NCBI GenBank assembly: GCA_963844965.1
Contig: CAWJQC010000007.1
Coordinates: 267,719 to 331,718 of the forward strand
Reading direction: 5' to 3'
Length of the DNA stretch: 64,000 bases
DNA from: an uncultured bacterium
GTDB lineage: Bacteria; Patescibacteriota; Minisyncoccia; UBA6257; 2-01-FULL-56-20
Shown here: piece after piece, positions 1 through 64,000 of the stretch
How positions within the stretch are numbered: the first letter of the stretch is position 1
Layout: every line of letters begins with the position of its first letter
Notes under the pieces: generated by a model
Seen by the model: the letters and a program-made list of their open reading frames with translations, nothing else
Database searches by the model: none
Told to the model about the DNA's origin: nothing
Program-made: the position numbers and the translations under genes

Positions 1-275
1 CTTTGCGCAATAACGCCGGCGAGCTCGGTTTTTGGTACACTTCAAGCACGCTTATAGAGACATCGGCGGCGCTCCGCACAGATGTCTCATCAACAATTCC
101 TTTGGAGATTGTCTCTTCCACCGCCAATGGCGGCATAACGCGCTTCGCGTCGTTCAGCGACGCGGGATCCGCCGCGGCGAAGATCGCGCTTGCCAAACAT
201 TACGGTCTCCGCGGGGTCGTTTTCTTCAAATTTGACGGCGGTTTTGACCCCTTGCTTTGGTCAAAGATGAACTGA
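1..275 (+). CDS. C-terminal fragment of a glycoside hydrolase family 18-like protein (partial, runs off the window start)
   Basis: ORF 3..275 ends ...KHYGLRGVVFFKFDGGFDPLLW, resembling the C-terminal strand/motif of GH18 chitinase-like domains. Weak, fragment only. Confidence 0.3.
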   Translation, partial: LRNNAGELGFWYTSSTLIETSAALRTDVSSTIPLEIVSSTANGGITRFASFSDAGSAAAKIALAKHYGLRGVVFFKFDGGFDPLLWSKMN

Positions 276-465
276 GGCCGGAGCTTATTTATGCTTTGCC
301 GCAAACTTCGTTTTGCTCCGCCTCAAGTTGCGCGAAATACATTTATAATCTATATTATCTTCAGTCGCCTTTTGAGATTATAGTTCGTAAGTTCGGAAAA
401 GGGGGTGCCTTACGGAAAAAATCTGCGACCTTGATTACTTTTTCGCGAGGGACGGCATCGTTTAT

Positions 466-1362
466 TTGGTGAGGGGATATTATCATCCGTCTGAGGGAGT
501 TCTCGCTTACCCCGTTTTTTGGCCAGACGAGAGTGGCGACCGTTTGCATCCTTGGCGCGGCAGATACCGGAAAGACGTTAAAGAGTTCAATGAGAAAATT
601 TTTTCGCTGCATCCGGAATATCGCCACAATTTCGTTCCGCGCAATTGTCCGCTCGTGCCTTGGAGCGATATTGATGAAGTTCTCCATCCGAGGAGCAAGA
701 CGCGGATATTTCTGGAGCGGGAGAAGCGAACGGTGTGGCACGCCATAATTCTTTACCTGGCGGAGAAACTCTCCGTTCCGCTTGAAGACATAGGAATTTT
801 CGGCTCGTACCTTGTGGACCTCAACAGGAATATGGATGGCCAGCACGTAAAAGACGTTGATATCGCCATTTACGGGTTTGATAATTTTGTCGCCGTAAAG
901 AACGGTATGGAAAAGCTGCTTCACCACTTCGGATTCGGGCATATTTCCGAAGACCATATCCGCTACCACGCGGAGAAATTCGGCAGAGAGTTTTCTCCTC
1001 GGGCTAATTCGTTCGAGAAGACGCTTGCGAACAAATGGTCGTCAATCCAGATCAGACCTGGACTTTTGAGCACGCTCCGGTTCGTGTATAAAGAAAACGA
1101 GATTCCGCCGAATCCGGTGCAAAGCGGTATCGTGGATGTTTGCAGGATCGTCGGTGAAGTTACGGATGACTCCGGTTGTAATTTCGTGCCGCGAGTTTTC
1201 AGAGTGAACGCGGGCGGGACGGAGTGCACCGTGGTTACGTATTGCTGGGCGTTCCAGGCGTGCGTGAAGAAGGGCGACCGCGTGGCAGTTACAGGAAACT
1301 TGCACGAAGATCGCCGTACCGTGAGCATTGACGCCCCCCAGCAAGGCATAAAGATCCTATGA
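466..1362 (+). CDS. nucleotidyltransferase-fold protein (Pol-beta/MNT-like) with C-terminal beta-rich domain
   Basis: 298 aa ORF. Motif GIFGSYLVDLNRNMDGQHVKDVDIAIYG matches the hG[GS]...DhDh signature of the Pol-beta-like nucleotidyltransferase superfamily. The overlapping minus-strand ORF 361..969 lacks any motif and is taken as spurious. Confidence 0.5.
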   Translation: MVRGYYHPSEGVLAYPVFWPDESGDRLHPWRGRYRKDVKEFNEKIFSLHPEYRHNFVPRNCPLVPWSDIDEVLHPRSKTRIFLEREKRTVWHAIILYLAEKLSVPLEDIGIFGSYLVDLNRNMDGQHVKDVDIAIYGFDNFVAVKNGMEKLLHHFGFGHISEDHIRYHAEKFGREFSPRANSFEKTLANKWSSIQIRPGLLSTLRFVYKENEIPPNPVQSGIVDVCRIVGEVTDDSGCNFVPRVFRVNAGGTECTVVTYCWAFQACVKKGDRVAVTGNLHEDRRTVSIDAPQQGIKIL

Positions 1363-1394
1363 GAACTTTTTCTGGAAAAAAGAACGCCACGGAG

Positions 1395-2066
1395 TTAAAC
1401 CGTGGCATTTTTTCGAACCCGTTCTTGTTTTTTGAGACAATCAACGAGATATTTTACGATCTTTTCGCAATTTTCTTCCGGAGTGGTGCTCACAAAAACT
1501 GCGACATTATGCTTCCTGGCGTCATCAATAAGGAAGTTTTGCTGTATCTTTTCAATGCGCCAGATCTTTTCGCTTAGCCAAGCCTTCTGAACGCCATGGC
1601 GCCTGTCGAATTTCTTCGCCAGAAGTTCCTTGTGGTGAGCGTGGTTTCTGGCGATAAGCAAGATGTGGAATACCCTTGCTTCCGGGATGTTTTGGTATAG
1701 GGACGGGAGAAGATGCACTCCTTCAATCATTGTGTTTTCCCCGACTCTAATGATATTTTTTCGGATAATCGCCCTGGCGCCTCTCCGCAACGCGCGGCAG
1801 TGGCCGAGAAAACCTTTCGCGAAATTGCTTTCTGTGGACTTGCCGAACAATCTCCAGCGGTTATGGCTTCTGCCTTGTATAATCGGCCGGCGGTCGTAAA
1901 GGCGCATGACGTCGCGTATTTCGTCCATGCCGATGACGGTGGCGAACCTGAGGGCAGCGGCGAGCAGCACGGCCGTTGACGATTTTCTGGTCCCGGCCAT
2001 GCCGCAGATGAGGATCAATACCGGCCTCTTTCCTTCCGTGAATTTCTTCACGAGCCATTTGTTCAT
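1395..2066 (-). CDS. P-loop kinase, 2-phosphoglycerate-kinase-like / AAA_33 family
   Basis: 223 aa. Walker A ICGMAGTRKSS followed by ...VIGMDEIRDVMR, typical of 2-PGK-like/zeta-like P-loop kinases. Last gene of a tightly packed minus-strand operon. Confidence 0.5.
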   Translation of the reverse strand: MNKWLVKKFTEGKRPVLILICGMAGTRKSSTAVLLAAALRFATVIGMDEIRDVMRLYDRRPIIQGRSHNRWRLFGKSTESNFAKGFLGHCRALRRGARAIIRKNIIRVGENTMIEGVHLLPSLYQNIPEARVFHILLIARNHAHHKELLAKKFDRRHGVQKAWLSEKIWRIEKIQQNFLIDDARKHNVAVFVSTTPEENCEKIVKYLVDCLKKQERVRKNATV

Positions 2067-2701
2067 TTATGCCTCCTTTCGCTTAGCGGTGCATCTTTTC
2101 AATTTTCGCAAGACCATCGCTAGTGCGCAATAAGCATTTACATCGGTCTTTTTCGCGAGTTCAAGGAACGCTTCCGCTTCTTTTATCCAGCGGGGAAATT
2201 TAGCGCGATTGGGATTTGATCGCGGTATGAGCGGGGCGCGCCTTATCGTGTCATACTTGTCGGCAATGCCAAGGAGTTTTATTCCCCGGCTTCCGTTGCG
2301 GACAAAATCATTGAAGAACCGCGCCTTGAGGATTTTCTTCTCGGCTTCGGTTTCGTGGGCTTCTGGCATCCGAGTTACTCCTTTAACGATATCGTGTGTT
2401 TCGGGACGAATAGGTGCTCAATCGTTTCCAGCGCAACGCCGCCGTCTTCCACGACGTCGTGCAGAAGGGCGGCGGCAAGCAGATGGTAATCGCGGACACG
2501 GAACGTTTCAAAGAGAAAATTGAACACGGCGAGCGGATGGACGAAGTACGGATATGATTCAATTCCGAATTTTTTCTGCCCCCGATGCGCCGCTTCAGCC
2601 ATGTTGTATGCCCGCCAGAGCGCCGATTGTTCGGCGCAGGTAAGTTGCCTGGCGTTCTTCATGAATCGGCGCTTTGCGGCTTTGAGCGATGGGTAACGCA
2701 T
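2067..2701 (-). CDS. HD-domain (p)ppGpp-hydrolase-like protein (SpoT/RelA hydrolase motif), split into two ORFs by an apparent 1-nt indel
   Basis: ORF 2375..2701 contains HRGQ...YPYFVHPLAV...ALLHDVVEDGG, the signature of RelA/SpoT HD hydrolase domains. The abutting ORF 2067..2369 (5 nt gap, different frame) reads KLLGIADKYDTIRRA..., matching the continuing KLADRLHNMRTL helix. Confidence 0.5.
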
Positions 2702-2722
2702 GCGGCCTCCTTTCTTTGCGGG

Positions 2723-3922
2723 CTAAAACCCGAAGTGATTTAGAAGAATTGCTTTAAGATCCATTTTCCGCAACGATTGCCAGAAAATCTTATGCGAAAG
2801 CTTTTTCTTTCTGCGGATTTTTTCTTCCTCGGTCACTTTGCCGCCCATTGAGTGCGCGAGAGTGCCGTGGCGGTCGCTATAGGGGAAGATTTTCACCTTG
2901 TTGAAGTGGAATTTATCTAAGACTGCGGAGGTCGCAAGAAAGTCCGCTTCGGTTTCGCCCGGAAATCCGACGATGATGTGGGTGTTGATCTTGAGGCGAG
3001 GATTTGCCTCCCGGATGCGCTCAAGAAGAGGGAGCACGCGTTCCATGGCATACGGCCGCTGCATCAGGTTGAGAATCCTTTGACTGCCGCTTTCAATGGG
3101 AATGGTGATGAAGATAATTTTTGGCGAGGAAAGCGCCGCGAAAAGCCGTTTTTCGTATCTAACAAGCGCGGCTGGATTGAATTCGGTGAGCACCAATCTG
3201 AAGTCCTGTTTCATCGCGAGGATTTGCTCTAGAAGATCGGCGATGCTCTCGCCGCGGTCTTGGCCGAACATTCCTACGTCATCTGCGTTGAGGGAAAAAA
3301 TACAGTATCCTTCCTCAAGACCGCACAGGAATTCACGCATAATATCCGCTGTTGGCTTTGATACCAGTTTGCCGCGGGCAAGCCGTTCGGCGCAGTAGGT
3401 ACAGGTTCCGAGGCATCCTTCTGAAATTTTGAGATGGAAGACTTTTTCCTTGTCGTAGAGATACGTAAAGTAATCGTCGCGCAGGAACACGCGGTTCAGC
3501 AGCCGCATCAATCTTCCGCCGCGAGACCACTCCCTATGCACTTTGTGACCTATCTTGCGTTCGGCACGACTGAGATTGAACATATTTATCGCTTCTTCCA
3601 GATTTCGGCCGGAGAAAAATCTCCCTTCGGCATTTATCTCGCGCAATCTTTGAGGATTGATGTCGGGCAGACAGCCGAAAACGACCACCTCCTGGTTTTT
3701 TCGTTTGGCGTTGAGGAGCTTCGTGATCTCGCTGACGGCTTTTTCTTCGGCGCTTTCCATGAACGCGCAGCTGTTGATGAGGATGATATCTGCTTCGTTC
3801 GCGCTTGGCGCTTCAATCCAGTTGTTCGCGCTGAGCAGTTCTTTCACGTCCTCTCCACAGAGCATCAGTCGGACGCACACATTCTCGTTGACCAGGTGAA
3901 ATTTCCGCGGAAGTTTGCCCAT
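2723..3922 (-). CDS. radical SAM methylthiotransferase, MiaB/RimO (MTTase) family
   Basis: 399 aa. N-terminal MTTase domain (ILINSCAF...), radical SAM cluster motif CLGTCTYC, and overall MiaB/RimO-like layout. Confidence 0.7.
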   Translation of the reverse strand: MGKLPRKFHLVNENVCVRLMLCGEDVKELLSANNWIEAPSANEADIILINSCAFMESAEEKAVSEITKLLNAKRKNQEVVVFGCLPDINPQRLREINAEGRFFSGRNLEEAINMFNLSRAERKIGHKVHREWSRGGRLMRLLNRVFLRDDYFTYLYDKEKVFHLKISEGCLGTCTYCAERLARGKLVSKPTADIMREFLCGLEEGYCIFSLNADDVGMFGQDRGESIADLLEQILAMKQDFRLVLTEFNPAALVRYEKRLFAALSSPKIIFITIPIESGSQRILNLMQRPYAMERVLPLLERIREANPRLKINTHIIVGFPGETEADFLATSAVLDKFHFNKVKIFPYSDRHGTLAHSMGGKVTEEEKIRRKKKLSHKIFWQSLRKMDLKAILLNHFGF

Positions 3923-4089
3923 TTTTCGTTTCCTTTTATGGTTAAAATTTCAACGGAACCTATAGCTACCTGATTATTAGCATAAAGTTGGGTCGTGAGT
4001 CAATTTTAAGTTTCGGATAGGCTTTGAAGTTTTCAGGGAACATATCGGTCCCAACATGCGAACCGGAAAGGTTCGCTGAACGAAATAAA

Positions 4090-4115
4090 GGGCCTGGATT
4101 CCCGGGCCCTTTTTC
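4090..4115 (+). terminator. GC-rich hairpin plus T-run (gggcctggattcccgggccc ttttt); possible 3' end of a small plus-strand RNA
   Basis: Perfect GC stem followed by TTTTT on the plus strand. It lies in the divergent intergenic region, so it cannot terminate the minus-strand gene. Confidence 0.4.
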
Positions 4116-4190
4116 TGTGTGAAAAACCGCAATTTGCTCTATATAAAACCAAAATGAAACTTTTTACCGGCACTTATCGTATGTATAAGT

Positions 4191-5132
4191 ATGAAAAACA
4201 ACAAATTGTGGTTTCTGGTGTCGGCTTTAGGGGTTGTGATGGCGGTTGGTTTCGCTTTCAGCGCGGCGCACGCTCAAATGCCGCAGGGTAATTTTGGCCA
4301 ACCGGGCCAACAGGGAGGCGGTTTTGGCCAGGGAAACCCGGCAGGAGGACCAAATTCCGCGCGTCACAACATGAAGATGCCGTTCTCCGGCGTGACCGGC
4401 ACCGTGACGGCGGTGAATGGCATGACGATAAGTGTTCAAAGCTCGCGTGCGTCAAGCACGATTTACGCCGTTGATGCGAGCAATGCGACGGTGAGGAAAA
4501 ATAACGCTACAAGTACGGTTTCCGCGATCGCGGTGGGGGACAGGGTGCTCGTCAGGGGCACGGTGAACGGCACTTCCGTTACCGCCGCGAGCATTATTGA
4601 TGGAAATTTTGGTCGCGGTTTCGCTGGGAACGGGAATCCGTTCAATGCCAGTTCGTCGGCCAACGGAATGCCATTCGGTCGCGGCAGAGGCGGCCGTCCG
4701 TTCGGCGCGGTGAGTGGAACAATGCCGTTCGTGAGCGGTACATTTCCTTTTGCGAGCGGGACATCGCCGTTCGCCAGCGGCACGCCGCCGTTCGGCAGAT
4801 TCGGCGGGCTTGGCGGAGAAAGCATCACGGGCACCGTGGCCTCGGTTGGCAATTCAACGCTAACCGTGACTGGGAATAACGGGACAACGTACACAGTGGA
4901 TATTTCAAGCGCCACGCTCGTGAAGCAGGGGAACGCGACAAGTTCGGTCTCGGCTATCAACGTCGGCGACAGTGTGCAGATCCAGGGTAACGTGAGCGGC
5001 ACTTCTGTCACCGCGAACATAATTGTTGATAATGTCAGCCAGAGTTCTTCCAATCGGGGGTTCTTCGGCACCATCGAAGGCGCTATCGGAAACCTTTTCT
5101 CCAAACTGTTTCATTTCAATTTCAGGTTCTAA
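4191..5132 (+). CDS. secreted Gly-rich repeat protein with two duplicated ~70-aa beta domains
   Basis: 313 aa, N-terminal signal/TM (LWFLVSALGVVMAVGFAFSAAHA). Internal duplication ...TGTVTAVNGMTISVQ...ATSTVSAIAVGDRVLVRGTVNGTSVTAASIID repeated as ...TGTVASVGNSTLTVTG...ATSSVSAINVGDSVQIQGNVSGTSVTANIIVD. Between them lie PFxSGT / GRG low-complexity repeats. Confidence 0.55.
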   Translation: MKNNKLWFLVSALGVVMAVGFAFSAAHAQMPQGNFGQPGQQGGGFGQGNPAGGPNSARHNMKMPFSGVTGTVTAVNGMTISVQSSRASSTIYAVDASNATVRKNNATSTVSAIAVGDRVLVRGTVNGTSVTAASIIDGNFGRGFAGNGNPFNASSSANGMPFGRGRGGRPFGAVSGTMPFVSGTFPFASGTSPFASGTPPFGRFGGLGGESITGTVASVGNSTLTVTGNNGTTYTVDISSATLVKQGNATSSVSAINVGDSVQIQGNVSGTSVTANIIVDNVSQSSSNRGFFGTIEGAIGNLFSKLFHFNFRF

Positions 5133-5160
5133 CTCCAAAAATTATCTGGCAGTCGTCAGC

Positions 5161-5190
5161 AAAGCCCCGAATGAATCGGGGCTTTGTTGA
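5161..5190. terminator. bidirectional intrinsic terminator between convergent genes
   Basis: aaagccccgaatgaatcggggcttt palindrome flanked by T/A runs, between the 4191..5132 (+) and 5268..6845 (-) gene ends. Confidence 0.5.
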
Positions 5191-5267
5191 TTGTTCTAAA
5201 ATAAAAAGCGCCGTCCGGTTGGGCGGCGCGCGCTGTAATGTGTGGTGAATAAGCCGTAATTTCTTAA

Positions 5268-6845
5268 TCAACGCAGCCCCGCAGACTTTTCGTTCGCGTA
5301 TTTTTCTATGTCGGCCAGAAAAGAACCGCCCTTCTGTTTTTTCTGCCACTGCCGGATAAGAAGATGCCCTCCGTACTTTATGAAATCCCGGAGCCAGGCG
5401 CGCTCAAAGTAGTGCTTCCACCCCTTAAAGAAATAGTGTAGATGGAAAGTTTTGAAGATGAGCTTGAAGAGGCTGAACGAGCTGTAAAACCATTTCATAA
5501 TCTCAATTGGTTTTTCCTGAAATTCCTTGAGCGTCATGTTGTCTGGAATGAAGCAGGGGTAATTCCCGTCGTAGTATCTCCAACGGACGATATTGAGCGG
5601 AAAGATTCTTCCTTCTCTATCAAGCCTCTTCCGAAGGTCTGTCCCCACCAAGGGCACGGGGTGCAGAACCTGAATGCTGTCTATTTTGGCTTCGCGAATG
5701 AACACCTTGAAGCGCCTAACCATTTCTGAAACGCTTATTTCGGATCGCTGTTCGTTTGGATAACCGAAGATAAACATTCCATGCACCCAGAAATACCGGC
5801 GCAGAGTTTTTGTCCACTCCGCCATGTTCTTGGAAAGATAACCCTTGCGCATGGCTTTAAGGTCCTCATCTATCGGTGATTCATAGCCAATGCAGACCAT
5901 ACTCACGCCGGCTTTTTTCATCGTCTCAAGAATCGGGATATTCCTCGCCGTTTCTAACCTTATCTGAACCGAGAAATCTAAGCTGTCTCTATATTTTTCG
6001 TGGATTAGCCTGAAGAATTCAACAACACCTTCAAGGTTTTCTTCCAGGCGGTCGTCCACGATGAAGAATTTTTTTGCGCCGTATTTTTCCACGAGCCATT
6101 TCACCGTATTGAACACGTGCAGGGGGCTCGCCCAGCGCGGCTTGCCTTTCACACTGCAGAATTCGCAGTTCATGGCACAGCCGCGGACGCGGCCGATGGG
6201 ATAGAGCTTGATCTTTTTCACGTGCCGCAGGAGACCGAAATCCGGGTAGGGAAGATCGCTCAAGTCCGGCAATTCAAGCATCTGTGGCGGATTAGTTGTC
6301 TGCTCGTAGTCCAATTCCCGGAACCAGAAGGAAATTCCAGGGATATCAGCAAGATTTCCACAGTTCTTGAGGGTTGTGAGAATCTGCTGAATGGCGATTT
6401 CTCCATCGCCATGGACGACAATGTCGATATTATTTTTCAATGTCTCCTCCGGGCAGTAATGGGCGTGCCAGCCGCCGGCAATGTTTATAGCTCCTTGGTC
6501 GTAGTAAAATTTGGCCAATTCAAAAACGCGATCCATAGTGGAAGAAAGTCCGCAGTAAAAACCGACAACCGAAGCCGGGTCTTCTTTTTGCAGTTTTTCG
6601 TGGTCCGGCAGACCACGTTCGTCACGTGGGCCTTTGTAATTGTTTTCGTCAATGACTTCAACTCTCCATCCCCAAACTTTATTTGCCGCGGTCGCCACGC
6701 TTATGATTCCGAGGGGCGTGGTCTGCTCGGCAATGCGCGAAAAAATGTTCACTTCCGGGAAAGCGGGGGCGATAAAGCGAATCAGGGGCCAGTCATCGCT
6801 CGTTATTAGCGGTTTCACTATTCTGCCTCCGATGAAAGTTCTCAA
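5268..6845 (-). CDS. B12-binding domain radical SAM protein (class B radical SAM)
   Basis: 525 aa. N-terminal B12-binding-like domain, radical SAM motif CAMNCEFCS, then a TIM-barrel rSAM core. Confidence 0.7.
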   Translation of the reverse strand: MRTFIGGRIVKPLITSDDWPLIRFIAPAFPEVNIFSRIAEQTTPLGIISVATAANKVWGWRVEVIDENNYKGPRDERGLPDHEKLQKEDPASVVGFYCGLSSTMDRVFELAKFYYDQGAINIAGGWHAHYCPEETLKNNIDIVVHGDGEIAIQQILTTLKNCGNLADIPGISFWFRELDYEQTTNPPQMLELPDLSDLPYPDFGLLRHVKKIKLYPIGRVRGCAMNCEFCSVKGKPRWASPLHVFNTVKWLVEKYGAKKFFIVDDRLEENLEGVVEFFRLIHEKYRDSLDFSVQIRLETARNIPILETMKKAGVSMVCIGYESPIDEDLKAMRKGYLSKNMAEWTKTLRRYFWVHGMFIFGYPNEQRSEISVSEMVRRFKVFIREAKIDSIQVLHPVPLVGTDLRKRLDREGRIFPLNIVRWRYYDGNYPCFIPDNMTLKEFQEKPIEIMKWFYSSFSLFKLIFKTFHLHYFFKGWKHYFERAWLRDFIKYGGHLLIRQWQKKQKGGSFLADIEKYANEKSAGLR

Positions 6846-6987
6846 ATAATCTAAGGATTATAGTACTATCTATTGGGCAAAAAAAACAAGACCCAGCTTG
6901 CCACGAGTCGCAGAAATTCTTACGCTCCGCCAAGCGAATAAAACAGGCCCGCTCGGCGTTTCGGTGTCTAAAAGCTGCTTCCAATAA

Positions 6988-7999
6988 CTATAATTTGAAA
7001 ACCATTCTGGCGAACGTATAAAGAATTGCGGCTATAATGGCAGCCATGGGAATGGTTAAAACCCAGACCCAGATAATTCGCAGAGTCACGCCCCATTTTA
7101 CGGCAGAAACGTGCTTGGCCGCGCCGACTCCAGAAATAGCACCGGTTATGACGTGTGTGGTTGAAACCGGCACGCCCAGATAAGTGGCGAAGAAAATGCT
7201 GATGGCGGAAGCCGACTCGGCACAGACACCGTCAATTGGTCGGAGTTTCGTGATTTTTTGGCCCATGGTTTTGACAATGCGCCAGCCGCCGGAAAGAGTG
7301 CCCATTCCAATGGCCGCGTGCGCCATAAGCACGACCCAGAGCGGAATTTTGAAAGTGCTGATAAGCCCGGCAGAAAACAAGAGGCTCGTGACAATGCCCA
7401 TGGTTTTTTGTGCGTCGTTGCTGCCGTTACCCAGGCTGTACGCCGCGGCCGAAACAAGTTGCAGGCGCCTTGACCAAATATTCACCGGTCCCGGCGAAGC
7501 TTTAGTTTTATACAAAACCCAGAGAGTAGCGCTGATAAAGATCATGCCCAGGACCATGCCGATGATCGGCGCGAGAAAAATAAATATGATCGTTTTGTTC
7601 CATCCTTGCCAGATGATTACGTTTAGTCCCGCCTTGGCTACGGCCGCGCCGGCGTAACCACCGATCAGCGCGTGTGAGGAACTAGTAGGCAACCCCAGCC
7701 GCCAAGTGATGATATTCCAGATAATTGCGCCGAGAAGCCCCACTAAAATCACATAAGGAGTTACTACGTTGATGTCTATGAGACCCTTGCCGATGGTGGA
7801 AGCGACTGTAGTGCCGAAGATAAGGAAGGCAACGAAATTAAAAAATGCCGCCCAAACTACGGCTTGGCGCGGCGAGAGCACGCGGGTGGATACGATGGTA
7901 GCAATGGAGTTGGCCGCGTCGTGCATGCCGTTCGTGAAGTCAAAGATGCACCGCTACCAAAATGATCCCTATGACGAGCAACAGGCTATAGCTCAGCAT
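6988..7999 (-). CDS. pit: inorganic phosphate transporter, PiT family (N-terminal helix in a different frame; frameshift near 7946-7953)
   Basis: ORF 6988..7926 begins MHDAANSIATIVSTRVLSP, the conserved PiT GxHDxAN motif. Upstream in another frame, 7943..7999 encodes MLSYSLLLVIGIILVAVHL (TM1), ending 8 nt from the start of the co-oriented DUF47 gene. Confidence 0.75.
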
Positions 8000-8007
8000 T
8001 CTTTTGC

Positions 8008-8631
8008 TTACGAAGATTTGACTATTATGCCCTGAATGATATCGCCTATTTGCTGAAATCTGTCCATAACGTTTTCCAGAGTTTCCAGGATGTCTTTGAG
8101 TTTAATGACCACGATGGGATCGGTGTGGTTTTGGAAAAGTTCGCCGATGGCCCGGCCGAAGATTTCATCACCCCGATCTTCCAGATGGTGCATTTTCAGT
8201 TTAATGCGGTCTAAATGTTCGGTATGCTTAAGTTTTTCCAGGCAATCCAGAAGTTCCGTTAGGCAATGGCTGGCACCGACCATGATTTCTGCGAATTCTT
8301 TAAAAGCCGGATGGTTCTGTGTCAGGCGGTAAATTTGGATATTGTGGATGACATATTCTATCCAGTCAATGACGTCATCCATTTCGCCGGCCAAACGGTA
8401 AATATCCTCGCGGTCAAAAGGAGTGATGAAAGTTTTGTTGAGCTTGTCTACGATGGCGTAGGTATCGGCATCGCCGCGGTGCTCCAGTTCTTTTGCCTTT
8501 TTGGCGTAGCCCTCAAAATCCTTGAAATTCTTTACCAACTCTTGAAATAAGCTGGTAATCTGCGTTATGTCCCGGTCTACATTTTTAAACAGCTCGTTAA
8601 AGACGGGCTGTTTTGGGGCGAAGAATCTCAT
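8008..8631 (-). CDS. DUF47 family phosphate-transport regulator (PhoU-like, PiT-associated)
   Basis: 207 aa helical protein (…ITPFDREDIYRLAGEMDDVID…) directly upstream of and co-oriented with the PiT gene. This is the conserved DUF47-PiT gene pair. Confidence 0.7.
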   Translation of the reverse strand: MRFFAPKQPVFNELFKNVDRDITQITSLFQELVKNFKDFEGYAKKAKELEHRGDADTYAIVDKLNKTFITPFDREDIYRLAGEMDDVIDWIEYVIHNIQIYRLTQNHPAFKEFAEIMVGASHCLTELLDCLEKLKHTEHLDRIKLKMHHLEDRGDEIFGRAIGELFQNHTDPIVVIKLKDILETLENVMDRFQQIGDIIQGIIVKSS

Positions 8632-8750
8632 GTTTACTTAAGTATACCATATGGCCGTAGATAACAGCTTTCTCGGTTGGCCGCCCGCCCGAAACTTTTA
8701 TCTTCAGAAAGTCGTATAATAAAGGTAATAAATAATTAATAACAAAAACC

Positions 8751-10773
8751 ATGAAGAATACTTCCTGGACGGTGGGTGTTTTGGTGGTTTGTGTTTCTGT
8801 AAGTTTGCTTGCGGCGTCAAGCGCTTACGCGGCTACGCCGACGCTTTCGCTCGCGGTGACGAGCGGGGATTCTGTGCAGATAAACGTGATCGGCGATTCG
8901 AATTTTCCGGTCGTGTTTTATTACAATGTCGGCAGTTCTTCCGGAACGAACACAACGACGCTCGGTAGTACGAACTCCAGCGGCGTTTTTTCAACAACGA
9001 TAAGCACGGGCGCGTACGCGATAAACTCCAGCTATCCGGTATATGTCGTAGTGGATGGTCAGCAGTCAGCTACACAAACCTGGCCTTACGGCGCCAGTAC
9101 TTCCTCGGGTACAAGCGGTACGCCAGTACTCAGCCAGACAAGCGTTACGGTCGGTATCGGGCAGTCAGTGACCGTGACTTCGCAGGGAGGCAGCGGCATC
9201 TATTTGGTGTCCAATTCCAATTCTTCTGTGGCCGCCGCTTACGTATCTGGGACACAGGTTGTTGTTACCGGAAGCCAGCTGGGTTCAACGACAATGACAA
9301 TCTGTTATGTGGGTACCGCTTCCAATTGCACGAATTTGTATGTGAATGTGCAGAGCGGAACCGTGCAGGCGCTCACGTTCAGCCCGAACAACATTTCCTT
9401 ATCGGTCGGTGGCAGTCAATCTGTGACCATAAGCGGCGGGAGTGGAACGTATAGTTTGTCTTCCAATTCAAACTCCAGCGCCGTTTCCGTGAATTTATCG
9501 GGAAACACGCTTACGGTGACAGCCATCGCGGCCGGGAGCGCCAATATAACGGCATGCGACACGTCGGGAAATTGTAGTGTCTTATATGTGACGGTGGGCG
9601 GAAGCTCAACAAGCGGTTCCTTGTCTTTCAGCCAGACGAATCCGTCTATAGCGGTCGGACAGGTTATAAGCGTGAGTGTTTACGGCGGAAGCGGCTATTA
9701 CGTGTCCGCTAACACGAACTCCGGCATCGCCTCGCAAACGCTGAATGGCAACACACTCTCAATCTCTGGTCTGGCAGCCGGAGCGACGACGATCACCGTA
9801 TGTTCGGCGGTGAACGGCTGCGGCTACCTTTATGTCACCGTCGGTTCGTCATCCGGCACGAGCCAGACAATTACTTTTAGCCAGACGAATCCGTCCATAG
9901 CGGTCGGACAGGTTATAAGCGTGAGTGTTTACGGCGGGAGCGGGTATTACGTAACGGGCAACACGAATTCCAGTGTCGCTTCGCAAGCCCTTAATGGGAG
10001 CATACTTTCCATCTCCGGATTGGCAAGTGGCGCCACGACTATCACGGTATGTTCCGTGGCTAATGGCTGTGGTTCGATTTACGTCACGGTCGGTTCGTCG
10101 TCGGGCTCGAGTATGGCCATCACCTTTGGCACGACCAATCCCACTATTACAACGGGGCAAAGTATGAACATCTCGCTTTCTGGCGGTTCCGGTTATTTCG
10201 TTTCGTCTAATCCAAGTACGAATATTGCGCAGGCAAGCGTTACGGGCAATACGCTTGCGCTCTATGGCGTGGGCGTCGGCTCCGATTCGCTTACGATTTG
10301 CGCGAGTTCCGGCGGCTGCAACACGCTTTACGTCACAGCTGACAAGCGTGACGACCGTTCCGACCACCACGCAGACACAGCAAACAGTTGTTTCGAGCGC
10401 TTGGATAACCGAGATCCAGACAATGCAGACCCAGCTCACAAATATCCTCGCCCAAATCCAAACTTTACAAAGTAACCTTGCAAATCTTCTTACGCAAGTT
10501 ACCGCCGGCGCGCAAAGTCCAAGCGTAAGTGGCACGACGACCGCGCAATCCAGCGGCTATAAATTCTACAGCCCGCTCTCGCTTGGCTCGAGCGGCGCAG
10601 ACGTCACGGCATTGCAGACCCTCTTGGCCGCGAAGGGATATTACACTGGTTCCATAACCGGTTACTACGGTACGGCGACGATGGACGCGGTGATGGAATA
10701 CCAGACGGCTCATGGTATCACGCCGCTCGGCAACGTGGGTCCCGCCACCCGCGCGGCGCTGAACGCGGAATAA
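8751..10773 (+). CDS. cell-surface protein with tandem BIG2-like Ig repeats and a C-terminal peptidoglycan-binding domain (frameshift near 10330)
   Basis: ORF 8751..10475 has a signal peptide, S/T/G-rich sequence and at least 5 tandem ~80-aa repeats (…SQTNPSIAVGQVISVSVYGGSGYY…ATTITVCS..NGCG.LYVTV). Overlapping ORF 10225..10773 in another frame continues the sequence and ends in a PG_binding_1 motif (LSLGSSGADVTALQTLLAAKGYYTGSITGYYGTATMDAVMEYQ). Confidence 0.65.
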
Positions 10774-10808
10774 CAGTGGTATTTGTTTTTGAACCAAAAA
10801 CTCTACAA

Positions 10809-10845
10809 ACTGCCCCGACTGTGTAGTCGGAGCAGTTTTTATTTT
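10809..10845 (+). terminator. intrinsic terminator after the surface-protein gene
   Basis: ctgccccgactgtgtagtcggagcag hairpin followed by tttttatttt. Confidence 0.5.
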
Positions 10846-10879
10846 GGCGGTAGGTGGCGCTATAATTAAATTGCTTACA

Positions 10880-11974
10880 ATGATCAAATATTTATCAAGA
10901 ACAAATCCCAGACTTCTTCAAGGCACGGCGCTCCTGCGGCTTGACTTCAACACGGAAGACGACTGGCGGATGCGGGCGGTTTTGCTGACAGTCCGCTTTT
11001 TATTAAAATACGCCTCAAAGATTATTATCGTAAGCCACAGGGGGCGGCCAAAGGGCCGCGACAAGAAATTCAGCCTGAAAGGAAGCGGTTTGCGCCTGCA
11101 AAAACTTCTGGGCCGCCGGGTTAAGTTCGTGCCGGACTTAAACTTCGCTTATATTAAGAAGGCAGTCGCTGATTCGCCGCACGGCTCCATTGTTCTTTTG
11201 GAGAATTTGAGATTTTGGAAGGGGGAGGAGGCGAATGATTCGAAGTTCGCGAAACAATTGGCGTTGCTTGCCGATTATTTTGTGAACGACGCGTTCGCGG
11301 TTTCGCATCGGGCGAACGCTTCGGTCGCGGCAATCACGAAATTCCTGCCGAGTTATGCCGGGCTTGAATTGGAAAGGGAGATCAAGTTCCTCGGGGGCGT
11401 GATGCGCCATCCACGCCATCCGTTTGTTTTTGTCGTAGGCGGGGCGAAAGCAAGCGACAAGCTCGGAGTTATGAAATATTTCAGAAGCAAGGTCGATTGG
11501 TTCCTTGTCGGCGGCGCTGCGGGAAATACGGTTCTCGCCCTTAAAGGAATGGGTATGAAAAAATCTCTTAGGGACAAGGACAAAAAAGATTTAAAAGGAC
11601 TACGCGGGATTCTGAGGTATGAGAATGTTATATTGCCTGTGGATTTGAAATGGCATAACGGCGCCGCGCTTGATATCGGTCCGAGGACAATCGGAGCGTT
11701 CACCGGGAAAATCCGCCGCGCGAGAACTATAATTTGGAGCGGTCCGGTCGGCTATTTTGAGAAGCGCGGTTTTGACAAGGGGAATCTTGCGGTAGCGCGC
11801 GCGATAGCGGCGAACCGCAAGGCGTTCAAGCTCACCGGTGGCGGCGAAACGGTGATGTTCCTAAAGAAACACCATTTAGATAAGAAGTTTAGTTTTATTT
11901 CAACCGGCGGGGGAGCAATGCTTGATTTTTTAGCCGGAAAAAAACTTCCTGGGATAGAGGCATTAAGTAAATGA
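10880..11974 (+). CDS. pgk: phosphoglycerate kinase
   Basis: Motifs LLRLDFN, IIVSHRGRPKG, LLENLRFWKGEE, VNDAFAVSHRANAS and WSGPVGYFE match PGK. The ORF track starts at 10844; the internal Met at 10880 (MIKYLSR) fits the usual PGK N-terminus better. Confidence 0.9.
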   Translation: MIKYLSRTNPRLLQGTALLRLDFNTEDDWRMRAVLLTVRFLLKYASKIIIVSHRGRPKGRDKKFSLKGSGLRLQKLLGRRVKFVPDLNFAYIKKAVADSPHGSIVLLENLRFWKGEEANDSKFAKQLALLADYFVNDAFAVSHRANASVAAITKFLPSYAGLELEREIKFLGGVMRHPRHPFVFVVGGAKASDKLGVMKYFRSKVDWFLVGGAAGNTVLALKGMGMKKSLRDKDKKDLKGLRGILRYENVILPVDLKWHNGAALDIGPRTIGAFTGKIRRARTIIWSGPVGYFEKRGFDKGNLAVARAIAANRKAFKLTGGGETVMFLKKHHLDKKFSFISTGGGAMLDFLAGKKLPGIEALSK

Positions 11975-12705
11975 AAAGTTTATATAAAAAAGTGGCATTG
12001 GAATTAGCGGAAAAGGCGGGTAAAACTATGCTTGCTTATTTTACATTGGGGATGAAAAAGAATTGGAAAGAAGACAACACCCCCGTTACCGCAGCCGACA
12101 TTGAAATTAACAAACTCGTTATCAAAACCATCCGCAAGAATTTTCCTGATCACGACGTGCTTGGCGAAGAGTTGAGCGATATGAAAAGAGGAAGCGAGAT
12201 GGTGTGGGTGTGCGATCCGATTGACGGCACAATCCCGTTTTCTCATGGGATTCCAACGAGCACCTTCTCGCTTGCGCTTGTTTGGCGCGGGAAGCCGATT
12301 ATGGGCGTTGTTTATGACCCATTTCTCAAAAGAATGTTTTTTGCAGAGAAAGGCGGAGGCGCATTTCTCTGTAGCAAGAGAATATACGTGAATTCGAAAA
12401 AAGAATTGCGGAGCTCTCTCGTAGGTATGGAGGTATGGAGGGAGGCACAATTCAATTTATCCCCGCTTCAGATAGCCATGAAGAACGAGGGCGCAAAAAT
12501 AATCATTCCTTGCTCGACGGCGTATATGGGAATGCTTGTTGCGTGTGGCGAAGCCTCGGCAAGCATTTTTCCGGGATCTACCGCGCACGATGGCGCCGTG
12601 AAAAGGACCCTTTTCTTTAGACAGTCATTCGACGATTTTTTCGCCGATTTTTTTCACTTTACCACGCCGCTAACTGCTCGGCAAACACGACTGGCGGCAT
12701 CTTGA
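11971..12705 (+). CDS. inositol monophosphatase / FBPase family protein, 3' end interrupted by an IS3-family insertion at ~12605
   Basis: DPIDGT motif, WVCDPIDGTIPFSHGIPTSTFSLAL and the VYDPF region are typical of the IMPase/SuhB family. The ORF runs into IS-derived sequence after ...STAHDGAVK (nt ~12604) and lacks the usual C-terminal ~35 aa. Confidence 0.6.
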   Translation: MKSLYKKVALELAEKAGKTMLAYFTLGMKKNWKEDNTPVTAADIEINKLVIKTIRKNFPDHDVLGEELSDMKRGSEMVWVCDPIDGTIPFSHGIPTSTFSLALVWRGKPIMGVVYDPFLKRMFFAEKGGGAFLCSKRIYVNSKKELRSSLVGMEVWREAQFNLSPLQIAMKNEGAKIIIPCSTAYMGMLVACGEASASIFPGSTAHDGAVKRTLFFRQSFDDFFADFFHFTTPLTARQTRLAAS

Positions 12706-13444
12706 GGGCGGAGTGGATCCGCGTGTGGTTGTACTGCCACAAGGTGCTGTAGATCTCCGCCACGAGCTCGCCGAAGGTCCCGAACCGGTTGGGATCACCG
12801 AGGTCAATCTTGAACTTGTCATAGAACGATTCCTGGTAGCCGTTTTCCCATGGGGCACCGGGCCGCGACCGCGAGATCGTGATGCCACAGTCCCCCAGTG
12901 TATCGGTGAACGCTCGTGCCTTGTACTCGCTGCCGTTGTCCGAATGGAAGATGACCGGATGCGGATGGTGGAAAAGCGCGTTGGCCAGGGTCTGTATCGT
13001 GAGGGGCGATCCTTTCCGCAACGCCACATGGACGCCCATCAATCGTCTCGTGAAAAGATCGAGTATCGTGGACACGTACACTTTCTTGCCGCGATACAGG
13101 AACTCCGTGAAATCGGTTGCCCAGACGTGGTTCGCGTACGAGGGCATGATGGCAAGTAAGAGGTTCGGAAAGGCCCGCGATGCCTTTGATTTCCGGTATT
13201 TCCTGCCTCGCCTCCGGTACGGCCTTATGCCGAAGATTCGCATGACGCGCTGCGCTCGCGGACGGCTCACGCCCAGAGCTTGTCCCAAGCGCCGGGAACC
13301 GTATGCCGGATGGCGCTGCAATTCTTCTTCCATGCGGATCTTGAGCGCCCAATCTTTCTTGTCCTGCCGTGATACGTAGTAGAGCGATGCCCGCGAGACG
13401 CCCATGGCCCGCGCCATGGCGGACTTGTTCCGCTTTTCCGTCAA
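12659..13444 (-). CDS. IS3-family transposase OrfB (DDE integrase catalytic domain)
   Basis: …WATDFTEF…IFHSDNGSEYKA…SRPGAPWENGYQESFYDKFK… is the rve/DDE motif block of IS3 OrfB. Confidence 0.85.
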   Translation of the reverse strand: MTEKRNKSAMARAMGVSRASLYYVSRQDKKDWALKIRMEEELQRHPAYGSRRLGQALGVSRPRAQRVMRIFGIRPYRRRGRKYRKSKASRAFPNLLLAIMPSYANHVWATDFTEFLYRGKKVYVSTILDLFTRRLMGVHVALRKGSPLTIQTLANALFHHPHPVIFHSDNGSEYKARAFTDTLGDCGITISRSRPGAPWENGYQESFYDKFKIDLGDPNRFGTFGELVAEIYSTLWQYNHTRIHSALKMPPVVFAEQLAAW

Positions 13445-13704
13445 TTCTTTTTTTGGGCCTGGGAGAGCTTCACGGTGAGCTCGCCCACCACTTCAAACAG
13501 CTCCCTGTTCTGCTTCTGGAGACGGCTGAACTCGCCCCAGGAAGGGACGCCCGATGCTCCTGCGCCTAGCCAATTGTAGATGGTGGACTCGTGCAAACCG
13601 TGGTCCTTCGCAGCCTGCGCTACGGGGACTCCTTCTTCCTTCACCCGGCGGAGGATGTCCGCCTTCACTTCCTTCGCAATCCGATGCCCTTTTTTGTTGC
13701 TCAT
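13441..13704 (-). CDS. IS3-family transposase OrfA (HTH DNA-binding)
   Basis: 87 aa, HTH (VAQAAKDHGLHESTIYNWL) plus leucine-zipper-like C-terminus. It ends QKKN* within the A AAA AAG slippery site. Confidence 0.8.
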   Translation of the reverse strand: MSNKKGHRIAKEVKADILRRVKEEGVPVAQAAKDHGLHESTIYNWLGAGASGVPSWGEFSRLQKQNRELFEVVGELTVKLSQAQKKN

Positions 13705-13718
13705 GACACAATGGTAGT

Positions 13719-14051
13719 TTGTTTCGACCTTTGTGTCTAAATTACGGGGTCCGGGTCAAAACAAAAGAGGTCGTCAGAGTCCTCTCGAAGGCCGGCTTCA
13801 CGCAACAGGAGATACTTGATGCCATCTGGAACGCCGACTTTGTAAAAGATGAGAACGGCGGAGCCGTCGTGAACGCCATGTACGAAGCAAAGATTCCGGT
13901 CGCCGATATCGTCGGAGTGCTTATGAGGGAAAAGATCGATCCCGACGACCTCGACGGCGAAATGGGCGGAGAAGAAGTTGACACGCGCACCCGCGTTGAG
14001 ATTCTCCATTCGCTCTTTGAGGCGATTGACGGCGAGAAAGAGACAGCTTAA
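13719..14051 (+). CDS. hypothetical protein (start overlaps IS end; true start uncertain)
   Basis: 110 aa acidic ORF with a TTG start inside the IS terminal repeat. It does not resemble the missing IMPase C-terminus. Confidence 0.25.
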   Translation: MFRPLCLNYGVRVKTKEVVRVLSKAGFTQQEILDAIWNADFVKDENGGAVVNAMYEAKIPVADIVGVLMREKIDPDDLDGEMGGEEVDTRTRVEILHSLFEAIDGEKETA

Positions 14052-14140
14052 TTTTTCCACGATTACCACCAGGCCGCATATTCATATCTGCGGCCATTTT
14101 CTTTTGGTTTGAATCAGAAGTCGCTTCTCTTTCTTTATTC

Positions 14141-14220
14141 TCCGCGGAGCCATTTTTCATTTTCCGCCCGCACTGCCTACCTTCTCTAATTTTTGCCAAA
14201 GGCGGACAAGCCTGCCTGCC
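14141..14220. repeat. ~80-bp intergenic repeat, copy A (upstream of the metallopeptidase gene)
   Basis: tccgcggagccatttttcattttccgcccgcactgcctaccttctctaatttttgccaaaggcggacaagcctgcctgcc is ~88% identical to copy B at 14757..14836. It is followed by TAGAAT 8 nt before the ATG. Confidence 0.6.
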
Positions 14221-14246
14221 TCCGGCGGGAATGGTAGAATAAGCTT

Positions 14247-14651
14247 ATGCTGAAATTGGGGCGGGATGAATTTGAGAAAATCGTAGAGGAAGGAATACAT
14301 GCGGTTCCGGAAAAGTTTTTACAGAAGTTGGATAACGTGGCGATCGTGATCGACGAGGAACCGACGCCGGCCCAGAAAAAGAAGCTGAATATCCATCCAA
14401 ACTGGACACTCTTCGGCTTATACGAAGGCGTGCCGCAGGTATCGCGAGGGGCGAACTATACCGCTGTGCTTCCCGATAAAATAACTATTTTCCAAAAGCC
14501 GATCGAAGACGAGGCCGTGGATAAGGAAGACATTAAAAAGATGGTGAGGGATACGGTTTGGCATGAAATTGCCCACCATTTTGGCATGGACGAATCCCGC
14601 GTGCGTGAAGCCGAAGCCAGAAGGCGAAAGCTCCGCGGCAGCGCGAAATAG
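14247..14651 (+). CDS. zincin-like metallopeptidase family protein (DUF1025-type, HExxH)
   Basis: 134 aa. HEIAHHFG motif and the N-terminal LGRDEFEKIVEEGIHAVPEKF…NVAIVIDE pattern match the small Zn-metallopeptidase (Zincin_1/DUF1025) family. Confidence 0.55.
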   Translation: MLKLGRDEFEKIVEEGIHAVPEKFLQKLDNVAIVIDEEPTPAQKKKLNIHPNWTLFGLYEGVPQVSRGANYTAVLPDKITIFQKPIEDEAVDKEDIKKMVRDTVWHEIAHHFGMDESRVREAEARRRKLRGSAK

Positions 14652-14756
14652 GCGAATGGAGGAAACCGGTCAACCCCGAACAACCCCGCCAAATAAACCA
14701 TTCCAACATTCTGCAGAATGTTGGAATGATGTTTTTCAGCCCCGCCCTCCTGCCCC

Positions 14757-14836
14757 TCCGCGGAGCCGTTTTCATTTTCCGCTCATGCCGTTTACCTTCT
14801 CTAATTTCCGTCAAAGGCGGACAAGTCTGCCTGCCC
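14757..14836. repeat. ~80-bp intergenic repeat, copy B (upstream of the small membrane ORF/cyclophilin)
   Basis: See copy A. Followed ~70 nt later by TAAAAT immediately before the ATG at 14914. Confidence 0.6.
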
Positions 14837-14913
14837 TTGGCATGGCCTCTGGAGGGAGCCACATCGTCTTGGCTTGTCTTTTTTCCCCGCGACGAGAGTG
14901 GTAAAATAGTTCT

Positions 14914-15111
14914 ATGAAAAAATCATCACTTATAGCGGTGGTCGCGGTTGCCGTCGTTGCCGTCATCTCCGCCGTTCTCATGTTCAGGAACGCGCCGGCT
15001 CCGCCGGAGACCTCGCCGGTCGCGCCACAGAATCTTCAGCCCGCAACCGCGCCATCCGCGCCTTCGTCGAGCGCGGATCGCAAACCCAAACGCAAAACAT
15101 GGAACATTTAA
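14914..15111 (+). CDS. small membrane-anchored Pro/Ala-rich protein (possibly the N-terminal anchor of the downstream cyclophilin if an indel is present)
   Basis: 65 aa: TM helix (LIAVVAVAVVAVISAVLMF) then a PAPPETSPVAPQNLQP linker. Ends 12 nt into the cyclophilin ORF in another frame, next to a short A-run. Confidence 0.3.
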   Translation: MKKSSLIAVVAVAVVAVISAVLMFRNAPAPPETSPVAPQNLQPATAPSAPSSSADRKPKRKTWNI

Positions 15112-15578
15112 TTACGCTCAGAACCACCATGGGCGATATCCAATTCGGGACCTACGACTCGGACGCTCCGAATACGGTGAACAACTTCATCACGCTCGCG
15201 CAAAAAGGATTTTATAACAACGTCATTTTTCACCGCGTCATCAAGGGATTTATGATACAAGGCGGCGACCCTACGGGAACCGGCACGGGAGGTCCGGGGT
15301 ACTCCTTTGCGGACGAACTCAATCCCGCGACGCCTTCTTACCAGGCGGGATACAAGAAGGGCGTGGTCGCGATGGCGAACGCCGGACCGAACACGAACGG
15401 CAGCCAATTTTTCATCATGCTTGCCGATTATCCGCTGGACCATAACTATACGATCTTCGGCAAGGTGGTGGCCGGACAGGGCGTCGTGGACGCGATCGGC
15501 GATCTTCCGACCGACGCGAACGACAGGCCTCTGCAACCGCCGGCGATAAAGAGCGTTGTCGTGGAAGTTGCGAAGTAG
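15099..15578 (+). CDS. ppiB: peptidyl-prolyl cis-trans isomerase, cyclophilin type
   Basis: 159 aa with FHRVIKGFMIQGGDPTGTGTGGPGYSF, MANAGPNTNGSQFFI and the rest of the cyclophilin signature. Confidence 0.85.
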   Translation: MEHLITLRTTMGDIQFGTYDSDAPNTVNNFITLAQKGFYNNVIFHRVIKGFMIQGGDPTGTGTGGPGYSFADELNPATPSYQAGYKKGVVAMANAGPNTNGSQFFIMLADYPLDHNYTIFGKVVAGQGVVDAIGDLPTDANDRPLQPPAIKSVVVEVAK

Positions 15579-15745
15579 GGGACATCCTCTTTTCGTTTTG
15601 AGTCGGTCGTAAGCAATCAGAAATTCAAAACTATCTCTCTACCCCTCGTGCCGGCCAGGTCTGCCTGTCGGTAGGCGGGCACAGAATTGAGGTTGTTATA
15701 CTCGTATGGTATGTTTAATTCATATAAATTAAACCCCATACATAC

Positions 15746-16147
15746 ATGCTTAAAGAGTTCAAACAGTTTTTGCTTCGGGGAAATGTCGTTGATCTGGCGG
15801 TCGGAGTCGTCGTCGGCGCGGCTTTTGGCACGGTCGTTACCGCTCTTGTTTCGGACCTCCTAACCCCGTTCATCGCGGCCATCATCAAGGTACCGGATTT
15901 TAGCGGCCTTGCGTTTACGATCAACGGCAGTAAGTTCATGTACGGCCATCTTATAAACGCCGTCATCTCGTTCATGCTTGTCGCGGCCGCCATTTTTTTC
16001 TTCGTGGTCAAACCGATAAATGTGCTCATCGCCCGATCCCGCAAAGAGCCTCCGGCGGATCCCACCACGAAAAAATGCAAAGAATGTCTGAGTGAGATCC
16101 CTATTGAAGCCAAACGCTGTTCGCACTGCGCGCAGTTGGTTGTCTAA
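15746..16147 (+). CDS. mscL: large-conductance mechanosensitive channel MscL with C-terminal CxxC...CxxC zinc-ribbon tail
   Basis: N-terminal FKQFLLRGNVVDLAVGVVVGAAFGTVVTALVSDLLTPFI is the MscL signature. The C-terminus is KKCKECLSEIPIEAKRCSHCAQLVV. Confidence 0.85.
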   Translation: MLKEFKQFLLRGNVVDLAVGVVVGAAFGTVVTALVSDLLTPFIAAIIKVPDFSGLAFTINGSKFMYGHLINAVISFMLVAAAIFFFVVKPINVLIARSRKEPPADPTTKKCKECLSEIPIEAKRCSHCAQLVV

Positions 16148-16253
16148 ATAAGAACCTGAAATTTTTTCTCCGCCCTTCGCGCCGAAACAAGCGGCGCTCG
16201 CGCTGGGAAGGGAACTTGAACTTCTGAATCCAGCGTAGCGCGATAGGCTCATA

Positions 16254-16282
16254 GGCCGGGACTTTGTGTTCCGGCTTTTTTA
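16254..16282 (+). terminator. intrinsic terminator downstream of mscL
   Basis: ggccgggactttgtgttccggc followed by tttttt. Confidence 0.45.
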
Positions 16283-16294
16283 TATTGCGCAGCC

Positions 16295-17419
16295 CTAATC
16301 TATTGTCTGTGTTTCTAAAGGCGGCTCCGTTTGGCTTTGGACGACATCAAACCTCAGCTGGCCGATGACGCCGCCGTCCGGCGTTTCCACGTTCACGCGC
16401 CACTCACCGGGTGTTACATATGATATCGTAGAGAAGGTCCGGTAGCCGCGCTCGTTTCCGCCGACGACGGAGAGCGCAATGCGGCTGCGGGTTGACCAGA
16501 TGCCTTTCGCCTGGTCGTAGTACTGCCACTCGTGGACGATATCCGTGTTCAGAGCGGTCGGAGAGAACACGGCAGTATAGGCGTAAAGCGCGTCGCCCGC
16601 GACAATATGCGTCGTTTGATCCCAGTTGAGGAGACCGAACAGATCAAAGCCGTGCTTTTCGCTGGTCACCGTGTAATTGCCGGGTCCGTTCGCGACGAGA
16701 GAGTGATAGACAGCCCCGTCTTCCAAAGAAAGCGGCAGGGGCGGAATGAGATTCAGGAAGTAAAGCGTGTTCACCCCTGCGAGGATGAATACTATCGCGG
16801 CGACGGCCAGACGTCTGCTTCTTGCCGTGAAATTTTCGCGCAAGATGATGCGGAAGATGAAGAAGAGGACGCGGATAGCCGCCACGCTAACAACACCGCT
16901 CAAGATAAATATCCAGGGACCGATCCTGTGGAGTAGGATTGGCACGAGGTATATCGCGAAAGCATAATAGGCGAGGAAGAGCAGTGAGATCTGGAAGGAA
17001 ATGCGGGCGTAGTGGCGCTTGAGCGATTCGTTGGCCACGAAGGCGGCCGCGAGGAGCAGAAGGAACGGCCAGCTCGCGGTTATCGCGGAGCTGCGGAAAT
17101 AAAAAACCAGGTATGTTGAGAGAATGCCGCCGAAAAAGAATTGCATCACGTTCACGAGCCAGAAGCGCAGCTTCTGCGGGTTTGCCTCGGGGCGCACGCC
17201 GCTCTCGTCGGCAGTATCGTCCAAAATATTTAGCCAAATGGCGCAGACGGTGACGATGGTTAGGTGCGCGACGACCCAGAAATTTTCCCAGAACATGTCC
17301 ACGCGGTGTAGCGTCAGGGCGTCAAAGACGAATCCGCCTATGAGCGAAAAGGAAGAGAGCGGCCGTTCGTAGCGTCCGTACCAGCTCCTTGCGCGCGCAA
17401 AAATGGATCCAGCCGACAT
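16295..17419 (-). CDS. polytopic membrane protein with C-terminal extracytoplasmic beta-rich domain (DUF2914-like)
   Basis: 374 aa, ~7 predicted TM helices then a ~130-aa soluble C-terminal domain (…GEWRVNVETPDGGVIGQLRFDV). The family assignment is tentative. Confidence 0.4.
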   Translation of the reverse strand: MSAGSIFARARSWYGRYERPLSSFSLIGGFVFDALTLHRVDMFWENFWVVAHLTIVTVCAIWLNILDDTADESGVRPEANPQKLRFWLVNVMQFFFGGILSTYLVFYFRSSAITASWPFLLLLAAAFVANESLKRHYARISFQISLLFLAYYAFAIYLVPILLHRIGPWIFILSGVVSVAAIRVLFFIFRIILRENFTARSRRLAVAAIVFILAGVNTLYFLNLIPPLPLSLEDGAVYHSLVANGPGNYTVTSEKHGFDLFGLLNWDQTTHIVAGDALYAYTAVFSPTALNTDIVHEWQYYDQAKGIWSTRSRIALSVVGGNERGYRTFSTISYVTPGEWRVNVETPDGGVIGQLRFDVVQSQTEPPLETQTID

Positions 17420-17490
17420 TGCAATTTGTATTTTAACATTATTCGGAGATATGATTAATGGTGGTGAAATAAATTAATACATAAAAACAA

Positions 17491-17949
17491 ATGCGTAAAT
17501 TTTATTGGAGCGAGGAATACGCCGTTGGTATCAGGATATTGGACGAACAACACAGACGCTTTTTTGAGATTGCGGACAAAATTATAGATCTAGAGTCAAA
17601 ACAGAATACTACCATGGACGAATTGCTCGCCGTCGCCGAACAGAATGCTACCAGGAACAAATTGCTCGCCGCTGCCAAGGAGCTTGAAGCGCATGCCGCG
17701 GGTCACCTGAAAACCGAGGAGGATTATTTTGACTCCCTTAATTATCCGAGCGCCCAACTTCACGTTGAGGCCCATAATTTGTTCCGGAAGAGAGTTGATA
17801 ATTTTCTCGCGATGATAGCGGACGAGAATATCCATGGCGAAGATATCGCCGAAGAAATGGCTTCCTACTGCATTTTCTGGCTATCCGACCACATCTTGCT
17901 CATGGATAAAAAGTACACCGTGTTTTTCAGGGAACACGGCCTTAAATGA
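17491..17949 (+). CDS. hemerythrin-like metal-binding protein (bacteriohemerythrin)
   Basis: W..EYAVGIRILDEQHRRFF…H...EEDYF…HVEAHNLF…H (H/E/D ligand pattern of the hemerythrin HHE domain). Internal duplication ELLAVAEQNATRNKLLAAAKEL. Confidence 0.65.
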   Translation: MRKFYWSEEYAVGIRILDEQHRRFFEIADKIIDLESKQNTTMDELLAVAEQNATRNKLLAAAKELEAHAAGHLKTEEDYFDSLNYPSAQLHVEAHNLFRKRVDNFLAMIADENIHGEDIAEEMASYCIFWLSDHILLMDKKYTVFFREHGLK

Positions 17950-18039
17950 CTTTCTGCCGCCTGATGCCGGCTGGAAATAAAAATTTCACCGAAAGTTCAC
18001 GAACTTAGTTGGTTAATTAAAATGAGGTTTAAGAATTAA

Positions 18040-18654
18040 ATGCCCAAGCAGACATCGCCGGTAAAAATAAAAATCATTGTCGGCAGCACGCGCGAGGGCC
18101 GCTTCAGCGAGAAGCCGGCTCGTTGGATTTTTGAAGAAGCGAAAAAGAAAAACGATGTTGACGCCGAACTTCTGGACCTGCGCGACTACCCGATGCCTTT
18201 CTTTAACGATCCTGTGTCTCCCTCAATGAATAAGGGGAATTATTCAAATGAGGTCGTCGCCGCGTGGGCGAGGAAGATCGCCGAAGCGGACGCCTACATT
18301 ATCGTTACGCCTGAGTATAATCACGGCTACCCAGCCGTGCTCAAGAACGCCATGGATTTTGTGTATTATGAATGGAACAGGAAACCCATTGGTTTCGTGA
18401 GCTACGGCGGCGTCGGCGGAGCGCGTTCCGTGGAACAGCTCCGGCAAGTTGCGATTGAGCTCCAAATGGCGCCCGTGAGGAACGCCATCCATATTCCGTG
18501 GCAGGTTTATATGACGATTGTGAACGAGAAGGGGATGGTGAAACCGGAACTTTTTGAGCCGCTCAAAGATTCAAAAGACAACTTTCTGAATCAGCTTGTT
18601 TGGTGGGCCAAGGCGCTGAAAACAGCGCGTGAAGAAGACGGTAATAGGTTATAG
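18040..18654 (+). CDS. NAD(P)H-dependent FMN reductase family oxidoreductase (flavodoxin-like fold)
   Basis: KIKIIVGSTREGRFSEKPARW…ADAYIIVTPEYNHGYPAVLKNAMDF matches NADPH-dependent FMN reductase (SsuE/YieF/ArsH-like). Confidence 0.7.
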   Translation: MPKQTSPVKIKIIVGSTREGRFSEKPARWIFEEAKKKNDVDAELLDLRDYPMPFFNDPVSPSMNKGNYSNEVVAAWARKIAEADAYIIVTPEYNHGYPAVLKNAMDFVYYEWNRKPIGFVSYGGVGGARSVEQLRQVAIELQMAPVRNAIHIPWQVYMTIVNEKGMVKPELFEPLKDSKDNFLNQLVWWAKALKTAREEDGNRL

Positions 18655-19608
18655 ATCGCGGCCGTAACCGCGCACCATCCCGCCTCTGGTTTCCTGCCGA
18701 TATGCTCCTAGATGTGAGCCGCGCCCGGGCAGGAAATTGAATGTTCCTGAAGCCGAACCGCGCGTGTGGCGGCTATAGCCGCTGATGCCGACGCCGATTC
18801 TCCAGCTCCTTCCTCTCGTGACAAAATATCTGCTGGTTCCGGACGGAGCCGCGGCCACGCTCGTGCGCGTGACGGTGAAGCTCTCGCCGTCGCCTCCCAA
18901 GGACGATGGCGAAGCCAATATCTGTCCGTTTCCGTTCGTCATTGAAAGTGGCTGTGCTCCGGAGCCCGCGATTGTTACCGTGTTTCCGTTCATGACGGCG
19001 GTGCCGCCCGCGAACGAAACCGAGCCGAAGTTATCCAGGGGAACGAGACCGCTGGCGCTACTCGGCATTTCTTCTATCCACTCGGCGGAAGAATGCGAAG
19101 ACGCGTACTCAACGGAAGTTTGATAGGTTTGGTTGGTCGTGTTGTCCTTGAAAGAAATTTGCCAGTTATTGGAAGATACCTCGGTTAAAGAAACGGTAAC
19201 GGAGTCCCCGGCGGAAATTGTCAAAGGAATTTGCGCCGTTGCCTGCGGCAATATTTCGTACCATGCTTCATAGGTAACGCCGCCAGAGCCGTTCGTTACC
19301 GCTTGTGTCCCAACCTGTATCAGGTCGCTTTTCGTGACCCCGCCTATCCCGACCCAGGTGACGTCGGCCTCAGTAGAACTTGCGGCGGCGACGGTTGGAA
19401 CTATCCACGTGCTGCCGACCGAAGTGAAGGTTCCCTCGTCGGCAACGTAGCCGGCCCAGTTGAGCGAGGTGTTCGCGCCGGACGGCGAATTGACCGCCGG
19501 ATTGCCGATGGAATTCACCGCCACGGAACGATGTGCCGGAGAAAAGAACGAGAACGGAAGAGAAATTGTGAAAACGCCGATAGCGAATAGCTTTTTTAAT
19601 TGCAACAT
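18649..19608 (-). CDS. secreted peptidase G1 (eqolisin / scytalidoglutamic peptidase, Peptidase_A4) family protein with Arg/Gly-rich C-terminal tail
   Basis: Signal peptide. NWAGYV…STWIVP…WVGIGG…LIQVG…YEAWYE is the G1/A4 family motif block. The C-terminal ~60 aa is RG-rich low complexity. Confidence 0.55.
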   Translation of the reverse strand: MLQLKKLFAIGVFTISLPFSFFSPAHRSVAVNSIGNPAVNSPSGANTSLNWAGYVADEGTFTSVGSTWIVPTVAAASSTEADVTWVGIGGVTKSDLIQVGTQAVTNGSGGVTYEAWYEILPQATAQIPLTISAGDSVTVSLTEVSSNNWQISFKDNTTNQTYQTSVEYASSHSSAEWIEEMPSSASGLVPLDNFGSVSFAGGTAVMNGNTVTIAGSGAQPLSMTNGNGQILASPSSLGGDGESFTVTRTSVAAAPSGTSRYFVTRGRSWRIGVGISGYSRHTRGSASGTFNFLPGRGSHLGAYRQETRGGMVRGYGRDL

Positions 19609-19852
19609 TTTGGTTTATAATTACTGTTAATAATATGTGGAATAGTCGGCTTTCGTTACTCGCGCGCCGGTTTACCCAAAGTGAACGAACCGGCTTTGCG
19701 CTACCTGAACTACGATGCACCGGCCGATTATGGTGCGTTTTTGACGAAAAGGCGGAGATGCACCAAAAGATCTCATGAAATCGTATCAATATTGTATGCG
19801 CAAAGCGCCAACAACGTTGTAAAGGTCGCTTGTTTATTAATTCATAAAAACA

Positions 19853-20209
19853 GTGTTCAATAAAATGGAGGAGCAAAAACCGCAGGGACATCCGGAAGGA
19901 TGCCGTTGTTTTCAGTGTAGGTGTGGAACCGATTGCAAGTGCGGTCACGGTTGGCATGGTCACAGACACTTCCTGCTCAGGTTCCTTGTCGGCATCATCA
20001 TTCTCGTCATCGTTTTCGCGGTTGGTGTGAAGCTAGGCGAACTTAAAAGCAGTTTCGGCCACGGACACTATAGTGGCGGAAGGCACTACATGATGCAGCC
20101 GTATGGCACGATGCCGCAGTTTTACTATTATGGGGGATACGGGCAAGCCTATCCGCCGATGATGCAGCGTGGAGTTGGTACGAGCACGAGTCCCGTTGCA
20201 CCGAAATAG
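19853..20209 (+). CDS. small Cys/His-rich membrane protein (putative metal-binding)
   Basis: 118 aa: CRCFQCRCGTDCKCGHGWHGHRH, one TM helix, then a GHGHYSGGRHY and Tyr/Gly/Met-rich tail. Confidence 0.35.
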   Translation: MFNKMEEQKPQGHPEGCRCFQCRCGTDCKCGHGWHGHRHFLLRFLVGIIILVIVFAVGVKLGELKSSFGHGHYSGGRHYMMQPYGTMPQFYYYGGYGQAYPPMMQRGVGTSTSPVAPK

Positions 20210-20273
20210 CAATAGCGGCACCGCTGATCTGTTTTAACTGTAAAAAAGTCGGCACTTTTAAAGCGCCGGCTTT

Positions 20274-20810
20274 TTGGTTAGGATTTTAGTTGTCATGCAG
20301 ATGGTCGGATTTTTCCTCATATATTTAGTAGGTGCGGTTATCCTTTACCTGCTTCTTCGGCCGGTGACTCGCGGCGCGCCGTATTTTACGACGAAGCCGG
20401 GGAGCGTGGACGCCATACTGCGCCTCGCTCACGCGGGACCGCACAATAAGGTCGCCGATCTCGGTTCCGGCGACGGGCGCATATTGATCGCCTTTGCGGA
20501 GCGGGGAGTTGAGTCGCACGGTTTTGAGATCAACCCGCTTCTCGTTTGGCTCTCGCGCCGCAGGATAAGCAGAGCCGGTCTCGCGGGGAAAGCCTTCGTC
20601 CACTGGGAAAGTTTTTGGAAAGCGGATTTAAGCGGGTTTGACATTGTCGTCGTTTACGGCATCACGCATATCATGAAAAAACTGGAGGAAAAATTAGAGA
20701 AGGAACTCAAGCCGGGCGCAGAAAGTAATTTCCAACATTTACCGATTCCCCGGGTTGAGGTGCGTTGCGGAAGAGGGAAGGGTGTATTTATATCAGAAAT
20801 AGCCGGCTAC
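20274..20810 (+). CDS. class I SAM-dependent methyltransferase with N-terminal TM helix (frameshift near 20720; true C-terminus ...VYLYQK in another frame)
   Basis: VADLGSGDGRILIAFAERGVESHGFEINP (motif I), DIVVVYG. After ~20720 the alternative frame gives …RFPGLRCVAEEGRVYLYQK*, the expected family C-terminus. Confidence 0.55.
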
Positions 20811-20844
20811 CATTTTTATTTACAAATCCATTATAATTTTACAT

Positions 20845-21888
20845 ATGAAGCACCTCATTTCGCTTAAAGAGCAGTCGCGCGAGGATATTCTTCAGATTTT
20901 GGAACTGGCGCGGAAGCTCAAGGAAAAGCGCGCGAAAGGCGAACTTACCGAATATCTCAAGGACAAGACGCTCATAATGCTTTTCCAAAAGACGTCCACG
21001 CGGACGAGGCTTTCGTTCGAGGCGGCGATGACGGAACTCGGCGGGCATGCCATATTTCTGGACGCGCGGACTTCCCAGCTTGGCCTTGCCGACTTCGGCG
21101 ACGAAATTCGCGCCATCATGCGTTTCGGGCAGGTTCTCATGTTCCGCGCGCTCAAAGTCGCGGACGTGCTCACAGCCGCTTCATTCAATCAGATTCCGGT
21201 GATTGACGCCTGCAGCGAAAAATATCATCCGGCACAATCGCTCGGCGATATGCTAACGATGATTGAACACAGCTCCCCGCGTCATCCTGAGCGCAGCGAA
21301 GGATCTCCATGCTCCCCAGCGGAATTTGCCGAGGGATTAAAAAATATCAAAAAAGTCGTCTGGCTCGGAATTGAAAATAATGTTTCAAATACCCTGAAGC
21401 TTGTTTGCGTGAAGCTTGGCGTCAGGTTTGTGATCGCCGCGCCGGAAGTGGACGCGGCGAGCGTTGATGAGGAGTTGAACAGAATGGCCGAGGCCACCGG
21501 ACTTATTTCACGGACGCTGAATCTGAAAGAAGCTCTCGCCGGAGCGGATTATGTTCACACCGATACCTGGCTCAACATGGAGTTTTTCGACACGACGGTG
21601 TCGACCCTGAGCGAAGTCGAACGGGTTCATGGAAGCCGCGTGAAGCCGCAATTCGCGGAAGAATTGGAACGCAGGAAGAAAATTTTCATGCCTTACCAGC
21701 TGAATGCCAAGCTGATTGATACCTATGCCCCGAAGGCGAAGATAATGCATTGTCTTCCCGCGCACGTCGGCTATGAAATTTCCCGCGATGCCATTGACCA
21801 CAAGAATTCCGTTATTTTTGACCAAGCCGAGAACCGCCTGCACATCCAAAAAGCCGTAATTATGTGGCTCTTGGGGAAGGGGACATAG
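20845..21888 (+). CDS. argF: ornithine carbamoyltransferase with an in-frame ~20-aa repeat-element-derived insertion
   Basis: STRTRLSFE carbamoyl-phosphate motif, HCLPAHVG, and a C-terminus similar to OTCases. Insertion SSPRHPERSEGSPCSPAEFAEG is encoded by the palindromic repeat unit at 21281-21307. Confidence 0.8.
   Translation: MKHLISLKEQSREDILQILELARKLKEKRAKGELTEYLKDKTLIMLFQKTSTRTRLSFEAAMTELGGHAIFLDARTSQLGLADFGDEIRAIMRFGQVLMFRALKVADVLTAASFNQIPVIDACSEKYHPAQSLGDMLTMIEHSSPRHPERSEGSPCSPAEFAEGLKNIKKVVWLGIENNVSNTLKLVCVKLGVRFVIAAPEVDAASVDEELNRMAEATGLISRTLNLKEALAGADYVHTDTWLNMEFFDTTVSTLSEVERVHGSRVKPQFAEELERRKKIFMPYQLNAKLIDTYAPKAKIMHCLPAHVGYEISRDAIDHKNSVIFDQAENRLHIQKAVIMWLLGKGT
21281..21307. repeat. 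palindromic repeat unit GTCATCCTGAGCGCAGCGAAGGATCTC (single arm, in-frame inside argF)
   Basis: Near-identical to both arms of the inverted pair at 59294..59365. It encodes ...RHPERSEGS... in the argF frame. Confidence 0.6.
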
Positions 21889-22015
21889 TTTGCTATTTTG
21901 TCTGAAAAATAGGCCCTGACTCAAAGTCGAGGTTTTTATTTGTTGTCGGCGGGACATTTTGGATTTTTCCAGTAGTAAATGCTAAACTAAATCTACAACT
22001 TAATATGCCTAAACC

Positions 22016-22129
22016 GCCGAAATTTCGGTAACATGGCGTAAAAATCCCATCCCTGATACTAAGCTCCTCGCTTAGCTACTCAGGGATGGGTCGCGTCTCG
22101 AAAGAGGCGTGGGTAACCGAAAGGTTGCC
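22016..22129 (+). promoter_or_regulatory. highly structured palindromic leader upstream of the MTase-nuclease gene (nested perfect hairpins, GNRA-type loops, repeated CCCATCCCTG motif)
   Basis: ccgaaatttcgg; cccatccctga[tactaagctcctcgcttagcta]tcagggatggg (11-bp perfect stem with inner stem); gcgtctcgaaagaggcg; ggtaaccgaaaggttgcc. CCCATCCCTG recurs at 22176, 4 nt before the ATG. Confidence 0.35.
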
Positions 22130-22188
22130 ATGCTAGCGGGGAGCTTCGTGTTTTCCGTTAGCGGCATAGATTAAAACCCATCCCTGCT

Positions 22189-23787
22189 ATGCCCAACAAG
22201 CTTTACTTCGGAGATAATCTTGATATCCTCCGCGACAAAATCGCCGACAATTCGGTTGATTTGATTTACCTTGACCCACCGTTCAACTCCAATCGCAACT
22301 ACAACGTACTTTTTAAAGAGGGATTGCAGGATAGTCCAGCACAAGTTCAAGCATTTGAGGATAGCTGGCACTGGACGCGCGAAGCGCAGGCGACTTTTGA
22401 GGAACTAATGGGTGTGCGGCCATCAAAGACAAAAATCAACGCCGACATCGTTAATTTAGCGCAGGCGTTAGAGAAGCTAGTCGGCCATAACGATATGCTG
22501 GCTTATCTCACAATGATGACGATTCGCTTAATCGAACTAAGGCGTGTTCTGAAGCCAACCGGAAGTATTTACCTTCATTGCGACCCAACCGCCAGCCATT
22601 ATTTGAAAGTTGTGTTGGACACCGTTTTTGGGAAACAAAATTTTTTGAATGAAGTCATTTGGAGATACGAAGGACCTCAATCGCCAAGCTTAATTAAATT
22701 TGCGACGAAGCACGATATCGTTCTTCGTTATGCGAGTGATATAAAATCTTGCAAAGCCGTCGAATTATATTATTTTGAAAAGATATCAGTTGAAGATGCA
22801 AATTTTAAGCAGGATGAGAATGGGCGTTATTTCTATACTCTACCCAAAGGAGACTATACCGAAGAAAGCATAAAAAGATTAGAACAAGAAGGTCGTATAT
22901 TCAGGACCTCTAAGGGAACAGTGCGTATAAAGTATTTTGTAGAAAAAACTTCGGATGGGAACTTTTTGCGTAAAAAGAAAATACCAGACGTTTGGGACGA
23001 CATACCTTCGCTTGGGCTTACTGCCCAATCGAAAGAAGTTCTTGGTTATCCGACCCAAAAACCCGAAGCACTTTTGGAAAGAATAATCAGAGCATCTTCA
23101 AAAGAAGGCGACTTAGTTCTTGACCCATTCTGCGGTTGTGGCACGACGGTCTCCGTCGCTGAGCGGCTAAAAAGGAATTGGGTTGGTATTGATATTACGA
23201 TGCTTGCTATTAATTTGATTCGCCATCGCCTCGCGAAACAATATCCGAACATAGAAATTTTAGTGGATGGCAGGCCAAAAGATATTCCCGCAGCCGGGGC
23301 GCTTTTCAAAAAAGACCCGTTTGAATTTGAATACTGGGCACTGGATTTAGTTGACGCTGTTCCTGCTCAAAGCAAAACCAAAGAAAATATGCGTGGCGCA
23401 GACAAGGGGATTGACGGCGTGATTAACTTTGTCAGAGACATAAAAAATGGCGAGCAAGTTTACGGTAAGTTGGTTGTTCAGGTGAAGGGTGGTGCGGTTC
23501 ACCGCGACCAAATTGCTACGCTTAAGGGTGATATAGAGCGTGAGCGGGCCGACGGCGGAATTTTTGTGACGCTCGAGAAGCCAACCCAGCCAATGAAAGA
23601 AGAGGCAGTAAGCACCGGAAGTTATAAGGTGGGTTTTGGCAAAGGAGAATACCCGAAAATTCAGATAGTAACCATAGAGGATTTATTAGATAATAAGAAG
23701 CCTGAAGTTCCTATTGCCGCCCTGCCTTATTATAAAGAGGCCAAAGTTGCTAAATCCGAAAACAGGTCAAAAAAATTAGGAATATAG
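22189..23787 (+). CDS. DNA methyltransferase (N6A/N4C, beta-class) fused to a C-terminal Mrr-type restriction endonuclease catalytic domain
   Basis: DLIYLDPPFNSNRNYN (motif IV), then LVLDPFCGCGTTVSVAERL…WVGIDI (motif I). The C-terminal ~180 aa (GADKGIDGVINF…GKLVVQVKGG…ADGGIFVTLEKPTQPMKEEA) matches the Mrr_cat PD-(D/E)xK block. Confidence 0.75.
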   Translation: MPNKLYFGDNLDILRDKIADNSVDLIYLDPPFNSNRNYNVLFKEGLQDSPAQVQAFEDSWHWTREAQATFEELMGVRPSKTKINADIVNLAQALEKLVGHNDMLAYLTMMTIRLIELRRVLKPTGSIYLHCDPTASHYLKVVLDTVFGKQNFLNEVIWRYEGPQSPSLIKFATKHDIVLRYASDIKSCKAVELYYFEKISVEDANFKQDENGRYFYTLPKGDYTEESIKRLEQEGRIFRTSKGTVRIKYFVEKTSDGNFLRKKKIPDVWDDIPSLGLTAQSKEVLGYPTQKPEALLERIIRASSKEGDLVLDPFCGCGTTVSVAERLKRNWVGIDITMLAINLIRHRLAKQYPNIEILVDGRPKDIPAAGALFKKDPFEFEYWALDLVDAVPAQSKTKENMRGADKGIDGVINFVRDIKNGEQVYGKLVVQVKGGAVHRDQIATLKGDIERERADGGIFVTLEKPTQPMKEEAVSTGSYKVGFGKGEYPKIQIVTIEDLLDNKKPEVPIAALPYYKEAKVAKSENRSKKLGI

Positions 23788-23889
23788 GCGGTACTTGACA
23801 CCGTTATCCACTCGTATATACTTAAACTATTCCAAAGACCGCAGGGCATCCGCCGATGAGGCGGCATAGGACCCGCGATAGGAATCGTT

Positions 23890-23971
23890 GGAGTAATCGC
23901 TAATAATGCGAATATCGGCAAATAATGCAAATAAAATTCGCATTATTTGAAAAAGATTAGCATTATTCGCG
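23890..23971. repeat. ~85-bp repeat family copy 1 (arrays of GCGAATAATGC-like sub-repeats in direct and inverted orientation), within the rplJ leader
   Basis: ~85% identical to 28967..29048. Internal inverted repeats aataaaattcgcattatt / attagcattattcgcg. Confidence 0.6.
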
Positions 23972-24018
23972 GACACTCCTCGATGGCGGCCTTTGGAGAA
24001 AAGGTCGTTTTTTATTCC

Positions 24019-24102
24019 TTACGAAAATACGAAAACATACGAAATTACGAAAAAGAGGTTTGAGCCCTTTCGTACGTTCGTACAATTTCGTACTTTCGTA
24101 AG
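24019..24102 (+). promoter_or_regulatory. rplJ leader: inverted array of heptamer repeats (4x TACGAAA ... 4x TTTCGTA) forming a long imperfect hairpin
   Basis: cttacgaaaatacgaaaacatacgaaattacgaaaaag…ctttcgtacgttcgtacaatttcgtactttcgtaag, ending 9 nt before the rplJ ATG. Preceded at ~23806 by TTGACA-N16-TATACT. Confidence 0.5.
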
Positions 24103-24110
24103 AGTTAGCG

Positions 24111-24635
24111 ATGAAATCGCGAACGCAAAAACAGGAAGAGTTAAAAAGGGGGAAAGAGCTTTTAGACAAGTCGCAAGTTTTGGTTTTCACGGACTTCACC
24201 AAAGTCAAAGCCGAGGACTTGCGGCGGATGCGGCGCGAACTCAATAAGGTGGGAGCGAATTTTCTTGTCATCAAGAAGCGGCTCTTGGCGCTGCTTCTCA
24301 AGGAGCGGAAGGTGGACTTTGACACGAAGCAGTTCAAGTTGTCCATCGGCACAATTTTTTCGGAAGGGGACATGGAAAAAATCAGCGGGCCGGTCTATAA
24401 GTTCTTCTCGGCATTGGAAATTTCCGAGGGCAAGGAGAAAGACATGTGGATAAAGCATATTCTCGGCGGTTATGATCTCAAGAATAAAAACTTGATAGAC
24501 GCGCTGGAGGTCGTTACCATCGGCAAACTGCCGCCGCGCGAAGTGCTTCTCGGCCAGCTGTTGGGCACGCTCGTCGCGCCGCTAAGGTCGTTCATGTATA
24601 TCTTGAGCGAGAAATCCAAAGTAGCGGCAAAATAA
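24111..24635 (+). CDS. rplJ: 50S ribosomal protein L10
   Basis: 174 aa with a typical L10 N-terminus (…KQEELKRGKELLDKSQVLVFTDFTKVKAEDLRRMRREL…) directly upstream of rplL. Confidence 0.85.
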   Translation: MKSRTQKQEELKRGKELLDKSQVLVFTDFTKVKAEDLRRMRRELNKVGANFLVIKKRLLALLLKERKVDFDTKQFKLSIGTIFSEGDMEKISGPVYKFFSALEISEGKEKDMWIKHILGGYDLKNKNLIDALEVVTIGKLPPREVLLGQLLGTLVAPLRSFMYILSEKSKVAAK

Positions 24636-24712
24636 TAAGTCTCCAGATGTGAGAAGCTGCATAGCCCCGTTTGGTGTGGGGGAAAGGTCGTAAGAATCAA
24701 AGACAACATAAC

Positions 24713-25075
24713 ATGGCAAAATTTGACGAATTAATATCTAAAATAGAAAAATTAACCGTGAGCGAGCTCGCGGAACTGGTGAAAGAACTTGAAACAAAGT
24801 TTGGCATTACGGCCGCCGCTCCGGTCGCGGCTGGCGGAGCAGCGGCCGCTCCCGCGGAAGAGAAAACGAGTTTCAGCGTTCTTCTCAAAGCCGCCGGAGC
24901 GCAGAAGCTCAACGTCATCAAAGCGGTCCGCGAAGTGACAACGCTTGGCCTTAAGGAAGCGAAAGATTTGGTTGAAGGCGCGCCGAAAATGGTGAAAGAG
25001 AACGTCAAGAAAGAGGAAGCGGACGAAGCAAAAAAGAAACTGGAAGCCGCAGGCGCAACCGTGGAGATTCAATAG
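24713..25075 (+). CDS. rplL: 50S ribosomal protein L7/L12
   Basis: [31 protein letters not shown]…Ala-rich hinge…[23 protein letters not shown]…GATVEIQ, the canonical L7/L12. The ORF track starts at 24671; the internal Met at 24713 is the conserved start. Confidence 0.9.
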
Positions 25076-25128
25076 AAGGTGGAAGTCACAGACACAATTT
25101 TGGGATTCAATGGAGATAGACCCCGACC

Positions 25129-25680
25129 TTGCGTCGGGGTCTAAGGTTTTTGAGAAACCTTGCCAGCCGACATTTTATCTGCTACCCTGGTTTTAGTTCT
25201 TCTTTGGCACGTATATTCGGTCGGAGGTATAGCATGAAAGGACCATATTCGCCGGTTGACAGAGCGTCTGTCGTTTCTTTGTTGATATTGAATAATATCT
25301 ACCGCAATCAATGCGAGGAGAACACGATACGAAAAATTTCCGGTATTTTGCACGATCTTCGAGAGAAGGGTGTGCACATTACAGACCTGGGGCTTGATAG
25401 AAGGATTGGGGGTGACTATTACTCCGAATTTGTGGATTCTACTGTTTACCTCCTCAATTGGAAGCGTTCCACGACGAGCGTGAGCGGTTTCAACCTGAAC
25501 CAGGAAGGAATTAAGTTCTGCGGCAGCAATGTGCTTGATGAATTGAATGGTCCGCACAAAGCAGAATTTCTGGAAATCGCGAGAATGCTCAAAATTGACA
25601 TGCCGGAGTTGCTCAAAAACTTGCGCAATTCAACGGCCGAGCAGGAGGAATTATTTCCCAAAAACGTGCCCCGAGGTTGA
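25129..25680 (+). CDS. hypothetical protein
   Basis: 183 aa ORF (probable start at the internal Met ~25234) with no recognisable motif. Confidence 0.3.
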   Translation: MRRGLRFLRNLASRHFICYPGFSSSLARIFGRRYSMKGPYSPVDRASVVSLLILNNIYRNQCEENTIRKISGILHDLREKGVHITDLGLDRRIGGDYYSEFVDSTVYLLNWKRSTTSVSGFNLNQEGIKFCGSNVLDELNGPHKAEFLEIARMLKIDMPELLKNLRNSTAEQEELFPKNVPRG

Positions 25681-25759
25681 ATCCGGGGCATTTTTGTTTT
25701 AGAATGTTCCCGTAGGCGCGTTTAGGGCCGATGTCGGCCAATAAATTAATAATAAACAA

Positions 25760-25831
25760 GGGCGTTTAGCTCAGTGGTAGAGCGTTCGCTTCACATGCGA
25801 AAGGCCGCTGGTCCGATCCCAGCAACGCCCA
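25760..25831 (+). tRNA. tRNA-Val (anticodon CAC)
   Basis: Cloverleaf: acceptor GGGCGTT/AACGCCC, D arm GCTC-AGTGGTA-GAGC, anticodon stem TTCGC/GCGAA with loop TTCACAT, T arm GCTGG-TCCGATC-CCAGC. CCA is not encoded. Confidence 0.8.
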
Positions 25832-26000
25832 CATTGGTTGAGCATCAAATTTTTTTATAATCGGTTTTTTTTTGGGTTCGTTACCGGAATTTTTAACCGA
25901 ATGGACGGTGGCCGGCTGAAATTTTCCGTTTCGGAAGTTTTCCGAGTTATGCACAGAATTCACTTTTTATTTTTGAAAATACTTTTATAATTATTTGTAA

Positions 26001-27319
26001 ATGGCAAACTCTGCGAATCACAACGGAGAAAATTATAAAAAAAAGTTTTTATTTGTGTCTTTGGAAAGTTTGAGCGGGGACCTGGCGTGGAACGTTTTGA
26101 AAGAAGGAAACCAGGTCAAAATTTATATAGAGAGAAAAGAGGATGTTGACGTCTACAATGGTTTTCTGGAAAAAGTTGACGACTGGAAGAAATTCGTTGA
26201 CTGGGCGGACGTGGTCGTTTTTGACGATGTTGAGTTCGGCGGGTTCGCCGACAAGCTGAGGCAAAAAGGTAAGCTGGTCATCGGCGGCTCGGAATACACC
26301 GACCGTCTTGAGATTGATAGGGAGTTCGGGCAGACGGAACTCAAAAAATACGGAGTGAGCACCCTGCCGAGCTGGCAATTTTCCGATTACGACGAGGCGA
26401 TAAAATTCATACGCCAGAATCGCGACAGGTACGTTTTCAAACCGAGCGGAAATACGCCGAGCGACGGGAAAGGTTTGCTTTTTCTCGGGCAGGACGAGGA
26501 CGGCCACGACATGATAGAACTTCTGGAGGGGAACAAGGACGTCTGGAAAAAGAAAGCGCCAGTGTTCCTTCTGCAGAAATTCATTTCTGGAGTTGAAGTC
26601 GCGGTCGGCGCGTTCTTCAACGGCTCGGATTTTATCTATCCGATAAATATCAATTTTGAACACAAGCGGGTTTTTCCCGGGAACATCGGTCCCTTTGCCG
26701 GCGAGATGGGAACTTTAATGTTCTGGGATTCGCCGAACGTGCTTTTCCACGAGACGCTTGAAAAATTATTGCCGGCTCTAAAGGAATCAAAGTACGTGGG
26801 GTATGCGGATATCAATTGCATCGTGAACGGCCGCGGCATTTATCCTTTGGAATGGACGTGCCGTTTCGGTACCCGACGATCCAGATACAGTCGGAGGGGA
26901 TCTTAATGCCGGCGAGCGAGTGGTTGTGGCGCCTCACGAAGGGCGAGAATTTTGAACTTAAAACGAAGCGAGGTTTTCAGGTGGGAATGAGAATTCTCGT
27001 GCCCACGTATCTCACACGCGACAACGATCCGGAAGTTGAGGTCTACAGGGACCTCGCCGTGGCTTTCAAAAACCCGGAAAATCGCGAAGGCATTCATATT
27101 GAGGACATAAAGAACGACAAAGGAGTGTGGCGTATCGCCGGAACGAGCGGCTGCGTGCTTGTAGTGACCGGAACCGGGACAACCGTGGAAGAAGCGAGAA
27201 GGGTTATGTACAACAGAGCGAAGAATATAATGATACCCGGTATGTTTTACAGGACAGATATCGGTTTAAGCTGGGGCTCGGACAGCGATAAACTTCAAAC
27301 CTGGAGGTATTTGGATTGA
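26001..27319 (+). CDS. PurD-like ATP-grasp protein (frameshift near 26870), immediately upstream of mraZ
   Basis: ORF 26001..26906: …FEHKRVFPGNIGPFAGEMGTLMFWDSP… matches PurD DHKR..GD.GPNTGGMGAY. ORF 26816..27319 in another frame gives RFGYPTIQ… and GIHIEDIKNDKGVWRIAGTSGCVLVVTGTGTTVEEARRVMYNRAKNIMIPGMFYRTDIG, a PurD-like C-domain. The N-terminal ~150 aa is atypical. Confidence 0.55.
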
Positions 27320-27526
27320 TAAAAGCTTGATAGTTGATAATCTGTGGATATCTGACGGCCTCGCTTGATGATTTGTCTTGTAAAATAAGGATTCTTTCGC
27401 CGCTTCGGCGGCGATTTTTTGTTTTTGACACGCTTCGGCGGTGGTGTATCGTTAAATGAAAGTGGTGAATTGTGGATAAAGCTGGGGATAAATGCCACTT
27501 TCTGTGCAGAACTTTCCTTCAAACCA

Positions 27527-27958
27527 ATGCTACTCGGCGAATATCAACACAATTTGGATTCCAAAGGTCGGGTGGCAGTTCCGGCCAAATTCAAAGAAAA
27601 ACTTGCGGCCGGCGCCATCATTACGCGCGGGTTGGATAACTGCCTGTTTGTTTTCGCGTCCAAGGAGTGGGATGTCTTGGCGCAGAAATTGGTGGCTTTG
27701 CCTCTCGCTCAGGCGAATTCGCGGGCGTTCGTGCGGCTGATGCTCGCGGGCGCGATGGACGCGACGCTGGACAATCAGGGCCGCATATTGATCCCGGATT
27801 ACTTGCGGAAGTACGCCGACCTTAAGAAGCAGGTGATAATCGCGGGTTTATACAACCGCGTGGAGGTTTGGGACGCCGAGAAGTGGAGCGAGTATAAGAA
27901 GAAAACGGAGGGAGCGTCCGAGGAAATAGCGGAAAAGCTGGGTGAGCTCGGTATATAA
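27527..27958 (+). CDS. mraZ: transcriptional regulator MraZ
   Basis: MLLGEYQHNLDSKGRVAVPAKF… and a second SpoVT/AbrB-like half (…LDNQGRILIPDYLRKYADL…). Start taken at the internal Met of ORF 27419..27958. Confidence 0.85.
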   Translation: MLLGEYQHNLDSKGRVAVPAKFKEKLAAGAIITRGLDNCLFVFASKEWDVLAQKLVALPLAQANSRAFVRLMLAGAMDATLDNQGRILIPDYLRKYADLKKQVIIAGLYNRVEVWDAEKWSEYKKKTEGASEEIAEKLGELGI

Positions 27959-27960
27959 AT

Positions 27961-28054
27961 TTCTAATTCCTAATTATTCTAATTGACCTAAGGAATGACC
28001 AATGAATAAATTTTTGAAAATTGGGAGTTTTTTAGAAATTAGAAATTAGATCAA
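27961..28054. promoter_or_regulatory. mraZ-rsmH intergenic inverted array of octamer repeats (3x TTCTAATT ... 4x AATTAGAA)
   Basis: ttctaattcctaattattctaattgacc…tagaaattagaaattagatcaattagaaattc, ending 10 nt before the rsmH ATG. Confidence 0.45.
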
Positions 28055-28064
28055 TTAGAAATTC

Positions 28065-28973
28065 ATGCACCACCATCCGGTTCTTTTAAAAGAAATCATA
28101 AAATTTTTAGATCCGAAACCCGGCGAATTCATTGTTGACGGCACGGTTGACGGAGGAGGACACGGCGCCGAAATTTTTGAAAAGATTTTACCGAATGGAA
28201 GACTTTTGGGCGTAGACCTGGATGCCGATCTCCTGGAAAAAGCTTCGCGGGCAGTTTCCGCGAAAGTCAAAAGCCGGAAATCAAATATCAACAGCAATTT
28301 GATTTTGGTTCGGGGCAACTACGCCGACCTACCGGATATTTTGGAAGAAAAAAAGTTGCCGAAGGCCGACGGTTTGCTTCTGGATCTGGGATTTTCCTCC
28401 GAACAATTGGAGAACGCCGAAAAAAGGGGATTCAGCTTTGAAAAAAATGAGCCGCTTTTGATGACCTACAGCGCCGGGCGGAAGCCCGTCAAAGAAATTC
28501 TCACGGAACTTGACGCCAAGGAGCTTGCGAAAATCATCTTTGAACTGAGCGGTGAGAAGTTCGCGATGCGGATAGCGCGGGCGATAAAAGAACGGGGGCG
28601 GACGAGAGCAGTAGAGACAAGCGGTGAGCTCGCGGAAGCGGTCCGGGGCGCGGTGCCCAAAAATTATGAGCGCGGCCGCATTGATCCCGCGACGAGAACT
28701 TTTCAGGCGCTGCGGATTTACGCGAACGACGAACTAGGGAATCTTAAAAAAGTTTTGGACAGATTGGGAGAAATTCTGGAACCGGGCGGGAGAGTGGTGA
28801 TTATAAGTTTCCATTCGCTTGAGGATCGAATAGTGAAGGATAATTTTCGGAAGCTGGAGGAATCCGGAGAACTCCGGATTTTGACGAAGAAGCCGGTTCG
28901 CCCCGCGGAAGAGGAAATTTTGAAAAATCCGCGCAGCCGCTCAGCTAAACTGCGCGCCGCTATCATGGAGTAA
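28065..28973 (+). CDS. rsmH: 16S rRNA (cytosine1402-N4)-methyltransferase RsmH (MraW)
   Basis: HHPVLLKEII…DGTVDGGGHG…DLGFSSEQL…SFHSLEDRIVK, the conserved MraW motifs. It sits in the dcw cluster. Confidence 0.9.
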   Translation: MHHHPVLLKEIIKFLDPKPGEFIVDGTVDGGGHGAEIFEKILPNGRLLGVDLDADLLEKASRAVSAKVKSRKSNINSNLILVRGNYADLPDILEEKKLPKADGLLLDLGFSSEQLENAEKRGFSFEKNEPLLMTYSAGRKPVKEILTELDAKELAKIIFELSGEKFAMRIARAIKERGRTRAVETSGELAEAVRGAVPKNYERGRIDPATRTFQALRIYANDELGNLKKVLDRLGEILEPGGRVVIISFHSLEDRIVKDNFRKLEESGELRILTKKPVRPAEEEILKNPRSRSAKLRAAIME

Positions 28974-29048
28974 TCGCGAATAACGCGAATGATAGCAAAT
29001 AACGCGAATAAAATTCGCATTATTCAATAAAAATTAGCATTATTCGCG
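28967..29048. repeat. ~85-bp repeat family copy 2 (GCGAATAATGC sub-repeat array), rsmH-ftsL intergenic
   Basis: See copy 1 at 23890..23971. It begins at the rsmH stop codon. Confidence 0.6.
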
Positions 29049-29057
29049 AATACTCTA

Positions 29058-29393
29058 ATGACCTTTATCCAACCAAACAAAAACAGCGGCATTTTAAATA
29101 AAATTTTGGCTGTCCTTGTGATCTGCTCGGTTTTTAGTGGCGCGGCGCTAGTTGTGTTGTATAATAGGATAGTCAATTTTGACCACGGCCTTGATAAGGC
29201 GAAAGCCGAGCTGGCTAGCCTGCAATCGCAGAACGCCGACGCTAAAGATAAAATCTTTGAATTGCTTGATACCGACAAGGATTCGGCGGCATTGAAGGAT
29301 TACGGTCTGGTTGAAGATAAAAATCCGCAATATTTAGAAATTTCCTCCAAAGACGAGAATTCACAACAATGGTCATACGCTTCTGGACGTTGA
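29058..29393 (+). CDS. FtsL-like cell division membrane protein
   Basis: 111 aa, single TM (ILAVLVICSVFSGAALVVLY) then a coiled coil. Position between rsmH and ftsI is conserved for ftsL. Confidence 0.45.
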   Translation: MTFIQPNKNSGILNKILAVLVICSVFSGAALVVLYNRIVNFDHGLDKAKAELASLQSQNADAKDKIFELLDTDKDSAALKDYGLVEDKNPQYLEISSKDENSQQWSYASGR

Positions 29394-31004
29394 TTTTGGG
29401 CTTAACCGCGGCCTATTCTTTGCTTTTATTTCGTCTTTACGATCTGCAAGTAGTTAAGGGCGATTATTATCATGCGCGCTCCGAATCGCAATATGTCGCC
29501 CAGGATGCCGCCTCCTCGAACCGAGGCGTTATTTATTTTACGGACAAAAATAACAGCGAAATTCCGGCAACCCTGAACAAGGATTTCCCGATCATATACG
29601 CGGTGCCTAAGGATGTTGAAGATCCATCGGAGGCCGCGAACACTCTTGCCGGGATCCTGAATAAGCCGGTAAGCGATCTCGCCGCGACTCTGTCCAAAAC
29701 CAATGATTCTTACGAAGTTTTACTAAGGAAGGCGGATGCCGACACGGCAAAAGCCGTGGACGATTTGAAAATTAATGGGATTTACGTTGATACTGAAGTC
29801 AGGCGCTATTATCCGTTTAACGACATGGCGTCGCAGGTTTTGGGCTACGTCGGGCCGAAGAGCGACGGTTCGGGGAATAAGGGCTACTATGGCGTGGAAG
29901 GATTTTATGATTCCGAACTCGCGGGCGGGGACGCCGTTGAGGTTGACGGCGCGAGTGGACCTAAATCCGGCGCCGATATCACCCTTACGATTGATCCGAA
30001 CATACAGAGTGAAGCGGAAAAAATTTTAGAGAATTTACTTTCAACTTATAACGCGAGCGGCGGCAGTTTTGTTGTTGAAGATCCGCAAACTGGGAAAATT
30101 TTAGCGATGGGCGGCCTTCCCGATTTTGACCCGAACAACTACGGCAGTGCTCCGATGGCCGATTTTCTGAATCCAACGGTGCAACAGATCTACGAACCAG
30201 GTCTCTGTTTTCAAGGTCATTACGATGGCGACTGGTATTGATTCCGGGAAGATTACTCCGGACACGACTTACTTTGACACGGGCAGCGTTACCCTGAACG
30301 GCAGGACGATACAGAATTACGACCTGAAAACTCATGGTCCTTACGGCAAAGCGACGATGACGAACGTGATAGAGCACTCTATAAACACCGGCGCGGTTTT
30401 CGCGGAGAGGCAAATTGGCAGGGATATTTTTACCGAGTATCTGAACAATTTCGGTTTTGCCGAAAAGACGGGCATAGATTTACCGGGGGAACTAAAGGGA
30501 GATTTAAGGCAACTGTCTCCACAGGCGCGGGATATTGCTTTCGCGACGGCTTCCTATGGCCAAGGAGTAGCCGTGACGCCCATTGAACTCGTGAATGCGT
30601 TCGCGGCCGTCGCGAACGGCGGCAATCTGATGAGGCCATACGTGAACGCCGCCCTGGAACCAAAAGTTATAAGGCGCATAATAACCGAGAGTACTGCGCA
30701 AGCCGTGACCGGAATGATGATTTCCGCGGTGGACAAAGCCGGCATCGCCAGTATCGCGAACTATTCTGTCGCCGGAAAAACGGGTAGTGCCTACATTCCG
30801 GATTTCAAGAATGGCGGCTACACAAATAAACTTATTGACAGCTACGCCGGCTTCGGGCCCACGAGCAACCCGAGGTTCGTTATACTCTTTAAGGTGGATG
30901 ATCTGGACGAATCTCAGCTTGCGGCCACCATCATTGTTCCGGCTTTCCGCGAGATGGCGCAATTTATGTTGAATTACTACAACATAGCGCCGGACAGATT
31001 ATGA
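29369..31004 (+). CDS. ftsI: peptidoglycan D,D-transpeptidase FtsI / PBP (1-nt insertion near 30203 splits the gene at the SXXK active-site region)
   Basis: ORF 29369..30241: TM, PBP dimerisation domain, RRYYPFNDMASQVLGYVG, …IYEPG then garbled. ORF 30225..31004: MATGIDSGKITPD…HSINTG (SxN)…AGKTGSA (KTG). Removing the c in ggtCtctg restores EPGSVFKVITMATGID. Confidence 0.8.
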
Positions 31005-31048
31005 AATGAAGTGGACATTTTGATATTTAAATTTTACATTTAAATCAT

Positions 31049-32336
31049 ATGTCGGATACGAGCTTGCAAACATTGCGCTGGCTTCTGAAAAAATTGGCGC
31101 AACTTACGATTTGGCGCTACCAGCCGGGCGTCATCGGTATTACCGGAAGCGTCGGCAAGACGTCCACGAAACTTGCTCTTAGGGCGGTGCTGGAAAAAGA
31201 GCGGCGCATGCGGGCGTCTTCGGGCAACTTGAACAACGACCTTGGTTTGCCGCTCGCCGTTTTGGGCGGCTGGAGCCAGTCGGACTTGAGGCTGGTGAGC
31301 CGCGAACAGCCGCCACACACGGCGCGCGTCAGTAAGGCGTTTTTTTGGCTGAAGGTTGTTTTGGTTTCGGTTTGGCGGCTGGTTTTCGTGAACAGAAGAA
31401 GCTATCCCGAAATCCTGGTCTTGGAGTACGGTGCCGACCGGCCGGGAGATCTGAAACAGCTTCTTGAGATAGCGCGTCCGAACATAAGCATTATCACCGC
31501 TATCGGCGAGACACCGGTACACGTGGAATTTTTTGCCGGACCGGAAGAGGTCGCGCGGGAAAAAGCGCGGCTGATAGAATGCTTGCCGGTGGCCGGCTTC
31601 GCTGTTCTCAATTATGATGACGAAACGGTTATGGAGTTGAAGGACAGGACGCGCGCGCATATCGCGACATTCGGTTTCGCGAGAGGAGCCGGAGTGCAGG
31701 TCACGCGGTTTGAGAACCGTTCCGAGGGCGGGCGGCCCCTTGGCATCTCTTTCAAACTTGAATATGGAGGAAATTTCGTTCCGGTGAGGATTGACGGCGT
31801 TTTCGGCAAATCGCAGGCCTATGCGGCCGCAGCCGCCGCTTCCATCGGTTTGATTTTCGGCATGAATCTCGTTAAAATTTCCGAAGCACTCAGGGACTAC
31901 AAGCCGGCCGATTCGCGCATGCAGCTTCTCCCAGGCGTTAAGTACGCCTACATTATTGATGACGCTTACAACGCGAGCCCGCTCTCCATGCACGCCGCGC
32001 TTGATGTTCTCCGCGGTCTGCCGGCAAAAAGGAAAATAGCGGTTCTCGGCGACATGCTGGATATTCGGCAAGTACGCTATTGAAGCACATGAGCGGGTGG
32101 GGCGTCTCGTCGCCGGATTCGCGGATATTTTGGTGACCGTGGGACCGAGGGCGAAGTTCATAGCCGAAGCCGCGCGCGAGGCAGGCATGCGCAAGAACAA
32201 TATTTATTCGTTTGACACGGCTGACGAAGCTACGAAGCCAGTTCAGGATTTTATAAGAAAAGGGGATTTGATTTTGGTGAAAGGCTCGCACGCGATGGAG
32301 CTTGAAAAGGTAGTGGAGGAGATTAAGGCCTTCTAG
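31049..32336 (+). CDS. murF: UDP-N-acetylmuramoyl-tripeptide--D-alanyl-D-alanine ligase MurF (1-nt insertion near 32062)
   Basis: GITGSVGKTSTK (Mur ligase P-loop), NLNNDLGLPLAVL, DDAYNASPLSM. Deleting one a in gatatt restores LGDMLDFGKYAIEAHERVGRLVAGFADILVTVG… in frame with ORF 32097..32336. Confidence 0.8.
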
Positions 32337-32438
32337 GTAGTGTAAAGTTTAAAAATCAAAATTTAAAATGACAATGTAAAATTTAAAAATTTAACTGCAA
32401 TTTTACATTTTGATATTTGCATTTTAAATTTTTGCGAT

Positions 32439-32510
32439 GGCGCATTCGTCTAGTGGCCAGGACAGGTGGTTCTCATCCACCAAACAGGGGTTCGATTCCC
32501 CTATGCGCTA
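32439..32510 (+). tRNA. tRNA-Glu (anticodon CUC)
   Basis: Acceptor GGCGCAT/ATGCGCT, D arm TTCGTCTAGTGGCCAGGACA nearly identical to E. coli tRNA-Glu, anticodon stem GGTGG/CCACC with loop TTCTCAT, T arm AGGGG-TTCGATT-CCCCT. An AT-rich palindrome sits upstream (32337-32438). Confidence 0.8.
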
Positions 32511-32641
32511 CATTCAGCTTTCGTTATCGAGGAGACGCGGTTGCGTCCATTTGTGCTACATTTTCCAAAGATGTTGGCAAGTAAATTAGAAGAGAGTAGG
32601 CTATATTGCGGATAGTAAAATAGCTGTTTCGATACAAAAGC

Positions 32642-34782
32642 ATGCTAGAAAAGATAACCTCAATCAAAAATGTGGGTCGGTTCCGCAACAGTCCTGCTAC
32701 TGGTGACGTGACTTTCCGTCGCCACACAATGATATTCGCCGAGAACGGGAGGGGTAAAACAACTCTTTGTGCCATCCTACGCTCGCTGTCCACCAACACA
32801 CCCGCCTTCATCATCGGGCGCAAGACGTATCGGCGGCAACGGTCAGCCGGAAGTCCAACTACTTCTCAACGGCGACTCCGTAACATTTCATGATGGAGTT
32901 GGAGTGCTCCGTTCCCGAACGTGGCGATCTTTGATGGGACCTACGTCAGCGAAAATGTGTTTGCGGGTGACGTGGTTGATACCGAAAACCGACGTAACCT
33001 TTACCGCGTTATTATTGGTGCTCAAGGCGTGGCTCATGCTGGCCGACTCAATGATCTCGATAACCAGATCAGGACTAAAAATAATGAAATCAGGGATGTC
33101 AGAGCGCGGATGCAACCTCATATGCCGCCAGGTACAACAGTTGAAGATTTCATCGCCTTACCCGAAGATGCGACAATCAGTGAGAAGATTTTGGCGAAAG
33201 AACAGGAACTTCAAGCGGTACAACGTGCTGCTCAGTTACAGCAAAAACAGGGTCTAACAGCAGCTGCGGTACCGACCTTTCCCGCATCATTTGCTGAGAC
33301 TCTTGGCAAAACTCTTGAGAATCTTGGGGCAGGCGCCGAGAAGCTTGTCGCCGATCACATTTCACAGCATCAAATGCGAACGCATGGGGAGACTTGGCTG
33401 AGGGATGGCCTCCCTTTTGTGGTCGATGAGTCATGTCCATTCTGCGGGCAATCGCTTGTAGGCGTCGATTTGATTCAGGTATACAAAACTTTTTTCAGCA
33501 ATGAGTACCACGCGCTGCGTAGTGAAGTGATGAAACTAAGTGCGCAGGTTGAGGGTGTGCTCGCGGAGCGTGTATCTGCGGCAATTGAACAAACGCTTTT
33601 ACAGAACAGCAACAACGCCGAGTTCTGGCAACAATATTGTGATTTCGTGCCGCCCGTTCTGCCGGGAGCGGAAAGGCTTGGAGAAATTATCACCGCGCTC
33701 CGGCAATCCGCTCAGTCTCTTTTACAAATAAAGTCGGGGGCACCGCTTGACGCAGTGCCACCGGACGAGGGATTCACTAAATCACTTGTCGCATTCGAGG
33801 CCTTACGCACCTCCCTAGCCAACTATAATGCCGCAGTCGCCGCAGTAAACGTCACAATTGAAGCCAGAAAGCGTGCTACGCAGGCAACGAATGTGCGCGA
33901 AGTTGAAAATGCGGTCGCCAAACTGAAGGGGCAAAAGAATCGCTATACAGTGGGCGTGCAGGAACTTTGCGCGACCGAGACGCGTCTACAGGGTGAAAAG
34001 AAAATTCTCGAAAACGAAAAAGCGCTGGTGCGAGGTCAACTGGACACTCATACGGGACAGGTAATCACCCAATATGGCCAAATCATCAACCGTTTTCTGG
34101 AGCGGATAAATGCGGGATTCAGAATCACTGTGCCATCACACAACTACCGTGGAGGAACGCCGAGTACGAGCTACCAGATTCTTATCAATCAAAATGCGAT
34201 TGATTCTTGGAGACGCAGCGACGCCGACAGACAGACCGAGCTTCAAGAACACTTTGAGTGCTGGCGACAAAAGCACATTGGCTCTCGCATTTTTTCTGGC
34301 ACAACTTGAGCAGGATTCGGATCGTGCTCAAAAAATAGTCGTTTTCGACGATCCTTTCAGCAGTATGGATAGTTTTCGAAGAAATCATACGATCCATCAG
34401 ATATCCAAATGCGGGGAAACATGCGTTCAAGTAGTCCTTCTTTCGCACGAACCATCATTTCTAAAATTGCTGTGGATCGTGGGCACCGGCAGACCGGAAA
34501 ACGCTCCAGCTGGCACGTGTAGGAGAAGAGAACACCGTCATCATTGAATGGGATATCGAGAAAGCGGTCCAGGCACGTTATCGGGCCGATATAGAAGCGT
34601 TGCAAGGATTTTTTTCATTGGGCAAAGGCGATCAGCGGGAGGTGATTCAGAAGCTACGACTGGTGCTTGAGGCGTATTGCCGAACACTCTATCCAACGCT
34701 CATCGGTGAGGATACATTAGGTGTCATTGTAGAAAATCGGCCACGGCAGCTACACAATTCCCCTCCATCTATCGCGGGATGA
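32642..34782 (+). pseudogene. AAA_13-family (ABC/SMC-like, PrrC/RloC-type) ATPase, ~710 aa reading broken by at least 4 frameshifts
   Basis: Walker A FAENGRGKTTLCAILRSL, then (other frames) GGNGQPEVQLLLNGDSVTFHDGVGVL and VAIFDGTYVSENV. Long coiled-coil middle; ABC signature LSAGDKSTLALAFFLAQL; Walker B KIVVFDDPFSSMD; C-terminal ~150 aa continues through ORF 34600..34782. Pseudogene versus indel errors is unresolved. Confidence 0.55.
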
Positions 34783-34789
34783 TCCTCCA

Positions 34790-36239
34790 ATCAATATATT
34801 TATTGCCGTCGCTGTATCATGGTGAAAGCCCCGCTGCTGCGACCGATATATCGACGATGCAGAGCTCCAAGGATATGTCGCACGCACTCTGAAACTCGTT
34901 GGATGTCTTTAGCGCAAACTCCTATTGATAGCATCATACAAAAACTTGCCGGATTATCCGTTCCGAAGCTAGTGAACTTTTATTCGGCCTTCAAGCTTAT
35001 GACCTTATCTCTCACCACAAACTTGCTCTTGATGAGCGAGAGTAATTCTCGTTTCTCGGTGGGATTACCGTCATTTAGTACATATGCTGCGTATCATCTC
35101 GCGTCGAATTCGGCATCATCCTGCTTTATCGCTCTCACACCTAGGAATGATTTCTGGAATTTGGCGACGCGTTTTGTTTCCTCGATAAAACGCTGTTTGA
35201 TATCGGACTCGTTAATATCCAATTTGCCAATTAATCGATAAGCTGTTTAGTGAGCTCATCTTCGCGCATATATTTGTTCTAACAGAACGTATCTCGCGAC
35301 CGACAGCAACCGTAGTAGACGTACTTGGTCGTCGTACCGTCTTTAAGCTTCTTGAATTTCTCCTGTGCGCTAATGGTCGACCCGCAGAGGCCGCAGGTGA
35401 ATAGTTTCGTAAAGGCGAATTCCTTGACCTCAGCATTTCTGAAAAGACTATCTTGCTTTAGTTGTTCCTGGGTTGCTTCGAATATTTCTCTTGTGATGAG
35501 TGCCTGATGTTTCCCGGTGTACCAGTTACCGCTCCCTACGGGGTATTCGAATACACCGTAATAAAAGGTGTTTTGGAGCAGCCGATAAAGATTGCCCAGT
35601 GCCAGATGTTTGTTGCCTGAATTTGTTCGGAAATTAACTTCAAATTTGAGCCAATGAAATAGCTTCCTGCCGCTCCAGCCATTGGCCACCTTCTCAAACA
35701 TCTGTTTAACGACCGGGGCGCGTGCGGGGTCGATTATGACGCTACCTTTACGATCGACACGTTTCTCGGTCAGATATCCAGTAGGAGCCTGCGCGGGCCA
35801 CAGCCCCATTTCGCAGCGCATCCGCAGTCCTCGCTTCACGTTTACACTCTTATTGTCGTTTTCAAGCTTCGCCTGAGAGCATAGGATCATTAGCAAGAAC
35901 TTTTCGTTCGGTGAGTTGGCAAATCTTTGTCCGTAAGTTCGGATCTCATGAGTAACTTCTGATCCATGAGATCCACGAGGATCTGAGGTCGCCCGCGTTC
36001 CTACTTAACCGATCCGGTGCCCATGTGAGAATTCCTGTATATCGGCCGCTTCTAATATCCTTCAAAATTTCCAGAAACACCGACCGCTCGCCTGAGCTTT
36101 TTGCCGAGTGGGATTCCCGCCGGATGTCGACAATTTCCAATGCTTCGCGTTCGGCGATAAGAAGCATCTCCTTAATTTGCGAATCAATGGAGAGAATCTG
36201 TTTTTCTTCCGACTCAGTGCTCTTTCTCGCATAAAGCAC
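34790..36239 (-). pseudogene. decayed large serine recombinase (homolog of the intact copy at 45417..47345)
   Basis: ORF 35946..36239 is the resolvase catalytic N-terminus (MLYARKSTESEEKQILSIDSQ…ILTWAPDRLSRNAGDL). ORF 35279..35896 is the middle (…MILCSQAKLENDNKSVNVKRGLR…KYVYYGC). The C-terminus is recognisable only in shifted frames at 34790-35278. It is divergent from the intact copy and out of frame. Confidence 0.6.
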
Positions 36240-36433
36240 GTATTTGACCTTTACCTCGGGCGGGATTGTTGTAGGGTCCCGCTCCCTGCGCCCCCGTGGT
36301 TTGGGTGGTCATACCACAATGGATGACGCAACCTCGCCAGAGAGTCCAGACCCCCTGAAAGACCCCAAAAGCCCTACCTAAGGCGAGCGCTAAATCGCTA
36401 TAAAAATCGTCTAAATTAAGCTAAAATGGTGCT

Positions 36434-39225
36434 ATGGCACTGAGCTGGAACGAATTCGATCACGAGCTACTGGCTTCGCAAAAGAGTATGAATCGGCGAA
36501 ACGCCGAGATACAAGATTACGCCGATTTTTCGACAGATTTTTTTAATATCTTTGGCGTCCGGCGTCGTTCGGTTTCTATCTATCAAAAAGCGGTCCAAAA
36601 GATAAATGGCAACACGGGATTTATTAATCTTTTTTGGCCGAGTGTATTGCTCGTTGAACATAAGTCGAAAGGAGAAAACCTCGACAGCGCCTTTCTCCAG
36701 GCAAGCGATTACATCTTAGGACTCCCCGAGGAGGAAAGGCCCCGCTACGTAATTGTCTCTGATTTTGAGCAATTCGTTTATATGATCTCGAAACGGAAAG
36801 TGAAAAAACTGAAATTCACGATATCGCGTTATCAAAACTCGCGTCGCATATACGCCTCTTTGGATTTATAGCTGGCTATAAAGTACGTAAATATAAAGAG
36901 GAAGACCCCGTCAATAAAAAGGCGGTGCGTTTGGTCGTGCAGCTATATCAGGCGCTGTCCGATGGAAATTACCCGAAGGAATATCTCGCGCGTCTTATGG
37001 TCCGTTTCGTGTTTCTCTTTCTTCGCAGACGATGCGGGTATTTTCCCAAAACGTGATATTTTCCGTGATTATATGCTTTATCTCACCAAGGAAAATGGTG
37101 AGGATCTCGGTGGGCACTACATCAAATTTTCGAGATTTTGAATACCCGGAGGATAAGCGCCAGCAGGCCCTTTCTGACGATCTAAAAGACTTTCCCGTAT
37201 GTGAATGGGACTCTTTTTAAGGATCCCTTACCGCTGCCGTTTTTCAATAAGGAAATGCGGAGCGAAATTATCCGCGCAGCGCAATTCGATTGGGGCGCTG
37301 TGTCGCCTGCGATCTTCGGTTCGATGTTCCAATTCGTGATGGATGTTGAGGACAACGATATACGGCACGACTTTGGGGCGCATTATACTTCAGAAAAAAA
37401 TATCTTGAAGGTTGTGGACGGCCTCTTTTTGGACGATATAAAAAATGATCTTGAGGCCGCGGGTCAGAATCGGGCAAAACTGAATGCTCTGTGGGAAAAG
37501 ATCGCCGAGATGCGGCTTCTCGACCCCGCCTGTGGTTGTGGGAACTTCCTTGTCGTTGCCTATCGAGAACTCAGGGTTGTCGAGCTTGAAATCATCACAC
37601 GCCTGTTTCGAGATGAGTTAAAGCGGCTAGAGCAACCAACGCTTGGTATCAAAACCGATGTCTCAAAAATCTCTAAGCTTACTCTCGAGCACATGTTTGG
37701 CATAGAGATTCTTTCGTTCCCGGCGGAGATCGCCCGTCTATCGTTGTGGCTCATTGATCATCAGATGAACGTTATGCTTGGAAGTCTATTCGGGGAATAT
37801 TTCGCGAAGCTTCCTCTTAAAGAGCAACCCCATATTTTTCACGGAGATGCGCTTGCTGTTGATTGGGCGCGACTTGCGCCACAAGGAGATAATTTTTCTT
37901 ATATCCTTGGCAATCCACCCTTCATCGCGAAGCAAGATAAAGTCCTGATCAAAAAGCTGATATGCATAGAATATTTGGCGACTTGAAAGGCGCGGGCGAA
38001 TTAGATTATGTAACGGCATGGTATGCAAAGGCGGCCGATTTCATTCAAGGGACCGGAATCCATTGCGCCTTTGTTTCAACCAACTCGATTACCCAGGGAG
38101 AACAAGCTGGAATTTTATGGCCACTATTGCTCCAGAAAGGAGTCCATATCAATTTCGCGCACAGAAACATTTCGTTGGACAAATGAAGCCCCTGGGCGAG
38201 CTGGTGTGCATTGTGTCATCGTCGGTTTCTCGCTTGAAAAATCGGCTAAGCCGCTTTTATGGGACTACGACGATCCAGCCGGAAATCCCCATCTTGTAAA
38301 AGCAAAAAACATTAATCCATATCTTGTCGATGCTGATGATATTGTCGTTTTACCCCGACGGAAGCCGCTCGCCGATGTCCCGGAAGCGCAATTCGGGAGC
38401 ATGCCGAACGACAGCGGATTTTTACTCTTTGATGACGGGGCCAAAAAGGAAGAGTTTTTACTTCAGGAGCCGGGAGCTGAAAAGTTTATCCGCCCGCTCC
38501 TTTCCGCAAAGGAATATCTAAATGGATCTCTGCGATATTGTTTGTGGCTTAAAGAGGCAACACCTCAAGAATTGCGTTCAATGCCGTACCTCATGCGTCG
38601 CGTTGAAGCCGTACGAACGTATCGCGATCTTTCTTCCCGAGCGGCAACTCGCAAACTTGCCCGAACACCCTACCTTTTTGGAGAAGATCGACAACCAGAA
38701 GGTAATTACGTTCTGATCCCTCGGGTGAGTTCTGAAAGGAGGAGATACATTCCATTTTCGTTTTTTGGGCCGGAGTATATCGCTGGTGATACCTGTATCA
38801 TAGTTCCAAATGCCGCTCCTTATCATTTTGGCGTCCTCCAATCCGTAATGCATATGACATGGATGCGTGCAGTGTGTGGACGCCTCGAATCTCGATATCG
38901 CTATTCAAACGAATTAGTTTATAACAATTTTCCGTGGCCGAAGGATGTTTCTAATGAACAACGGGCGTCGATAGAAAAAGCGGTGCAAAATTTATTGGAC
39001 GTTCGCAAGGGATGTCGCGGAACACTTGCGGATCTGTACGATCCAAACGTGATGCCGCGAGAGCTTCTCGAAGCCCATTCGGCACTCGATAAAGCAGTCG
39101 ATAACGCCTATGGCATGTTCCGTGGCTTCCCCTCGGAAGCTGAGCGATTGAAATTTCTGTTTAAATTGTATGAAGACTACCTCCGTGCGGAGCCTACCCA
39201 ATTCGAGCGTAAGGTTAAGAAATGA
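36434..39225 (+). pseudogene. MmeI-family Type IIL restriction-modification enzyme (N-terminal PD-ExK nuclease + gamma-class N6A MTase + TRD), reading broken across at least 5 frames
   Basis: ORF 36434..36871 MALSWNEF…LFWPSVLLVEHKSKGENLD…QASDY is the conserved MmeI N-terminal endonuclease motif. ORF 37201..37986 has AHYTSE, LDPACGCGNFLVVAYRELR, FGIEILSFPAEIARLSLWLIDHQMN, ILGNPPF. ORF 37962..38186 has CAFVSTNSITQGEQ. ORF 38023..39225 has GRLESRYRYSNELVYNNFPWP and the C-terminal LYDPN…LDKAVDNAYG. Error versus decay is unresolved. Confidence 0.75.
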
Positions 39226-39246
39226 CGGCACCAAATTCAAAAAATA

Positions 39247-42112
39247 ATGGAGTACGTCATCCTCGATATCGAAACTACTGGCCTAGATAAGGAACATTCT
39301 TCTATTATCGAGATAGCTGCTATCCTCGTAGAAAAAGGAGGTGTCAAAAATAGTTATAGCTCTTTTGTTCATTATGATGGCGTTCTCTCGGAAACCGTAA
39401 AGCGGCTAACTGGCATCCAAGAAGAAGATACTCAAAAAAGCTCCACTAATAGCTGCTGTCATTTCTGAGTTGAAAAATTTTATTCAGAAGCGACCCGTTG
39501 TTGCTCATAATGGATATTCCTTCGATTTCTTTTTTCTTGAACGGGAGGGGCTGAAACTGGAAGAAAAATATGACTCTATGGAATTTGCCTTTTTTGTCAT
39601 GCCCACGAACGCTCCTGGCCATTCGATCCCTGCGCTCGCGGAACAATTTAAGTTAGGCGAAGCTCCGCATCGGGCGCTCGGGGATTGCAAGCTCGAACTC
39701 ACAATAATCAATCGTCTTCAAAAGGAATATGGAAAGAGAAAGAAATCAAAACGAGAAGTTCTTGCTCATGCCGCAGGAACGACAGGATGGTGGTGGTCCA
39801 ATTTCCTCTCGGGAGAGAAAGCTCCTACTGATCGAATTTCAAGCCTCATTGAGGCTTATGAGCCATACCGCAAAGAATATCGCGGGGCAGAAATGCTGGG
39901 ATTTCAAACAGAAGTGATCGATATTGCAGAGGTTGAAAAATATTTTCAACCAGCGGTAAAAGCGGGCGAGAAAAACGGAGAGGATGATTACTCGGAAGAT
40001 CGACCCGAACAACGAGAGATGGCGAAAATGGTAGCCACGGCGTTTAACAAGCATAAGCATGCGGTCATAGAAGCCGGTACAGGCACCGGAAAATCAAAAG
40101 CATATCTCGTGCCGTCGCTCCTTTTTGGACTCAAGAACCGCATACCGATGATCATATCGACCCATACCAAAGCACTCCAAGATCAGTTATCCCTCAAAGA
40201 AATACCGCACATAAAGAATCTCATTCGGCCCGATCTGCGCGTTGCTGTTCTCAAGGGAAAACAAAATTACGTCTGCTTGGCAAAATTCGAGATTTTTGCC
40301 GAAGAAACTGTGAAGGAGCTTTCGCAACGATCCTTGTATGAGTTTGGTGAATCGGAAACTCGGTATTCAACACGCCTCGCTTATTTATTGCTCTTCTCGT
40401 GGATTCTTGAAGCTGAGTATGGCGATTGGGACGAGCTGCCATACTGGATCAAAGAGCGGATTCCCAAATATATACAAGCCGAAATCTGCAATATCGATGA
40501 GCTTTGCGGCAATGGGACTTGCGACATCTATGACGCAGAAAAATGTTTCCTTGCTAAGGCCAGGCTTCGCGCACGTGATGCCGATCTTGTGATTGTAAAT
40601 CACGCGCTTGCTCTTATGGGCATCATTATTGAGGATAAGACTCCCGAAATACCCAGTGAGCCAGGCGTCGATGTGCCTCCGAGTAAAATGTATAGTCATA
40701 CGGTCTTTCCTAACGAGTCGAAATTCATCGTATTCGACGAGGCCCAACATCTTGAGGACGACGCAACTTCGGCATGGGAGCATGTGCTCTCCCAGAGTTT
40801 CCTACAACTAATTCTCCAGCAACTTTATGGTAAGCGAGGCGTCCAGCAGCTTGTAAAATCTATCGCCAGCAAAAAAACTGATGAACGACTCACGCGGCTT
40901 GCAGCAAATTTTGAGAGTGGCGAAGGCAACATAAAAATCGGCGTCGAGGCGCTTTTTAAAAATATCTTACCGCACCTCGTTTCCGAAAGTGATACACGGG
41001 AAACTTATACTATGCTCGATGAAATTCCCGATACCTCTCCGGAGCGGAAAGCGCTATTCTCTGAGCTACGGAGCTTGCGGCAACGATTTCTTGATATTGC
41101 AAGAATATTAAGTGAATTTTCGGAAGAAACCGAAGTTCCAAGGATGCGCAAAACCCTTTCCGTCCGCTACAACACTCTTCAACGGATCGTGCGCTCATTC
41201 GATGCCATTCTAGAAAACGATAACGTATATGTGAGATACCTCCAGCGATTCGGTTCAAGCGTTGAAATTAAAGCTGCTCCACTCTCGGTCGGTCCATACC
41301 TGAAAGATTATGTCTACGATAATTTTGCTTCGGTAGTTATGACCTCGGCGACACTCACTGTCGGCAAACGGTTCAATTTCTTCGCGAGCCGCTGTGGGAC
41401 ATTATTAGTCGACAAAGAAAAGATTGGGTACAGACTTTTCCATTCCTCCTTCAACTACGAGAAGCAAGTTAAATTTTTTGTTCCGAAAGGAATTAACTAT
41501 AAAGAAGATCGCGAAACCCATCTTGCGAAAAGCACTGAGTTTCTTAAAAAAGCGATTGTCGCCTCCGGCGGAGGCGCGCTCGTGCTTTGCTCAAGCCACG
41601 ATCAGGTCGGAGAACTTTACCAAGGGCTCTCAAAGACACTTTCTGAAAACAATATTTGGCTTCTCCGGCAGCAGAAAGGCATATCAGTAAGCTCCGTCAT
41701 CAGAGATTTTAGAAGGGACGTCGATTCGGTGCTTATTGGCACCGAGACCCTCTGGCAGGGCATCGATGTTCCCGGGGAATCGCTCCGCAGCCTTTTTATT
41801 TATAAGATTCCATATCGAATGCCTGGCCTTCCTCTCATCAAAGCCCGCCGGAAAGAGATTGAAGATAACGAGCGGGATAGCTTTGCCGAATATTATGAAC
41901 CGCTTGCCGCTCTAATTCTCAAGCAGGGATTCGGGCGGTTGATCCGCAAATCCACTGACATCGGTATCGCCGTACTTCTCGATGAAAACTTTCTTAAAAA
42001 GCCGAGCCTTATGAACTCCCTTCCGGAAGGCGTCCACCCTCAAGCTGCCGAGCCGGAAGCTATTTGCGAAGAACTTCATAAATTACACTTGTTGCGACTG
42101 AAGGAGAGTTAG
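39247..42112 (+). CDS. dinG: bifunctional DnaQ-like 3'-5' exonuclease / DinG-family (Rad3-like) ATP-dependent helicase (frameshift in an A6 run at ~39448)
   Basis: ORF 39247..39468 YVILDIETTGL (Exo I). After an A-run the alternative frame gives …VVAHNGYSFDFFFL (Exo II) and HRALGDCK (Exo III) in ORF 39470..42112. Helicase motifs VIEAGTGTGKSKAYLVPSL, VFDEAQHL (DEAH-like), and C-terminal QGFGRLIR. Confidence 0.8.
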
Positions 42113-42144
42113 CCACAAGCCAGAAAATCAGCTATGCTTTTTCA

Positions 42145-42615
42145 ATGGACGCAACATTCGTAAAAGACCTCATCAAGGGGAAGATTGCCGAAATTATATT
42201 CGAGCAGATGTTTCGTGAGTCCGGCGAGTATACAATTCTCCATTCTGGCTATGAATATACCCTGCCCGAACTCGCGCAGTATCAACATCTCACCGAGATA
42301 AAAGCAGTGATTGAGAACATAAGGAATGCGCCAGATTTCGTTTTAATTTCGCAAGATAAAAAACGGGTTTATCTCGTGGAGGTGAAATATCGGCGCAACC
42401 GCAATCCGCGCGAGCTAAAAAAAATTTGTGAAAATACCCTTCAGATCTGGAATCCTTCGTGGCTTTTTGTAGCATCTCCTGATGGATTTTTCTTTGAGCC
42501 CTGCAACGATGTGGTCAACAAAAATGATGGGCAGATTGGACCCCTCTACGATAAGTGGGTAAAAAACGATGTTCAATCGGAATATCTGAAACTCCTGAAT
42601 CAGTTTGAGCTTTAA
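42145..42615 (+). CDS. small PD-(D/E)xK nuclease-fold protein (Hjc/restriction-endonuclease-like)
   Basis: 156 aa: …APDFVLISQDKKRVYLVEVKYR… gives a D…E-V-K arrangement with flanking strands consistent with a PD-(D/E)xK core. Confidence 0.4.
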   Translation: MDATFVKDLIKGKIAEIIFEQMFRESGEYTILHSGYEYTLPELAQYQHLTEIKAVIENIRNAPDFVLISQDKKRVYLVEVKYRRNRNPRELKKICENTLQIWNPSWLFVASPDGFFFEPCNDVVNKNDGQIGPLYDKWVKNDVQSEYLKLLNQFEL

Positions 42616-42622
42616 ATTGAGA

Positions 42623-44081
42623 TTAACCAATCTCTTTTTCCAAGTTCTCCAATATGCGTACCATCGCCATCGTGTCGAGGCCACAATAGAGCAGCATGTC
42701 CCGCTTGAGTTTTTCCTTTTCAGCTAGTGGCGTCTTGGAATCCGTAAGCCGCGGCCAGCTGACAGACGCCGTGCTCCCTTCCTGAATGGCGAGATTCTGA
42801 TACGAAAGTTCGGGCACGAGGACCGGGAGAATCGCCTTGATGGACGCGCTCCCATGGAAACCTTGCATCCACGAACATCTTTTTCTTAAATATAAGCATC
42901 AGGTCGTAGACGCGGTTGTTCACCGCCTCCATGAAATCGGCATATTCTGGATATTGCTCTCCGATCTCCTTATTCCTTGGCACTTCGAATGGAGCGAACC
43001 ATACGATGACAGTTCCTTTCGTGCCGATATCCGTTTTGAGTTGCGCCACCATCTCCGGAATGGGATTTGCGTCCTTCACCGCCAAAAACTCCTTTTGCTC
43101 CGCCTCGGCCTTGGGCGTTTTCTTAATGTGAAGTGAGTATTGAAAAACTATCTTCTGCCACGGACGCGTGCCGTCATAGGGTGGTATGGGTGAGGCAAAC
43201 GTTTCATAATCCAAAAAGTAGATTGGGTAAACGAGCGCCGCGAGTTCCTTTTTTATCATCGCGGCATCCATCGTTTTTTCCACTGGCGTATACCCAAGGC
43301 CACGCAGAAATACCGCAGAGAGCGAATTCGCGTCAAGAGTTCCTTTTTTCAACAAGCTGAGGGTGAAGGCTGGTGGCCAGTTCTTGACATCCAATTTTTT
43401 TGCCGGGGCCTTGGAGAGGTAAAATTCCAAGTGGTCGCACGAACCAGTCTTCGACTTGCACGAAAGGATAACGCGATTGTCCGGGAAGTCCTCGATGGCG
43501 AGGAGGGCGAGGGAATCTGCTATGCTTGTTTTAATCTCAGGCACAAGATCACGCGCCTCATCAGTCACATCCTCAGTTATAAAAAACTTCTTGGGCTCTA
43601 CGTTCCCTTTCCGTACATATTCATTGTTTACATGAATAATGAAAGTTTTCCCCACTTTGATGCCAGCTTCTTCAAAACAAATGAGCTGGAACGCAACATC
43701 GCGTAAGTCCTCCGGCCGAACCTTTGTTGCACTCTTCACCTCGCGGATATCGTAAGCATCCGCCGTTTGATCATAGGTCACAATATCTGCGCGGCAGGTC
43801 AATCCGGTCTTTGTGACGACGGTCGGCTGGAAAATAACTTTTTGTTTTTCGTCAAAGAGTGTTTTGCTTTTGCGCCAACCTTCCTCGTTAAAATCAAAAA
43901 GTTCTATGCCATCCTTATAGAGCTGCTTTGCGAGTATATCCACCTTTTCACCTTCCTGTTGATGGAAGATCTCTGATGCCGAGGGAAGCGGCATAAGATG
44001 TTTGCCTTTTCTCGCCATCCAAAGGTAACAACCGCATTCGAGAAAGTTCTTGTAGTCGGTCTTCGTGAACAGTTTAGCCAT
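42623..44081 (-). CDS. DUF2779 family protein (PD-(D/E)xK/Cas4-related nuclease superfamily), frameshift near 42870
   Basis: MAKLFTKTDYKNFLECGCYLWMA…, YFLDYETF, and a C-terminal block in ORF 42623..42868 (…GSASIKAILPVLVPELSYQNLAIQEGSTAS…YCGLDTMAMVRI) matching DUF2779 termini. Two ORFs overlap in different frames. Confidence 0.55.
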
Positions 44082-44377
44082 AGTTAGTTCTTCATTTCTA
44101 TCACGTTGAGCAGCTTTTCGCAAAAGATGAAGGGACGTCAGGAACCCTCAAAAAATATTGTCAAACTGGCTCCAAACGTGATACCTTTTAGGTAATTGAA
44201 TATCAGATAGATCGCCTAAACCACGCATTTTGCATGGCATGGCATTACGCAGAATCTCCCTTCCAGATACCAAACGCCACGTTTGGCGACTTCTGGAAGG
44301 GAGTCACTCCGAAAGGGGTGGGGCCGCAAGGCCCAAGCCAGCGTGGCGTTTTGTGTTCTCTATTTTAAAACAAACCC

Positions 44378-45289
44378 ATGGCCTTATTCTCCATCTCAAA
44401 CGGCAGCACGAAGAAAATATCATCCGTGAAAATCGGGCTTGAAAAAGACGTCCAAAAACTCTTCGAGAAAAACCTTGAGGAGATTTTGAATATCACATTC
44501 CTAGCATCAGAGTATTCAACGAGCTTCGGCGGACGAATCGATACGCTGGGTATGGATCATAACGGAGCGCCAGTGATCATTGAATATAAGCGGTCGCAAA
44601 ATGATAGCGTCATCAACCAAGGCCTGTCATACCTCCGATGGCTTCTTGATCACAAAGCGGATTTTGAAGCGCTGGCGCACCGATTAAAAATTGAGATTGA
44701 AATTGATTGGGCTTCTCCGCGCGTTATCTGCGTGGCCGAGAGTTACAATAAATTTGACCTCGATACCGCCGATCTTCTGCCGATGAACATAGAACTGTTA
44801 CGCTACAAGATTTATGAACAAAACATTCTTCTCGTTGAACCAGAAGTGCAACGCAAAATAAAAATATCCACGTCGGAAGTATTCGAGAAAACAACGCGGG
44901 AGAGGCACGAGTTTAAAGAACAGATCAAACACACCATCGAAGATCATTTGAAATCAGCAAATCCCGCCATCCGCGATCTTTTTGCCGCCATGAAAGAGAA
45001 AGTTCTTGCGCTTGACGAATCAATCAGCGAGGAGCCGAAAGCGCATTACATTGCCTACAAACTGGTGAATAATTTTGTGGATGTTGCGGTGCAAAAGGAC
45101 GCCTTAAAAATTTTCCTCAACATCACGAGCGGCGCGTTAAATGATCCGACATCTCTGGCCCGCGACCTTACTAAGCCGAAACCCGTTGGCCACTGGGGTA
45201 ACGGCGACTACGAACTCAAGCTTGATCAACGGGAAAATCTCAATGCTGTGATGGCGCTCATCAAGCAAAGTTACGAATACAACAAGTAA
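44378..45289 (+). CDS. NucS/DUF91-like PD-(D/E)xK nuclease-domain protein with uncharacterised C-terminal domain
   Basis: 303 aa: …GGRIDTLGMDHNGAPVIIEYKRSQND… resembles the NucS/EndoMS-type nuclease motif. It is preceded by a long perfect hairpin at ~44262-44330. Confidence 0.4.
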   Translation: MALFSISNGSTKKISSVKIGLEKDVQKLFEKNLEEILNITFLASEYSTSFGGRIDTLGMDHNGAPVIIEYKRSQNDSVINQGLSYLRWLLDHKADFEALAHRLKIEIEIDWASPRVICVAESYNKFDLDTADLLPMNIELLRYKIYEQNILLVEPEVQRKIKISTSEVFEKTTRERHEFKEQIKHTIEDHLKSANPAIRDLFAAMKEKVLALDESISEEPKAHYIAYKLVNNFVDVAVQKDALKIFLNITSGALNDPTSLARDLTKPKPVGHWGNGDYELKLDQRENLNAVMALIKQSYEYNK

Positions 45290-45416
45290 AGCCCTTGTTC
45301 AGAAATACTGAAAATCCCCGCTGTAAACCAGAGGAGGTTTTCGGTTTCTTTTTCCATCCGCCCTAAAATAGCGCGGCGATTTTTCGTGTTCAAAAATAAA
45401 CTAATTTATCATCACT

Positions 45417-47345
45417 ATGGCAAAACGAGGAAGACCGCCGAAAAATCAATTGACGGTCGCGCAACCAAAAACCGAATGTGCTCCGGACATGAGTAGTCTC
45501 AATAAGATGCCGAAGTATTGTTTGTACGCGAGGAAGTCATCGGAGAGCGAAGAACGGCAGGCACTCTCCATCGACTCACAGGTCAAGGAGATGTATAAGA
45601 TCGCGGAGCGCGATCATCTCTCGGTCGTTGAAGTACTGACCGAATCACACTCTGCAAAAAGCACCGGATGCCGACCGATCTTTAACCAGATGGTTATAGG
45701 TGTTAAGGATGGCCGCTTTGAGGGCATTCTTACCTGGGCACCGGATCGTCTGAGTCGCAACGCAGGCGACTTGGGCCAGCTGGTCGATCTTATGGACAAC
45801 GGCCATCTTGCGGAAATCCGCACGTTCGGGCAGATATTCAAAAATTCGCCCAACGAAAAATTCTTGCTTATGATTCTCTGCTCACAGGCGAAACTCGAAA
45901 ATGATAACAAGAGCGAGAACGTGAAGCGAGGTCTCCGTGCTGCCGCCGAGCGAGGATATCGCCCAGGCGTCGCACTTGTGGGATACACGAACAGTTATCG
46001 CAGGGATCATCCCGGCGAAGTGGTAATTGATAAACTGCGAGCCCCAATCATAAAGCTTATGTTTGAGAAAGCCGCAAATGGATGGTCAGCGCGGAAGTTG
46101 GTGGTCTGGCTTCGCGGTATCAACTTTACGACGCGCAACGGAACATATCTCTATCTAAGCAGTGTTCATACGCTGTTGCAGAACCACTTTTACTACGGCA
46201 CGTTCGAATACCCTCGGGGCAGCGGCGCATGGCACAAAGGAAATCATAAACCGCTCATTACCAAGGATATGTTCGACCGTGTTCAAGCGCAGATTGAACG
46301 ACGGCGCACCTCGCGCCGCTCGGAGCGGAAATCTTTTGGATTCACCCAGCTCATGCATTGCGGCATCTGTGGCTCCGGCGTTTCCGCCGAAGAAAAATTT
46401 AAGAAACTGGTAGACGGTTCACAGGCCCGCTATGTCTACTACGGATGCAATCGTTCCAAGGGGGTGAAGTGTACCAATACTTACATCCGTGAGGATTTTC
46501 TGGTCCGGCAGTTTGTGAACATCATCGACGAGATATCGCTCGACGAGCTTGGCATACGAAAACTTCTCGGCGAGGAAACTGAGCGTGTCTTTCGGTTTCA
46601 CAATGATGTCATGGGCGATCCTAACGCTTCGGAAACTCAAGAGAAAAAAGATATCGACATTAAAACCTACGCTAAATATCTACTCGCAAGAGGCAACGCC
46701 GAAGAAAAAAGATTACTACTATGCAACATTCAGAACCGACTGATCCTTCGGGATAAAGCCGTATATCTGGAAGAAGTAGGCGGTCTTACCTGGAAGGACT
46801 ATATTGGCCATATGAGAAAGTGCGCGAACTGCGGATCAAAAAACGTGAACGAGAGCGGACCGTATGCGAACTGGAAATTCGGCGATACGCCAATCGACGA
46901 CACGCCGCGGATCGTGTATTTCGCTTGTCTCGACTGTGAGCAATCGTGGAAGCAGGTCAACGAGAATATCTTGCGATTAATGCGCGAGTATGTGGTGGTG
47001 CCAGAGGGAAACGGGGCGTGGATTAAAACACCTGGCGGCTCGGAGTTTTTCGCGACGCCGTCTTTCGCCGCGCGGTTCAGAGACACGGTGGAGATAGACG
47101 GCAAAAAAGTGCCACCGAAAAAAATTCTCGGGGAAATGCTGTACTGGCCAGACAGGAACGCTTACGAGACGACGATCGAATATGACGACGGAAGCGAACG
47201 GACATTTGATATCCCAAGTCTTCGTGGCAGGAACAATACAGAAGAAGGCATGAAGCCGATCAGCAATAAGGATGGTCTTATGGAGTACAAAGAAGGTAAG
47301 ATGCAAACTTATTTCGGTCGCGGTCTCCAATATGACGGCCGATAA
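45417..47345 (+). CDS. large serine recombinase (phage-type serine integrase), intact
   Basis: 642 aa: resolvase domain (LYARKSSESEERQALSIDSQ…ILTWAPDRLSRNAGDL), recombinase domain, zinc ribbon (CGICGS…YYGCNRSKGVKC), coiled coil and a second C4 motif. Confidence 0.85.
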   Translation: MAKRGRPPKNQLTVAQPKTECAPDMSSLNKMPKYCLYARKSSESEERQALSIDSQVKEMYKIAERDHLSVVEVLTESHSAKSTGCRPIFNQMVIGVKDGRFEGILTWAPDRLSRNAGDLGQLVDLMDNGHLAEIRTFGQIFKNSPNEKFLLMILCSQAKLENDNKSENVKRGLRAAAERGYRPGVALVGYTNSYRRDHPGEVVIDKLRAPIIKLMFEKAANGWSARKLVVWLRGINFTTRNGTYLYLSSVHTLLQNHFYYGTFEYPRGSGAWHKGNHKPLITKDMFDRVQAQIERRRTSRRSERKSFGFTQLMHCGICGSGVSAEEKFKKLVDGSQARYVYYGCNRSKGVKCTNTYIREDFLVRQFVNIIDEISLDELGIRKLLGEETERVFRFHNDVMGDPNASETQEKKDIDIKTYAKYLLARGNAEEKRLLLCNIQNRLILRDKAVYLEEVGGLTWKDYIGHMRKCANCGSKNVNESGPYANWKFGDTPIDDTPRIVYFACLDCEQSWKQVNENILRLMREYVVVPEGNGAWIKTPGGSEFFATPSFAARFRDTVEIDGKKVPPKKILGEMLYWPDRNAYETTIEYDDGSERTFDIPSLRGRNNTEEGMKPISNKDGLMEYKEGKMQTYFGRGLQYDGR

Positions 47346-49127
47346 GCGTTGCCAGATGGCAAAATAACATCGCCGCTTCCGGAGGAATTGCTTGGAGTAG
47401 GGCTTGGCGGTGCACTTGCCGATGGAGATCCGTCGCTGGTCTCGGATGGTCCATTTCGCGGAGATGGTCCCAACGCCGCAGGCCGATGAGTACTGTCTGC
47501 GGAATTGTCGCCAGTGTTCGGCGGCGGTGGCGTAGAACGCGGAGCAAGACCCCATACTTGTAAATTGCCGAGGAGATCGGGGAGATTAACGCTGTAGCTG
47601 TCCGTGGGCAATGGCTCGGTATTTCTGCTGCGGCCCATGATCTCCACCTTGCCCGTATCCAGGTTAAGCCGCCCAATCACTGGCAACTGGCCATTCTCTC
47701 CAATCACGCTGTTCGCCATGAGGGTAAATGCGTCACAGAGGTCATCGAACCGCTCTATGCCAAATCCAATGAGCTGTTGCTTCAGGTGTGAATTCTCCGG
47801 GTCCGGCGCGAAGAGTATTGTGCCATTCTGAATAAGAGCGCTTGCGGTCATAAGCCGGGCGTGTTTGTCGGTGGCGATCTTTACGCCGATCACCCTGCAA
47901 TGTTTGGATTTTTCGAGGTACTCGATGGCCGACCGTTGATAGGCCACATCCTCGATCCGTATCTCGACCGCGCCGCAAAGCTTCGTGTACATATCATGGA
48001 GTTCCTTGAGGAGCTCCATCGTTTCAAGGAACGCCATCCTGCGGTTAATCGTCTTGATGACATACCCGTGGAAGTCCTTGCCGAATCCGGCGAAGAGGCC
48101 TACGACGATGCCCGTGTAATCAGCGGTTTCTTTTTCCGAGATCGCGAGGTCGACCCCGATGACCACCTTTTTGATTTTCTCTTTCGGCAATACTACCCAG
48201 TGCTTGATCCATTCCGCTTGGATCACGCGCTCGTCGCTCGTGACCGTTTGGAGTAAAAATTCCCTGCGCCACGTAGTGTCGTCACCGATCTTCCGTTTGA
48301 ACGCCTCAAGTGCCTCGGGCGTCTTGAACTTCTCTGGCCACTGGCATACGCCTTCATCGTCAACGAGCGGATACCGCCGAAAGACACCACCACGCTCGCC
48401 TTTTTTGATTTGCTCGATAACGCGGCCGAGCAGGGAAAATTCGTGCAAGAAATTCCCGATGAGAAAGATCTTTGTCTTTGTCGTGCCCAACGGAATTATT
48501 TCCGATACGAACCAGCTATAGATGCGATCGCGGTTTTCTTTTGTCCGCGTCCCTTGCAGATCTTGCGGATCGTCTACGATCACATAGTCCGGGCGGTATT
48601 GCTTGTAGCGCAGACCGCGCACTGCCTGTTGGGACGAGATCGCAATTATTTTTGCATCGAATTTCCTGAGGGTCATGCCGAACGCGCCGCTCTCGTCGCC
48701 CTCCATATCGATCGGTCCGAAATCATTTCTGAGGAGGGGCGATTCAAGCGCCTTGCGGATGTTGGAGAAATGCGTCCGCACCTGATGGAGCGTATCGGAC
48801 GCGATCACGATAAAGTGGGCGCGACCGCTGAGGATCAGACCACAGAGAGAATGACGTATTGAGAATCGCGCTCTTCCCGGAATTTCTGAATCCGGCGATC
48901 ACATAGAGATCATTGTCGTTCGACTCGGTAAGGCGAAACATATCTCGGTGAAAGTCCGCCATCGGGTCTTGGAGGTAGTCCGCAAGATAGATGTTAAAAA
49001 ACATCGCGTGCGACCACTGGCCAAGCTTGCGCCGCAGGAGGCGGCTCTTGCGGATGATGTCGATGAAGAAATTGAACTTATCGGCATTGTTACTGTTGTC
49101 ACTACTAGGAATTGGTAGGTTGTCCAT
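47309..49127 (-). CDS. phage terminase large subunit (frameshift near 48810-48850)
   Basis: ORF 48744..49127 has the ATPase Walker A GFRNSGKSAILNT. ORF 47309..48808 has VIVDDPQD (Walker B-like) and the RNaseH-like nuclease domain VIGVDLAISEKETADYTGIVV. The C-terminal ~90 aa is Pro/Ser-rich. Confidence 0.7.
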
Positions 49128-49503
49128 TTTTGTTTTGATTAAAGAGGTTTATATAATCTGCGGGGAACCCTGCGAGGCGGAGGGCTTCGCGGAGGAGTTC
49201 GACCTCCTCATCGGTCAGCTCTTCGCGCAGATTGACGGTTCCCGAAAGCTCAAGCCTGCTGCGATACTCATCCTTGTTATTCTTGAGCCAGAAGATCGCC
49301 GCTTGCAGCTTGCCTTGCTTGATCGCCGTAATGACCTGACTTTCCGCAACATCCGAAATGAGGCCTTTGCCGTCGATCATCGCTTGGTCCACCGCTTTTG
49401 CGAAGGCAGGGTCGTCCTGTTTGTATCGGTAGAACGTTGTCCTGCCAACGCCCGCCTTCGCTGCGGCTACTTCCACGAATCGGCGTTTTCTTGAGCGACT
49501 CAA
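49105..49503 (-). CDS. phage terminase small subunit (HTH)
   Basis: 132 aa, N-terminal HTH (AAAKAGVGRTTFYRYKQ), overlapping the terminase large-subunit start. Confidence 0.5.
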   Translation of the reverse strand: MSRSRKRRFVEVAAAKAGVGRTTFYRYKQDDPAFAKAVDQAMIDGKGLISDVAESQVITAIKQGKLQAAIFWLKNNKDEYRSRLELSGTVNLREELTDEEVELLREALRLAGFPADYINLFNQNKNGQPTNS

Positions 49504-49533
49504 GAATAACGTTTTTCTTTTCTTCTTGTGTCA

Positions 49534-50861
49534 TTAGATCTTTTGAGGCTTGATGCCTGTTATGCGCTCGACTCTTTTTAGGATCACGGTGAGGTACACC
49601 GGAGATTTCTCCATCAGATAACAGCGGCGTTGCATTTTTAATGCAGCAGCCCATGTGGATCCGCTGCCCCCGAATGGCTCAAGGACGAGGTCGTTGCGCC
49701 TCGTAAGCACCTTGATATAGGGAACCAGGATCTCCACGGGCTTCGTGCCGAAAATGACGCCCTGCCCGGAATTCTTTTCGTCCGAGGCGACATGCTCGAT
49801 GAAGTCCGTAGGGCAAAACTTTTTTCCTTTTTCGTAGGACTCCCATTGCGGTTTCCCCGAGGTGGCAAACAACGCGTTTTCGTACTCGTTCTGGAGCAGC
49901 TCATCGCCCTCGTCGTCAAGGTTCAGCACCACTTCACCGCCGGTTCCCACAAGCGCGATGTCGTGCTTGTTGAAGAATTTGTATTTCGCTGCAAAACCGG
50001 AGACACGATTCGGAAGATGCCACGTGATCGTGTTCCGATATTTCCAATGTTGTTCTAGGGCGTTCCATATAGTCCGTAGATTCTTCGGATTTTCGAACAC
50101 AATGATGGAGAAGTCTGGCTTTTGCACCTTGGCTACATTCGCCATCCAGAGATCCGTAAAATTCTCCGGCAGTGATTCCGTCTCGAGATACCTGCGATCG
50201 CGCTTCAAACCGAACCCCTCCGTCGCTTTGCCGTTGCGCTTCTTGCCGTGGAGGTAATCCAAAAGGTAAGGGGGGTCGGTGAAACAGAGATTCGCCCGCT
50301 CGCCGTTCATGAGTTTCATGATGTCGGCCTCTACTGTGCTGTCCCCACACATCGCCCGGCTGCCGTTCAGCTCGAACACGTCGCCCTTTTGAATCTCTAT
50401 CTTGTCGATCTGGAGCTTCTGCAACTCCTTCGCGAGGTCAAATTCTTCTGGCGTTTCATCGAGCGCGAAGATTTTATCCAACTCTTCGCTTGAGAACCCA
50501 ATATCTTTCAAGATGGATTCATCGAACTCTGCGAGGGCCGCGATATCAAATTCGCCCGTGTTTTTGTTCAGCCGAATTATGATCTCGGCCTCCTTCTCTG
50601 GATCAGGAACGTTGATACGAACGACAGGCACCGTCTCTACACCCATCTCGATCAGTACCTTTGCGCGGAAGTTACCGCCGAGGATCACGCCTTCGCGGCC
50701 CGGCGCACTGTTAATGACTAATGGATCGATTATGCCGTGGCGCTCGAGACTCGCGCAGTTGAGTGTTTGCCTCCTTGGTCCATAGGCGAGGGTTCCTTTC
50801 GGGATGGCGTAGCGAAGCGAGAGGAACGTAATCGATCTTCAACTTTTCTTGTATGTCTTGG
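49534..50861 (-). CDS. ParB-like nuclease domain / DNA methyltransferase fusion (phage-type), frameshift near 50760
   Basis: In a shifted frame upstream of ORF 49534..50688: MDQDIQEKLKIDYVPLASLRHPERNPR (ParB N-terminal motif). Then …LERHGIIDPLVINSAPGREGVILGGNFRAKVLIEMGVETVPV. MTase motifs CFTDPPY (IV) and LVLEPFGGSGSTWAAA (I). Confidence 0.7.
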
Positions 50862-50996
50862 TCCATGTTTTTATTAATTTATTTGTACGACTATATAAGT
50901 ATTGTTTCACTGAACTTCAGTGCTTTTAACTGCTTTTAGTTGCTTCCCTAGTCAAAAAGAATAGAAAAAATGAGCCGCGCAGAGCGGCCCAATCAG

Positions 50997-51623
50997 TTAC
51001 TCACAAGCAGACGGAAGAAAATTACTTTTGGAGCGGGTTTGTGAAAATAAACCCGTTGCGAGCCTTTTATTAATCACGGGTAGGCCGTCGGGGGTCTTCA
51101 TCGGAAATCCGCGTTTCTGGGACATCGGTTTATGCTGTAAGTGAGCGAGGGCATTTGTGATGCGCTTCCGCCTCTCATCCTTATTTGTGATGGAATTCTT
51201 TTTGCCCTCTTTCACAAAGTATCTATCGATCTTCTCATCAGACATAAAACCTTTCTCGTCCGCCTCGAAAAAAAGCGCTTTTACCAGGAGAACGTAAAAC
51301 GCTTCTTGGTCGAGAAAATCTATGACGTTGCCATTAGTGTAAAAGTTATTTTCCCAGTACTCAATGAGTCGTTTTTCTCCACGGCTACCGTTGGCACCGC
51401 CACCTCGCTCTTTTTGTTTCACAAGATCGGCAATTTCCTTCATGGTGGCATGGTCAAGATGTACCGGGCGCGAAAGAGGAGGGGCAATAAATAGCTGTGG
51501 CTCGAACATTTTAGCCACAGTTTCCATTAAGGGACGCCCTATTCTTTCTAACTCCGCCCTGCCCTCTGGGGTTTTACGTAACTCGCGGACCGTCATTTGT
51601 GACATATCTTTTTTTGTTCCCAT
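50997..51623 (-). CDS. hypothetical protein (prophage region)
   Basis: 208 aa basic protein with no recognisable motif. Confidence 0.3.
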   Translation of the reverse strand: MGTKKDMSQMTVRELRKTPEGRAELERIGRPLMETVAKMFEPQLFIAPPLSRPVHLDHATMKEIADLVKQKERGGGANGSRGEKRLIEYWENNFYTNGNVIDFLDQEAFYVLLVKALFFEADEKGFMSDEKIDRYFVKEGKKNSITNKDERRKRITNALAHLQHKPMSQKRGFPMKTPDGLPVINKRLATGLFSQTRSKSNFLPSACE

Positions 51624-51887
51624 ATCTCTATTCTAAAGGATTAGCGAGCAAATCTCAAAACCAAACAGGCAAAACCGACCCCCTTCAGTCCTAAGTAGAT
51701 GTTTCCGCGGGATAAGATATAATTCAATTTATGGCTAAAAAACCGGTTTCGTTTATCGCTACCAAATATAAGGACAAGCCTGTTAGGGTCAGTTTTTACA
51801 CAAAGAAGGGCGAACGGGTGAGTTTTGCAGCTGAAAAAAAAGTTCCCGTAAAAGTGCAGGTACGGTTCAAGGCTCGCAAAAAGTAGA

Positions 51888-52331
51888 ATGGCGAGCACTT
51901 TTGATTACCAATTTGGGCTGACGGAAATTGTTCCATCAAAACAAGCAGACGCAAAAGAAGGACAGAAAGTTGCCGCCTTCAAACAATTGGTTGATGAGCG
52001 AATAACGTCAGGGCTTCCCGGAGGGTTCCCATCAAAGAACGAAATCTTTATCGCCATATTACAGTTTTTTTCTGGCATAAAAGAATATCAAAGGCGTGAT
52101 ATCGATAATATCAGCAAAACGATTCTTGATTCCCTAAAGGGCAAGATTTATCACGACGATAGCCAGGTAAGGACGTTACTTATAAGCAAGAAGGTTTCTT
52201 CTCGCGTCCCAGTAAATTTTGTTTTCGTTGGCATCAGGGAACTGCACGGCGAAACCGACGTCGAAATCGTTCGGGCCACCATGATGGAACAGGCAGTTAC
52301 CCTGTATCAGACATCGGCAAAAGGACGCTAG
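51888..52331 (+). CDS. rusA: RusA-family Holliday junction resolvase (phage)
   Basis: 147 aa: …RRDIDNISKTILDSLKGKIYHDDSQV… matches the RusA DxDNxxKxxlDaL…DD motif. Confidence 0.55.
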   Translation: MASTFDYQFGLTEIVPSKQADAKEGQKVAAFKQLVDERITSGLPGGFPSKNEIFIAILQFFSGIKEYQRRDIDNISKTILDSLKGKIYHDDSQVRTLLISKKVSSRVPVNFVFVGIRELHGETDVEIVRATMMEQAVTLYQTSAKGR

Positions 52332-52344
52332 AGGTGGGCTTTCT

Positions 52345-52803
52345 TTACTGAAAGATTTCAGTGATGGGGATCAATGTGATTTCTCCTCCTTGCTCGATGT
52401 GTCCGCCGAATATCTTATTATCATTTTTATCAAAAACGCTTATATACACCCCGTCAGAAATTTTTCTCCTATCACCGCATTCAATTTCAAAAACTTCACG
52501 CACTGCGTCTTCGACGAACGCATTGGTGATTGTCGACATCTCTTTTGTTGTGGGCGTCGCCATAGCCCAAAAAGAACCTGAAATCCTCGAGTCCGGACCA
52601 ATCTCCGAGAGGAACACCTTTATGACTTTCGCCACACTAAATATCGGCTCATTGGAATTGAGAACTCTCTTGCACCTGTCGCATCTGAACTGAGCCAGGA
52701 TTATGCCAGGCCCAATCTTGCTACGATCTCCGACAAGCGCTTTGGCTTTTATGGTATCCGATTCTTCCAGGCAATTTCTACAAACCATATATTTTGCCTC
52801 CAT
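52345..52803 (-). CDS. hypothetical zinc-ribbon protein
   Basis: CRNC…CDRC near the N-terminus, no other motif. Start taken at the internal Met. Confidence 0.3.
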   Translation of the reverse strand: MEAKYMVCRNCLEESDTIKAKALVGDRSKIGPGIILAQFRCDRCKRVLNSNEPIFSVAKVIKVFLSEIGPDSRISGSFWAMATPTTKEMSTITNAFVEDAVREVFEIECGDRRKISDGVYISVFDKNDNKIFGGHIEQGGEITLIPITEIFQ

Positions 52804-53807
52804 TATAGCAGGATTTTTGCCTGGACTGGAACAGTGGGAATGGAACACGAAAAATCGACCCCCTCAGTCCCATTTGTTCCATTTTCTCCCCAAGGCCCCC
52901 CCCGACTCCCTTGCGTCGTTGGGCCTCCTAGGTCATCCTTAAAGGATCCTTATGGGGCTCTCACTGCGGTGGGTACCCCATGCGAGAGGCCTACAGATAC
53001 TCAAATAAAAATCCCCGAGGATGAAAAATGGTGTCATAGAAAAATTAAACGCCCATATATCCGGCGGTCTTCATTCTGAAGCTGATGTAGTATATGTGAT
53101 GGTGGAAATCAGAAAGTTATTGGAGCATCTAAGAATAAAGGGTAGGGATTATTCAGTGCTTGCTTTCTATTGCGACTGGGTATTGCACACTAGTCTAGAC
53201 AGATACGCCGGCTCAGATTGTATTAAAAAAAATAGAAAATAGTCTAAGTAAGAAAAATTATAGAAACGATGATCTTTTTTTGTTAGTTTCATTAGAAGAG
53301 TTGCAAAAAGAATTAAAAGTTTTTTCTGAGAAATATGGCCTTTGTCAAATTATTATTGGCACGGAGTGGAGGACTTTTCAAAAGTTTATGATCAATATTA
53401 TACAGGATGCGCCATTGGTTCGCTCAAGTTCGGATGGCTTAATTAAAGAATTCTCTATAACAAAGGCAACGTTTGGTTCTGGTAATAGTATTAATTGGAG
53501 TATAACCACAAGAAATGGAACGGTTATCACTGGGTGTTACGCCCTGACAAACATTCCTTTGTATCCTGATTTAAAATATAGATTTTACGCTCTTACGGCC
53601 GCAATTACAATAGCTTTTGCGTTATTACTATTAAAAATACTTTCTTTGTATTTATATCAACCCCACCTATAAAATCGTTCGCACATCACCTGCGATCACC
53701 AAGCAAAAAACTTTAAAACAAATGCTCTGCAAAAATCCCTCCCTTGCGCTAATATAATTTCAGTTATATAAGAGTAATAGACATATCTTTAGCGGAAGGA
53801 GTTCTAT

Positions 53808-54041
53808 ATGCCGTCAGTCGTTGTCTGGAATGGATTCGTAAAGCAGATTAGGATGGGTCTTGCGGTCGGCTGTCATATATGCGCGCGGGAGAATCCGAAG
53901 AAGAAGTGGACGCGCGACGATTTTAGCGCTCATTGCGCCGGTTGCAAGGAGGCTTACTGCAGGGAGCATGCCTCCGAGCGCGACGTTCGTTTTTGCGTCG
54001 CTTGCCGCCCGAATGGCGATTCTAAAGCCGGTTCCGGGTGA
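53808..54041 (+). CDS. small Cys-rich hypothetical protein
   Basis: 77 aa with CHIC…HCAGC…CREH…CVAC, located after an AT-rich segment (53000-53700). Confidence 0.25.
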   Translation: MPSVVVWNGFVKQIRMGLAVGCHICARENPKKKWTRDDFSAHCAGCKEAYCREHASERDVRFCVACRPNGDSKAGSG

Positions 54042-54125
54042 TAATACGAAAGATTTGGTTCCGCCGCGGTTTTGCCGCGGCTTTTTTGTTTTGCGACATT
54101 TGATTTAATAAAAAACCCGCCAGAA

Positions 54126-54608
54126 TCATGTAGATAGGCGGGCTAATCGTACCGCGCGCTTGAGGCTTATGTGTCTGCCGGCCGGTCTTTGGGCAAAATT
54201 TATTTTTATGTTTTTGCCATTTTTGTCGTATACGCCGAAATGGAGGTGGGGGTACCAGGCGTAACCGGTTTGGCCGCTCCGCGCAATCATTTGGCCGCGG
54301 CGCACCTTCTCTCCGACGCGAACCTTAACAGAATGATATTCAATGTGCGCGTAAAACGATTCCTCGCCGTCGGTATGTAGTATGACAATGGCGTTGCCCT
54401 TGTCGGCATCTTTTTCGGACACGAACGTCTTGCTGTATCTTGATTCTCGGAATGTCATGATTCCGGTCCGCGCGGCAATTATTGGTATGCCTTTCGGCAG
54501 GAAGAAATCTACACAGTGCTTGTAATCCGGGCTGGTTTTATGAAACGGAGCTGTTACTGTTATGACAGGTTTGCCGCGGAACGGCAAGGAATATTTTCTT
54601 CCGCTCAT
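54126..54608 (-). CDS. M23 family metallopeptidase (LytM domain; possible phage lysin)
   Basis: HTDGEESFYAHIEYHSVKVRVGEKVRRGQMIARSGQTGYAWYPHLHFGVY contains the HxxxD…HxH M23 signature. Confidence 0.65.
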   Translation of the reverse strand: MSGRKYSLPFRGKPVITVTAPFHKTSPDYKHCVDFFLPKGIPIIAARTGIMTFRESRYSKTFVSEKDADKGNAIVILHTDGEESFYAHIEYHSVKVRVGEKVRRGQMIARSGQTGYAWYPHLHFGVYDKNGKNIKINFAQRPAGRHISLKRAVRLARLST

Positions 54609-54707
54609 ACGCTTCTCCTGTGAAACTTTCTGCGAACATTATTGCATGAGAACACTGCGGCCGTCAATATTCTTTATTTACTTAATTCCGTGTGTTAAAA
54701 TAAGAGC

Positions 54708-55466
54708 GTGAAGAAATTGCTTGTGGCTAACTGGAAACTAAATCCTCCGGGAGTCAGTGAGGCCGTTAGACTTGCCAAGATGGCCGATAGAAACGGCGTT
54801 GTGATTTGTCCGCCGTTTGTTTTTCTGTCGCGAATCAAAAAAGTTTTGAGGCGCGCCGCTTTGGGAGCGCAGGATGTCTTCTGGGAGGAGGGTGGCGCTT
54901 ACACTGGTGAGGTTTCGCCGATGATGCTGAAGAATCTCGGCACTAAATATGTCATAATTGGACATTCCGAGCGCCGCAGGTGGCTCAACGAAACCGATGA
55001 AATGGTTAATAAAAAAATTAAAGCCGCGCTTCATGTCGGATTAAAAGTTATTCTCTGCGTCGGCGAACCGCTTGCCGTGCGTCGCAGGGGTCTTGCCGCC
55101 GCCAAGAATTTCGTAAAGAGCCAGCTGTTAAAAGACTTAGCCGACATTCAAAAATCAAAAATCAAAAATTTAAAATTGAAAATCGTAGTGACTTACGAAC
55201 CTATTTGGGCGATAAGCGGTGGCCAGTACGGGCACATAACAGACAAGCCGGAAGACGTTGTTGAGATGGCTAGGTTTATAAAAAACTTTCTCCTTGTCTC
55301 TTGTCGCTTGTCCCATGTCGCTGTTTTGTACGGCGGCTCCGTGAATGGCAAAAACGCGGAAAGTTTTCTACAATACAATGAAATAGATGGCGCTCTTGTC
55401 GGGGGCGCAAGTCTGAAGGTTGGTGAATTTAAGAAAATAATTAAAATTGTTTCCAACTATGGATAG
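54708..55466 (+). CDS. tpiA: triosephosphate isomerase (with an in-frame AT-rich tandem-repeat insertion at ~55141-55190)
   Basis: VANWKLN…IIGHSERR…LCVGE…YEPIWAI…GGSV motifs. Insertion DIQKSKIKNLKLK is encoded by (caaaaat)x3-like repeats. Confidence 0.9.
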   Translation: MKKLLVANWKLNPPGVSEAVRLAKMADRNGVVICPPFVFLSRIKKVLRRAALGAQDVFWEEGGAYTGEVSPMMLKNLGTKYVIIGHSERRRWLNETDEMVNKKIKAALHVGLKVILCVGEPLAVRRRGLAAAKNFVKSQLLKDLADIQKSKIKNLKLKIVVTYEPIWAISGGQYGHITDKPEDVVEMARFIKNFLLVSCRLSHVAVLYGGSVNGKNAESFLQYNEIDGALVGGASLKVGEFKKIIKIVSNYG

Positions 55467-56217
55467 AGCAAAAGTTTGTTTTTGGGTCTTGTTAGACGTT
55501 CTTATTGTTGGAATAATCGTAAATTTGGTCTTTTTCGTCATACCGGCGATCGGGAGGTATGGCAATTCTGTCATGCCCGCGCGCACGATGAGCGTTTCGG
55601 CGGAAGGAAAGACAACGGTCACACCGGATCTCGCCGAGTCGTCGTTCACAGTTCTTTCCCGCGGCAAAAACCCGACGGATTTGGCGGATACAAACGACAA
55701 AGAAATGTCCGCGGTGATAGGGTTTTTGAAGTCCGAGGGCCTCGCGGATAAGGACATAAATACCACGGCCTATGATTTGTCGCCCGACTACCAATACAAC
55801 CCGAAAACCGGGAGTAGCTCTATCGCGGGCTATACGCTCACGCAGACAGTTTCGGTTAAAATGAGGGACTTCAAGAAAGTTCCGGAAATAATCGGCGGGC
55901 TTACTCCCTTGGGCGTGAACGAGATTGGTGGCATAAGCTTTACGGTTGAAGATCCGGAGAAATTTTTGGCCGTAGCCCGCGCCGATGCCTTCGGGAAGGC
56001 GCGTGCCAAGGCGGCCGAAATGGCCGCGGAGAATGGCGTCAAGTTGGGCAGGATAGTGAACGTGTCCGAATCGCAAAACGTGCCGGTTCCGTATTACAGC
56101 ACGATGTCGGCTATGGGGGGCGAGGCGTTGTCCATCCCGGCGGTTGCCACGCCGACGATAGAACCGGGCTCGCAGGAGCTAACTGCCGATGTTTCGTTAA
56201 CCTACGAGCTGGAGTAA
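55459..56217 (+). CDS. SIMPL domain (DUF541) protein
   Basis: N-terminal TM, then …VSAEGKTTVTPDLAESSFTVLSRGKN…AGYTLTQTVSVKMRDFKKVPEII…ISFTVEDPEKFLAVARADAFGKARAKAAEMAAENGVKLGRIVNVSE, the SIMPL/DUF541 pattern. Confidence 0.6.
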   Translation: MDRAKVCFWVLLDVLIVGIIVNLVFFVIPAIGRYGNSVMPARTMSVSAEGKTTVTPDLAESSFTVLSRGKNPTDLADTNDKEMSAVIGFLKSEGLADKDINTTAYDLSPDYQYNPKTGSSSIAGYTLTQTVSVKMRDFKKVPEIIGGLTPLGVNEIGGISFTVEDPEKFLAVARADAFGKARAKAAEMAAENGVKLGRIVNVSESQNVPVPYYSTMSAMGGEALSIPAVATPTIEPGSQELTADVSLTYELE

Positions 56218-56360
56218 GATTCTATAAGATTCTAACGGAATGAATCCCGTTAGAAATCGCGGACGCTTTTTGCCAATGGCATATTTACTGAACGGTCAAG
56301 ATATGGCAAACAATAAAGATAGGCGCGGATTTTTTTCGTCCGCGTCCTATTTCTAACGGG

Positions 56361-57014
56361 ATGAAGAAGACGGACCTGAAAGCGGCCCTAGTCATCGGAG
56401 CCGGTGTTGGGCTTCTAATTCAGCCGATTATTGAGAACATTATGAGGGGATCGGCAGCGCTCGTTTTTCTTTTCGGGACGGGAGCGTTGGGATTGCCGAC
56501 GCGCCTGATTATTCTGATTTTTTTCGCTGTTCTCGCACCGCTCGCGCTCTTTGTCGGTTATTTGCTGGGAAAGATATTGCCGGTGATATATCAGTTTACT
56601 AAATTCGCGGCCGTCGGTACTCTGAATTCTTTCATCAACGTGGGTGTTCTGAACCTCTTGTCGCTTTTGACCGGTGTGGCGAGTGGTATCTGGATACCGG
56701 TTTTCGCCACCGTGGCGTTCTTGGCTGCTACGACAAACAGCTTTTTCTGGAATAAATACTGGACTTTTGGTACTCACGGAGGTCCGAAAGCCGGCGAGAC
56801 CGTCAAGTTCTATGTTATAGCCGGCGTCGGCTGGATCCTGAACACATCCGCGATCTCCGTGGTAGTCAACTATTTGCGCCCGCAGAGCGTTTCTCCCGAG
56901 CTTTGGCTTAATATCGGAGCATTAGCGGGCATCGTGGTGTCCTTCCTATGGGACTTTTTTGGCTATAAATACCTGGTTTTTAAAGAAACGGGAGAAGTAA
57001 AAATTGGTTCCTGA
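56361..57014 (+). CDS. GtrA-family membrane protein (extra N-terminal TM helices)
   Basis: …YQFTKFAAVGTLNSFINVGVLNLLS…NSFFWNKYWTF… matches GtrA (F..VG…N……N..W.F), with 4-5 TM helices. Confidence 0.55.
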   Translation: MKKTDLKAALVIGAGVGLLIQPIIENIMRGSAALVFLFGTGALGLPTRLIILIFFAVLAPLALFVGYLLGKILPVIYQFTKFAAVGTLNSFINVGVLNLLSLLTGVASGIWIPVFATVAFLAATTNSFFWNKYWTFGTHGGPKAGETVKFYVIAGVGWILNTSAISVVVNYLRPQSVSPELWLNIGALAGIVVSFLWDFFGYKYLVFKETGEVKIGS

Positions 57015-57095
57015 AGGATTGTTTTATACAGCCCTTTTTGCAGCATAAAAGCGCCCCCTATTGCTTTTTTGGGCGGCATTTGCTATAATGCTATT

Positions 57096-57327
57096 GGATG
57101 AGTGTGAGTATACCTCGGCGACGACGTCGATCGAGGCATGCCCCATCAATCTGTTTGGCCAAAGACCCCGCAAGGGGTTTTTGGTTTTTCACCAAAACCC
57201 CCTTGCGGGTGAAAGGGGTCGGGGAAACGGGGGTTTCCGCGTGGCGGAAACATTGAAACCGCTGGGTTTCAAGGAGCGAGTTGCTGTCTAGCGACTCGCG
57301 ACCCGCACGGGGTTTTGGTTTTTTTAT
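57096..57327 (+). ncRNA. candidate structured small RNA / leader (TATAAT promoter, multiple GNRA hairpins, two terminator-like hairpins)
   Basis: TATAAT at 57084-57089. Palindrome ccccgcaaggggtttttggtttttcaccaaaacccccttgcggg; hairpins ggaaacgggggtttcc, gcggaaacattgaaaccgc, gcgagttgctgtctagcgactcgc; final cccgcacggggttttggttttttt. The only ORF (57061..57291) has no coding signal. Confidence 0.3.
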
Positions 57328-57402
57328 TTGACAATTTGACTCGGGGTTATGTAAGCTGGAAAAAGCGTTAACGAAAAGAGCGTTAATGAAGGAGGAAAAA
57401 CG

Positions 57403-57603
57403 ATGGCAACTGGAAAAGGGGTGGACTATAAAAAAGAAGTGGCCGAAGCGCAGGCCAACCTAGAGAGGAGAGCTTTTGTGATGAAGACGGGGGTGGAAAT
57501 TCAGCCGGGGCAGAAAATTCGTCTAATCGAGCGTCTCGGCGCGCAAGGCGGTAAATACCGGTTTAGAGCCGTGCTTGAACGTCTCGAGGACTATTGGTAT
57601 TGA
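57403..57603 (+). CDS. hypothetical small protein
   Basis: 66 aa ORF with a good RBS (gaaggaggaaaaacgATG). No motif recognised. Confidence 0.3.
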   Translation: MATGKGVDYKKEVAEAQANLERRAFVMKTGVEIQPGQKIRLIERLGAQGGKYRFRAVLERLEDYWY

Positions 57604-57934
57604 TGCGCCTTTTCAAGCTGGGCATCCCCGTAGGGCATCCCTTTTGTTTTTGACAACGCTGTGCGGTTTATGTAGTGTCAAAGAAGTTGTGTTAATAGGA
57701 ACAAGGCTGATGAGGGGCATTATGGTAATTGGCTTGGAAGTAACGAGAGAAGAACTCAAAGAAGTTGATGCTATAAAAGAGATGGCAGGCTACGCAACTA
57801 GAAAAGAATTGTTTATCTCAGCTTCGCGTAGATTCCGAGAGATTATTGAGGCGATAAGAGAGGGCAAATCCGTAGTGGTTATCGGTCCTGACGACAAGAC
57901 GGAGAAGGTGATAGCGGCTCCGGGCTGTTGGTAA
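57575..57934 (+). CDS. hypothetical small protein (possible start at internal Met ~57713)
   Basis: C-terminal part …MVIGLEVTREELKEVDAIKEMAGYATRKELFISASRRFREIIEAIREGKSVVVIG… is vaguely antitoxin-like, but not assignable. Confidence 0.25.
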   Translation: MNVSRTIGIDAPFQAGHPRRASLLFLTTLCGLCSVKEVVLIGTRLMRGIMVIGLEVTREELKEVDAIKEMAGYATRKELFISASRRFREIIEAIREGKSVVVIGPDDKTEKVIAAPGCW

Positions 57935-57998
57935 TTAGCGGGGTGTGTTCTGGCACACCTCCTTTTGTTTTTAGCCAAGATATTCTATCATATTAAGT

Positions 57999-58334
57999 GG
58001 AGCCGGCTGTAGAGCACTCAAACAATTCCCCTTTGGGTGGTTGCCAGTAGAGCACTCATTCATAACAAACAGAATTGGAGGTCACCACTGGCAACCACCC
58101 AGGGCAGAATTGTCCCGCAACTCTCTGCGAGCCGCCAAGGTGAGCAGCTAGAGTTGGCGCGATCCCGCTTAATCTCCGATGCATGCAGACAACTGGTTTT
58201 CATCGCAGAGAGAACGGGATCTACGCCAATCTAACCTCAGGACTTTGTCCTTCGGAGATTGGGCGGGAGAGGTCACCACAGCCGCTCCGCCGAGAACCTT
58301 TCTGGGTTCTGGGCGGAGCGGCTGTTCGTGTTTC
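57999..58334 (+). ncRNA. candidate structured RNA / long structured leader upstream of murB
   Basis: Perfect 14-bp stem gggtggttgccagt/actggcaaccaccc; perfect 13-bp stem cagccgctccgcc/ggcggagcggctg ending 15 nt before the murB ATG; long-range complement aactctctgcgag/ctcgcagagag; direct repeat gtagagcactca x2. No credible ORF. Confidence 0.3.
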
Positions 58335-59261
58335 ATGGAGTTCAAAAAAGACGTCAATTTAGCGGAATACAGCAACTATAAAATCGGCGGGCCGGCCAAG
58401 TTTTTTTTTGAAGTGAAAAGCGTTGAAGAGACAGAATGGGCGGTCAAGGAGGCGAAGAGGCGCGGACTTAAAATTTTCGTTTTGGGAGGCGGAACGAATC
58501 TTTTGATTAGCGACGAAGGTTACGATGGCTTGGTTCTGAAACCGGCCGTGAGATTTTTGAAGTGCGACGGAACGGCAATAACAGCCGGGGCAGGGACTTT
58601 AATGTCCGAACTTTTGGATTTCGCGGCGGAAAAAGGATTAAGTGGCCTTGAGTGGGCCGGCGGACTGCCGGGGACTTTGGGCGGCGCTATCCGCGGCAAC
58701 GCCGGCGCTTTCGGCGGCGAGATTAAGGATTCCGTTGGCTCGGTAATGAGCTTGAGGATCGGCGACTTGAAGCAAGTGACAAGGGACAAGAATGAATGCA
58801 AATTTGGATACAGAGCGAGCATCTTCAAGGAGAGCAGCGGCGAAGAAATAATTTTAAGCGCCACATTGCGTTTAAATAACGGCGAGGCGGCGGAAATCAA
58901 AAAAATTATCCGGGAAAAAATTGATTATCGCTTAAGCCGCCAGCCGCTGGAGTACCCCAATATCGGAAGCATTTTCAAGAATGTTCCAGTTGAACTCGTA
59001 CCGAAAGACGTTCTTCCAAAATGCGCCGATGCTATAAAACAGGACCCATTCCCGATAGTTCCGGCGGCCCGTCTCATCGGACTTACCGGCCTCAAAGGCG
59101 CAAAACACGGCGGCGCGATGATATCGCCCAAGCACGGCAATTTCATTGTGAACGTCGGGGATGCCAAGGCGGCGGATGTCAAAAATCTTATAAACCTAAT
59201 TAAAGAGGAGGTCCGCAAAAAGTTCGGTATCAAATTGGAAGAGGAAATAATGGAATTGTAG
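58335..59261 (+). CDS. murB: UDP-N-acetylenolpyruvoylglucosamine reductase
   Basis: MEFKKDVNLAEYSNYKIGGPAKFFFEV…FVLGGGTNLLISDEG… (FAD-binding) and C-terminal MurB motifs. Start at the internal Met of ORF 58179..59261. Confidence 0.85.
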   Translation: MEFKKDVNLAEYSNYKIGGPAKFFFEVKSVEETEWAVKEAKRRGLKIFVLGGGTNLLISDEGYDGLVLKPAVRFLKCDGTAITAGAGTLMSELLDFAAEKGLSGLEWAGGLPGTLGGAIRGNAGAFGGEIKDSVGSVMSLRIGDLKQVTRDKNECKFGYRASIFKESSGEEIILSATLRLNNGEAAEIKKIIREKIDYRLSRQPLEYPNIGSIFKNVPVELVPKDVLPKCADAIKQDPFPIVPAARLIGLTGLKGAKHGGAMISPKHGNFIVNVGDAKAADVKNLINLIKEEVRKKFGIKLEEEIMEL

Positions 59262-59293
59262 AAATAAAAAGCGAGGAGGGCAACATTTCCTCT

Positions 59294-59365
59294 GTCATGC
59301 TGAGCGGAGCGAAGCATCTCATAGCCGCACATAACATGGAGATCCTTCGCAAAGCTCAGGATGAC
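59294..59365. repeat. inverted pair of the GTCATCCTGAGCG.AGCGAAG.ATCTC repeat unit (two arms separated by 18 bp), murB-hpf intergenic
   Basis: gtcatgctgagcggagcgaagcatctc …18 nt… gagatccttcgcaaagctcaggatgac. Both arms match the single unit inside argF at 21281-21307. Confidence 0.6.
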
Positions 59366-59431
59366 CGGACGAAATTTTCGAGTAGCCTCAACAACCTTTG
59401 CGGAAAATTTATTTGCAGTATAATACCTTCT

Positions 59432-59770
59432 ATGGAACTTAATATCATCGGTAAAAATTTGGATTTGACGCCAAGCATAAAGGCCTTTGCGGAGAAAAAG
59501 TTACTGCCCCTCGCGAAGTTTTTGAAACGATTTGAGGAAGAAGGCAGCGTCTCGGTGCGGCTGGAATTAGCTCGCATTACGCAGCATCATAGGCGCGGCA
59601 ATGTTTTCTGGGCGGCGGCCGACCTCAAATTACCGGGCAAGCTTTTGCGGGCGGAAACGGAAGCGGGCGACGCGCGAGCCGCGATAGACGGCATAAAGGA
59701 CGAGCTACGCATAGAGATAGAAAAATATAAAACGAAGTTTTTGAAGCCGCAAAGAGGTGCAGGGAAATAA
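59432..59770 (+). CDS. hpf: ribosome hibernation promoting factor (HPF/RaiA, sigma-54 modulation protein family)
   Basis: MELNIIGKNLDLTPSIKAFAEKKL…VSVRLE…GNVFWAAADLKLPGKLLRAETEAGDARAAIDGIKDELRIEIEKYK is the HPF short-form pattern. The upstream part of ORF 59297..59770 is repeat-derived. Confidence 0.8.
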   Translation: MELNIIGKNLDLTPSIKAFAEKKLLPLAKFLKRFEEEGSVSVRLELARITQHHRRGNVFWAAADLKLPGKLLRAETEAGDARAAIDGIKDELRIEIEKYKTKFLKPQRGAGK

Positions 59771-59799
59771 AAAAGGGGCCGTCTGATGGGACGGCCTCG

Positions 59800-60340
59800 A
59801 GGGAACTGGAACTGGGACAAGTACTGGCATAGCCGGAGTCGTGAGCAGAGATTTCAGCCATTCCCACGCCTTGGATTTGGCGTAGGGCGGCCTGTCTATG
59901 CTGACGAGGTACGATTCCACTAAAACGGCCAGCGCGAATGGCTGAAAGATAAGCCATTGGCCAAGCGCAAATGGCTTATAAGATGCGTCCCACCAAAGCG
60001 TAAGTGTCAGGGAAAATGGGCAAAAAACGACAAGGGACCATGAAAACCGGCGATCTCTTCGCAGGCGTATGTCCAGTTGTAAATTTTTCGCGCCTCTTTG
60101 CTGTTCCGCCGACTTTTTGTGTTCTATGTCGCTGATCCTGTAAAAAGCTGCCCACGTAAACAGCGCGACCATGGGGTTTACAAAACCTATAATCGCGTAC
60201 CAGCGGCTATTGACGGCGAGGATTATCAGTGCAACCGCCGCGTAAGCGCAAAATAACTTCCAGATTCCGCGTGCCATCTGAAAATTGTCTTTGCCCGTGA
60301 GCCAGTCGAACCACTTGCTTGCGCGCTCTGCGAGCCGCAA
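59800..60340 (-). CDS. hypothetical membrane protein
   Basis: Four hydrophobic helices. The 3' end of the ORF overlaps hpf, so the true stop is uncertain. Confidence 0.3.
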
Positions 60341-60507
60341 GCAAGCCCGAATCTAATTTGTCAAACATAAGTCACCTTCCTTATTTCGATAGAGATAGGG
60401 GACTTTACCTGAGTGTATTATAGCATTAAATAAATTAATTTGTCAAGTTCAAAAAAGAGCCATTTTTTCTGGATTTATCGCACAAAAACCGTTATACTAC
60501 GGAATAC

Positions 60508-63128
60508 ATGTTCGATTTTATCAAGCAATATTTTCATAAGCGCTCGCTCGCGGCGCTGGAGGAAAAAGTTCTGGAAATCAACGAACTTGAACCGGAAATA
60601 CAGAAACTGACCGACGAAGAACTCAAGGCGGCGAGTTTGGATTTGAAGTCAAAAATCCGCGAGGGGATGACGCTTGACGAAGCCCTGCCGCGGGCTTTTG
60701 CTTTGGTCCGCGAAGCGGCGAAGCGTACGCTCGGCCAGCGGCCGTTTGACGTCCAGTTATTGGGCGGCATGGTGTTGCATCAGGGAGCGATCGCCGAAAT
60801 GGTGACGGGTGAAGGGAAAACACTTGCCGCCGTCGCGCCCGCTTATTTGAACGCCTTAAGCGGGAACGGCACGCACGTTGTCACTGTTAACGAATATCTT
60901 GCCCGCCGCGACGCAGTGTGGATGGGGCAGATATACCGCGCGCTCGGTCTCACGGTCGCGTGCCTCGTGCCGAACGCGGCGTTCATGTACGATCCCGAGT
61001 GGAAAATTCCCGAGGGCGCGGAAGATACTTATAGACAAAGAGCGCGATACGACGGGAGCGTTTTTGGTCCAGCAGGAGTTTTTGAAACCTGTATCGCGCC
61101 GCGAGGCGTATCTCGCCGACATTACTTACGGCACGAACCACGAATTCGGCTTCGATTATTTGAGGGATAATCTGGCTTACCGGTTTGAAGATTGCGTTCA
61201 GCGCGAGCTTAACTACGCCATCGTTGACGAGGTGGACAGCATTCTAATAGACGAGGCGCGGACGCCGCTTATCATCGCGGCGCCGGATGTGCAGTCAAGC
61301 GATTATTACAAGGCCTTCGCGAGAATCGCGACAAAATTTGGAGAAGGAGAAGGACTATGCCATTGACGAAAAATTGAAAACAGCAAGCATCACGGAAAAC
61401 GGCATTGACAAGGTGGAGAAAATAATCGGCGTGAAAAATCTTTACGCGCCGGAAAACATCCGTCTCGTCCATTATTTGGAGGAAAGTTTGAAAGCGAAAG
61501 CCCTTTTCCAGCGCGACAAGGATTATGTAGTGAAGAACGGAGAGGTCATCATCGTTGACGAATTTACGGGACGCATGCTTCACGGCCGGCGCTATCAGGG
61601 CGGCCTGCATCAGGCGATCGAGGCTAAAGAAGGAGTTCTCGTCAAGGAGGAATCGCGGACTTACGCGAAAATTTCAATCCAGAACTATTTCAGGATGTAT
61701 AAAAAAATCGCCGGCATGACCGGCACGGCGCAGACATCCGCGGAGGAATTTTTCAAGGTTTACAAACTGGAAGTCGTCAGCATCCCGACGAACAAGCCGT
61801 TAGTACGGGAAAGATTTGAACGACCTCGATATATAAGAAGTTTCAAAGCAAAATTCGAGGCGGTGGTCAAGCGAAGTGGCGGAGCGGCAGAAAATCGGCC
61901 AGCCGGTGCTTTTGGGAACGACCTCGATCGCAAAGAACGAGATGTTTTCCGCGGCGCTTTCGAGCGCGGGCGTCGAAGCACGAGGTTTTGAACGCGAAGA
62001 ACAACGAGCGCGAGGGCGCGATCATTGCGCAGGCGGGGCGTCCCGGCGCCGTGACGGTTGCGACGAATATGGCGGGCCGCGGCGTGGACATAATCCTGGC
62101 GGCAACCCGCCGGAACCCGAGGAAGCCGGAAAGGTGCGAGAAGCGGGGGGACTGCACGTTATCGGCACCGAACGGCACGAAGCGCGCCGCATTGATAATC
62201 AGCTTCGCGGCCGCGCCGGGCGGCAGGGCGATCCGGGCTCCTCGCAATTTTTCCTTTCGCTTGAGGACGATCTTCTGCGGATATTCGGCGGCGACCGGGT
62301 TAAAAATCTGATGGAGCGGTTTGATCTGCCGGATGACGAGCCGATCACAGTTCGGATTTATTTCAAAGGCCGTCGCGCAGGCGCAGGCAAAAGTGGAAGG
62401 CGCGAATTTTGACCTGCGGAAACATTTGCTGGAATACGACGATGTGTTGAACAAGCAGCGGACGGCGGTTTACAAGAGGCGGCTGCAGATTTTGCAGAGT
62501 ATGAATAAGGAAGTTTTGGCCGGGATCGTTTATGAAGCGGCGTCGGCCTGCTTGGACAATATTTTGAGCCAGGGTGCGGCGGAGTTGCCGCCGGATGCCG
62601 AGGGTAACGCGCCCAAGGCTCCGGATATCAAAAAAATGTTTGAGGAAACCGGGATTGTAAATAAAAATTTCCAATTTCCAATTTCCAATTTTCAAGACGC
62701 AACGTCGGAGGACTTGAAGGAATTTCTGAAAAAACGCAGTGCTGACGTCGCCGAAGACCCACAGACGCTGAATCGTGCTCTCGGCATTTTGGATATGCTT
62801 TGGATGAACCATTTGGAGGATTTGGAGGCGCTAAGCGAGTCGGTTGGACTCCGCGCTTACGGCCAAAAGGACCCGCTTGTGGAGTATCGCCACGAGGCGC
62901 ACCACCTTTTCAAGAATTTTTGGGACAATTTCAACGGCTGGATTTTTTCCAATATTTTCCGCCTTGCGGGAAATACGCAAACAACCGTGAAAGCGGGAAA
63001 TACTTCGCAGAATTTCGCGAAAGTATCAGCAGTTTCGCAAGGTTCTTGCGCCGACCGATAAGGTCGGGCGGAATGACCCCTGCCCGTGCGGTAGCGGAAA
63101 GAAATACAAGAAATGTCACGGGGCGTGA
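60508..63128 (+). CDS. secA: preprotein translocase ATPase SecA (reading broken by at least 6 single-base indels; C-terminal zinc-finger present)
   Basis: Consecutive SecA blocks in shifting frames: [38 protein letters not shown]; [23 protein letters not shown]…[20 protein letters not shown]; EKDYAIDEK…[12 protein letters not shown]…[15 protein letters not shown]; [10 protein letters not shown]…[23 protein letters not shown]…[35 protein letters not shown]; [19 protein letters not shown]; terminal [21 protein letters not shown]. Contains a (tttccaat)x3 in-frame repeat. Confidence 0.85.
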
Positions 63129-63189
63129 GGGTAAGAAAAATGCCGCTGGGTAAACCATGCGGCGGAAATAATCTTGTGCTACAGGATCG

Positions 63190-63444
63190 CTAACGAGAGA
63201 CGCTAACCGCTTCCGGAACTTTCTTGGCCTCTTCTACGGGCCAGGAACCAGGCGAAGGGGTTTCGTGAGCGTGCAATGGGCATCCAAGTGCTTTGATATT
63301 CGGATACGCTGGACAGACGCAGTCGAACTGAAGCTTGAGGTGACCGAAAGAAAGAACTATTTTCCGTGCAAAACCCAAAGAATTAACTTCCGTATCTGAT
63401 AAATGAAAGCCAAGCGGTTGAAGTTCTTTTTCAGCATATGTCAT
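63190..63444 (-). CDS. hypothetical protein
   Basis: 84 aa ORF with no motif. Confidence 0.2.
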   Translation of the reverse strand: MTYAEKELQPLGFHLSDTEVNSLGFARKIVLSFGHLKLQFDCVCPAYPNIKALGCPLHAHETPSPGSWPVEEAKKVPEAVSVSR

Positions 63445-63583
63445 TTCTTACCTCTCGTGATAAGGTTAATTCAAAAAGAATAGTACCAAAGCCATATGCG
63501 GTAGTCAATAATCCTTATATACGCAGAAGTCAATCAAAAAATGTCCCGATTTGCTTTAATGCCGAAAAAAGATTTAAACAATA

Positions 63584-63911
63584 ATCATATGACCATAGAT
63601 GATTTTGACAAAATTGAGCTGCGGGTCGCGTAAGGTTCTCGCGGCGGAGCGCATAGCTGGATCGGAAAAGTTGCTTAAACTCCAGATAAGTTTGGGCGAC
63701 GAGACGCGGCAGCTTGTTGCCGGCGTGGGCAAAGTTTACGAGCCGGAGGCGCTGGTTGGAAAGGAAATCGCAATCGTGGCGAACATGGGAACCGCGCGCG
63801 CTGATGGGTCTGGAATCGAATGGTATGCTGCTCGCGGCGCACGATGAAGACGGCAAGCCCGCGGTTCTGACGGTTGAACGGGAAGTTCCTCCCGGCTCGC
63901 GGATAACATGA
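63584..63911 (+). CDS. csaA: tRNA-binding domain protein (CsaA/Trbp111-like), with a 1-nt insertion at ~63631 and another shift near 63800
   Basis: MTIDDFDKIELRVA then (shifted) KVLAAERIAGSEKLLKLQISLGDETRQLVAGVGKVYEPEALVGKEIAIVANMG… then (shifted) ESNGMLLAAHDEDGKPAVLTV. Together these form the complete Trbp111/CsaA tRNA-binding OB domain. Confidence 0.7.
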
Positions 63912-64000
63912 AGCGGCGCGGATAAGTATTAATAGGTATCTTCATAATAAAAACATGAGCATAGTGAGAATAGTGATTTTCATTGTCATTGTGGCTGCTC

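What the first reader, a model, noticed from the sequence alone, without database searches (positions are those of the whole stretch)
14141..15745. 80-bp repeat placed upstream of two different genes, plus a shared CTGCCTG…GGCGGG…-10 motif also found before mscL
Copies at 14141-14220 and 14757-14836 (~88% identity) each sit immediately upstream of a plus-strand gene (the DUF1025 metallopeptidase, and the small membrane protein with cyclophilin). Each is followed by an extended -10-like hexamer (TAGAAT / TAAAAT) just before the ATG, implying leaderless or short-leader transcripts. A related core (caggtctgcctgtcggtaggcgggcaca … TATACT-ATG) precedes mscL. This looks like a shared promoter or operator module co-regulating envelope and stress-related genes.
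Basis: seen in the sequence. Interest (0 to 1): 0.5.

Follow-up and report, generated by a model that had tools for sequence, protein, structure and literature searches.

The report
Dispersed palindromic repeat carrying a promoter box
The two repeats are real, but they are diverged copies of a small palindromic repeat scattered through several CPR (Patescibacteria) genomes, once even inside a gene, and one arm happens to look like a promoter box; they are not a dedicated switch co-regulating stress genes.

Summary
The repeat is confirmed: A at 14141-14227 and B at 14757-14844, same strand, about 88% identical, nhmmer E about 1e-27. Both -10 boxes lie 6 nt before an ATG. The claimed third copy before mscL is not supported: it is only a gapped 13-nt match, and its TATACT lies 43 nt from the true mscL start.

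The conserved core is a 60-64 nt nested palindrome: TTCTCTAATT arm, hairpin, GCGCGC centre, hairpin, GGAATGGTAGAATA arm. Copies 83-95% identical to A occur in unrelated contexts in other Patescibacteria:
- a Jorgensenbacteria contig;
- an intergenic copy next to an ArsR-like gene;
- an in-frame copy inside an intact mnmA gene.

Short forms with the same arms lie downstream of genes and in another mnmA. Five of seven Zincin loci (window included) lack the long element upstream. Its distance to the start codon varies (6, 52 and about 55 nt).

The TAGAAT of copy A is the element's right arm and is probably the Zincin promoter. B has lost that arm. Compared with a close relative, A and B are duplicates of an mscL-Zincin intergenic region, and their left end falls at a rearrangement breakpoint.

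Best reading: a Correia/RPE-like palindromic repeat family, not yet described for CPR as far as I could find. Mobility is inferred, not shown. Interest is moderate to low.

The parts
14072..14105 (+). Terminator-like hairpin (GGCCGCA...TGCGGCC) plus T run after the upstream ORF. It places copy A in a true inter-operon gap.
   Evidence: Read directly from the sequence.
14141..14181 (+). 5' extension of copy A (CTCCGCGGAGCC-ATTTTTCATTTTCCGC...), shared with B and with the L012 mscL-Zincin intergenic region but not with copies in other genomes.
   Evidence: Three-way alignment. The 'ab' model hits L012 438-520 at E = 6e-14. blastn shows the L012 breakpoint at window 14149.
14182..14241 (+). Copy A palindromic core: left arm TTCTCTAATT (14182-14191), hairpin 1 TTTGCC-AAA-GGCGGA (14192-14206), centre (14207-14214), hairpin 2 CCTGCC-TCC-GGCGGG (14215-14229), right arm AATGGTAGAATA (14230-14241).
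   Evidence: 93% identical to L001, 92% to L012, 83% to L004. The core nhmmer model scores E = 4e-22 on the forward strand and 5e-4 on its own reverse strand.
14232..14240 (+). Extended -10 TGGTAGAAT, which is the right arm of the palindrome, 6 nt before the Zincin ATG (14247). Inferred promoter of a leaderless transcript.
   Evidence: The identical box sits at the same element position in L001 and L012.
14247..14651 (+). Zincin_1 (DUF1025) metallopeptidase gene, flanked by copies A and B.
   Evidence: Pfam PF06262, E = 2.6e-28.
14699..14728 (.). Perfect 13-15 bp palindrome (CATTCCAACATTCTG/CAGAATGTTGGAATG) plus T run, downstream of Zincin. It looks like a terminator and may be the positional counterpart of the short-form element found after Zincin in L012 and L021 (shared CCATTC...GAAT flanks and the same 20-nt interior length).
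   Evidence: (terminator scan, both strands), compared. The homology is suggestive only.
14757..14796 (+). 5' extension of copy B.
14797..14858 (+). Copy B core: left arm, hairpin 1 (TCCGTC-AAA-GGCGGA) and centre are intact. There is an 8-nt insertion (TTGGCATG), hairpin 2 is partly kept (GCCTCTGGAGGGA) and the right arm is missing.
   Evidence: Alignments. 94% identical to L012 over the aligned part.
14856..14885 (+). Terminator-like hairpin plus T run inside the segment that separates the B core from the downstream promoter.
14899..14907 (+). Extended -10 TGGTAAAAT, 6 nt before the ATG at 14914. It is homologous to the Zincin promoter of relatives (L012 TTGGTAAAATCAATTT, L017 TTGGTAAAATAGTTCG, L021 GCGGTAAAATCAATTT).
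14914..15578 (+). Small membrane ORF (14914-15111) overlapping the cyclophilin PPIase gene (15099-15578), downstream of B.
15661..15679 (+). CTGCCTG-TCGGTA-GGCGGG upstream of mscL: a short GC-rich hairpin, not a demonstrable copy of the element.
16148..16180 (+). The 3' flank of mscL, homologous to the start of the L012 mscL-Zincin intergenic region. In L012 it runs directly into the sequence homologous to window 14149 onward, so this is a rearrangement breakpoint.
   Evidence: blastn: L012 1-435 matches window 15748-16180, and L012 438-978 matches window 14149-14650. Alignment.

Best explanation
The conserved heart of the repeat is a 60-64 nt nested palindrome:
- arm TTCTCTAATT;
- hairpin TCCGCC-AAA-GGCGGA;
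- centre GCGCGC;
- hairpin CCCGCC-TCT-GGCGGG;
- arm GGAATGGTAGAATA.

It belongs to a family of small interspersed palindromic repeats in Patescibacteria (the Parcubacteria/Paceibacteria part of the CPR). Long forms carry two inner hairpins. Short forms share the same arms but have a minimal centre or one hairpin.

The family is scattered across unrelated contexts in several genomes: upstream of genes, downstream of genes, and in frame inside mnmA. In this it behaves like MITE, REP, Correia or RPE-type repeats (inferred).

The right arm is a perfect extended -10 (TGGTAGAAT) facing outward. A copy that lands, or is trimmed, just upstream of an ATG can therefore drive a leaderless transcript. This is inferred for copy A and the Zincin gene.

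In this window the two copies are not independent insertions of the 64-nt unit. They are duplicates of a longer piece, roughly 90-170 nt, of an ancestral mscL-Zincin intergenic region that contained the element.
- A has lost the spacer between the element's -10 and the gene's own similar -10. The result is a single hybrid box 6 nt from the ATG.
- B keeps the full layout but has a broken right arm and an inserted terminator-like hairpin. The membrane-ORF/cyclophilin operon is transcribed from the separate TGGTAAAAT box.

Shown: the sequence family, its palindromic anatomy, its scattered and polymorphic distribution, the in-ORF copy and the breakpoint. Inferred: promoter activity, mobility and the order of rearrangement events.
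For: 1. Family and anatomy.
- Public-collection pattern scans, a peptide search and look-ups of Zincin/MnmA homologue contigs recovered further copies: L001-L003 (Candidatus Jorgensenbacteria), L004, L005 and L012/L013.
- Core identity between genomes is 83-95%; L001 against L012 is 61/64.
- blastn finds no other nucleotide similarity between L001 or L004 and the window.
- The core model matches the reverse strand of each copy: E = 3e-9 for L001, 7e-8 for L004, 1e-7 for L005, 1e-6 for L012 and 5e-4 for A.
- The DNA fold z-score is about -3 for L001 and L004.
- One compensated change keeps hairpin 2 paired: CCCGCC/GGCGGG in L001 becomes CCTGCC/GGCAGG in L012.

2. Copy inside a gene.
- In L004 the element lies in an intact 403-aa mnmA ORF.
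- It forms an 18-aa insertion relative to E. coli MnmA (PDB 2DER).
- It is absent from 19 of the 21 closest homologues, which are 57-79% identical.
- The homologue L007 carries the short form TTCTCTAATT-CGCGC-GAATAAGAGAATA at the same site, a clean 36-nt difference.

3. Short forms elsewhere.
- L021 has TTCTTTAATTCGCGCGAATAGAAGAATAG 5 nt after the Zincin stop codon. It is 27/30 identical to the L007 mnmA short form.
- L012 has TTCTCTAATT-CCTGCCCGTCCCTGACGG-GAATAAACGAATAG at that same site.

4. Presence or absence at matching loci. The long element lies upstream of Zincin only in the window and in L012/L013. It is absent in L009, L010/L011, L017/L018, L019/L020 and L021.

5. Promoter arm.
- TGGTAGAAT sits at the same element position in A, L001 and L012.
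- A -10 box 6-7 nt before the start codon recurs at other genes in the window.

6. Duplication and rearrangement.
- The three-way alignment of A, B and L012 shows homology well beyond the palindrome.
- In L012 the sequences matching window 15748-16180 (mscL plus flank) and window 14149-14650 (A plus Zincin) are adjacent.
- L012 comes from a close relative: mscL is 94% and DUF2914 70% identical at the protein level.
Against: - Copy number is unknown and appears low. Only two adjacent copies lie in 64 kb. Exact-pattern scans of 185,579 species genomes and 241 million metagenome records returned only 1 and 3 loci.
- No target-site duplication could be defined. The mnmA loop cannot be aligned at the DNA level in 'empty' homologues.
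- No cognate transposase was identified. The adjacent IS3-like element has unrelated terminal repeats.
- All recovered copies are co-oriented with their flanking genes. A freely transposing element need not behave that way.
- High nucleotide conservation between genomes could instead reflect a conserved protein-binding site.
- Promoter activity is predicted from sequence only.
Confidence: 0.58

Rival explanations
1. Operator or promoter module. The two 6-3-6 palindromes (TCCGCC-AAA-GGCGGA and CCYGCC-TCN-GGCGGG) would be binding sites for a dimeric transcription factor that co-regulates the Zincin and cyclophilin operons, and possibly mscL.
For: - The half-site spacing of 9 bp centre to centre suits an HTH dimer.
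- In A, hairpin 2 lies between about -32 and -18 relative to the inferred TSS, a classical operator position.
- One compensated change preserves the dyad.
- Nucleotide conservation across genomes is high.
- The gapped CTGCCTG...GGCGGG motif recurs before mscL.
Against: - The same element lies in frame in mnmA.
- Its position relative to the -10 box and the ATG varies.
- It is absent from five of seven Zincin loci, window included.
- No regulator gene is consistently nearby.
- The dyads are degraded in A and B.
- The mscL site is at background level in full alignment.
Confidence: 0.12
2. Recombination site marking a movable gene cassette. The palindromes would be break-and-join points, and the direct repeats A and B flanking Zincin would be the footprint of a 'promoter-Zincin-short palindrome' unit inserted by recombination at a pre-existing copy.
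For: - Zincin has different neighbours in all seven genomes compared, although the protein is 82-90% identical to the window copy.
- A and B are direct repeats bracketing exactly this one gene.
- The left end of the repeat coincides with the rearrangement breakpoint relative to L012.
- A short palindrome lies 5 nt after the Zincin stop codon in L012 and L021, reminiscent of an ORF-attC layout.
Against: - No integrase or recombinase lies next to the locus. The serine recombinase-like genes are more than 20 kb away.
- No attC-type RYYYAAC/GTTRRRY core sites are visible.
- Ordinary homologous recombination or a tandem duplication followed by deletion explains the same pattern.
- CPR genomes may simply be poorly syntenic.
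Confidence: 0.15
3. Structured RNA: a small RNA, a 5' UTR element or a transcript-stabilising hairpin encoded on the + strand.
For: - All variation in hairpin 1 is C to T on the left half, giving G-U pairs on the + strand only.
- The short forms and the 14699-14728 palindrome lie at the 3' ends of genes, where hairpins stabilise or terminate transcripts.
Against: - No Rfam family matches at E up to 10 in the window region or up to 1 in four other loci.
- The RNAalifold covariation term is +0.67, meaning no covariation support.
- RNA fold z-scores for A and B are only -1.8 and -1.3.
- In A the element lies upstream of the only plausible -10 box, so it would not be part of the Zincin transcript.
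Confidence: 0.08

Closest known systems
Correia repeat-enclosed elements (CREE) of Neisseria
   Same: Both are small non-coding palindromic repeats with inverted terminal arms whose ends can create outward-facing sigma-70-type promoters for adjacent genes. Both are found mostly upstream of genes, occasionally within them, and vary between strains (PMC2649163; PMC10969869).
   Different: - There is no sequence similarity.
- This element is shorter: 60-64 nt, against about 100-200 nt.
- No TA target duplication or IHF site could be shown.
- Copy number appears low.
- The interior is a pair of GC-rich hairpins that differs between copies at the same site.
Rickettsia palindromic elements (RPE)
   Same: Palindromic repeats that can sit in frame inside intact protein-coding genes in small, reduced genomes (PMC10969869). 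Here the mnmA genes of L004 (long form) and L007 (short form) carry them in a surface-loop position.
   Different: - RPEs are about 100-150 bp and are inserted into ORFs at high frequency.
- Here only one host gene is seen, and most copies are intergenic.
- The sequence and the lineage are unrelated.
REP/BIME/REPIN elements (with RAYT transposases)
   Same: Both use short GC-rich imperfect palindromes arranged as an inverted doublet that folds into one long hairpin, usually in extragenic positions at gene ends.
   Different: - No RAYT or IS200-like gene was identified.
- No GTAG-type conserved head is present.
- The hundreds of copies typical of REPINs are not seen.
- An intragenic copy exists.
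Ordinary duplicated promoter region
   Same: In the window, the duplicated unit extends beyond the palindrome and includes a promoter homologous to the Zincin promoter of relatives.
   Different: The palindromic core recurs at 83-95% identity in genomes and contexts that share nothing else with this locus. A local duplication cannot explain that.

Membership tests
MITE (miniature inverted-repeat transposable element) | Terminal inverted repeats | tested here: met
   The arms TTCTCTAATTTCCGCC and GGCGGGAATGGTAGAA are imperfect inverted repeats. The core model hits the reverse strand of each copy at E = 3e-9 to 5e-4.
MITE (miniature inverted-repeat transposable element) | Target-site duplication flanking each copy | tested here: inconclusive
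   The flanks of A, B, L001, L004, L005 and L012 show no common direct repeat. The empty-site comparison in mnmA fails because the loop cannot be aligned.
MITE (miniature inverted-repeat transposable element) | Several dispersed copies within one genome | tested here: inconclusive
   Only two adjacent copies lie in the 64-kb window. L012 carries one long and one short form within 600 nt.
MITE (miniature inverted-repeat transposable element) | Parent insertion sequence with the same terminal repeats | tested here: not met
   The only IS in the window (IS3-like, 12605-13752) has the terminal repeats TGTCTAAA...GGGTCC, which are unrelated to the element arms. Other genomes were not surveyed.
MITE (miniature inverted-repeat transposable element) | Presence or absence differs at matching loci of relatives | tested here: met
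   The long element lies upstream of Zincin in the window and L012/L013 only, and is absent in L009, L010, L017, L019 and L021. It is present in L004 mnmA and absent from 19 of 21 close homologues.
Correia (CREE) | Promoter elements in the terminal repeat that read outward | tested here: inconclusive
   The right arm is TGGTAGAAT, a consensus extended -10, in A, L001 and L012. No transcription data are available.
Correia (CREE) | Sequence homology to the Neisseria consensus, TA duplication and IHF site | not tested
   No Correia consensus was compared. The element differs in length and lineage and no TA duplication is seen, so I do not claim membership.
Rickettsia palindromic elements | In-frame insertion in intact ORFs | tested here: met
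   The L004 mnmA ORF stays open through the element and aligns with E. coli MnmA on both sides. L007 carries the short form in frame. This shows resemblance in behaviour, not family membership.
REP/REPIN | Associated RAYT (IS200-like Y1 transposase) and high extragenic copy number | not tested
   ORFs across the window were not systematically screened for PF01797. Copy number could not be measured.
   The element's -10 arm ends 6 nt before the ATG in A and 52 nt before it in L012. The arm is destroyed in B, and the L004 copy lies inside an ORF. The element is absent from five of seven Zincin loci, window included.
Any Rfam RNA family | Covariance-model match | tested here: not met
   Nothing at the repeats at gathering score or at E up to 10 in the window, and nothing at E up to 1 in L004, L005, L012 or L021.
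Integron attC site | R''/R' core sites (RYYYAAC...GTTRRRY) and a nearby integron integrase | tested here: not met
   No such core sites are seen in the long or short forms. No tyrosine recombinase was found among the genes screened by Pfam between 10.8 and 21.9 kb.

The most novel reading that the evidence does not exclude
The nested palindromes could be a CPR-specific class of self-propagating or recombinogenic DNA hairpins. On this reading, constant arms (TTCTCTAATT / GAAT..GAATA) mark a site whose interior grows and shrinks symmetrically: a CGCGCG centre, then one hairpin, then two. Both long and short forms are seen at each of two matching sites (the mnmA loop and the Zincin 3' end). Such hairpins would serve as junctions for shuffling single genes such as Zincin between genomic contexts, and would at the same time deliver a ready-made leaderless promoter.
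Probability: 0.15. Interest if true: 0.65.

Novelty: new member of a known kind. Interest (0 to 1): 0.33.

Why it matters
Small interspersed palindromic repeats are well studied in Neisseria, Rickettsia, enterobacteria and pseudomonads. I found no paper describing them in the ultra-small CPR/Patescibacteria genomes, which are usually regarded as streamlined.

If confirmed, the family would provide three things:
- a portable extended -10 promoter suited to leaderless genes;
- an example of tolerated in-frame insertion into an essential tRNA-modification enzyme;
- a marker of gene-order rearrangement between close relatives.

For this window the practical consequence is modest. The repeats should be annotated as repeat elements, not as a regulon signature.

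Tried and rejected
- **Third copy before mscL.** Rejected as a family member.
- **15-nt exact match to the left arm at 20689-20703(-).** It lies inside a methyltransferase ORF and encodes EKLEKE. The same AAATTAGAGAAG string occurs at the end of rpsM in L014 (KLEK). I treat both as coding-sequence coincidence.
- **Weak nhmmer hit at 5282-5375.** It lies inside a 525-aa ORF and shows no resemblance.
- **Peptide search with the element translated in the mnmA frame.** A tandem 54-aa profile returned one protein, P0001, which led to L005.
- **Viral-contig scan.** One hit (L006) matched only the 21-nt hairpin, probably by chance.
- **BLAST against phage and plasmid collections.** Only chance-level partial matches.
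- **Rfam searches.** Nothing.
- **Coding potential.** A and B differ by 1-nt and 4-nt indels, so no ORF is conserved across both. A minus-strand ATG reading changes frame between the copies (inspection).
- **Link to the neighbouring IS3-like element.** Its terminal repeats are unrelated.
- **Target-site duplication from mnmA 'empty sites'.** The loop cannot be aligned.
- **Self-versus-reverse-complement identity with a free-end-gap aligner.** The random baseline was 77%, so the measure was discarded.
- **Source contig.** The exact Zincin protein (P0122, contig of 331,718 nt) is in the protein collection, but its contig could not be fetched.
Full report
**1. The observation**

The window holds two direct copies of an 87-88 nt sequence, A (14141-14227) and B (14757-14844).
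- The repeat finder reports 84% identity over 67 ungapped nt.
- A gapped alignment gives 73 identities in 83 aligned columns, or 88%.
- A profile built from the two copies scores each at E about 1e-27. The next best hit in the window (E = 0.018) is the reverse strand of A itself.

- an ORF of unknown function (13719-14051);
- a terminator-like hairpin (14072-14095 plus a T run);
- copy A;
- a Zincin_1/DUF1025 gene (14247-14651);
- a perfect palindrome with a T run (14699-14728);
- copy B;
- a 65-aa membrane ORF (14914-15111) overlapping a cyclophilin gene (15099-15578);
- mscL (15746-16147);
- a convergent DUF2914 gene.

TGG-TAGAAT and TGG-TAAAAT each end 6 nt before an ATG.

**2. The mscL 'core' does not hold up**

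- The string is there, and the gapped 13-mer CTGCCTG-N(2-8)-GGCGGG occurs twice against none in shuffles. That pattern was derived from these very sites.
- The repeat profile gives E = 64.
- Local alignment of four element copies to this region ranks 57th to about 3000th among about 6400 background windows.
- The TATACT is 43 nt from the true mscL start. The Pfam MscL model aligns from residue 1 of the ORF starting at 15746, and the ATG next to TATACT is out of frame.

**3. What the repeat is made of**

An exact-pattern scan of species-representative genomes found one locus, L001 from a Candidatus Jorgensenbacteria MAG. A metagenome scan found L002 and L003 (the same sequence) and L004. A peptide search led to L005. 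Contigs carrying Zincin homologues gave L012/L013.

All share only the 3' 60-64 nt of the window repeat:

TTCTCTAATT - TCCGCC AAA GGCGGA - CAA GCGCGC CTG - CCCGCC TCT GGCGGG - AATGGTAGAATA

This is a nested palindrome centred on GCGCGC.
- The core profile matches the reverse strand of each copy: E = 3e-9 (L001), 7e-8 (L004), 1e-7 (L005), 1e-6 (L012) and 5e-4 (A).
- Folded as single-stranded DNA, L001 and L004 reach z about -3. A and B reach only -0.7 and -0.4, so the window copies are degraded.
The reverse complement of the left arm reads TAGAGAA.
- Core identities are 93% (A-L001), 92% (A-L012), 95% (L001-L012) and 84% (A-B).
- L001 and L004 share no other nucleotide similarity with the window.

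**4. Where copies lie**

*Inside a gene.* In L004 the element is in frame inside an intact 403-aa mnmA gene.
- It forms an 18-residue insertion relative to E. coli MnmA.
- It is missing from 19 of the 21 closest homologues.
- The homologue in L007 has, at the same place, a short form with the same arms and a minimal centre (TTCTCTAATT-CGCGC-GAATAAGAGAATA). The difference is a clean 36 nt.

*Downstream of genes.*
- A nearly identical short form (27/30) lies 5 nt after the Zincin stop codon in L021.
- At that same site L012 has an intermediate form with one hairpin, between the convergent Zincin and DUF2914 genes.

*Intergenic.* L005 carries a copy between co-directional genes, before an ArsR-like gene.

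*Absent from most matching loci.* Five of seven Zincin loci, window included (82-90% aa identity to the window gene), have no long element upstream.

It is met in related genomes, not within this window.

**5. Promoter aspect**

- The right arm TGGTAGAAT is a consensus extended -10. It sits at the same element position in A, L001 and L012.
- In the window a TAnAAT box 6-7 nt before a start codon at the head of an open frame recurs at several other genes (20832, 36422, 51635-, 54696). Leaderless initiation looks like a general habit of this organism.
- The spacing from element to gene is not constant. The arm's -10 ends 6 nt before the ATG in A and 52 nt before it in L012, which has a second TGGTAAAAT box next to the ATG. 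In B the arm is gone, and a TGGTAAAAT box lies about 55 nt downstream of the core.
- That TGGTAAAAT box is homologous to the Zincin promoter of L012, L017 and L021.
- The simplest reading for A is a deletion between two similar boxes (GAATGGTAGAAT and GAATTGGTAAAAT) that left one hybrid box at the ATG.

**6. How the window copies arose**

- A, B and the L012 copy share a further 40 nt or more on the 5' side. B and L012 also share the downstream promoter.
- L012 comes from a close relative: mscL is 94% and DUF2914 70% identical at the protein level.
- In L012 the gene order is mscL, element, Zincin, short form, DUF2914(-). The sequence matching window 15748-16180 abuts the sequence matching window 14149-14650.
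- The left edge of the window repeat therefore coincides with a rearrangement breakpoint. The 3' flank of mscL in the window still keeps the first 33 nt or so of the old intergenic region.
- A and B are thus duplicates of an intergenic segment that contained the palindrome. They arose when the Zincin gene changed place, and are not two fresh insertions of the 64-nt unit.
- Zincin has different neighbours in every genome examined.

**7. Alternatives**

- *Operator model.* The dyads have sensible geometry and one compensated change. The intragenic copy, the variable spacing, the patchy distribution and the decay of the dyads in A and B argue against it.
- *RNA model.* There is no Rfam match and no covariation. 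In A the element lies upstream of the only plausible -10 box.
- *Recombination-site or cassette model.* It fits the direct repeats bracketing a gene that moves around, and the breakpoint. There is no recombinase or attC-like core to support it.

**8. Comparison with known systems**

- The behaviour resembles Correia elements, whose inverted-repeat ends create promoters (PMC2649163; PMC10969869), and Rickettsia palindromic elements, which sit in frame in genes (PMC10969869).
- The doublet-hairpin layout recalls REPINs.
- I do not claim membership in any of these. No target duplication, transposase or high copy number could be shown, and there is no sequence relationship.
- Full-text searches for such repeats in CPR/Patescibacteria found nothing relevant.

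**9. Verdict**

The repeat is real and non-random. The 'co-regulation module' reading is largely wrong, although the promoter box in A is probably functional. The finding is a modestly interesting new family of palindromic repeats in CPR bacteria. The window copies are decayed by-products of a local rearrangement.

Noticed in passing
window 22006-22129 and 44213-44334 (+): Two LOOT RNA (RF03000) matches above the gathering score (84 and 58 bits).
   Followed up: no
window 12605-13752 (-): IS3-family insertion sequence: orfA 13441-13704, rve-domain orfB 12659-13444, terminal repeats GGACCCTTTTCTTTAGACA / TGTCTAAATTACGGGGTCC. It abuts the 3' end of the inositol-monophosphatase ORF and overlaps the mechanically called start of ORF 13719-14051.
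   Followed up: partly
window 35675-36047 and 45711-46085: Inverted pair of paralogous segments, about 77% identical, whose translation includes a DRLSRN motif (serine recombinase-like by my reading; not run through Pfam). They bracket about 10 kb, which may be an integrated or invertible element.
   Followed up: no
window 23889-23978 and 28966-29055: 90-nt direct repeat (84% identical) built from AT-rich GCGAATAAT/GCATTATT sub-repeats, 5 kb apart.
   Followed up: no
window 21281-21311 and 59335-59365; L017 1421-1700: Inverted 31-nt pair GTCATCCTGAGCGCAGCGAAGGATC (90%). The same motif type (GGGATCCTTCGC...GCTCAGGAC) is repeated several times downstream of Zincin in L017. It looks like a second palindromic repeat family in these genomes.
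   Followed up: no
L004 1620-1650 (mnmA 3' end); protein P0004: A second in-frame palindromic insert, 'PAEASAKAG' (CCCGCCGAAGCCTCGGCGAAGGCGGG), near the C-terminus of MnmA. It is present only in two of the 22 aligned sequences (L004's own MnmA, P0002, and P0004).
   Followed up: partly
window 9625-10122: Tandem duplication of a 249-nt unit, 79% identical.
   Followed up: no
window 17600-17676: 38-nt tandem repeat (84%) inside the hemerythrin-domain ORF 17491-17949.
   Followed up: no
window 15704-15741: Strong AT-rich hairpin (GTATGG...TTTAATTCATATAAATTAAA...CCATAC) in the mscL leader. The fold z-score for 15640-15745 is -2.8. It could be a 5' UTR structure.
   Followed up: no
L019 10421-10500 and 11001-15583: In one relative the Zincin gene lies next to what looks like a minus-strand tRNA gene (by eye, not scanned with ARAGORN) followed by relaxase and TraG/VirD4-like genes, apparently an integrated conjugative element.
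   Followed up: no

What the first reader, a model, noticed from the sequence alone, without database searches (positions are those of the whole stretch)
21281..21307. Palindromic repeat unit GTCATCCTGAGCGCAGCGAAGGATCTC inserted in-frame within ornithine carbamoyltransferase; an inverted pair of the same unit lies between murB and hpf
The 27-bp unit occurs as a single arm inside argF, encoding SSPRHPERSEGSPCSPAEFAEG between the carbamoyl-phosphate and ornithine-binding halves where OTCases normally have a short loop. The same unit occurs as a perfect inverted pair (59294-59365), a stable hairpin, in the murB-hpf intergenic region. This behaves like a REP/MITE-type element that can land in-frame in a surface loop of an essential enzyme.
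Basis: seen in the sequence. Interest (0 to 1): 0.55.

Follow-up and report, generated by a model that had tools for sequence, protein, structure and literature searches.

The report
Selfish hairpin repeat inside argF
A 27-base hairpin repeat from a known, very widespread class of bacterial "junk" repeats (CGTC-tagged REP elements) sits in frame in two surface loops of an arginine-synthesis enzyme of a candidate-phyla-radiation bacterium; this is a new instance of a known phenomenon, not a new kind of system.

Summary
The unit GTCATCCTGAGCGCAGCGAAGGATCTC is at 21281-21307, in frame, inside an intact ornithine-carbamoyltransferase-family gene. Two diverged copies form an inverted doublet between murB and hpf. 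The doublet is imperfect (the arms differ at 5 of 27 positions), not perfect as reported, but it still folds stably.

The unit fits the described CGTC-tagged REP superfamily in several respects:
- a YGTC head, a stem beginning AT and a short tail;
- mostly inverted dimers with the heads outward;
- mostly extragenic, with occasional in-frame copies;
- no known transposase.

This superfamily already includes the Rickettsia elements RPE-4 and RPE-6.

The hairpin is supported by covariation. Its apex, GCGNAGC, is the "mini-hairpin DNA" motif. The same core occurs in about 20 bacterial phylum- or class-level groups and in viral contigs. No target-site duplication was found.

Orthologue comparison shows the argF segment is an insertion, because the sister orthologue lacks it. 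argF carries a second, related insert at 21599-21629. The same two loops hold different palindromic repeats in other orthologues.

One result is unexplained: the insert is 95% identical between two orthologues whose genes are 77% identical.

Verdict: real, interpretation supported, a new member of a known kind. The mobilising enzyme is unknown.

The parts
20845..21888 (+). Host gene: ornithine-carbamoyltransferase-family ORF (argF-like), 347 aa, intact
   Evidence: ORF listed. Pfam OTCace_N and OTCace. Best solved relatives are OTCases, E = 1.9e-52. NCBIfam TIGR00658 scores 262 bits in two stretches. After deleting both inserts it scores 279 bits in one stretch. The cut-off is 280.85.
21274..21333 (+). 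Site-1 insert, 60 nt (residues 144-163, SPRHPERSEGSPCSPAEFAE; net +19 aa), between the interdomain helix and the first strand of the ornithine domain
   Evidence: Absent from P0004 and most orthologues. Appears as a gap opposite PDB 1a1s. In the model it is a loop at 144-157 following helix 129-143.
21280..21307 (+). REP unit: CGTC head (21280-21283), outer stem ATCCT/AGGAT (21284-88 / 21300-04), tandem GA/GA, tail CTC
   Evidence: Sequence. Exact match. Family logo with sharp edges. Covariation.
21291..21297 (+). Apex GCGCAGC, a GCGNAGC 'mini-hairpin DNA' motif
   Evidence: Sequence. Motif definition and melting temperatures of 70-76 C in PMC13037366. The loop base N is free in the family.
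21589..21636 (+). Site-2 insert (residues 249-264, net +13 aa), directly after the NMEFF segment that aligns with the SMG-loop region of OTCases
   Evidence: Absent from P0004. Shared with P0002, P0003 and P0011. Residues 252-263 are loop with pLDDT below 50. Residues 246-272 are unaligned to 1a1s.
21599..21629 (+). Second, related unit TGTCGACCCTGAGCGAAGTCGAACGGGTTCA (TGTC head, stem ACCC/GGGT, core GAGCGAAGTCGAA)
59293..59320 (+). Left arm of the intergenic doublet: TGTC head, stem ATGCT/AGCAT, apex GCGGAGC
   Evidence: Its stem pair 6/22 is G-C where the argF unit has C-G, a compensatory difference.
59321..59338 (.). 18-nt spacer of the doublet. Read on the - strand, CCATGTTATGTGCGGCTATGAGATGC resembles the conserved spacer of doublets in other metagenomes
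   Evidence: Compare L271, L279, L290, L300 and L314.
59339..59366 (-). Right arm of the doublet (GGTCATCCTGAGCTTTGCGAAGGATCTC on the - strand). Its apex is degenerate (GCTTTGC) and its head is GGTC
58332..59261 (+). murB (context). Its stop codon ends 32 nt before the left arm (head T at 59293)
59435..59770 (+). hpf (context). ORF 59297-59770 starts at an ATG inside the left arm and runs in frame into hpf, which is probably a false N-terminal extension
19409..19433 (+). Possible decayed copy (6 mismatches). Low confidence
   Evidence: Matches with 8 or fewer mismatches are common by chance (about 17 per shuffle), so this rests only on having 6 of 22 mismatches.
47427..47451 (-). Possible decayed copy (7 mismatches) sharing the tail GGATCTCCAT, in the C-terminal tail of a terminase-like ORF. 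Low confidence

Best explanation
The unit is a small non-coding, selfish hairpin repeat of the CGTC-tagged REP type.

Anatomy (shown). An unpaired head YGTC is followed by a 5-bp outer stem that always begins A-T, T-A. Next come two invariant G.A/A.G oppositions, then a 2-bp G-C/C-G inner stem closing a GNA (or GNNA) loop, then a short tail. The apex GCGNAGC/GCGNNAGC is the sequence known to form an unusually stable DNA mini-hairpin.

The usual genomic form is an inverted doublet of about 60-100 nt with the heads outward. The murB-hpf copy is such a doublet. Single units also occur.

In this lineage, a 60-nt segment containing one unit was inserted in the loop between the two domains of argF. 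A related unit was inserted in the flexible loop after the SMG-loop equivalent.

Why these copies persist (inferred). Their lengths are multiples of three, the unit has no stop codon in 4 of 6 frames, and both sites are permissive surface loops. Other orthologues carry other palindromic repeats at the same two sites.

How it spreads (inferred, not shown). Copying probably proceeds through a single-stranded DNA hairpin handled in trans by an unidentified enzyme, in a way that leaves no target-site duplication. The head, the G.A pairs and the mini-hairpin are the likely recognition features.

The intergenic doublet may additionally act as an mRNA 3'-end structure, as proposed for REPs in general.
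For: Repeat status and spread.
- 3 copies in the window against 0 expected.
- More than 120 viral contigs and more than 120 genome contigs hold the core. The genome contigs come from about 20 phylum- or class-level groups and include cultured Bradyrhizobium, Hymenobacter, Sphingomonas and Bizionia.
- The conserved block has sharp edges and random flanks.

Hairpin.
- In 103 copies not selected by the search pattern, 86.3% of cells are paired against 78.4% in shuffles. There are 79 double-sided changes against 23.7 expected. 0 of 500 shuffles reach either value, and slid controls score 0.115 or less against 0.334.
- Per pair: 8/24 CG 42, UA 32, GC 7; 13/19 GC 75, AU 17; 10/22 UA 74, CG 14.
- The G.A and A.G oppositions are kept in 69 and 67 of 74 copies.

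Doublets. 61% of genome hits have an inverted partner, with total length peaking at 70-79 nt.

Target-site duplication. None around 105 doublets; observed equals shuffled.

Placement.
- In long ORFs: 23-26% of units against 63-64% of random positions.
- Flanking gene orientation: unidirectional 38, convergent 16, divergent 4, against 236/77/85 for random intergenic positions.

Insertion status in argF..

Loops..

Other repeat families occupy the same two loops in P0002, P0003, P0006, P0008 and P0011.

The same unit sits in frame in phage structural proteins L003 and L090 and is absent from their homologue L014.

Published family description: PMC3733652.

Mini-hairpin: PMC13037366.
Against: - No mobilising enzyme was found. 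Neighbour-gene clustering gave no recurrent family in genome loci, but the test is weak because such a gene would be single-copy per genome.
- A single unit folds no better than shuffles under nearest-neighbour energies. PMC13037366 says such models do not capture mini-hairpin stability.
- Only about 3-4 clear copies lie in 64 kb, and the copy number in the source genome is unknown.
- About 30 nt of the argF insert (CATGCTCCCCAGCGGAATTTGCCGAG) is not explained by the unit. Its junction was not found elsewhere in one metagenome scan.
- The insert is 57/60 identical between the window and P0001, while the rest of the gene is 76.8% identical (third codon positions 90% against 51%). Simple decay of an old insertion does not predict this.
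- No filled/empty polymorphism within one population was seen.
Confidence: 0.8

Rival explanations
1. The hairpin is kept for a host function at the nucleic-acid level. Candidates are an mRNA 3'-end stabiliser or terminator for murB, a binding site for a conserved protein, or, inside argF, a translation or replication pause between the two domains.
For: - The doublet lies 32 nt after the murB stop, ahead of hpf, in the typical REP position.
- The site-1 insert is far more conserved than synonymous sites of argF: 57/60 against 76.8%, third positions 18/20 against 51%.
- Stems differ between orthologous copies by compensatory changes. The window has CCT/AGG where P0002 has TGC/GCA. L003 has TCT where L090 has CCT.
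- Some family members supply a Shine-Dalgarno sequence plus ATG to downstream genes.
Against: - No terminator-like site (no T run) was found, and no Rfam family matches.
- Most orthologues, including the sister P0004, do without the insert.
- Different, unrelated palindromes occupy the same loops. This fits tolerance better than a specific function.
- In P0001 the apex is already broken (GCGAGGC).
- PMC3733652 argues that uneven family sizes rule out a general chromosomal function.
Confidence: 0.12
2. It is a classical MITE, a deletion derivative of a DDE-type insertion sequence moved by cut-and-paste, with the two arms acting as terminal inverted repeats.
For: The doublets look like short terminal inverted repeats with TGTC...GACA ends. 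About 18% of copies in one sample carry an extra partial copy TGTCATCCTGAGC about 22 nt upstream, reminiscent of repeated transposase-binding sites.
Against: - No target-site duplication was found at 105 doublets.
- Single arms are common and are the best-conserved part.
- Covariation points to an intra-arm hairpin rather than only arm-to-arm complementarity. In the window doublet each arm keeps its own 6/22 pair at the cost of an inter-arm mismatch.
- No transposase was found nearby.
Confidence: 0.05
3. The argF segment is an ancestral or adaptive protein feature, and its resemblance to the intergenic repeat is secondary.
For: The ORF is intact and catalytic motifs flank the insert. The segment is conserved between the window and P0001.
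Against: - It is present only in a small clade and absent in the sister and in about 100 other close homologues.
- The nucleotide unit is identical to a repeat found across phyla in non-coding DNA.
- Conservation extends to third codon positions, which protein-level selection does not explain.
- The model gives a low-confidence loop there.
Confidence: 0.02
4. It is an assembly or chimera artefact that introduced a common repeat into argF.
For: The window probably comes from a metagenome assembly, and repeats can mislead assemblers.
Against: An independent assembly (Logan SRR31558124, P0001) carries the same insert at the same site with 3 substitutions, in frame. Other orthologues from other samples carry related units at the same site.
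Confidence: 0.01

Closest known systems
CGTC-tagged REP superfamily (Di Nocera, De Gregorio and Rocco 2013, BMC Genomics 14:522; PMC3733652)
   Same: - Unpaired head CGTC, often TGTC.
- Stem starting with complementary A-T pairs.
- Short tail (CCA in the alphaproteobacterial copies seen here).
- Mostly inverted dimers with the heads outward and conserved spacers.
- Mostly extragenic, between unidirectional or convergent genes.
- Some in-frame intragenic copies.
- No associated transposase.
   Different: - The stem is interrupted by two G.A oppositions, and the loop is 3-4 nt rather than 4-5.
- The paper reports CGTC repeats in 5 phyla. This core was found here in about 20 groups, including CPR lineages, and in viral contigs.
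- The paper's consensus figure is not held, so assignment to CGTC-1 to CGTC-4 could not be checked.
Rickettsia palindromic elements (RPE), the classic case of palindromic repeats inserted in frame in protein genes
   Same: In-frame insertion of a palindromic repeat into housekeeping enzymes at positions compatible with the fold (PMC10969869). According to PMC3733652, RPE-4 and RPE-6 are themselves CGTC elements.
   Different: The first-described RPEs are about 150 bp and confined to Rickettsia. Here the unit is 27-28 nt, the host is a CPR bacterium, and the same core occurs across phyla.
REPIN-RAYT systems (GTAG-tagged REP doublets with a domesticated IS200-like tyrosine transposase)
   Same: Inverted doublets as the apparent replicative form, singlets as remnants, hairpin formation, and no target-site duplication.
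   Different: The head is YGTC, not GTAG. No RAYT link is known or found. REPIN families are lineage-specific and vertically inherited, whereas this core is shared across phyla.
Mini-hairpin DNA d(GCGNAGC)/d(GCGNNAGC) (Hirao and colleagues; review PMC13037366)
   Same: The loop base is free, with A commonest and T rarest.
   Different: The motif is known from phage G4 and ssiA priming sites and N4 promoters, not from genomic repeat families. The review does not mention REPs. Physical stability of this 27-mer was not measured.

Membership tests
CGTC-tagged REP superfamily | Unpaired terminal tetranucleotide CGTC (TGTC or CCTC allowed) | tested here: met
   CGTC at 21280-21283 and TGTC at 59293-59296. 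The right arm has GGTC, a variant. In 105 doublets the base before GTCAT is T in 65 and C in 35.
CGTC-tagged REP superfamily | Stem begins with complementary A-T residues in the first and second positions | tested here: met
   AT...AT in all three window copies. Pair 6/26 is A-U in 71 of 103 copies and pair 7/25 is U-A in 86 of 103.
CGTC-tagged REP superfamily | Stem of 8-9 bp and loop of 4-5 nt | tested here: inconclusive
   Nine stacked positions, but two are G.A oppositions (5 Watson-Crick pairs, then GA/GA, then 2 Watson-Crick pairs). The loop is 3 nt (GNA) or 4 nt (GNNA). The paper notes atypical loops in Bradyrhizobium CGTC-1.
CGTC-tagged REP superfamily | Short unpaired 3' tail, mostly CCA | tested here: inconclusive
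   The tail is CTC in the window. It is C(T/C)(C/A) in the family and CCA in alphaproteobacterial copies.
CGTC-tagged REP superfamily | Predominantly inverted dimers with spacers of 20-100 bp | tested here: met
   88 of 145 genome hits have an inverted partner downstream. Total length is mostly 60-100 nt. The heads-outward orientation matches the intragenic dimer peptides in the paper's Additional file 3.
CGTC-tagged REP superfamily | Mostly extragenic, between unidirectional or convergent ORFs; some in-frame intragenic units | tested here: met
.
CGTC-tagged REP superfamily | No flanking or associated transposase gene | tested here: inconclusive
   No recurrent neighbour family within 1.5 kb in genome loci. 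The test has little power, and whole genomes were not available.
CGTC-tagged REP superfamily | Match to one of the four published family consensus sequences (Figure 2 of the paper) | not testable with these tools
   Figures are not held, and the sequence does not occur in the text or supplements.
REPIN-RAYT system | GTAG head on the REP | tested here: not met
   The head is YGTC.
REPIN-RAYT system | A RAYT (IS200-like Y1 transposase) gene flanked by the repeats in the same genome | not tested
   Only 64 kb of the genome is available, and the window's genes were not all scanned.
MITE derived from a DDE insertion sequence | Terminal inverted repeats flanked by a target-site duplication | tested here: not met
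   Direct repeats at the boundaries are no longer than in shuffled flank pairs, for 105 doublets.
Rickettsia palindromic elements | In-frame insertion in protein-coding genes at positions compatible with the fold | tested here: met
Rickettsia palindromic elements | Sequence membership in an RPE family | not tested
   No RPE sequences were compared. The link is only through the statement in PMC3733652 that RPE-4 and RPE-6 are CGTC elements.
Any Rfam RNA family | Score at or above the family gathering threshold | tested here: not met
   No hit at either locus at gathering thresholds. The best sub-threshold hit is a spurious microRNA model at 26.5 bits against a threshold of 84.
Mini-hairpin DNA | Sequence GCGNAGC or GCGNNAGC | tested here: met
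   GCGCAGC at 21291-21297 and GCGGAGC at 59304-59310. P0002 has GCGGCAGC. The right arm (GCTTTGC) and P0001 (GCGAGGC) have lost the motif.
Mini-hairpin DNA | Extraordinary thermal and nuclease stability as DNA | not testable with these tools
   This needs melting or NMR experiments. Nearest-neighbour folding gives only -2.7 kcal/mol.

The most novel reading that the evidence does not exclude
The GCGNAGC-cored YGTC hairpin is one mobile family shared by most bacterial phyla and their phages, and it is still active in CPR bacteria. It is copied by an as yet unidentified, widely distributed single-stranded-DNA enzyme that recognises the head, the G.A pairs and the DNA mini-hairpin. It repeatedly re-enters or overwrites the same permissive protein loops. 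This would explain why the argF insert is much younger-looking (95% identical) than its host gene (77%), and why orthologous copies differ by fully compensated stems.
Probability: 0.25. Interest if true: 0.65.

Novelty: new member of a known kind. Interest (0 to 1): 0.45.

Why it matters
- Even very small CPR genomes carry selfish hairpin repeats inside an essential biosynthetic enzyme. The same two loops of one enzyme family have been hit by several repeat families, which gives a natural map of insertion-tolerant sites.
- There are practical consequences for annotation. The inserts split the OTCase profile match and lower its score (262 against 279 bits). The intergenic doublet creates a false in-frame upstream start for hpf.
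- More broadly, CGTC-type repeats have had no known transposase since 2013. The breadth seen here, the absence of target duplications and the DNA mini-hairpin apex narrow the search towards a single-stranded-DNA mechanism.

Tried and rejected
- Rfam at gathering thresholds on the whole window and at permissive thresholds on the doublet gave nothing credible.
- Hammerhead and kink-turn readings of CUGA...GAA were considered by hand and dropped. The G8 position of the hammerhead core and the 3-nt bulge of a K-turn are absent.
- A relaxase nic-site reading (YATCCTG) was dropped because that stretch covaries and is not fixed.
- Full-text searches for the sequence and its variants found only unrelated primers.
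- A target-site duplication test was negative. The 7-nt direct repeat GCTCCCC around the argF unit is therefore treated as coincidence.
- Flank complementarity beyond the arms is barely above shuffles (5.36 against 5.13 of 12). Upstream pyrimidine bias is modest.
- Clustering of neighbouring ORFs found only shared phage structural genes among viral contigs, and no transposase. My first guess that the small viral contigs were Microviridae was wrong.
- The junction GGATCTCCATGCTCCCCAGCGG was not found in metagenome contigs.
- The isolate-phage collection gave no blastn match to a CCT-type doublet.
- The plasmid collection gave only unannotated intergenic matches on alphaproteobacterial megaplasmids and one Halomonas replicon.
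- No terminator-like site was found at the doublet.
Full report
**Observation.** The 27-mer GTCATCCTGAGCGCAGCGAAGGATCTC is at 21281-21307 on the + strand. With up to three mismatches it has two more copies, at 59294-59320 (+) and 59339-59365 (-). None of 100 dinucleotide-preserving shuffles gave any match.

The first copy lies in ORF 20845-21888 (347 aa). Pfam matches the carbamoyl-phosphate domain at residues 2-141 and the Asp/Orn domain at 169-342. The flanking genes of the other two copies are murB and hpf.

The pair is not perfect. Each arm differs from the argF unit at three positions, and the arms differ from each other at five. The 101-nt region nevertheless folds at -38.9 kcal/mol with z = -5.4. 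A single unit is a weak hairpin by standard energies.

**The argF segment is an insertion.**
- The best 120 homologues are Patescibacteria/CPR-type proteins, mostly 312-319 aa long.
- In an alignment of 26 of them, the window protein has two extra segments. One is SPRHPERSEGSPCSPAEFAE after MIEHS. The other is DTTVSTLSEVERVH after NMEFF.
- A neighbour-joining tree on gap-free columns groups the window with P0001, P0002 and P0003. P0004 is their sister, and P0004 lacks both segments.
- Both segments are gaps or unaligned against Pyrococcus furiosus OTCase 1a1s.
- In an AlphaFold model (mean pLDDT 71), they fall in a loop after helix 129-143 and in a loop at 246-266 with pLDDT below 50.
- The NCBIfam OTCase equivalog scores 262 bits in two stretches. 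After deleting both segments it scores 279 bits in one stretch. The cut-off is 280.85, and the insert-free P0004 scores 264.

The gene is therefore OTCase-family and probably argF, but the whole clade sits just under the curated threshold.

**The second insert and the two hot spots.** The site-2 DNA, TGTCGACCCTGAGCGAAGTCGAACGGGTTCA (21599-21629), is a relative of the same unit: a TGTC head, stem ACCC/GGGT and core GAGCGAAGTCGAA.

At site 1:
- P0001 has the same unit.
- P0002 has GTCATTGCGAGCGGCAGCGAAGCAATCT, with a fully compensated stem and a GNNA loop.
- P0003 has a shorter relative, CCCTGAACGTAGTCGAAGGG.
- P0006 has an unrelated palindrome.

At site 2, P0006 and P0008 carry two tandem TCCGCC-N4-GGCGGA hairpins.

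Two loops of this enzyme have therefore been occupied repeatedly by palindromic repeats of several families.

**The family.**
The logo of 136 distinct copies shows a block with sharp edges, TGTCATnCTGAGCGnAGCGAAGnATCTC, and featureless flanks. The two stem N positions match in composition: T/A 77/75, C/G 46/48, G/C 9/9, A/T 4/4.
Record titles name about 20 phylum- or class-level groups. They include Acidobacteriota, Alpha-, Gamma- and Deltaproteobacteria, Bacteroidota, Chloroflexota, Nitrospirota, Verrucomicrobiota, Planctomycetota, Gemmatimonadota, Firmicutes, Omnitrophota, Saccharibacteria and Gracilibacteria. Cultured Bradyrhizobium, Hymenobacter, Sphingomonas and Bizionia are among them.
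- Stem classes are TCT/AGA, CCT/AGG, GCT/AGC and TGC/GCA.

**Structure.** I collected copies in the fetched loci that were not selected by the search patterns. On 103 of them I counted the hairpin .....(((((..((...))..)))))...:
- 86.3% of cells pair, against 78.4% in shuffles.
- 79 cells have changes on both sides, against 23.7 expected.
- The covariation score is 0.334 against 0.187. No shuffle out of 500 reaches any of these values.
- Slid controls score 0.115 or less.

An earlier count on 74 such copies showed the two G.A oppositions next to the inner stem are nearly invariant (69 and 67 of 74), and the loop base is free.

The apex GCGNAGC, or GCGNNAGC in variants, is the "mini-hairpin DNA" sequence. 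It melts at 70-76 C as DNA, is less stable as RNA, and is said not to be captured by conventional thermodynamic models (PMC13037366). That may explain the weak computed energies. The link to this repeat family is my inference, and the review does not mention such repeats.

**Organisation and placement.**
- 61% of genome hits have an inverted partner downstream. The heads point outward, and total length peaks at 70-79 nt. The window doublet is 72 nt.
- Its spacer resembles a conserved spacer seen in doublets from other metagenomes.
- In the window doublet each arm keeps its own 6/22 pair (G-C in one arm, C-G in the other). This creates an arm-to-arm mismatch, so it is a heterodimer of two stem classes.
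- No target-site duplication flanks 105 doublets. The boundaries are Y|GTCAT...ATGAC|R.
- Units are depleted from long open frames: 23-26% against 63-64% for random positions.
- Among intergenic cases they avoid divergent gene pairs: 4 of 58 against 85 of 398.
- No neighbouring gene family recurs in genome loci.
- Viral contigs with the unit are tailed-phage-like. Two homologous structural proteins carry it in frame (CHSERSEES, CHPERSEGS), and a third homologue lacks it.

**Comparison with what is known.** Di Nocera and colleagues described a CGTC-tagged REP superfamily (PMC3733652) with these features:
- a CGTC head, often TGTC;
- a stem starting with A-T pairs, and a 3-nt tail, mostly CCA;
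- predominant inverted dimers with conserved spacers;
- location downstream of genes, between unidirectional and convergent ORFs;
- in-frame intragenic copies;
- no associated transposase.

They found these repeats in five phyla. Their set includes Neisseria dRS3 and Rickettsia RPE-4 and RPE-6.

The unit here meets the head, stem-start, dimer, placement and intragenic criteria. Stem and loop lengths and the tail fit only partly. The published consensus figure is not available to me, so the sub-family cannot be assigned.

The in-frame behaviour is the one made famous by Rickettsia palindromic elements (PMC10969869). I found no paper containing this sequence and none linking CPR bacteria with REPs.

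**Mechanism.** Shown: it is a repeat. It has a conserved hairpin with covariation. It occurs as doublets and singles without target duplication. It is an insertion in argF at two loop sites.

Inferred: it spreads as single-stranded DNA through a trans-acting enzyme of the kind that handles hairpins (IS200/IS605 or RAYT-like, or something unknown). In-frame copies are the survivors of selection on length, frame and position. The unit is stop-free in 4 of 6 frames (my translation of the 27-mer).

Anecdotally, the two intact apexes and the site-2 unit are all on the + strand. Positive GC skew across the window marks this strand as the leading strand, that is, the lagging-strand template. With three cases this is only a lead.

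**Unexplained.** Between the window and P0001, the 60-nt site-1 insert is 57/60 identical, with third codon positions 18/20. The rest of the gene is 76.8% identical, with third positions 51%. The window and P0003 show the same pattern at site 2: 89.6% against 78.6%. By my binomial estimate the site-1 excess has a probability of about 1e-4.

Possible causes are parallel recent insertion at a hot spot, local gene conversion, or selection on the nucleotide sequence. The flanks are not unusually similar, and the insert's distal junction was not found elsewhere. I cannot decide between these causes.

**Verdict.** The element is best filed as a new member, in a new host group, of the known CGTC-type REP repeats, with in-frame copies analogous to RPEs. 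The breadth of the family, the mini-hairpin apex and the young-looking inserts are the parts worth following up.

Noticed in passing
window 22006-22129 (+) and 44213-44334 (+): Two LOOT RNA (RF03000) matches, at 84.1 and 58.4 bits against a gathering score of 46.4. The first begins 118 nt after the argF stop codon.
   Followed up: no
window 21599-21629 (+): A second repeat-derived in-frame insert in argF (a related unit with core GAGCGAAGTCGAA). It lies directly after the segment equivalent to the substrate-binding SMG loop. P0002, P0003 and P0011 share it.
   Followed up: yes
window 59297-59770 (+): An ATG inside the left arm of the doublet opens a frame that runs into hpf, giving the N-terminal extension MLSGAKHLIAAHNMEILRKAQDDR.... 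The profile matches start at 59435, so gene callers may over-extend hpf.
   Followed up: partly
window 23889-23978 and 28966-29055: A 90-nt direct repeat (84% identical) rich in AATAATGCGAAT-like sub-repeats. It brackets about 5 kb of lower G+C that contains a tRNA gene (25760-25831). This may be an integrated element next to the DNA methyltransferase gene at 22189-23787.
   Followed up: no
window 9625-10122; 14154-14220 and 14769-14835: A 249-nt tandem duplication (79% identical) and a 67-nt dispersed repeat (84% identical).
   Followed up: no
window 47309-48808 (-): A phage terminase large-subunit-like ORF (TIGR01630 domain) with a proline/serine-rich C-terminal tail. The tail contains a possible decayed copy of the unit (47427-47451, read as RNGPSETSDGSP).
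   Followed up: partly
L255 about 1205-1245; L266 about 2044-2085; L258, L273, L282 and others: In some genomes the 3' half of the unit, AAGGATCTCCATG, supplies a Shine-Dalgarno-like sequence and the start codon of the downstream gene. Examples are an epimerase-like gene and a set of acidobacterial kinase-like genes whose leaders read GAAATCCTGAGCG... instead of GTCAT....
   Followed up: partly
L252, L260, L269, L275, L284, L314 and others; L143, L208, L217, L222: About 18% of copies in one sample have a partial direct copy, TGTCATCCTGAGC, about 22 nt upstream of the full unit. Mirrored partial copies sometimes follow the right arm. The cause is unknown.
   Followed up: partly
L003 (around locus position 6422, - strand), L090 (around 11593), L014: Homologous phage structural proteins carry the unit in frame at the same position but with different, compensated stems (CHSERSEES against CHPERSEGS). 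A third homologue lacks it. This parallels the argF situation.
   Followed up: partly
window argF against L124 (P0001) and L123 (P0003): The repeat-derived inserts are much more conserved at the nucleotide level than the surrounding gene, including at third codon positions (57/60 against 76.8%; 43/48 against 78.6%).
   Followed up: partly
plasmid NZ_CP017076.1 (Novosphingobium resinovorum, 1.76 Mb): 39 places match the alphaproteobacterial TGC-type doublet. Nothing is annotated under the match listed for this record. It is a convenient replicon for a census of the family.
   Followed up: no

What the first reader, a model, noticed from the sequence alone, without database searches (positions are those of the whole stretch)
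22016..23787. Single-polypeptide DNA methyltransferase fused to an Mrr-type nuclease domain, behind a heavily structured palindromic leader with repeated CCCATCCCTG motifs
The protein has a beta-class MTase core (motif IV DPPF precedes motif I FCGCGTT) and a C-terminal domain matching the Mrr_cat catalytic block (GADKGIDGV…VVQVKGG…GGIFVT). This is a fusion of a modification enzyme with a restriction-type nuclease that usually cuts modified DNA, a combination that needs explaining. Possibilities are a Type IIG-like RM, or a self-methylating enzyme whose nuclease targets differently or non-methylated DNA. The 300-bp upstream region folds into several perfect hairpins (an 11-bp stem with a nested inner stem, GNRA-like loops). 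CCCATCCCTG occurs three times, once 4 nt before the ATG, which looks like an operator or riboregulator such as a C-protein-like control site.
Basis: partly seen in the sequence, partly recalled or inferred. Interest (0 to 1): 0.65.

Follow-up and report, generated by a model that had tools for sequence, protein, structure and literature searches.

The report
LOOT RNA plus methylase-nuclease gene cassette
The "structured leader" is a copy of a known orphan bacterial RNA family (LOOT) and the gene behind it belongs to a very common but untested family of one-chain DNA methylase-nuclease enzymes; what is new is that part of the RNA is complementary to the gene's start region, here and at about a quarter of the other LOOT sites examined, which points to a possible job for this RNA.

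Summary
ORF 22189-23787 (+) encodes a 532-aa beta-class DNA methyltransferase (DPPF, then FCGCGTT) fused to a C-terminal Mrr-family nuclease domain. That domain has the full motif set: FE, D-x-G-I-D, Q-x-K and a distal E.

The fusion is not unusual. It is a large, solitary, widely spread family with a hypervariable recognition region, most likely a self-contained Type IIC-like restriction-modification enzyme. An Mrr-type catalytic domain does not imply methyl-dependence; LlaGI is the precedent.

The "leader" (22006-22129) is a full-length LOOT RNA (Rfam RF03000, 84 bits). A second copy lies at 44213-44334. Two of the three CCCATCCCTG copies are the arms of LOOT helix P3. The third, 2 nt before the ATG, repeats the 5' arm.

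None of 83 loci encoding relatives of the protein has a LOOT. Two close relatives of this genome lack both LOOT and gene, so the pair is a ~1.9-kb insertion.

Across 66 LOOT loci, 18 repeat their own, locus-specific P3 5' arm (at least 8 nt) in their 3' flank, against 1.3% in controls. In the 17 with an ATG just after the copy, 5 of the genes are DNA methyltransferases. The P3 apex is also complementary to the 3' tail. I infer a two-state or antisense riboregulator; this is untested.

The parts
21889..22005 (+). 5' flank of the inserted block, between the argF stop and the LOOT start. It holds the argF terminator-like stretch and a weak promoter-like copy (GGGACA ... TAAATG ... CTAAAC). The transcription start is not identified.
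   Evidence: Alignment with the two empty-site relatives L222 and L223. The consensus promoter scan found nothing.
22006..22129 (+). LOOT RNA (Rfam RF03000), full length. Helices: P1 22007-09/22035-37; P2 22016-20/22025-29; P3 outer 22046-56/22080-90 (CCCAUCCCUGA/UCAGGGAUGGG); P3 apex hairpin 22059-64/22070-75; P4 22092-99/22104-11 (GAAA loop); P5 22112-18/22123-29 (GAAA loop).
   Evidence: cmscan 84.1 bits against a gathering score of 46.4, model positions 1-121 of 121. Own CM gives 102 bits. MFE helices.
22130..22162 (+). 3' tail, not in the Rfam model. It is a G-rich then U-rich segment (GCUAGCGGGGAGC UUCGU GUUUUCCGUUAGC). It can fold as a local 13-bp hairpin, or pair for about 18 bp with the P3 apex (22057-22076).
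   Evidence: Apex:tail duplex is -27.9 kcal/mol here. Across 69 loci the own tail averages -25.1 against -15.3 kcal/mol for other loci's tails (p=5e-35).
22163..22193 (+). Start-region hairpin GGCAUAG/CUAUGCC. It holds the AUG in its stem. Its 17-nt loop displays AUUAAAA plus the copy of the P3 5' arm (ACCCAUCCCUG, 22176-22186), which is complementary to the P3 3' arm 22081-22091.
   Evidence: (I3: 11 nt, 100% complementary). The same arrangement is seen in L160.
22189..23787 (+). 532-aa fusion protein. It has a beta-class N6-adenine-type DNA MTase (motif IV DPPF at 29-32, variable recognition region about 176-283, motif I FCGCGTT at 314-320) and a C-terminal Mrr-family PD-(D/E)xK nuclease domain (about 365-500; E381, D405, D409, Q431, K433, E452).
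23788..24110 (+). Not part of the cassette. This is the native rplJ promoter (TTGACA 23795-23800, TATACT 23818-23823) and the L10-leader-like structured region. It marks the right boundary of the insertion, directly after the MTase stop codon.
   Evidence: Conserved in relatives L222 and L223, where it directly follows argF. Fold z = -6.9.
44213..44334 (+). Second LOOT RNA copy in the window. It lies 43 nt upstream of a PDC-S18-like (DUF5655/NucS-like) ORF at 44378-45289, followed by a large serine recombinase at 45417-47345. It has the apex:tail complementarity but no arm copy at the ATG.

Best explanation
The region is a ~1.9-kb acquired cassette inserted between argF and the rplJ promoter of a Patescibacteria (Paceibacterota-like) genome. 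It has two parts.

(1) The gene. It encodes a member of a very large, solitary family of one-chain enzymes. A beta-class (Type III Mod/CcrM-like) N6-adenine DNA methyltransferase with an internal, hypervariable recognition region is fused to a C-terminal Mrr-family PD-(D/E)xK nuclease. Most likely this is a self-contained Type IIC-like restriction-modification enzyme. The MTase domain marks the host's copies of its site and the nuclease cuts unmarked DNA. This is inferred from domain content, conservation of catalytic residues and recognition-region variability. No activity was shown.

(2) The "leader". It is a LOOT RNA (Rfam RF03000) with a 3' extension. Its long helix P3 has two mutually exclusive partners.
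- In the Rfam fold, the P3 5' arm pairs with the 3' arm and the apex forms a hairpin.
- Alternatively, the apex pairs with the G-rich tail that precedes a U-rich run, which resembles a terminator, and the freed 3' arm can pair with an exact copy of the 5' arm placed 2 nt before the AUG.

I therefore read LOOT here as a riboregulator of the gene it travels with. It would act either as a two-state leader (LOOT fold = start region free; alternative fold = termination and/or start region masked) or as an sRNA antisense to the mRNA's 5' end. That would gate expression of a potentially self-toxic enzyme.

Shown: family membership, the complementarities and their recurrence, and the insertion. Inferred: co-transcription, switching, and the direction of control.
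For: Protein:
- Pfam, NCBIfam, PDB and PADLOC all call a beta-class N6/N4 MTase plus Mrr_cat.
- The AF2 model matches EcoP15I Mod, CcrM and M.RsrI. The C-terminal domain matches MspJI and AspBHI.
- D405, D409 and K433 are invariant and E452 nearly so; residue 431 is Q, or S in one clade. F380/E381 supply motif I. This holds across Patescibacteria, Proteobacteria, Chloroflexi, Acidobacteria and an archaeon. It is exactly the Mrr/LlaGI motif set described in PMC2790908.
- Residues about 176-283 are hypervariable in length and sequence.
- The gene is solitary with unrelated neighbours in other genomes.

RNA:
- RF03000 scores 84.1 bits over the full model.
- 72 LOOT matches were collected with my own CM.
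- Apex:tail duplex averages -25.1 (own) against -15.3 kcal/mol (other loci). The own tail is the best partner in 28 of 69 loci, p=5e-35, and G.U pairs are present.
- An exact copy of at least 8 nt of the locus-specific P3 5' arm lies in the 3' flank (mostly 34-76 nt past the LOOT end) in 18 of 66 loci. Controls: 54 of 4284 (1.3%) for arms against other loci's flanks, and 2 of 64 in the locus's own upstream.
- In 17 of the 20 loci with a copy of at least 7 nt, the copy ends 0-11 nt before an ATG.
- In several loci the copy pairs with the 3' arm better than the original 5' arm does: L102, L128, L144, L168, L171.
- 5 of 17 such downstream genes are DNA MTases, against 0 of 40 downstream of LOOTs without a qualifying copy.
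- L160 shares P3, the tail and the pre-ATG copy with this window, while P2, P4 and P5 differ by compensatory changes. Homology stops right after the ATG.

Insertion:
- Two relatives (L10 86-87% identical) have argF directly followed by the rplJ promoter and leader, with no LOOT and no MTase.
Against: - No member of the protein family is known to me to have been assayed. NA-iREase1, an "inactive REase" model, scores as well as Mrr_cat. In one clade the Q of Q-x-K is S.
- None of 83 loci encoding relatives of the protein has a LOOT, so the family does not need this RNA.
- Only about a quarter to a third of LOOT loci carry the arm copy. The second copy in this window does not.
- Genes downstream of LOOT are heterogeneous. 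Rfam classes LOOT as an sRNA.
- The LOOT loci were collected with a sequence pattern, so the sample is biased.
- No promoter or canonical terminator was found by consensus scans, so the transcript ends are unknown.
- The arm3/arm5' complementarity has no G.U or compensatory evidence that would exclude a DNA-level inverted or direct repeat.
- The MFE fold keeps the LOOT fold and leaves the copy unpaired.
Confidence: 0.55

Rival explanations
1. LOOT is an independent trans-acting or structural small RNA with its own 3' end at the U-rich tail. Its position in front of the MTase gene is only physical linkage inside an acquired island. The copy of the P3 arm next to the ATG would then be a DNA-level by-product, for example a recombination or att-like core, or inverted repeats for an invertase that flips the P4-P5-tail segment. 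It would not be an RNA pairing partner.
For: - Rfam types LOOT as an sRNA.
- Downstream genes are heterogeneous.
- Large serine recombinases sit next to LOOT in window copy 2 and in L082.
- The cassette is an insertion.
- Arm3 and the pre-ATG copy are perfect inverted repeats with no G.U pairs.
- About 70% of LOOT loci lack the copy.
Against: - The copy sits at a fixed place, 0-11 nt before the start codon, in 17 of 20 cases. Nothing about a recombination scar explains that.
- In five loci the copy is extended so as to pair better with arm3 than arm5 does.
- There is no third copy flanking the cargo gene.
- GNRA loops and G.U pairs in apex:tail show strand-specific RNA-level selection.
- MTase genes are found only with the copy: 5 of 17 against 0 of 40.
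Confidence: 0.25
2. The protein is an orphan (non-restricting) methyltransferase. The Mrr-like domain would serve as a DNA-binding, dimerisation or sensor module rather than as a nuclease. The enzyme's role would be epigenetic marking or protection against foreign restriction.
For: - The NA-iREase1 ("inactive restriction endonuclease") profile matches at E=9e-11.
- The best NCBIfam relatives are orphan MTases (YhdJ-like PRK11524, CcrM).
- The Q-x-K glutamine is replaced by serine in part of the family.
- There is no separate protective MTase and no Res/helicase partner.
Against: - D405, D409 and K433 are invariant and E452 nearly so over very distant lineages.
- S at the middle position with a distal Glu is a known active variant (Cfr10I, NgoMIV; PMC2790908).
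- The hypervariable recognition region and patchy, island-like distribution are typical of restriction-modification systems.
Confidence: 0.2
3. One reading: the nuclease cuts modified (differently methylated) DNA, Type IV-like, while the MTase marks self. The upstream repeats would be a C-protein-type operator.
For: The domain is named after Mrr, and its fold matches the nuclease domains of the modification-dependent MspJI and AspBHI.
Against: - No Mrr_N, SRA or other modified-base reader domain is detected.
- LlaGI shows that the Mrr motif set is a conventional nuclease.
- There is no C/HTH gene in or next to the cassette.
- The repeats are helix arms of an RNA family.
Confidence: 0.04

Closest known systems
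LOOT RNA motif (Rfam RF03000). To my recollection it comes from the Weinberg et al. 2017 screen (PMC5737381); its supplement could not be read here.
   Same: Full-length match to the covariance model (84.1 and 58.4 bits for the two window copies). It has the same helices, the conserved GCCUAAAC and CAUGGC boxes, and GNRA tetraloops.
   Different: Rfam models 121 nt and labels it an sRNA of unknown function. Here a 3' tail complementary to the P3 apex appears to be general (own tail favoured across 69 loci). In about 27% of loci a copy of the P3 5' arm abuts the downstream start codon. I could not find either feature described in the texts I could read.
Type IIC / IIG single-chain restriction-modification enzymes (MmeI, BpuSI, Eco57I, TstI)
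   Same: The nuclease and MTase are in one polypeptide with a built-in recognition region. The gene is solitary. Self-protection by the enzyme's own MTase is expected (PMC12707154; PMC3185434, abstract).
   Different: Those enzymes have an N-terminal PD-ExK nuclease followed by a gamma-class N6_Mtase. Here a beta-class N6_N4_Mtase comes first and an Mrr-type nuclease last. No biochemistry exists for this family, to my knowledge.
LlaGI / Type ISP enzymes
   Same: A single-chain restriction-modification enzyme whose nuclease carries the Mrr motif set (D-x-G-h-D, Q-x-K) yet does not target methylated DNA (PMC2790908).
   Different: From the title and abstract, LlaGI couples cleavage to DNA translocation. 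From my own knowledge, it has an N-terminal nuclease, a helicase-like ATPase motor and a gamma-class MTase. Pfam reports no ATPase or helicase domain here.
Type III Mod subunits (EcoP15I, Mbo45V) and beta-class orphan MTases (CcrM, M.RsrI, YhdJ)
   Same: These are the best sequence and fold matches for residues 1-360.
   Different: There is no Res subunit next to the gene, here or in relatives. A C-terminal nuclease domain is present instead.
MspJI/AspBHI and E. coli Mrr (Type IV)
   Same: The fold and motifs of the catalytic domain match.
   Different: Those enzymes have SRA-like or winged-helix readers of modified bases. None is detected here.
Riboswitch-type expression platforms, and antisense RNA control of toxins and restriction-modification genes
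   Same: There are mutually exclusive helices: a structured domain against a terminator-like helix, and an anti-start against the start region.
   Different: No ligand, protein partner or transcript map is known. The specificity helix (P3) differs in sequence at every locus and is matched by the start region, which looks more like a guide/target pair.

Membership tests
LOOT RNA (Rfam RF03000) | Covariance-model score at or above the curated gathering score (46.4 bits) over the whole model | tested here: met
   22006-22129 scores 84.1 bits over model positions 1-121 of 121. 44213-44334 scores 58.4 bits.
LOOT RNA (Rfam RF03000) | Base-paired helices P1-P5 with GNRA loops, kept by compensatory change between copies | tested here: met
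   Window against L160: P2, P4 and P5 differ on both strands and still pair. 19 of 33 pairs show double changes in the five-sequence alignment.
Beta-class N6/N4 DNA methyltransferase (Pfam PF01555) | Profile match above cutoff; motif IV (D/S)PP(Y/F) N-terminal to motif I (FxGxG); recognition region between them | tested here: met
   147.6 bits against a 26.7 cutoff. DPPF at 29-32, FCGCGTT at 314-320, variable region at 176-283. The fold matches M.RsrI, CcrM and EcoP15I Mod.
Beta-class N6/N4 DNA methyltransferase (Pfam PF01555) | Methyl transfer to adenine N6 at a defined site | not testable with these tools
   The DPPF motif and JGI source names suggest adenine-specific. This needs a methylome or an assay.
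Mrr-family PD-(D/E)xK nuclease (motifs as defined in PMC2790908) | Motif I Glu next to a conserved Phe; motif II D-x-G-hydrophobic-D; motif III Q-x-K; a distal Glu in the following helix | tested here: met
   F380-E381; D405-K-G-I-D409; Q431-V-K433; E452. D405, D409 and K433 are invariant in 18 plus 36 sequences. Mrr_cat scores 41.3 bits against a 21 cutoff.
Mrr-family PD-(D/E)xK nuclease (motifs as defined in PMC2790908) | DNA cleavage activity | not testable with these tools
NA-iREase1 also matches.
Type IV Mrr / MspJI modification-dependent enzymes | A reader domain for modified bases (Mrr_N winged helix or SRA-like) joined to the nuclease | tested here: not met
   Pfam at E<=1 lists only MTase-type and nuclease-type domains. 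The N-terminal 360 residues are an MTase.
Type IIG (MmeI/BpuSI-like) restriction-modification | N-terminal PD-ExK nuclease followed by a gamma-class N6_Mtase and a recognition domain | tested here: not met
   The domain order and MTase class are different. Only the broader Type IIC idea, both activities in one chain, fits.
Type III restriction-modification | Mod MTase working with a Res helicase-nuclease subunit encoded alongside | tested here: not met
   The neighbours are argF and rplJ. There is no Res next to relatives either.
C-protein-controlled restriction-modification system | A small HTH controller gene and its palindromic C-box operator upstream | tested here: not met
   There is no ORF of that kind in 21889-22188 or beside it. 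The palindromes belong to an RNA family.
Cis-acting riboregulator / riboswitch-like leader | A conserved structured domain plus mutually exclusive helices that involve a terminator or the start region, conserved across loci | tested here: inconclusive
   Alternative pairings are statistically supported. However, the transcript ends, any ligand and the switching itself are unknown, and the MFE prefers the LOOT fold.

The most novel reading that the evidence does not exclude
LOOT is not a free-standing sRNA but a portable riboregulator that moves together with cargo genes, notably DNA methyltransferases and restriction-modification enzymes, in Patescibacteria. Its hypervariable helix P3 would act as a locus-specific address. 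The 3' arm matches the start region of the gene behind it, and the apex matches a terminator-like tail. The RNA would therefore toggle, or act as an antisense, to gate expression of a potentially lethal enzyme when the cassette enters a new, unmethylated host.
Probability: 0.35. Interest if true: 0.7.

Novelty: new member of a known kind. Interest (0 to 1): 0.45.

Why it matters
Taken at face value the finding is ordinary. The RNA is a new instance of a catalogued family. The protein belongs to a very common, database-annotated fusion family.

Two things give it some value.

First, the beta-class MTase plus C-terminal Mrr-nuclease family is found from Patescibacteria to Sphingomonas and in thousands of metagenome proteins, yet I found no biochemical characterisation of it. 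Its hypervariable recognition region suggests a large untapped pool of specificities.

Second, LOOT is an orphan RNA with no proposed function. The locus-specific complementarity of its P3 helix to the downstream start region, its 3' tail, and the fact that all five MTase genes found behind LOOTs sit behind an arm copy give a concrete hypothesis. It can be tested by mutation: does LOOT control the gene it travels with?

Tried and rejected
- C-protein operator idea: rejected. There is no controller ORF and the repeats are RNA helix arms.
- LOOT as a conserved leader of this MTase family: rejected. There were 0 hits in 20 loci with Rfam and in 83 loci with my own CM.
- Consensus sigma-70 promoter and intrinsic-terminator scans around both LOOT copies: nothing usable.
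- A third direct copy of CCCATCCCTG flanking the gene, which would suggest an att-like site: none in the window.
- Possible duplication of the rplJ promoter at the left edge of the insertion: the similarity is only moderate, so this is left open.
- Looking up the exact protein to find the source contig: not on record.
- Weinberg 2017 main text and supplement for a LOOT description: not in the main text, and the supplement is not held. A search for "LOOT motif" gave 0 papers.
- A search with the C-terminal domain alone returned mostly gene fragments, which were not informative about other architectures.
- A start-codon-sequestering hairpin that shows the arm copy in its loop is clear in the window and L160, and present in some form in L171, L144 and L128, but it is not general.
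Full report
**1. What is there**

The ORF at 22189-23787 (+) encodes 532 aa.

- Pfam finds N6_N4_Mtase (residues 23-342, 6.6e-43), Mrr_cat (376-475, 2e-10) and NA-iREase1 (402-501, 9e-11).
- NCBIfam, PDB sequence search and PADLOC all place the N-terminal 360 residues among beta-class N6-adenine/N4-cytosine MTases. Relatives include YhdJ-like PRK11524, CcrM, M.RsrI, M.MboIIA and the Type III Mod subunits.
- An AlphaFold2 model (mean pLDDT 71.7) matches EcoP15I Mod, a Helicobacter Mod, CcrM and M.RsrI. Its C-terminal domain matches the nuclease domains of MspJI and AspBHI.

**2. The nuclease domain is intact**

I aligned 18 sequences from very distant lineages: Patescibacteria, Sphingomonas, Acetobacteraceae, Anaerolineae, Aquificaceae, Ignavibacteriota, Nitrospirae, Acidobacteria, Actinobacteria and a Nanoarchaeia MAG. 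I also aligned 36 closer relatives.

- G403, D405, G407, D409, G410, K433 and G457 are invariant. E452 is nearly invariant. Residue 431 is Q, or S in one clade.
- Together with F380/E381 this is the Mrr-family motif set that Smith et al. defined for Mrr and LlaGI. It comprises a motif I Glu beside a Phe, D-x-G-hydrophobic-D, Q-x-K, and a distal Glu that replaces the missing carboxylate. Ser variants are known from Cfr10I and NgoMIV (PMC2790908).
- That paper also shows that LlaGI, a single-chain restriction-modification enzyme with these motifs, does not target methylated DNA.

So the "combination that needs explaining" is not a paradox. Mrr_cat is a generic catalytic module, and no modified-base reader domain is present here.

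**3. The fusion is common and solitary**

The best 120 (55-69% identical, full length) all carry the same three Pfam domains. Sources call them "DNA methyltransferase", "restriction endonuclease" or "site-specific DNA-methyltransferase (adenine-specific)".
- In one-genome-per-species GTDB contigs, 359 stretches encode a relative, from Patescibacteria to Sphingomonas longa.
- Neighbours differ from genome to genome (toxin-antitoxin pairs, housekeeping genes). No Res/helicase, second MTase or controller gene recurs.
- Residues about 176-283, the recognition region of beta-class enzymes, vary greatly in length and sequence.

The best reading is a self-contained Type IIC-like restriction-modification enzyme. 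This is an inference; I found no assayed member. It is not a Type IIG member in the MmeI/BpuSI sense, which needs an N-terminal nuclease and a gamma-class MTase. It is not Type III (no Res) and not Type IV (no reader domain).

**4. The leader is a LOOT RNA**

- cmscan against Rfam gives RF03000 (LOOT) at 22006-22129, 84.1 bits (gathering score 46.4), covering model positions 1-121 of 121. A second copy lies at 44213-44334, 58.4 bits.
- The 11-bp stem with a nested stem is LOOT helix P3 (22046-56/22080-90 and 22059-64/22070-75). The two GAAA hairpins are P4 and P5.
- Two of the three CCCATCCCTG copies are therefore the two arms of P3. The third (22177-86) lies outside the Rfam model and ends 2 nt before the ATG.
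- None of 83 loci encoding relatives of the protein contains a LOOT. LOOT is not a conserved leader of this enzyme family.
- LOOT matches collected from viral and metagenome contigs (72 matches in all: 2 in the window, 3 viral, 67 of the 80 metagenome loci listed) precede many kinds of genes.

**5. The pair is an insertion**

- The window's ribosomal protein L10 is identical to a database protein. Its nearest named relatives are Paceibacterota/Patescibacteria.
- In two relatives (L10 86-87% identical) argF is followed directly by the rplJ promoter (TTGACA-17-TATACT) and an L10-leader-like region, with no LOOT and no MTase.
- In the window the same native sequence resumes immediately after the MTase stop codon.

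So 21889-23787, LOOT plus gene, is a ~1.9-kb block that was gained or lost as a unit.

A metagenome locus, L160, carries a LOOT with the same P3, tail and pre-ATG copy. Its P2, P4 and P5 differ by compensatory changes. Homology ends right after the ATG, where a 21-codon ORF follows. The conserved module therefore ends at the start codon.

**6. New observations on LOOT**

(a) The interior of P3 (the apex) is complementary to the first ~45 nt after the Rfam 3' end. This tail is a G-rich stretch followed by a U-rich run such as CUUUUGUGUU.
- Duplex energy with the own tail averages -25.1 kcal/mol, against -15.3 for other loci's tails (69 loci, Mann-Whitney p=5e-35).
- The own tail is the single best partner in 28 loci.
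- The pairing includes the hairpin loop and G.U pairs, so it is RNA-level and strand-specific.
- About 18-20 bp of apex:tail cannot coexist with a closed P3, so the two are alternatives.

(b) In 18 of 66 loci the locus-specific P3 5' arm, preceded by an A-rich stretch as in the LOOT linker, is repeated exactly (at least 8 nt) in the 3' flank, mostly 34-76 nt after the LOOT end.
- Controls: 1.3% for arms tested on other loci's flanks, and 2 of 64 on the locus's own upstream.
- In 17 of the 20 loci with a copy of at least 7 nt, the copy ends 0-11 nt before an ATG. In 16 of those the ORF is at least 60 codons.
- In five loci the copy pairs with the 3' arm better than the original 5' arm does.

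(c) Of those 17 downstream genes, five are DNA MTases: this one, two other N6_N4 enzymes, an HSDR_N plus N6_Mtase fusion, and a C5 MTase. One is a DUF4365 nuclease.
- None of 40 ORFs behind the other LOOT loci (those without an arm copy followed by an ATG) is a DNA MTase. One has Mrr_cat and one is the PDC-S18-like gene of window copy 2.
- A hypergeometric calculation by hand gives p about 0.0015. The ORF calls are crude and the sample was collected with a sequence pattern, so this number is indicative only.

**7. Mechanism proposed (inferred)**

- Fold A is the Rfam fold. P3 is closed, the tail folds locally (13-bp hairpin 22132-62 in the window) and the start region is not paired to LOOT.
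- Fold B has apex:tail, a long GC-rich helix followed by U's that resembles a terminator. The released 3' arm pairs with the pre-ATG copy, masking the start.
- The linkers are long enough for both Fold B helices to stack.
- Equally possible, LOOT ends at the U-run and acts in trans on a short-leader mRNA. This genome rarely uses Shine-Dalgarno sequences and often has TATAAT about 8-12 nt before the ATG.
- RNAfold prefers Fold A. It also predicts a small hairpin (22163-69/22187-93) that holds the AUG and shows the arm copy in its loop. This hairpin is clear in L160 and present in some form in L171, L144 and L128, but it is not general.
- Which state is "on", and what shifts the balance, is unknown.

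**8. Verdict**

- The protein is a new member of a known, abundant, uncharacterised fusion family. The RNA is a new member of a known Rfam family.
- The added value is a testable hypothesis for the function of LOOT. The main rival is that LOOT is an independent sRNA and the arm copy is a DNA-level feature of cassette recombination.

Noticed in passing
window 44213-47345: The second LOOT RNA (44213-44334) lies 43 nt upstream of a 303-aa PDC-S18-like protein (PADLOC E=3.9e-97; DUF5655, weak NucS_C). A 642-aa large serine recombinase follows. Upstream, on the other strand, is a DUF2779 protein. The region looks like a small mobile or defence island.
   Followed up: partly
window 23788-24110: The rplJ promoter (TTGACA/TATACT) and an L10-leader-like region are conserved in two relatives. 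The window carries two long lineage-specific palindromes inside this region: 23890-23979, built of AATAATGC repeats, and 24018-24102, built of four TACGAAA and four TTTCGTA units. The fold z-score is -6.9. There is no Rfam hit.
   Followed up: partly
window 23902-23967 and 28979-29044: The same four-unit palindromic element (AATAATGCGAAT, two forward and two reverse copies) occurs twice in the window. The second copy lies right after the stop of ORF 28065-28973. It may be a repeated terminator-like element.
   Followed up: no
whole window: Only 9 of 40 long ORFs have any Shine-Dalgarno-like motif. Several have TATAAT-like boxes 8-12 nt before the ATG (for example argF at 20845, and ORFs at 10880 and 26001). 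This suggests leaderless or very short-leader mRNAs.
   Followed up: partly
L160 (Ga0268276_1017427) 632-2065: Next to a LOOT that shares P3 with the window copy lie a reverse transcriptase (350 aa) and, by eye, a four-helix-bundle Avd-like protein (117 aa), convergent with LOOT. This may be a diversity-generating retroelement.
   Followed up: no
L092 (IMGVR_UViG_3300010346_002174) 1871-4511: In a viral contig the LOOT sits directly after a cluster that, read by eye without a profile search, looks like a Dam-like MTase, an N6_N4 MTase and a 174-aa restriction-endonuclease-like ORF. This would be another LOOT/restriction-modification adjacency, with the RNA downstream of the genes.
   Followed up: no
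L082 (IMGVR_UViG_2626541890_000001) 771-2901: Here LOOT lies between a large serine recombinase that looks similar by eye to the window's 45417-47345 protein and a DUF4365 nuclease-like ORF whose start is preceded by the P3 arm copy.
   Followed up: partly
protein P0251 (contig of 331,718 bp): This 200-aa protein is 62% identical to the C-terminal third of the window enzyme and starts inside the MTase domain (MLAINLIKHRL...). Its contig has the same length as the one carrying the identical L10. It may be a truncated second family member in the same genome, outside this window.
   Followed up: no
L010 3450-3549 (-): A DUF3800-V RNA (RF02964, 64 bits) lies about 1.3 kb downstream of a relative of the MTase-Mrr protein in a Patescibacteria MAG.
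   Followed up: no
window 49534-50646 (-): A second ORF in the window shows weak similarity (28% over 60 aa, motif I region) to the MTase domain. It is probably another methyltransferase gene.
   Followed up: no
LOOT 5' ends (window 22000-22014 and other loci): -10-like boxes (TAATAT, TACAAT, TAATAA) sit 0-9 nt before the invariant GCCTAAAC. If they are used, transcription would start inside the box and the 5' strand of P1 would be missing from the RNA. Part of the conserved 5' motif may therefore be a DNA signal.
   Followed up: no
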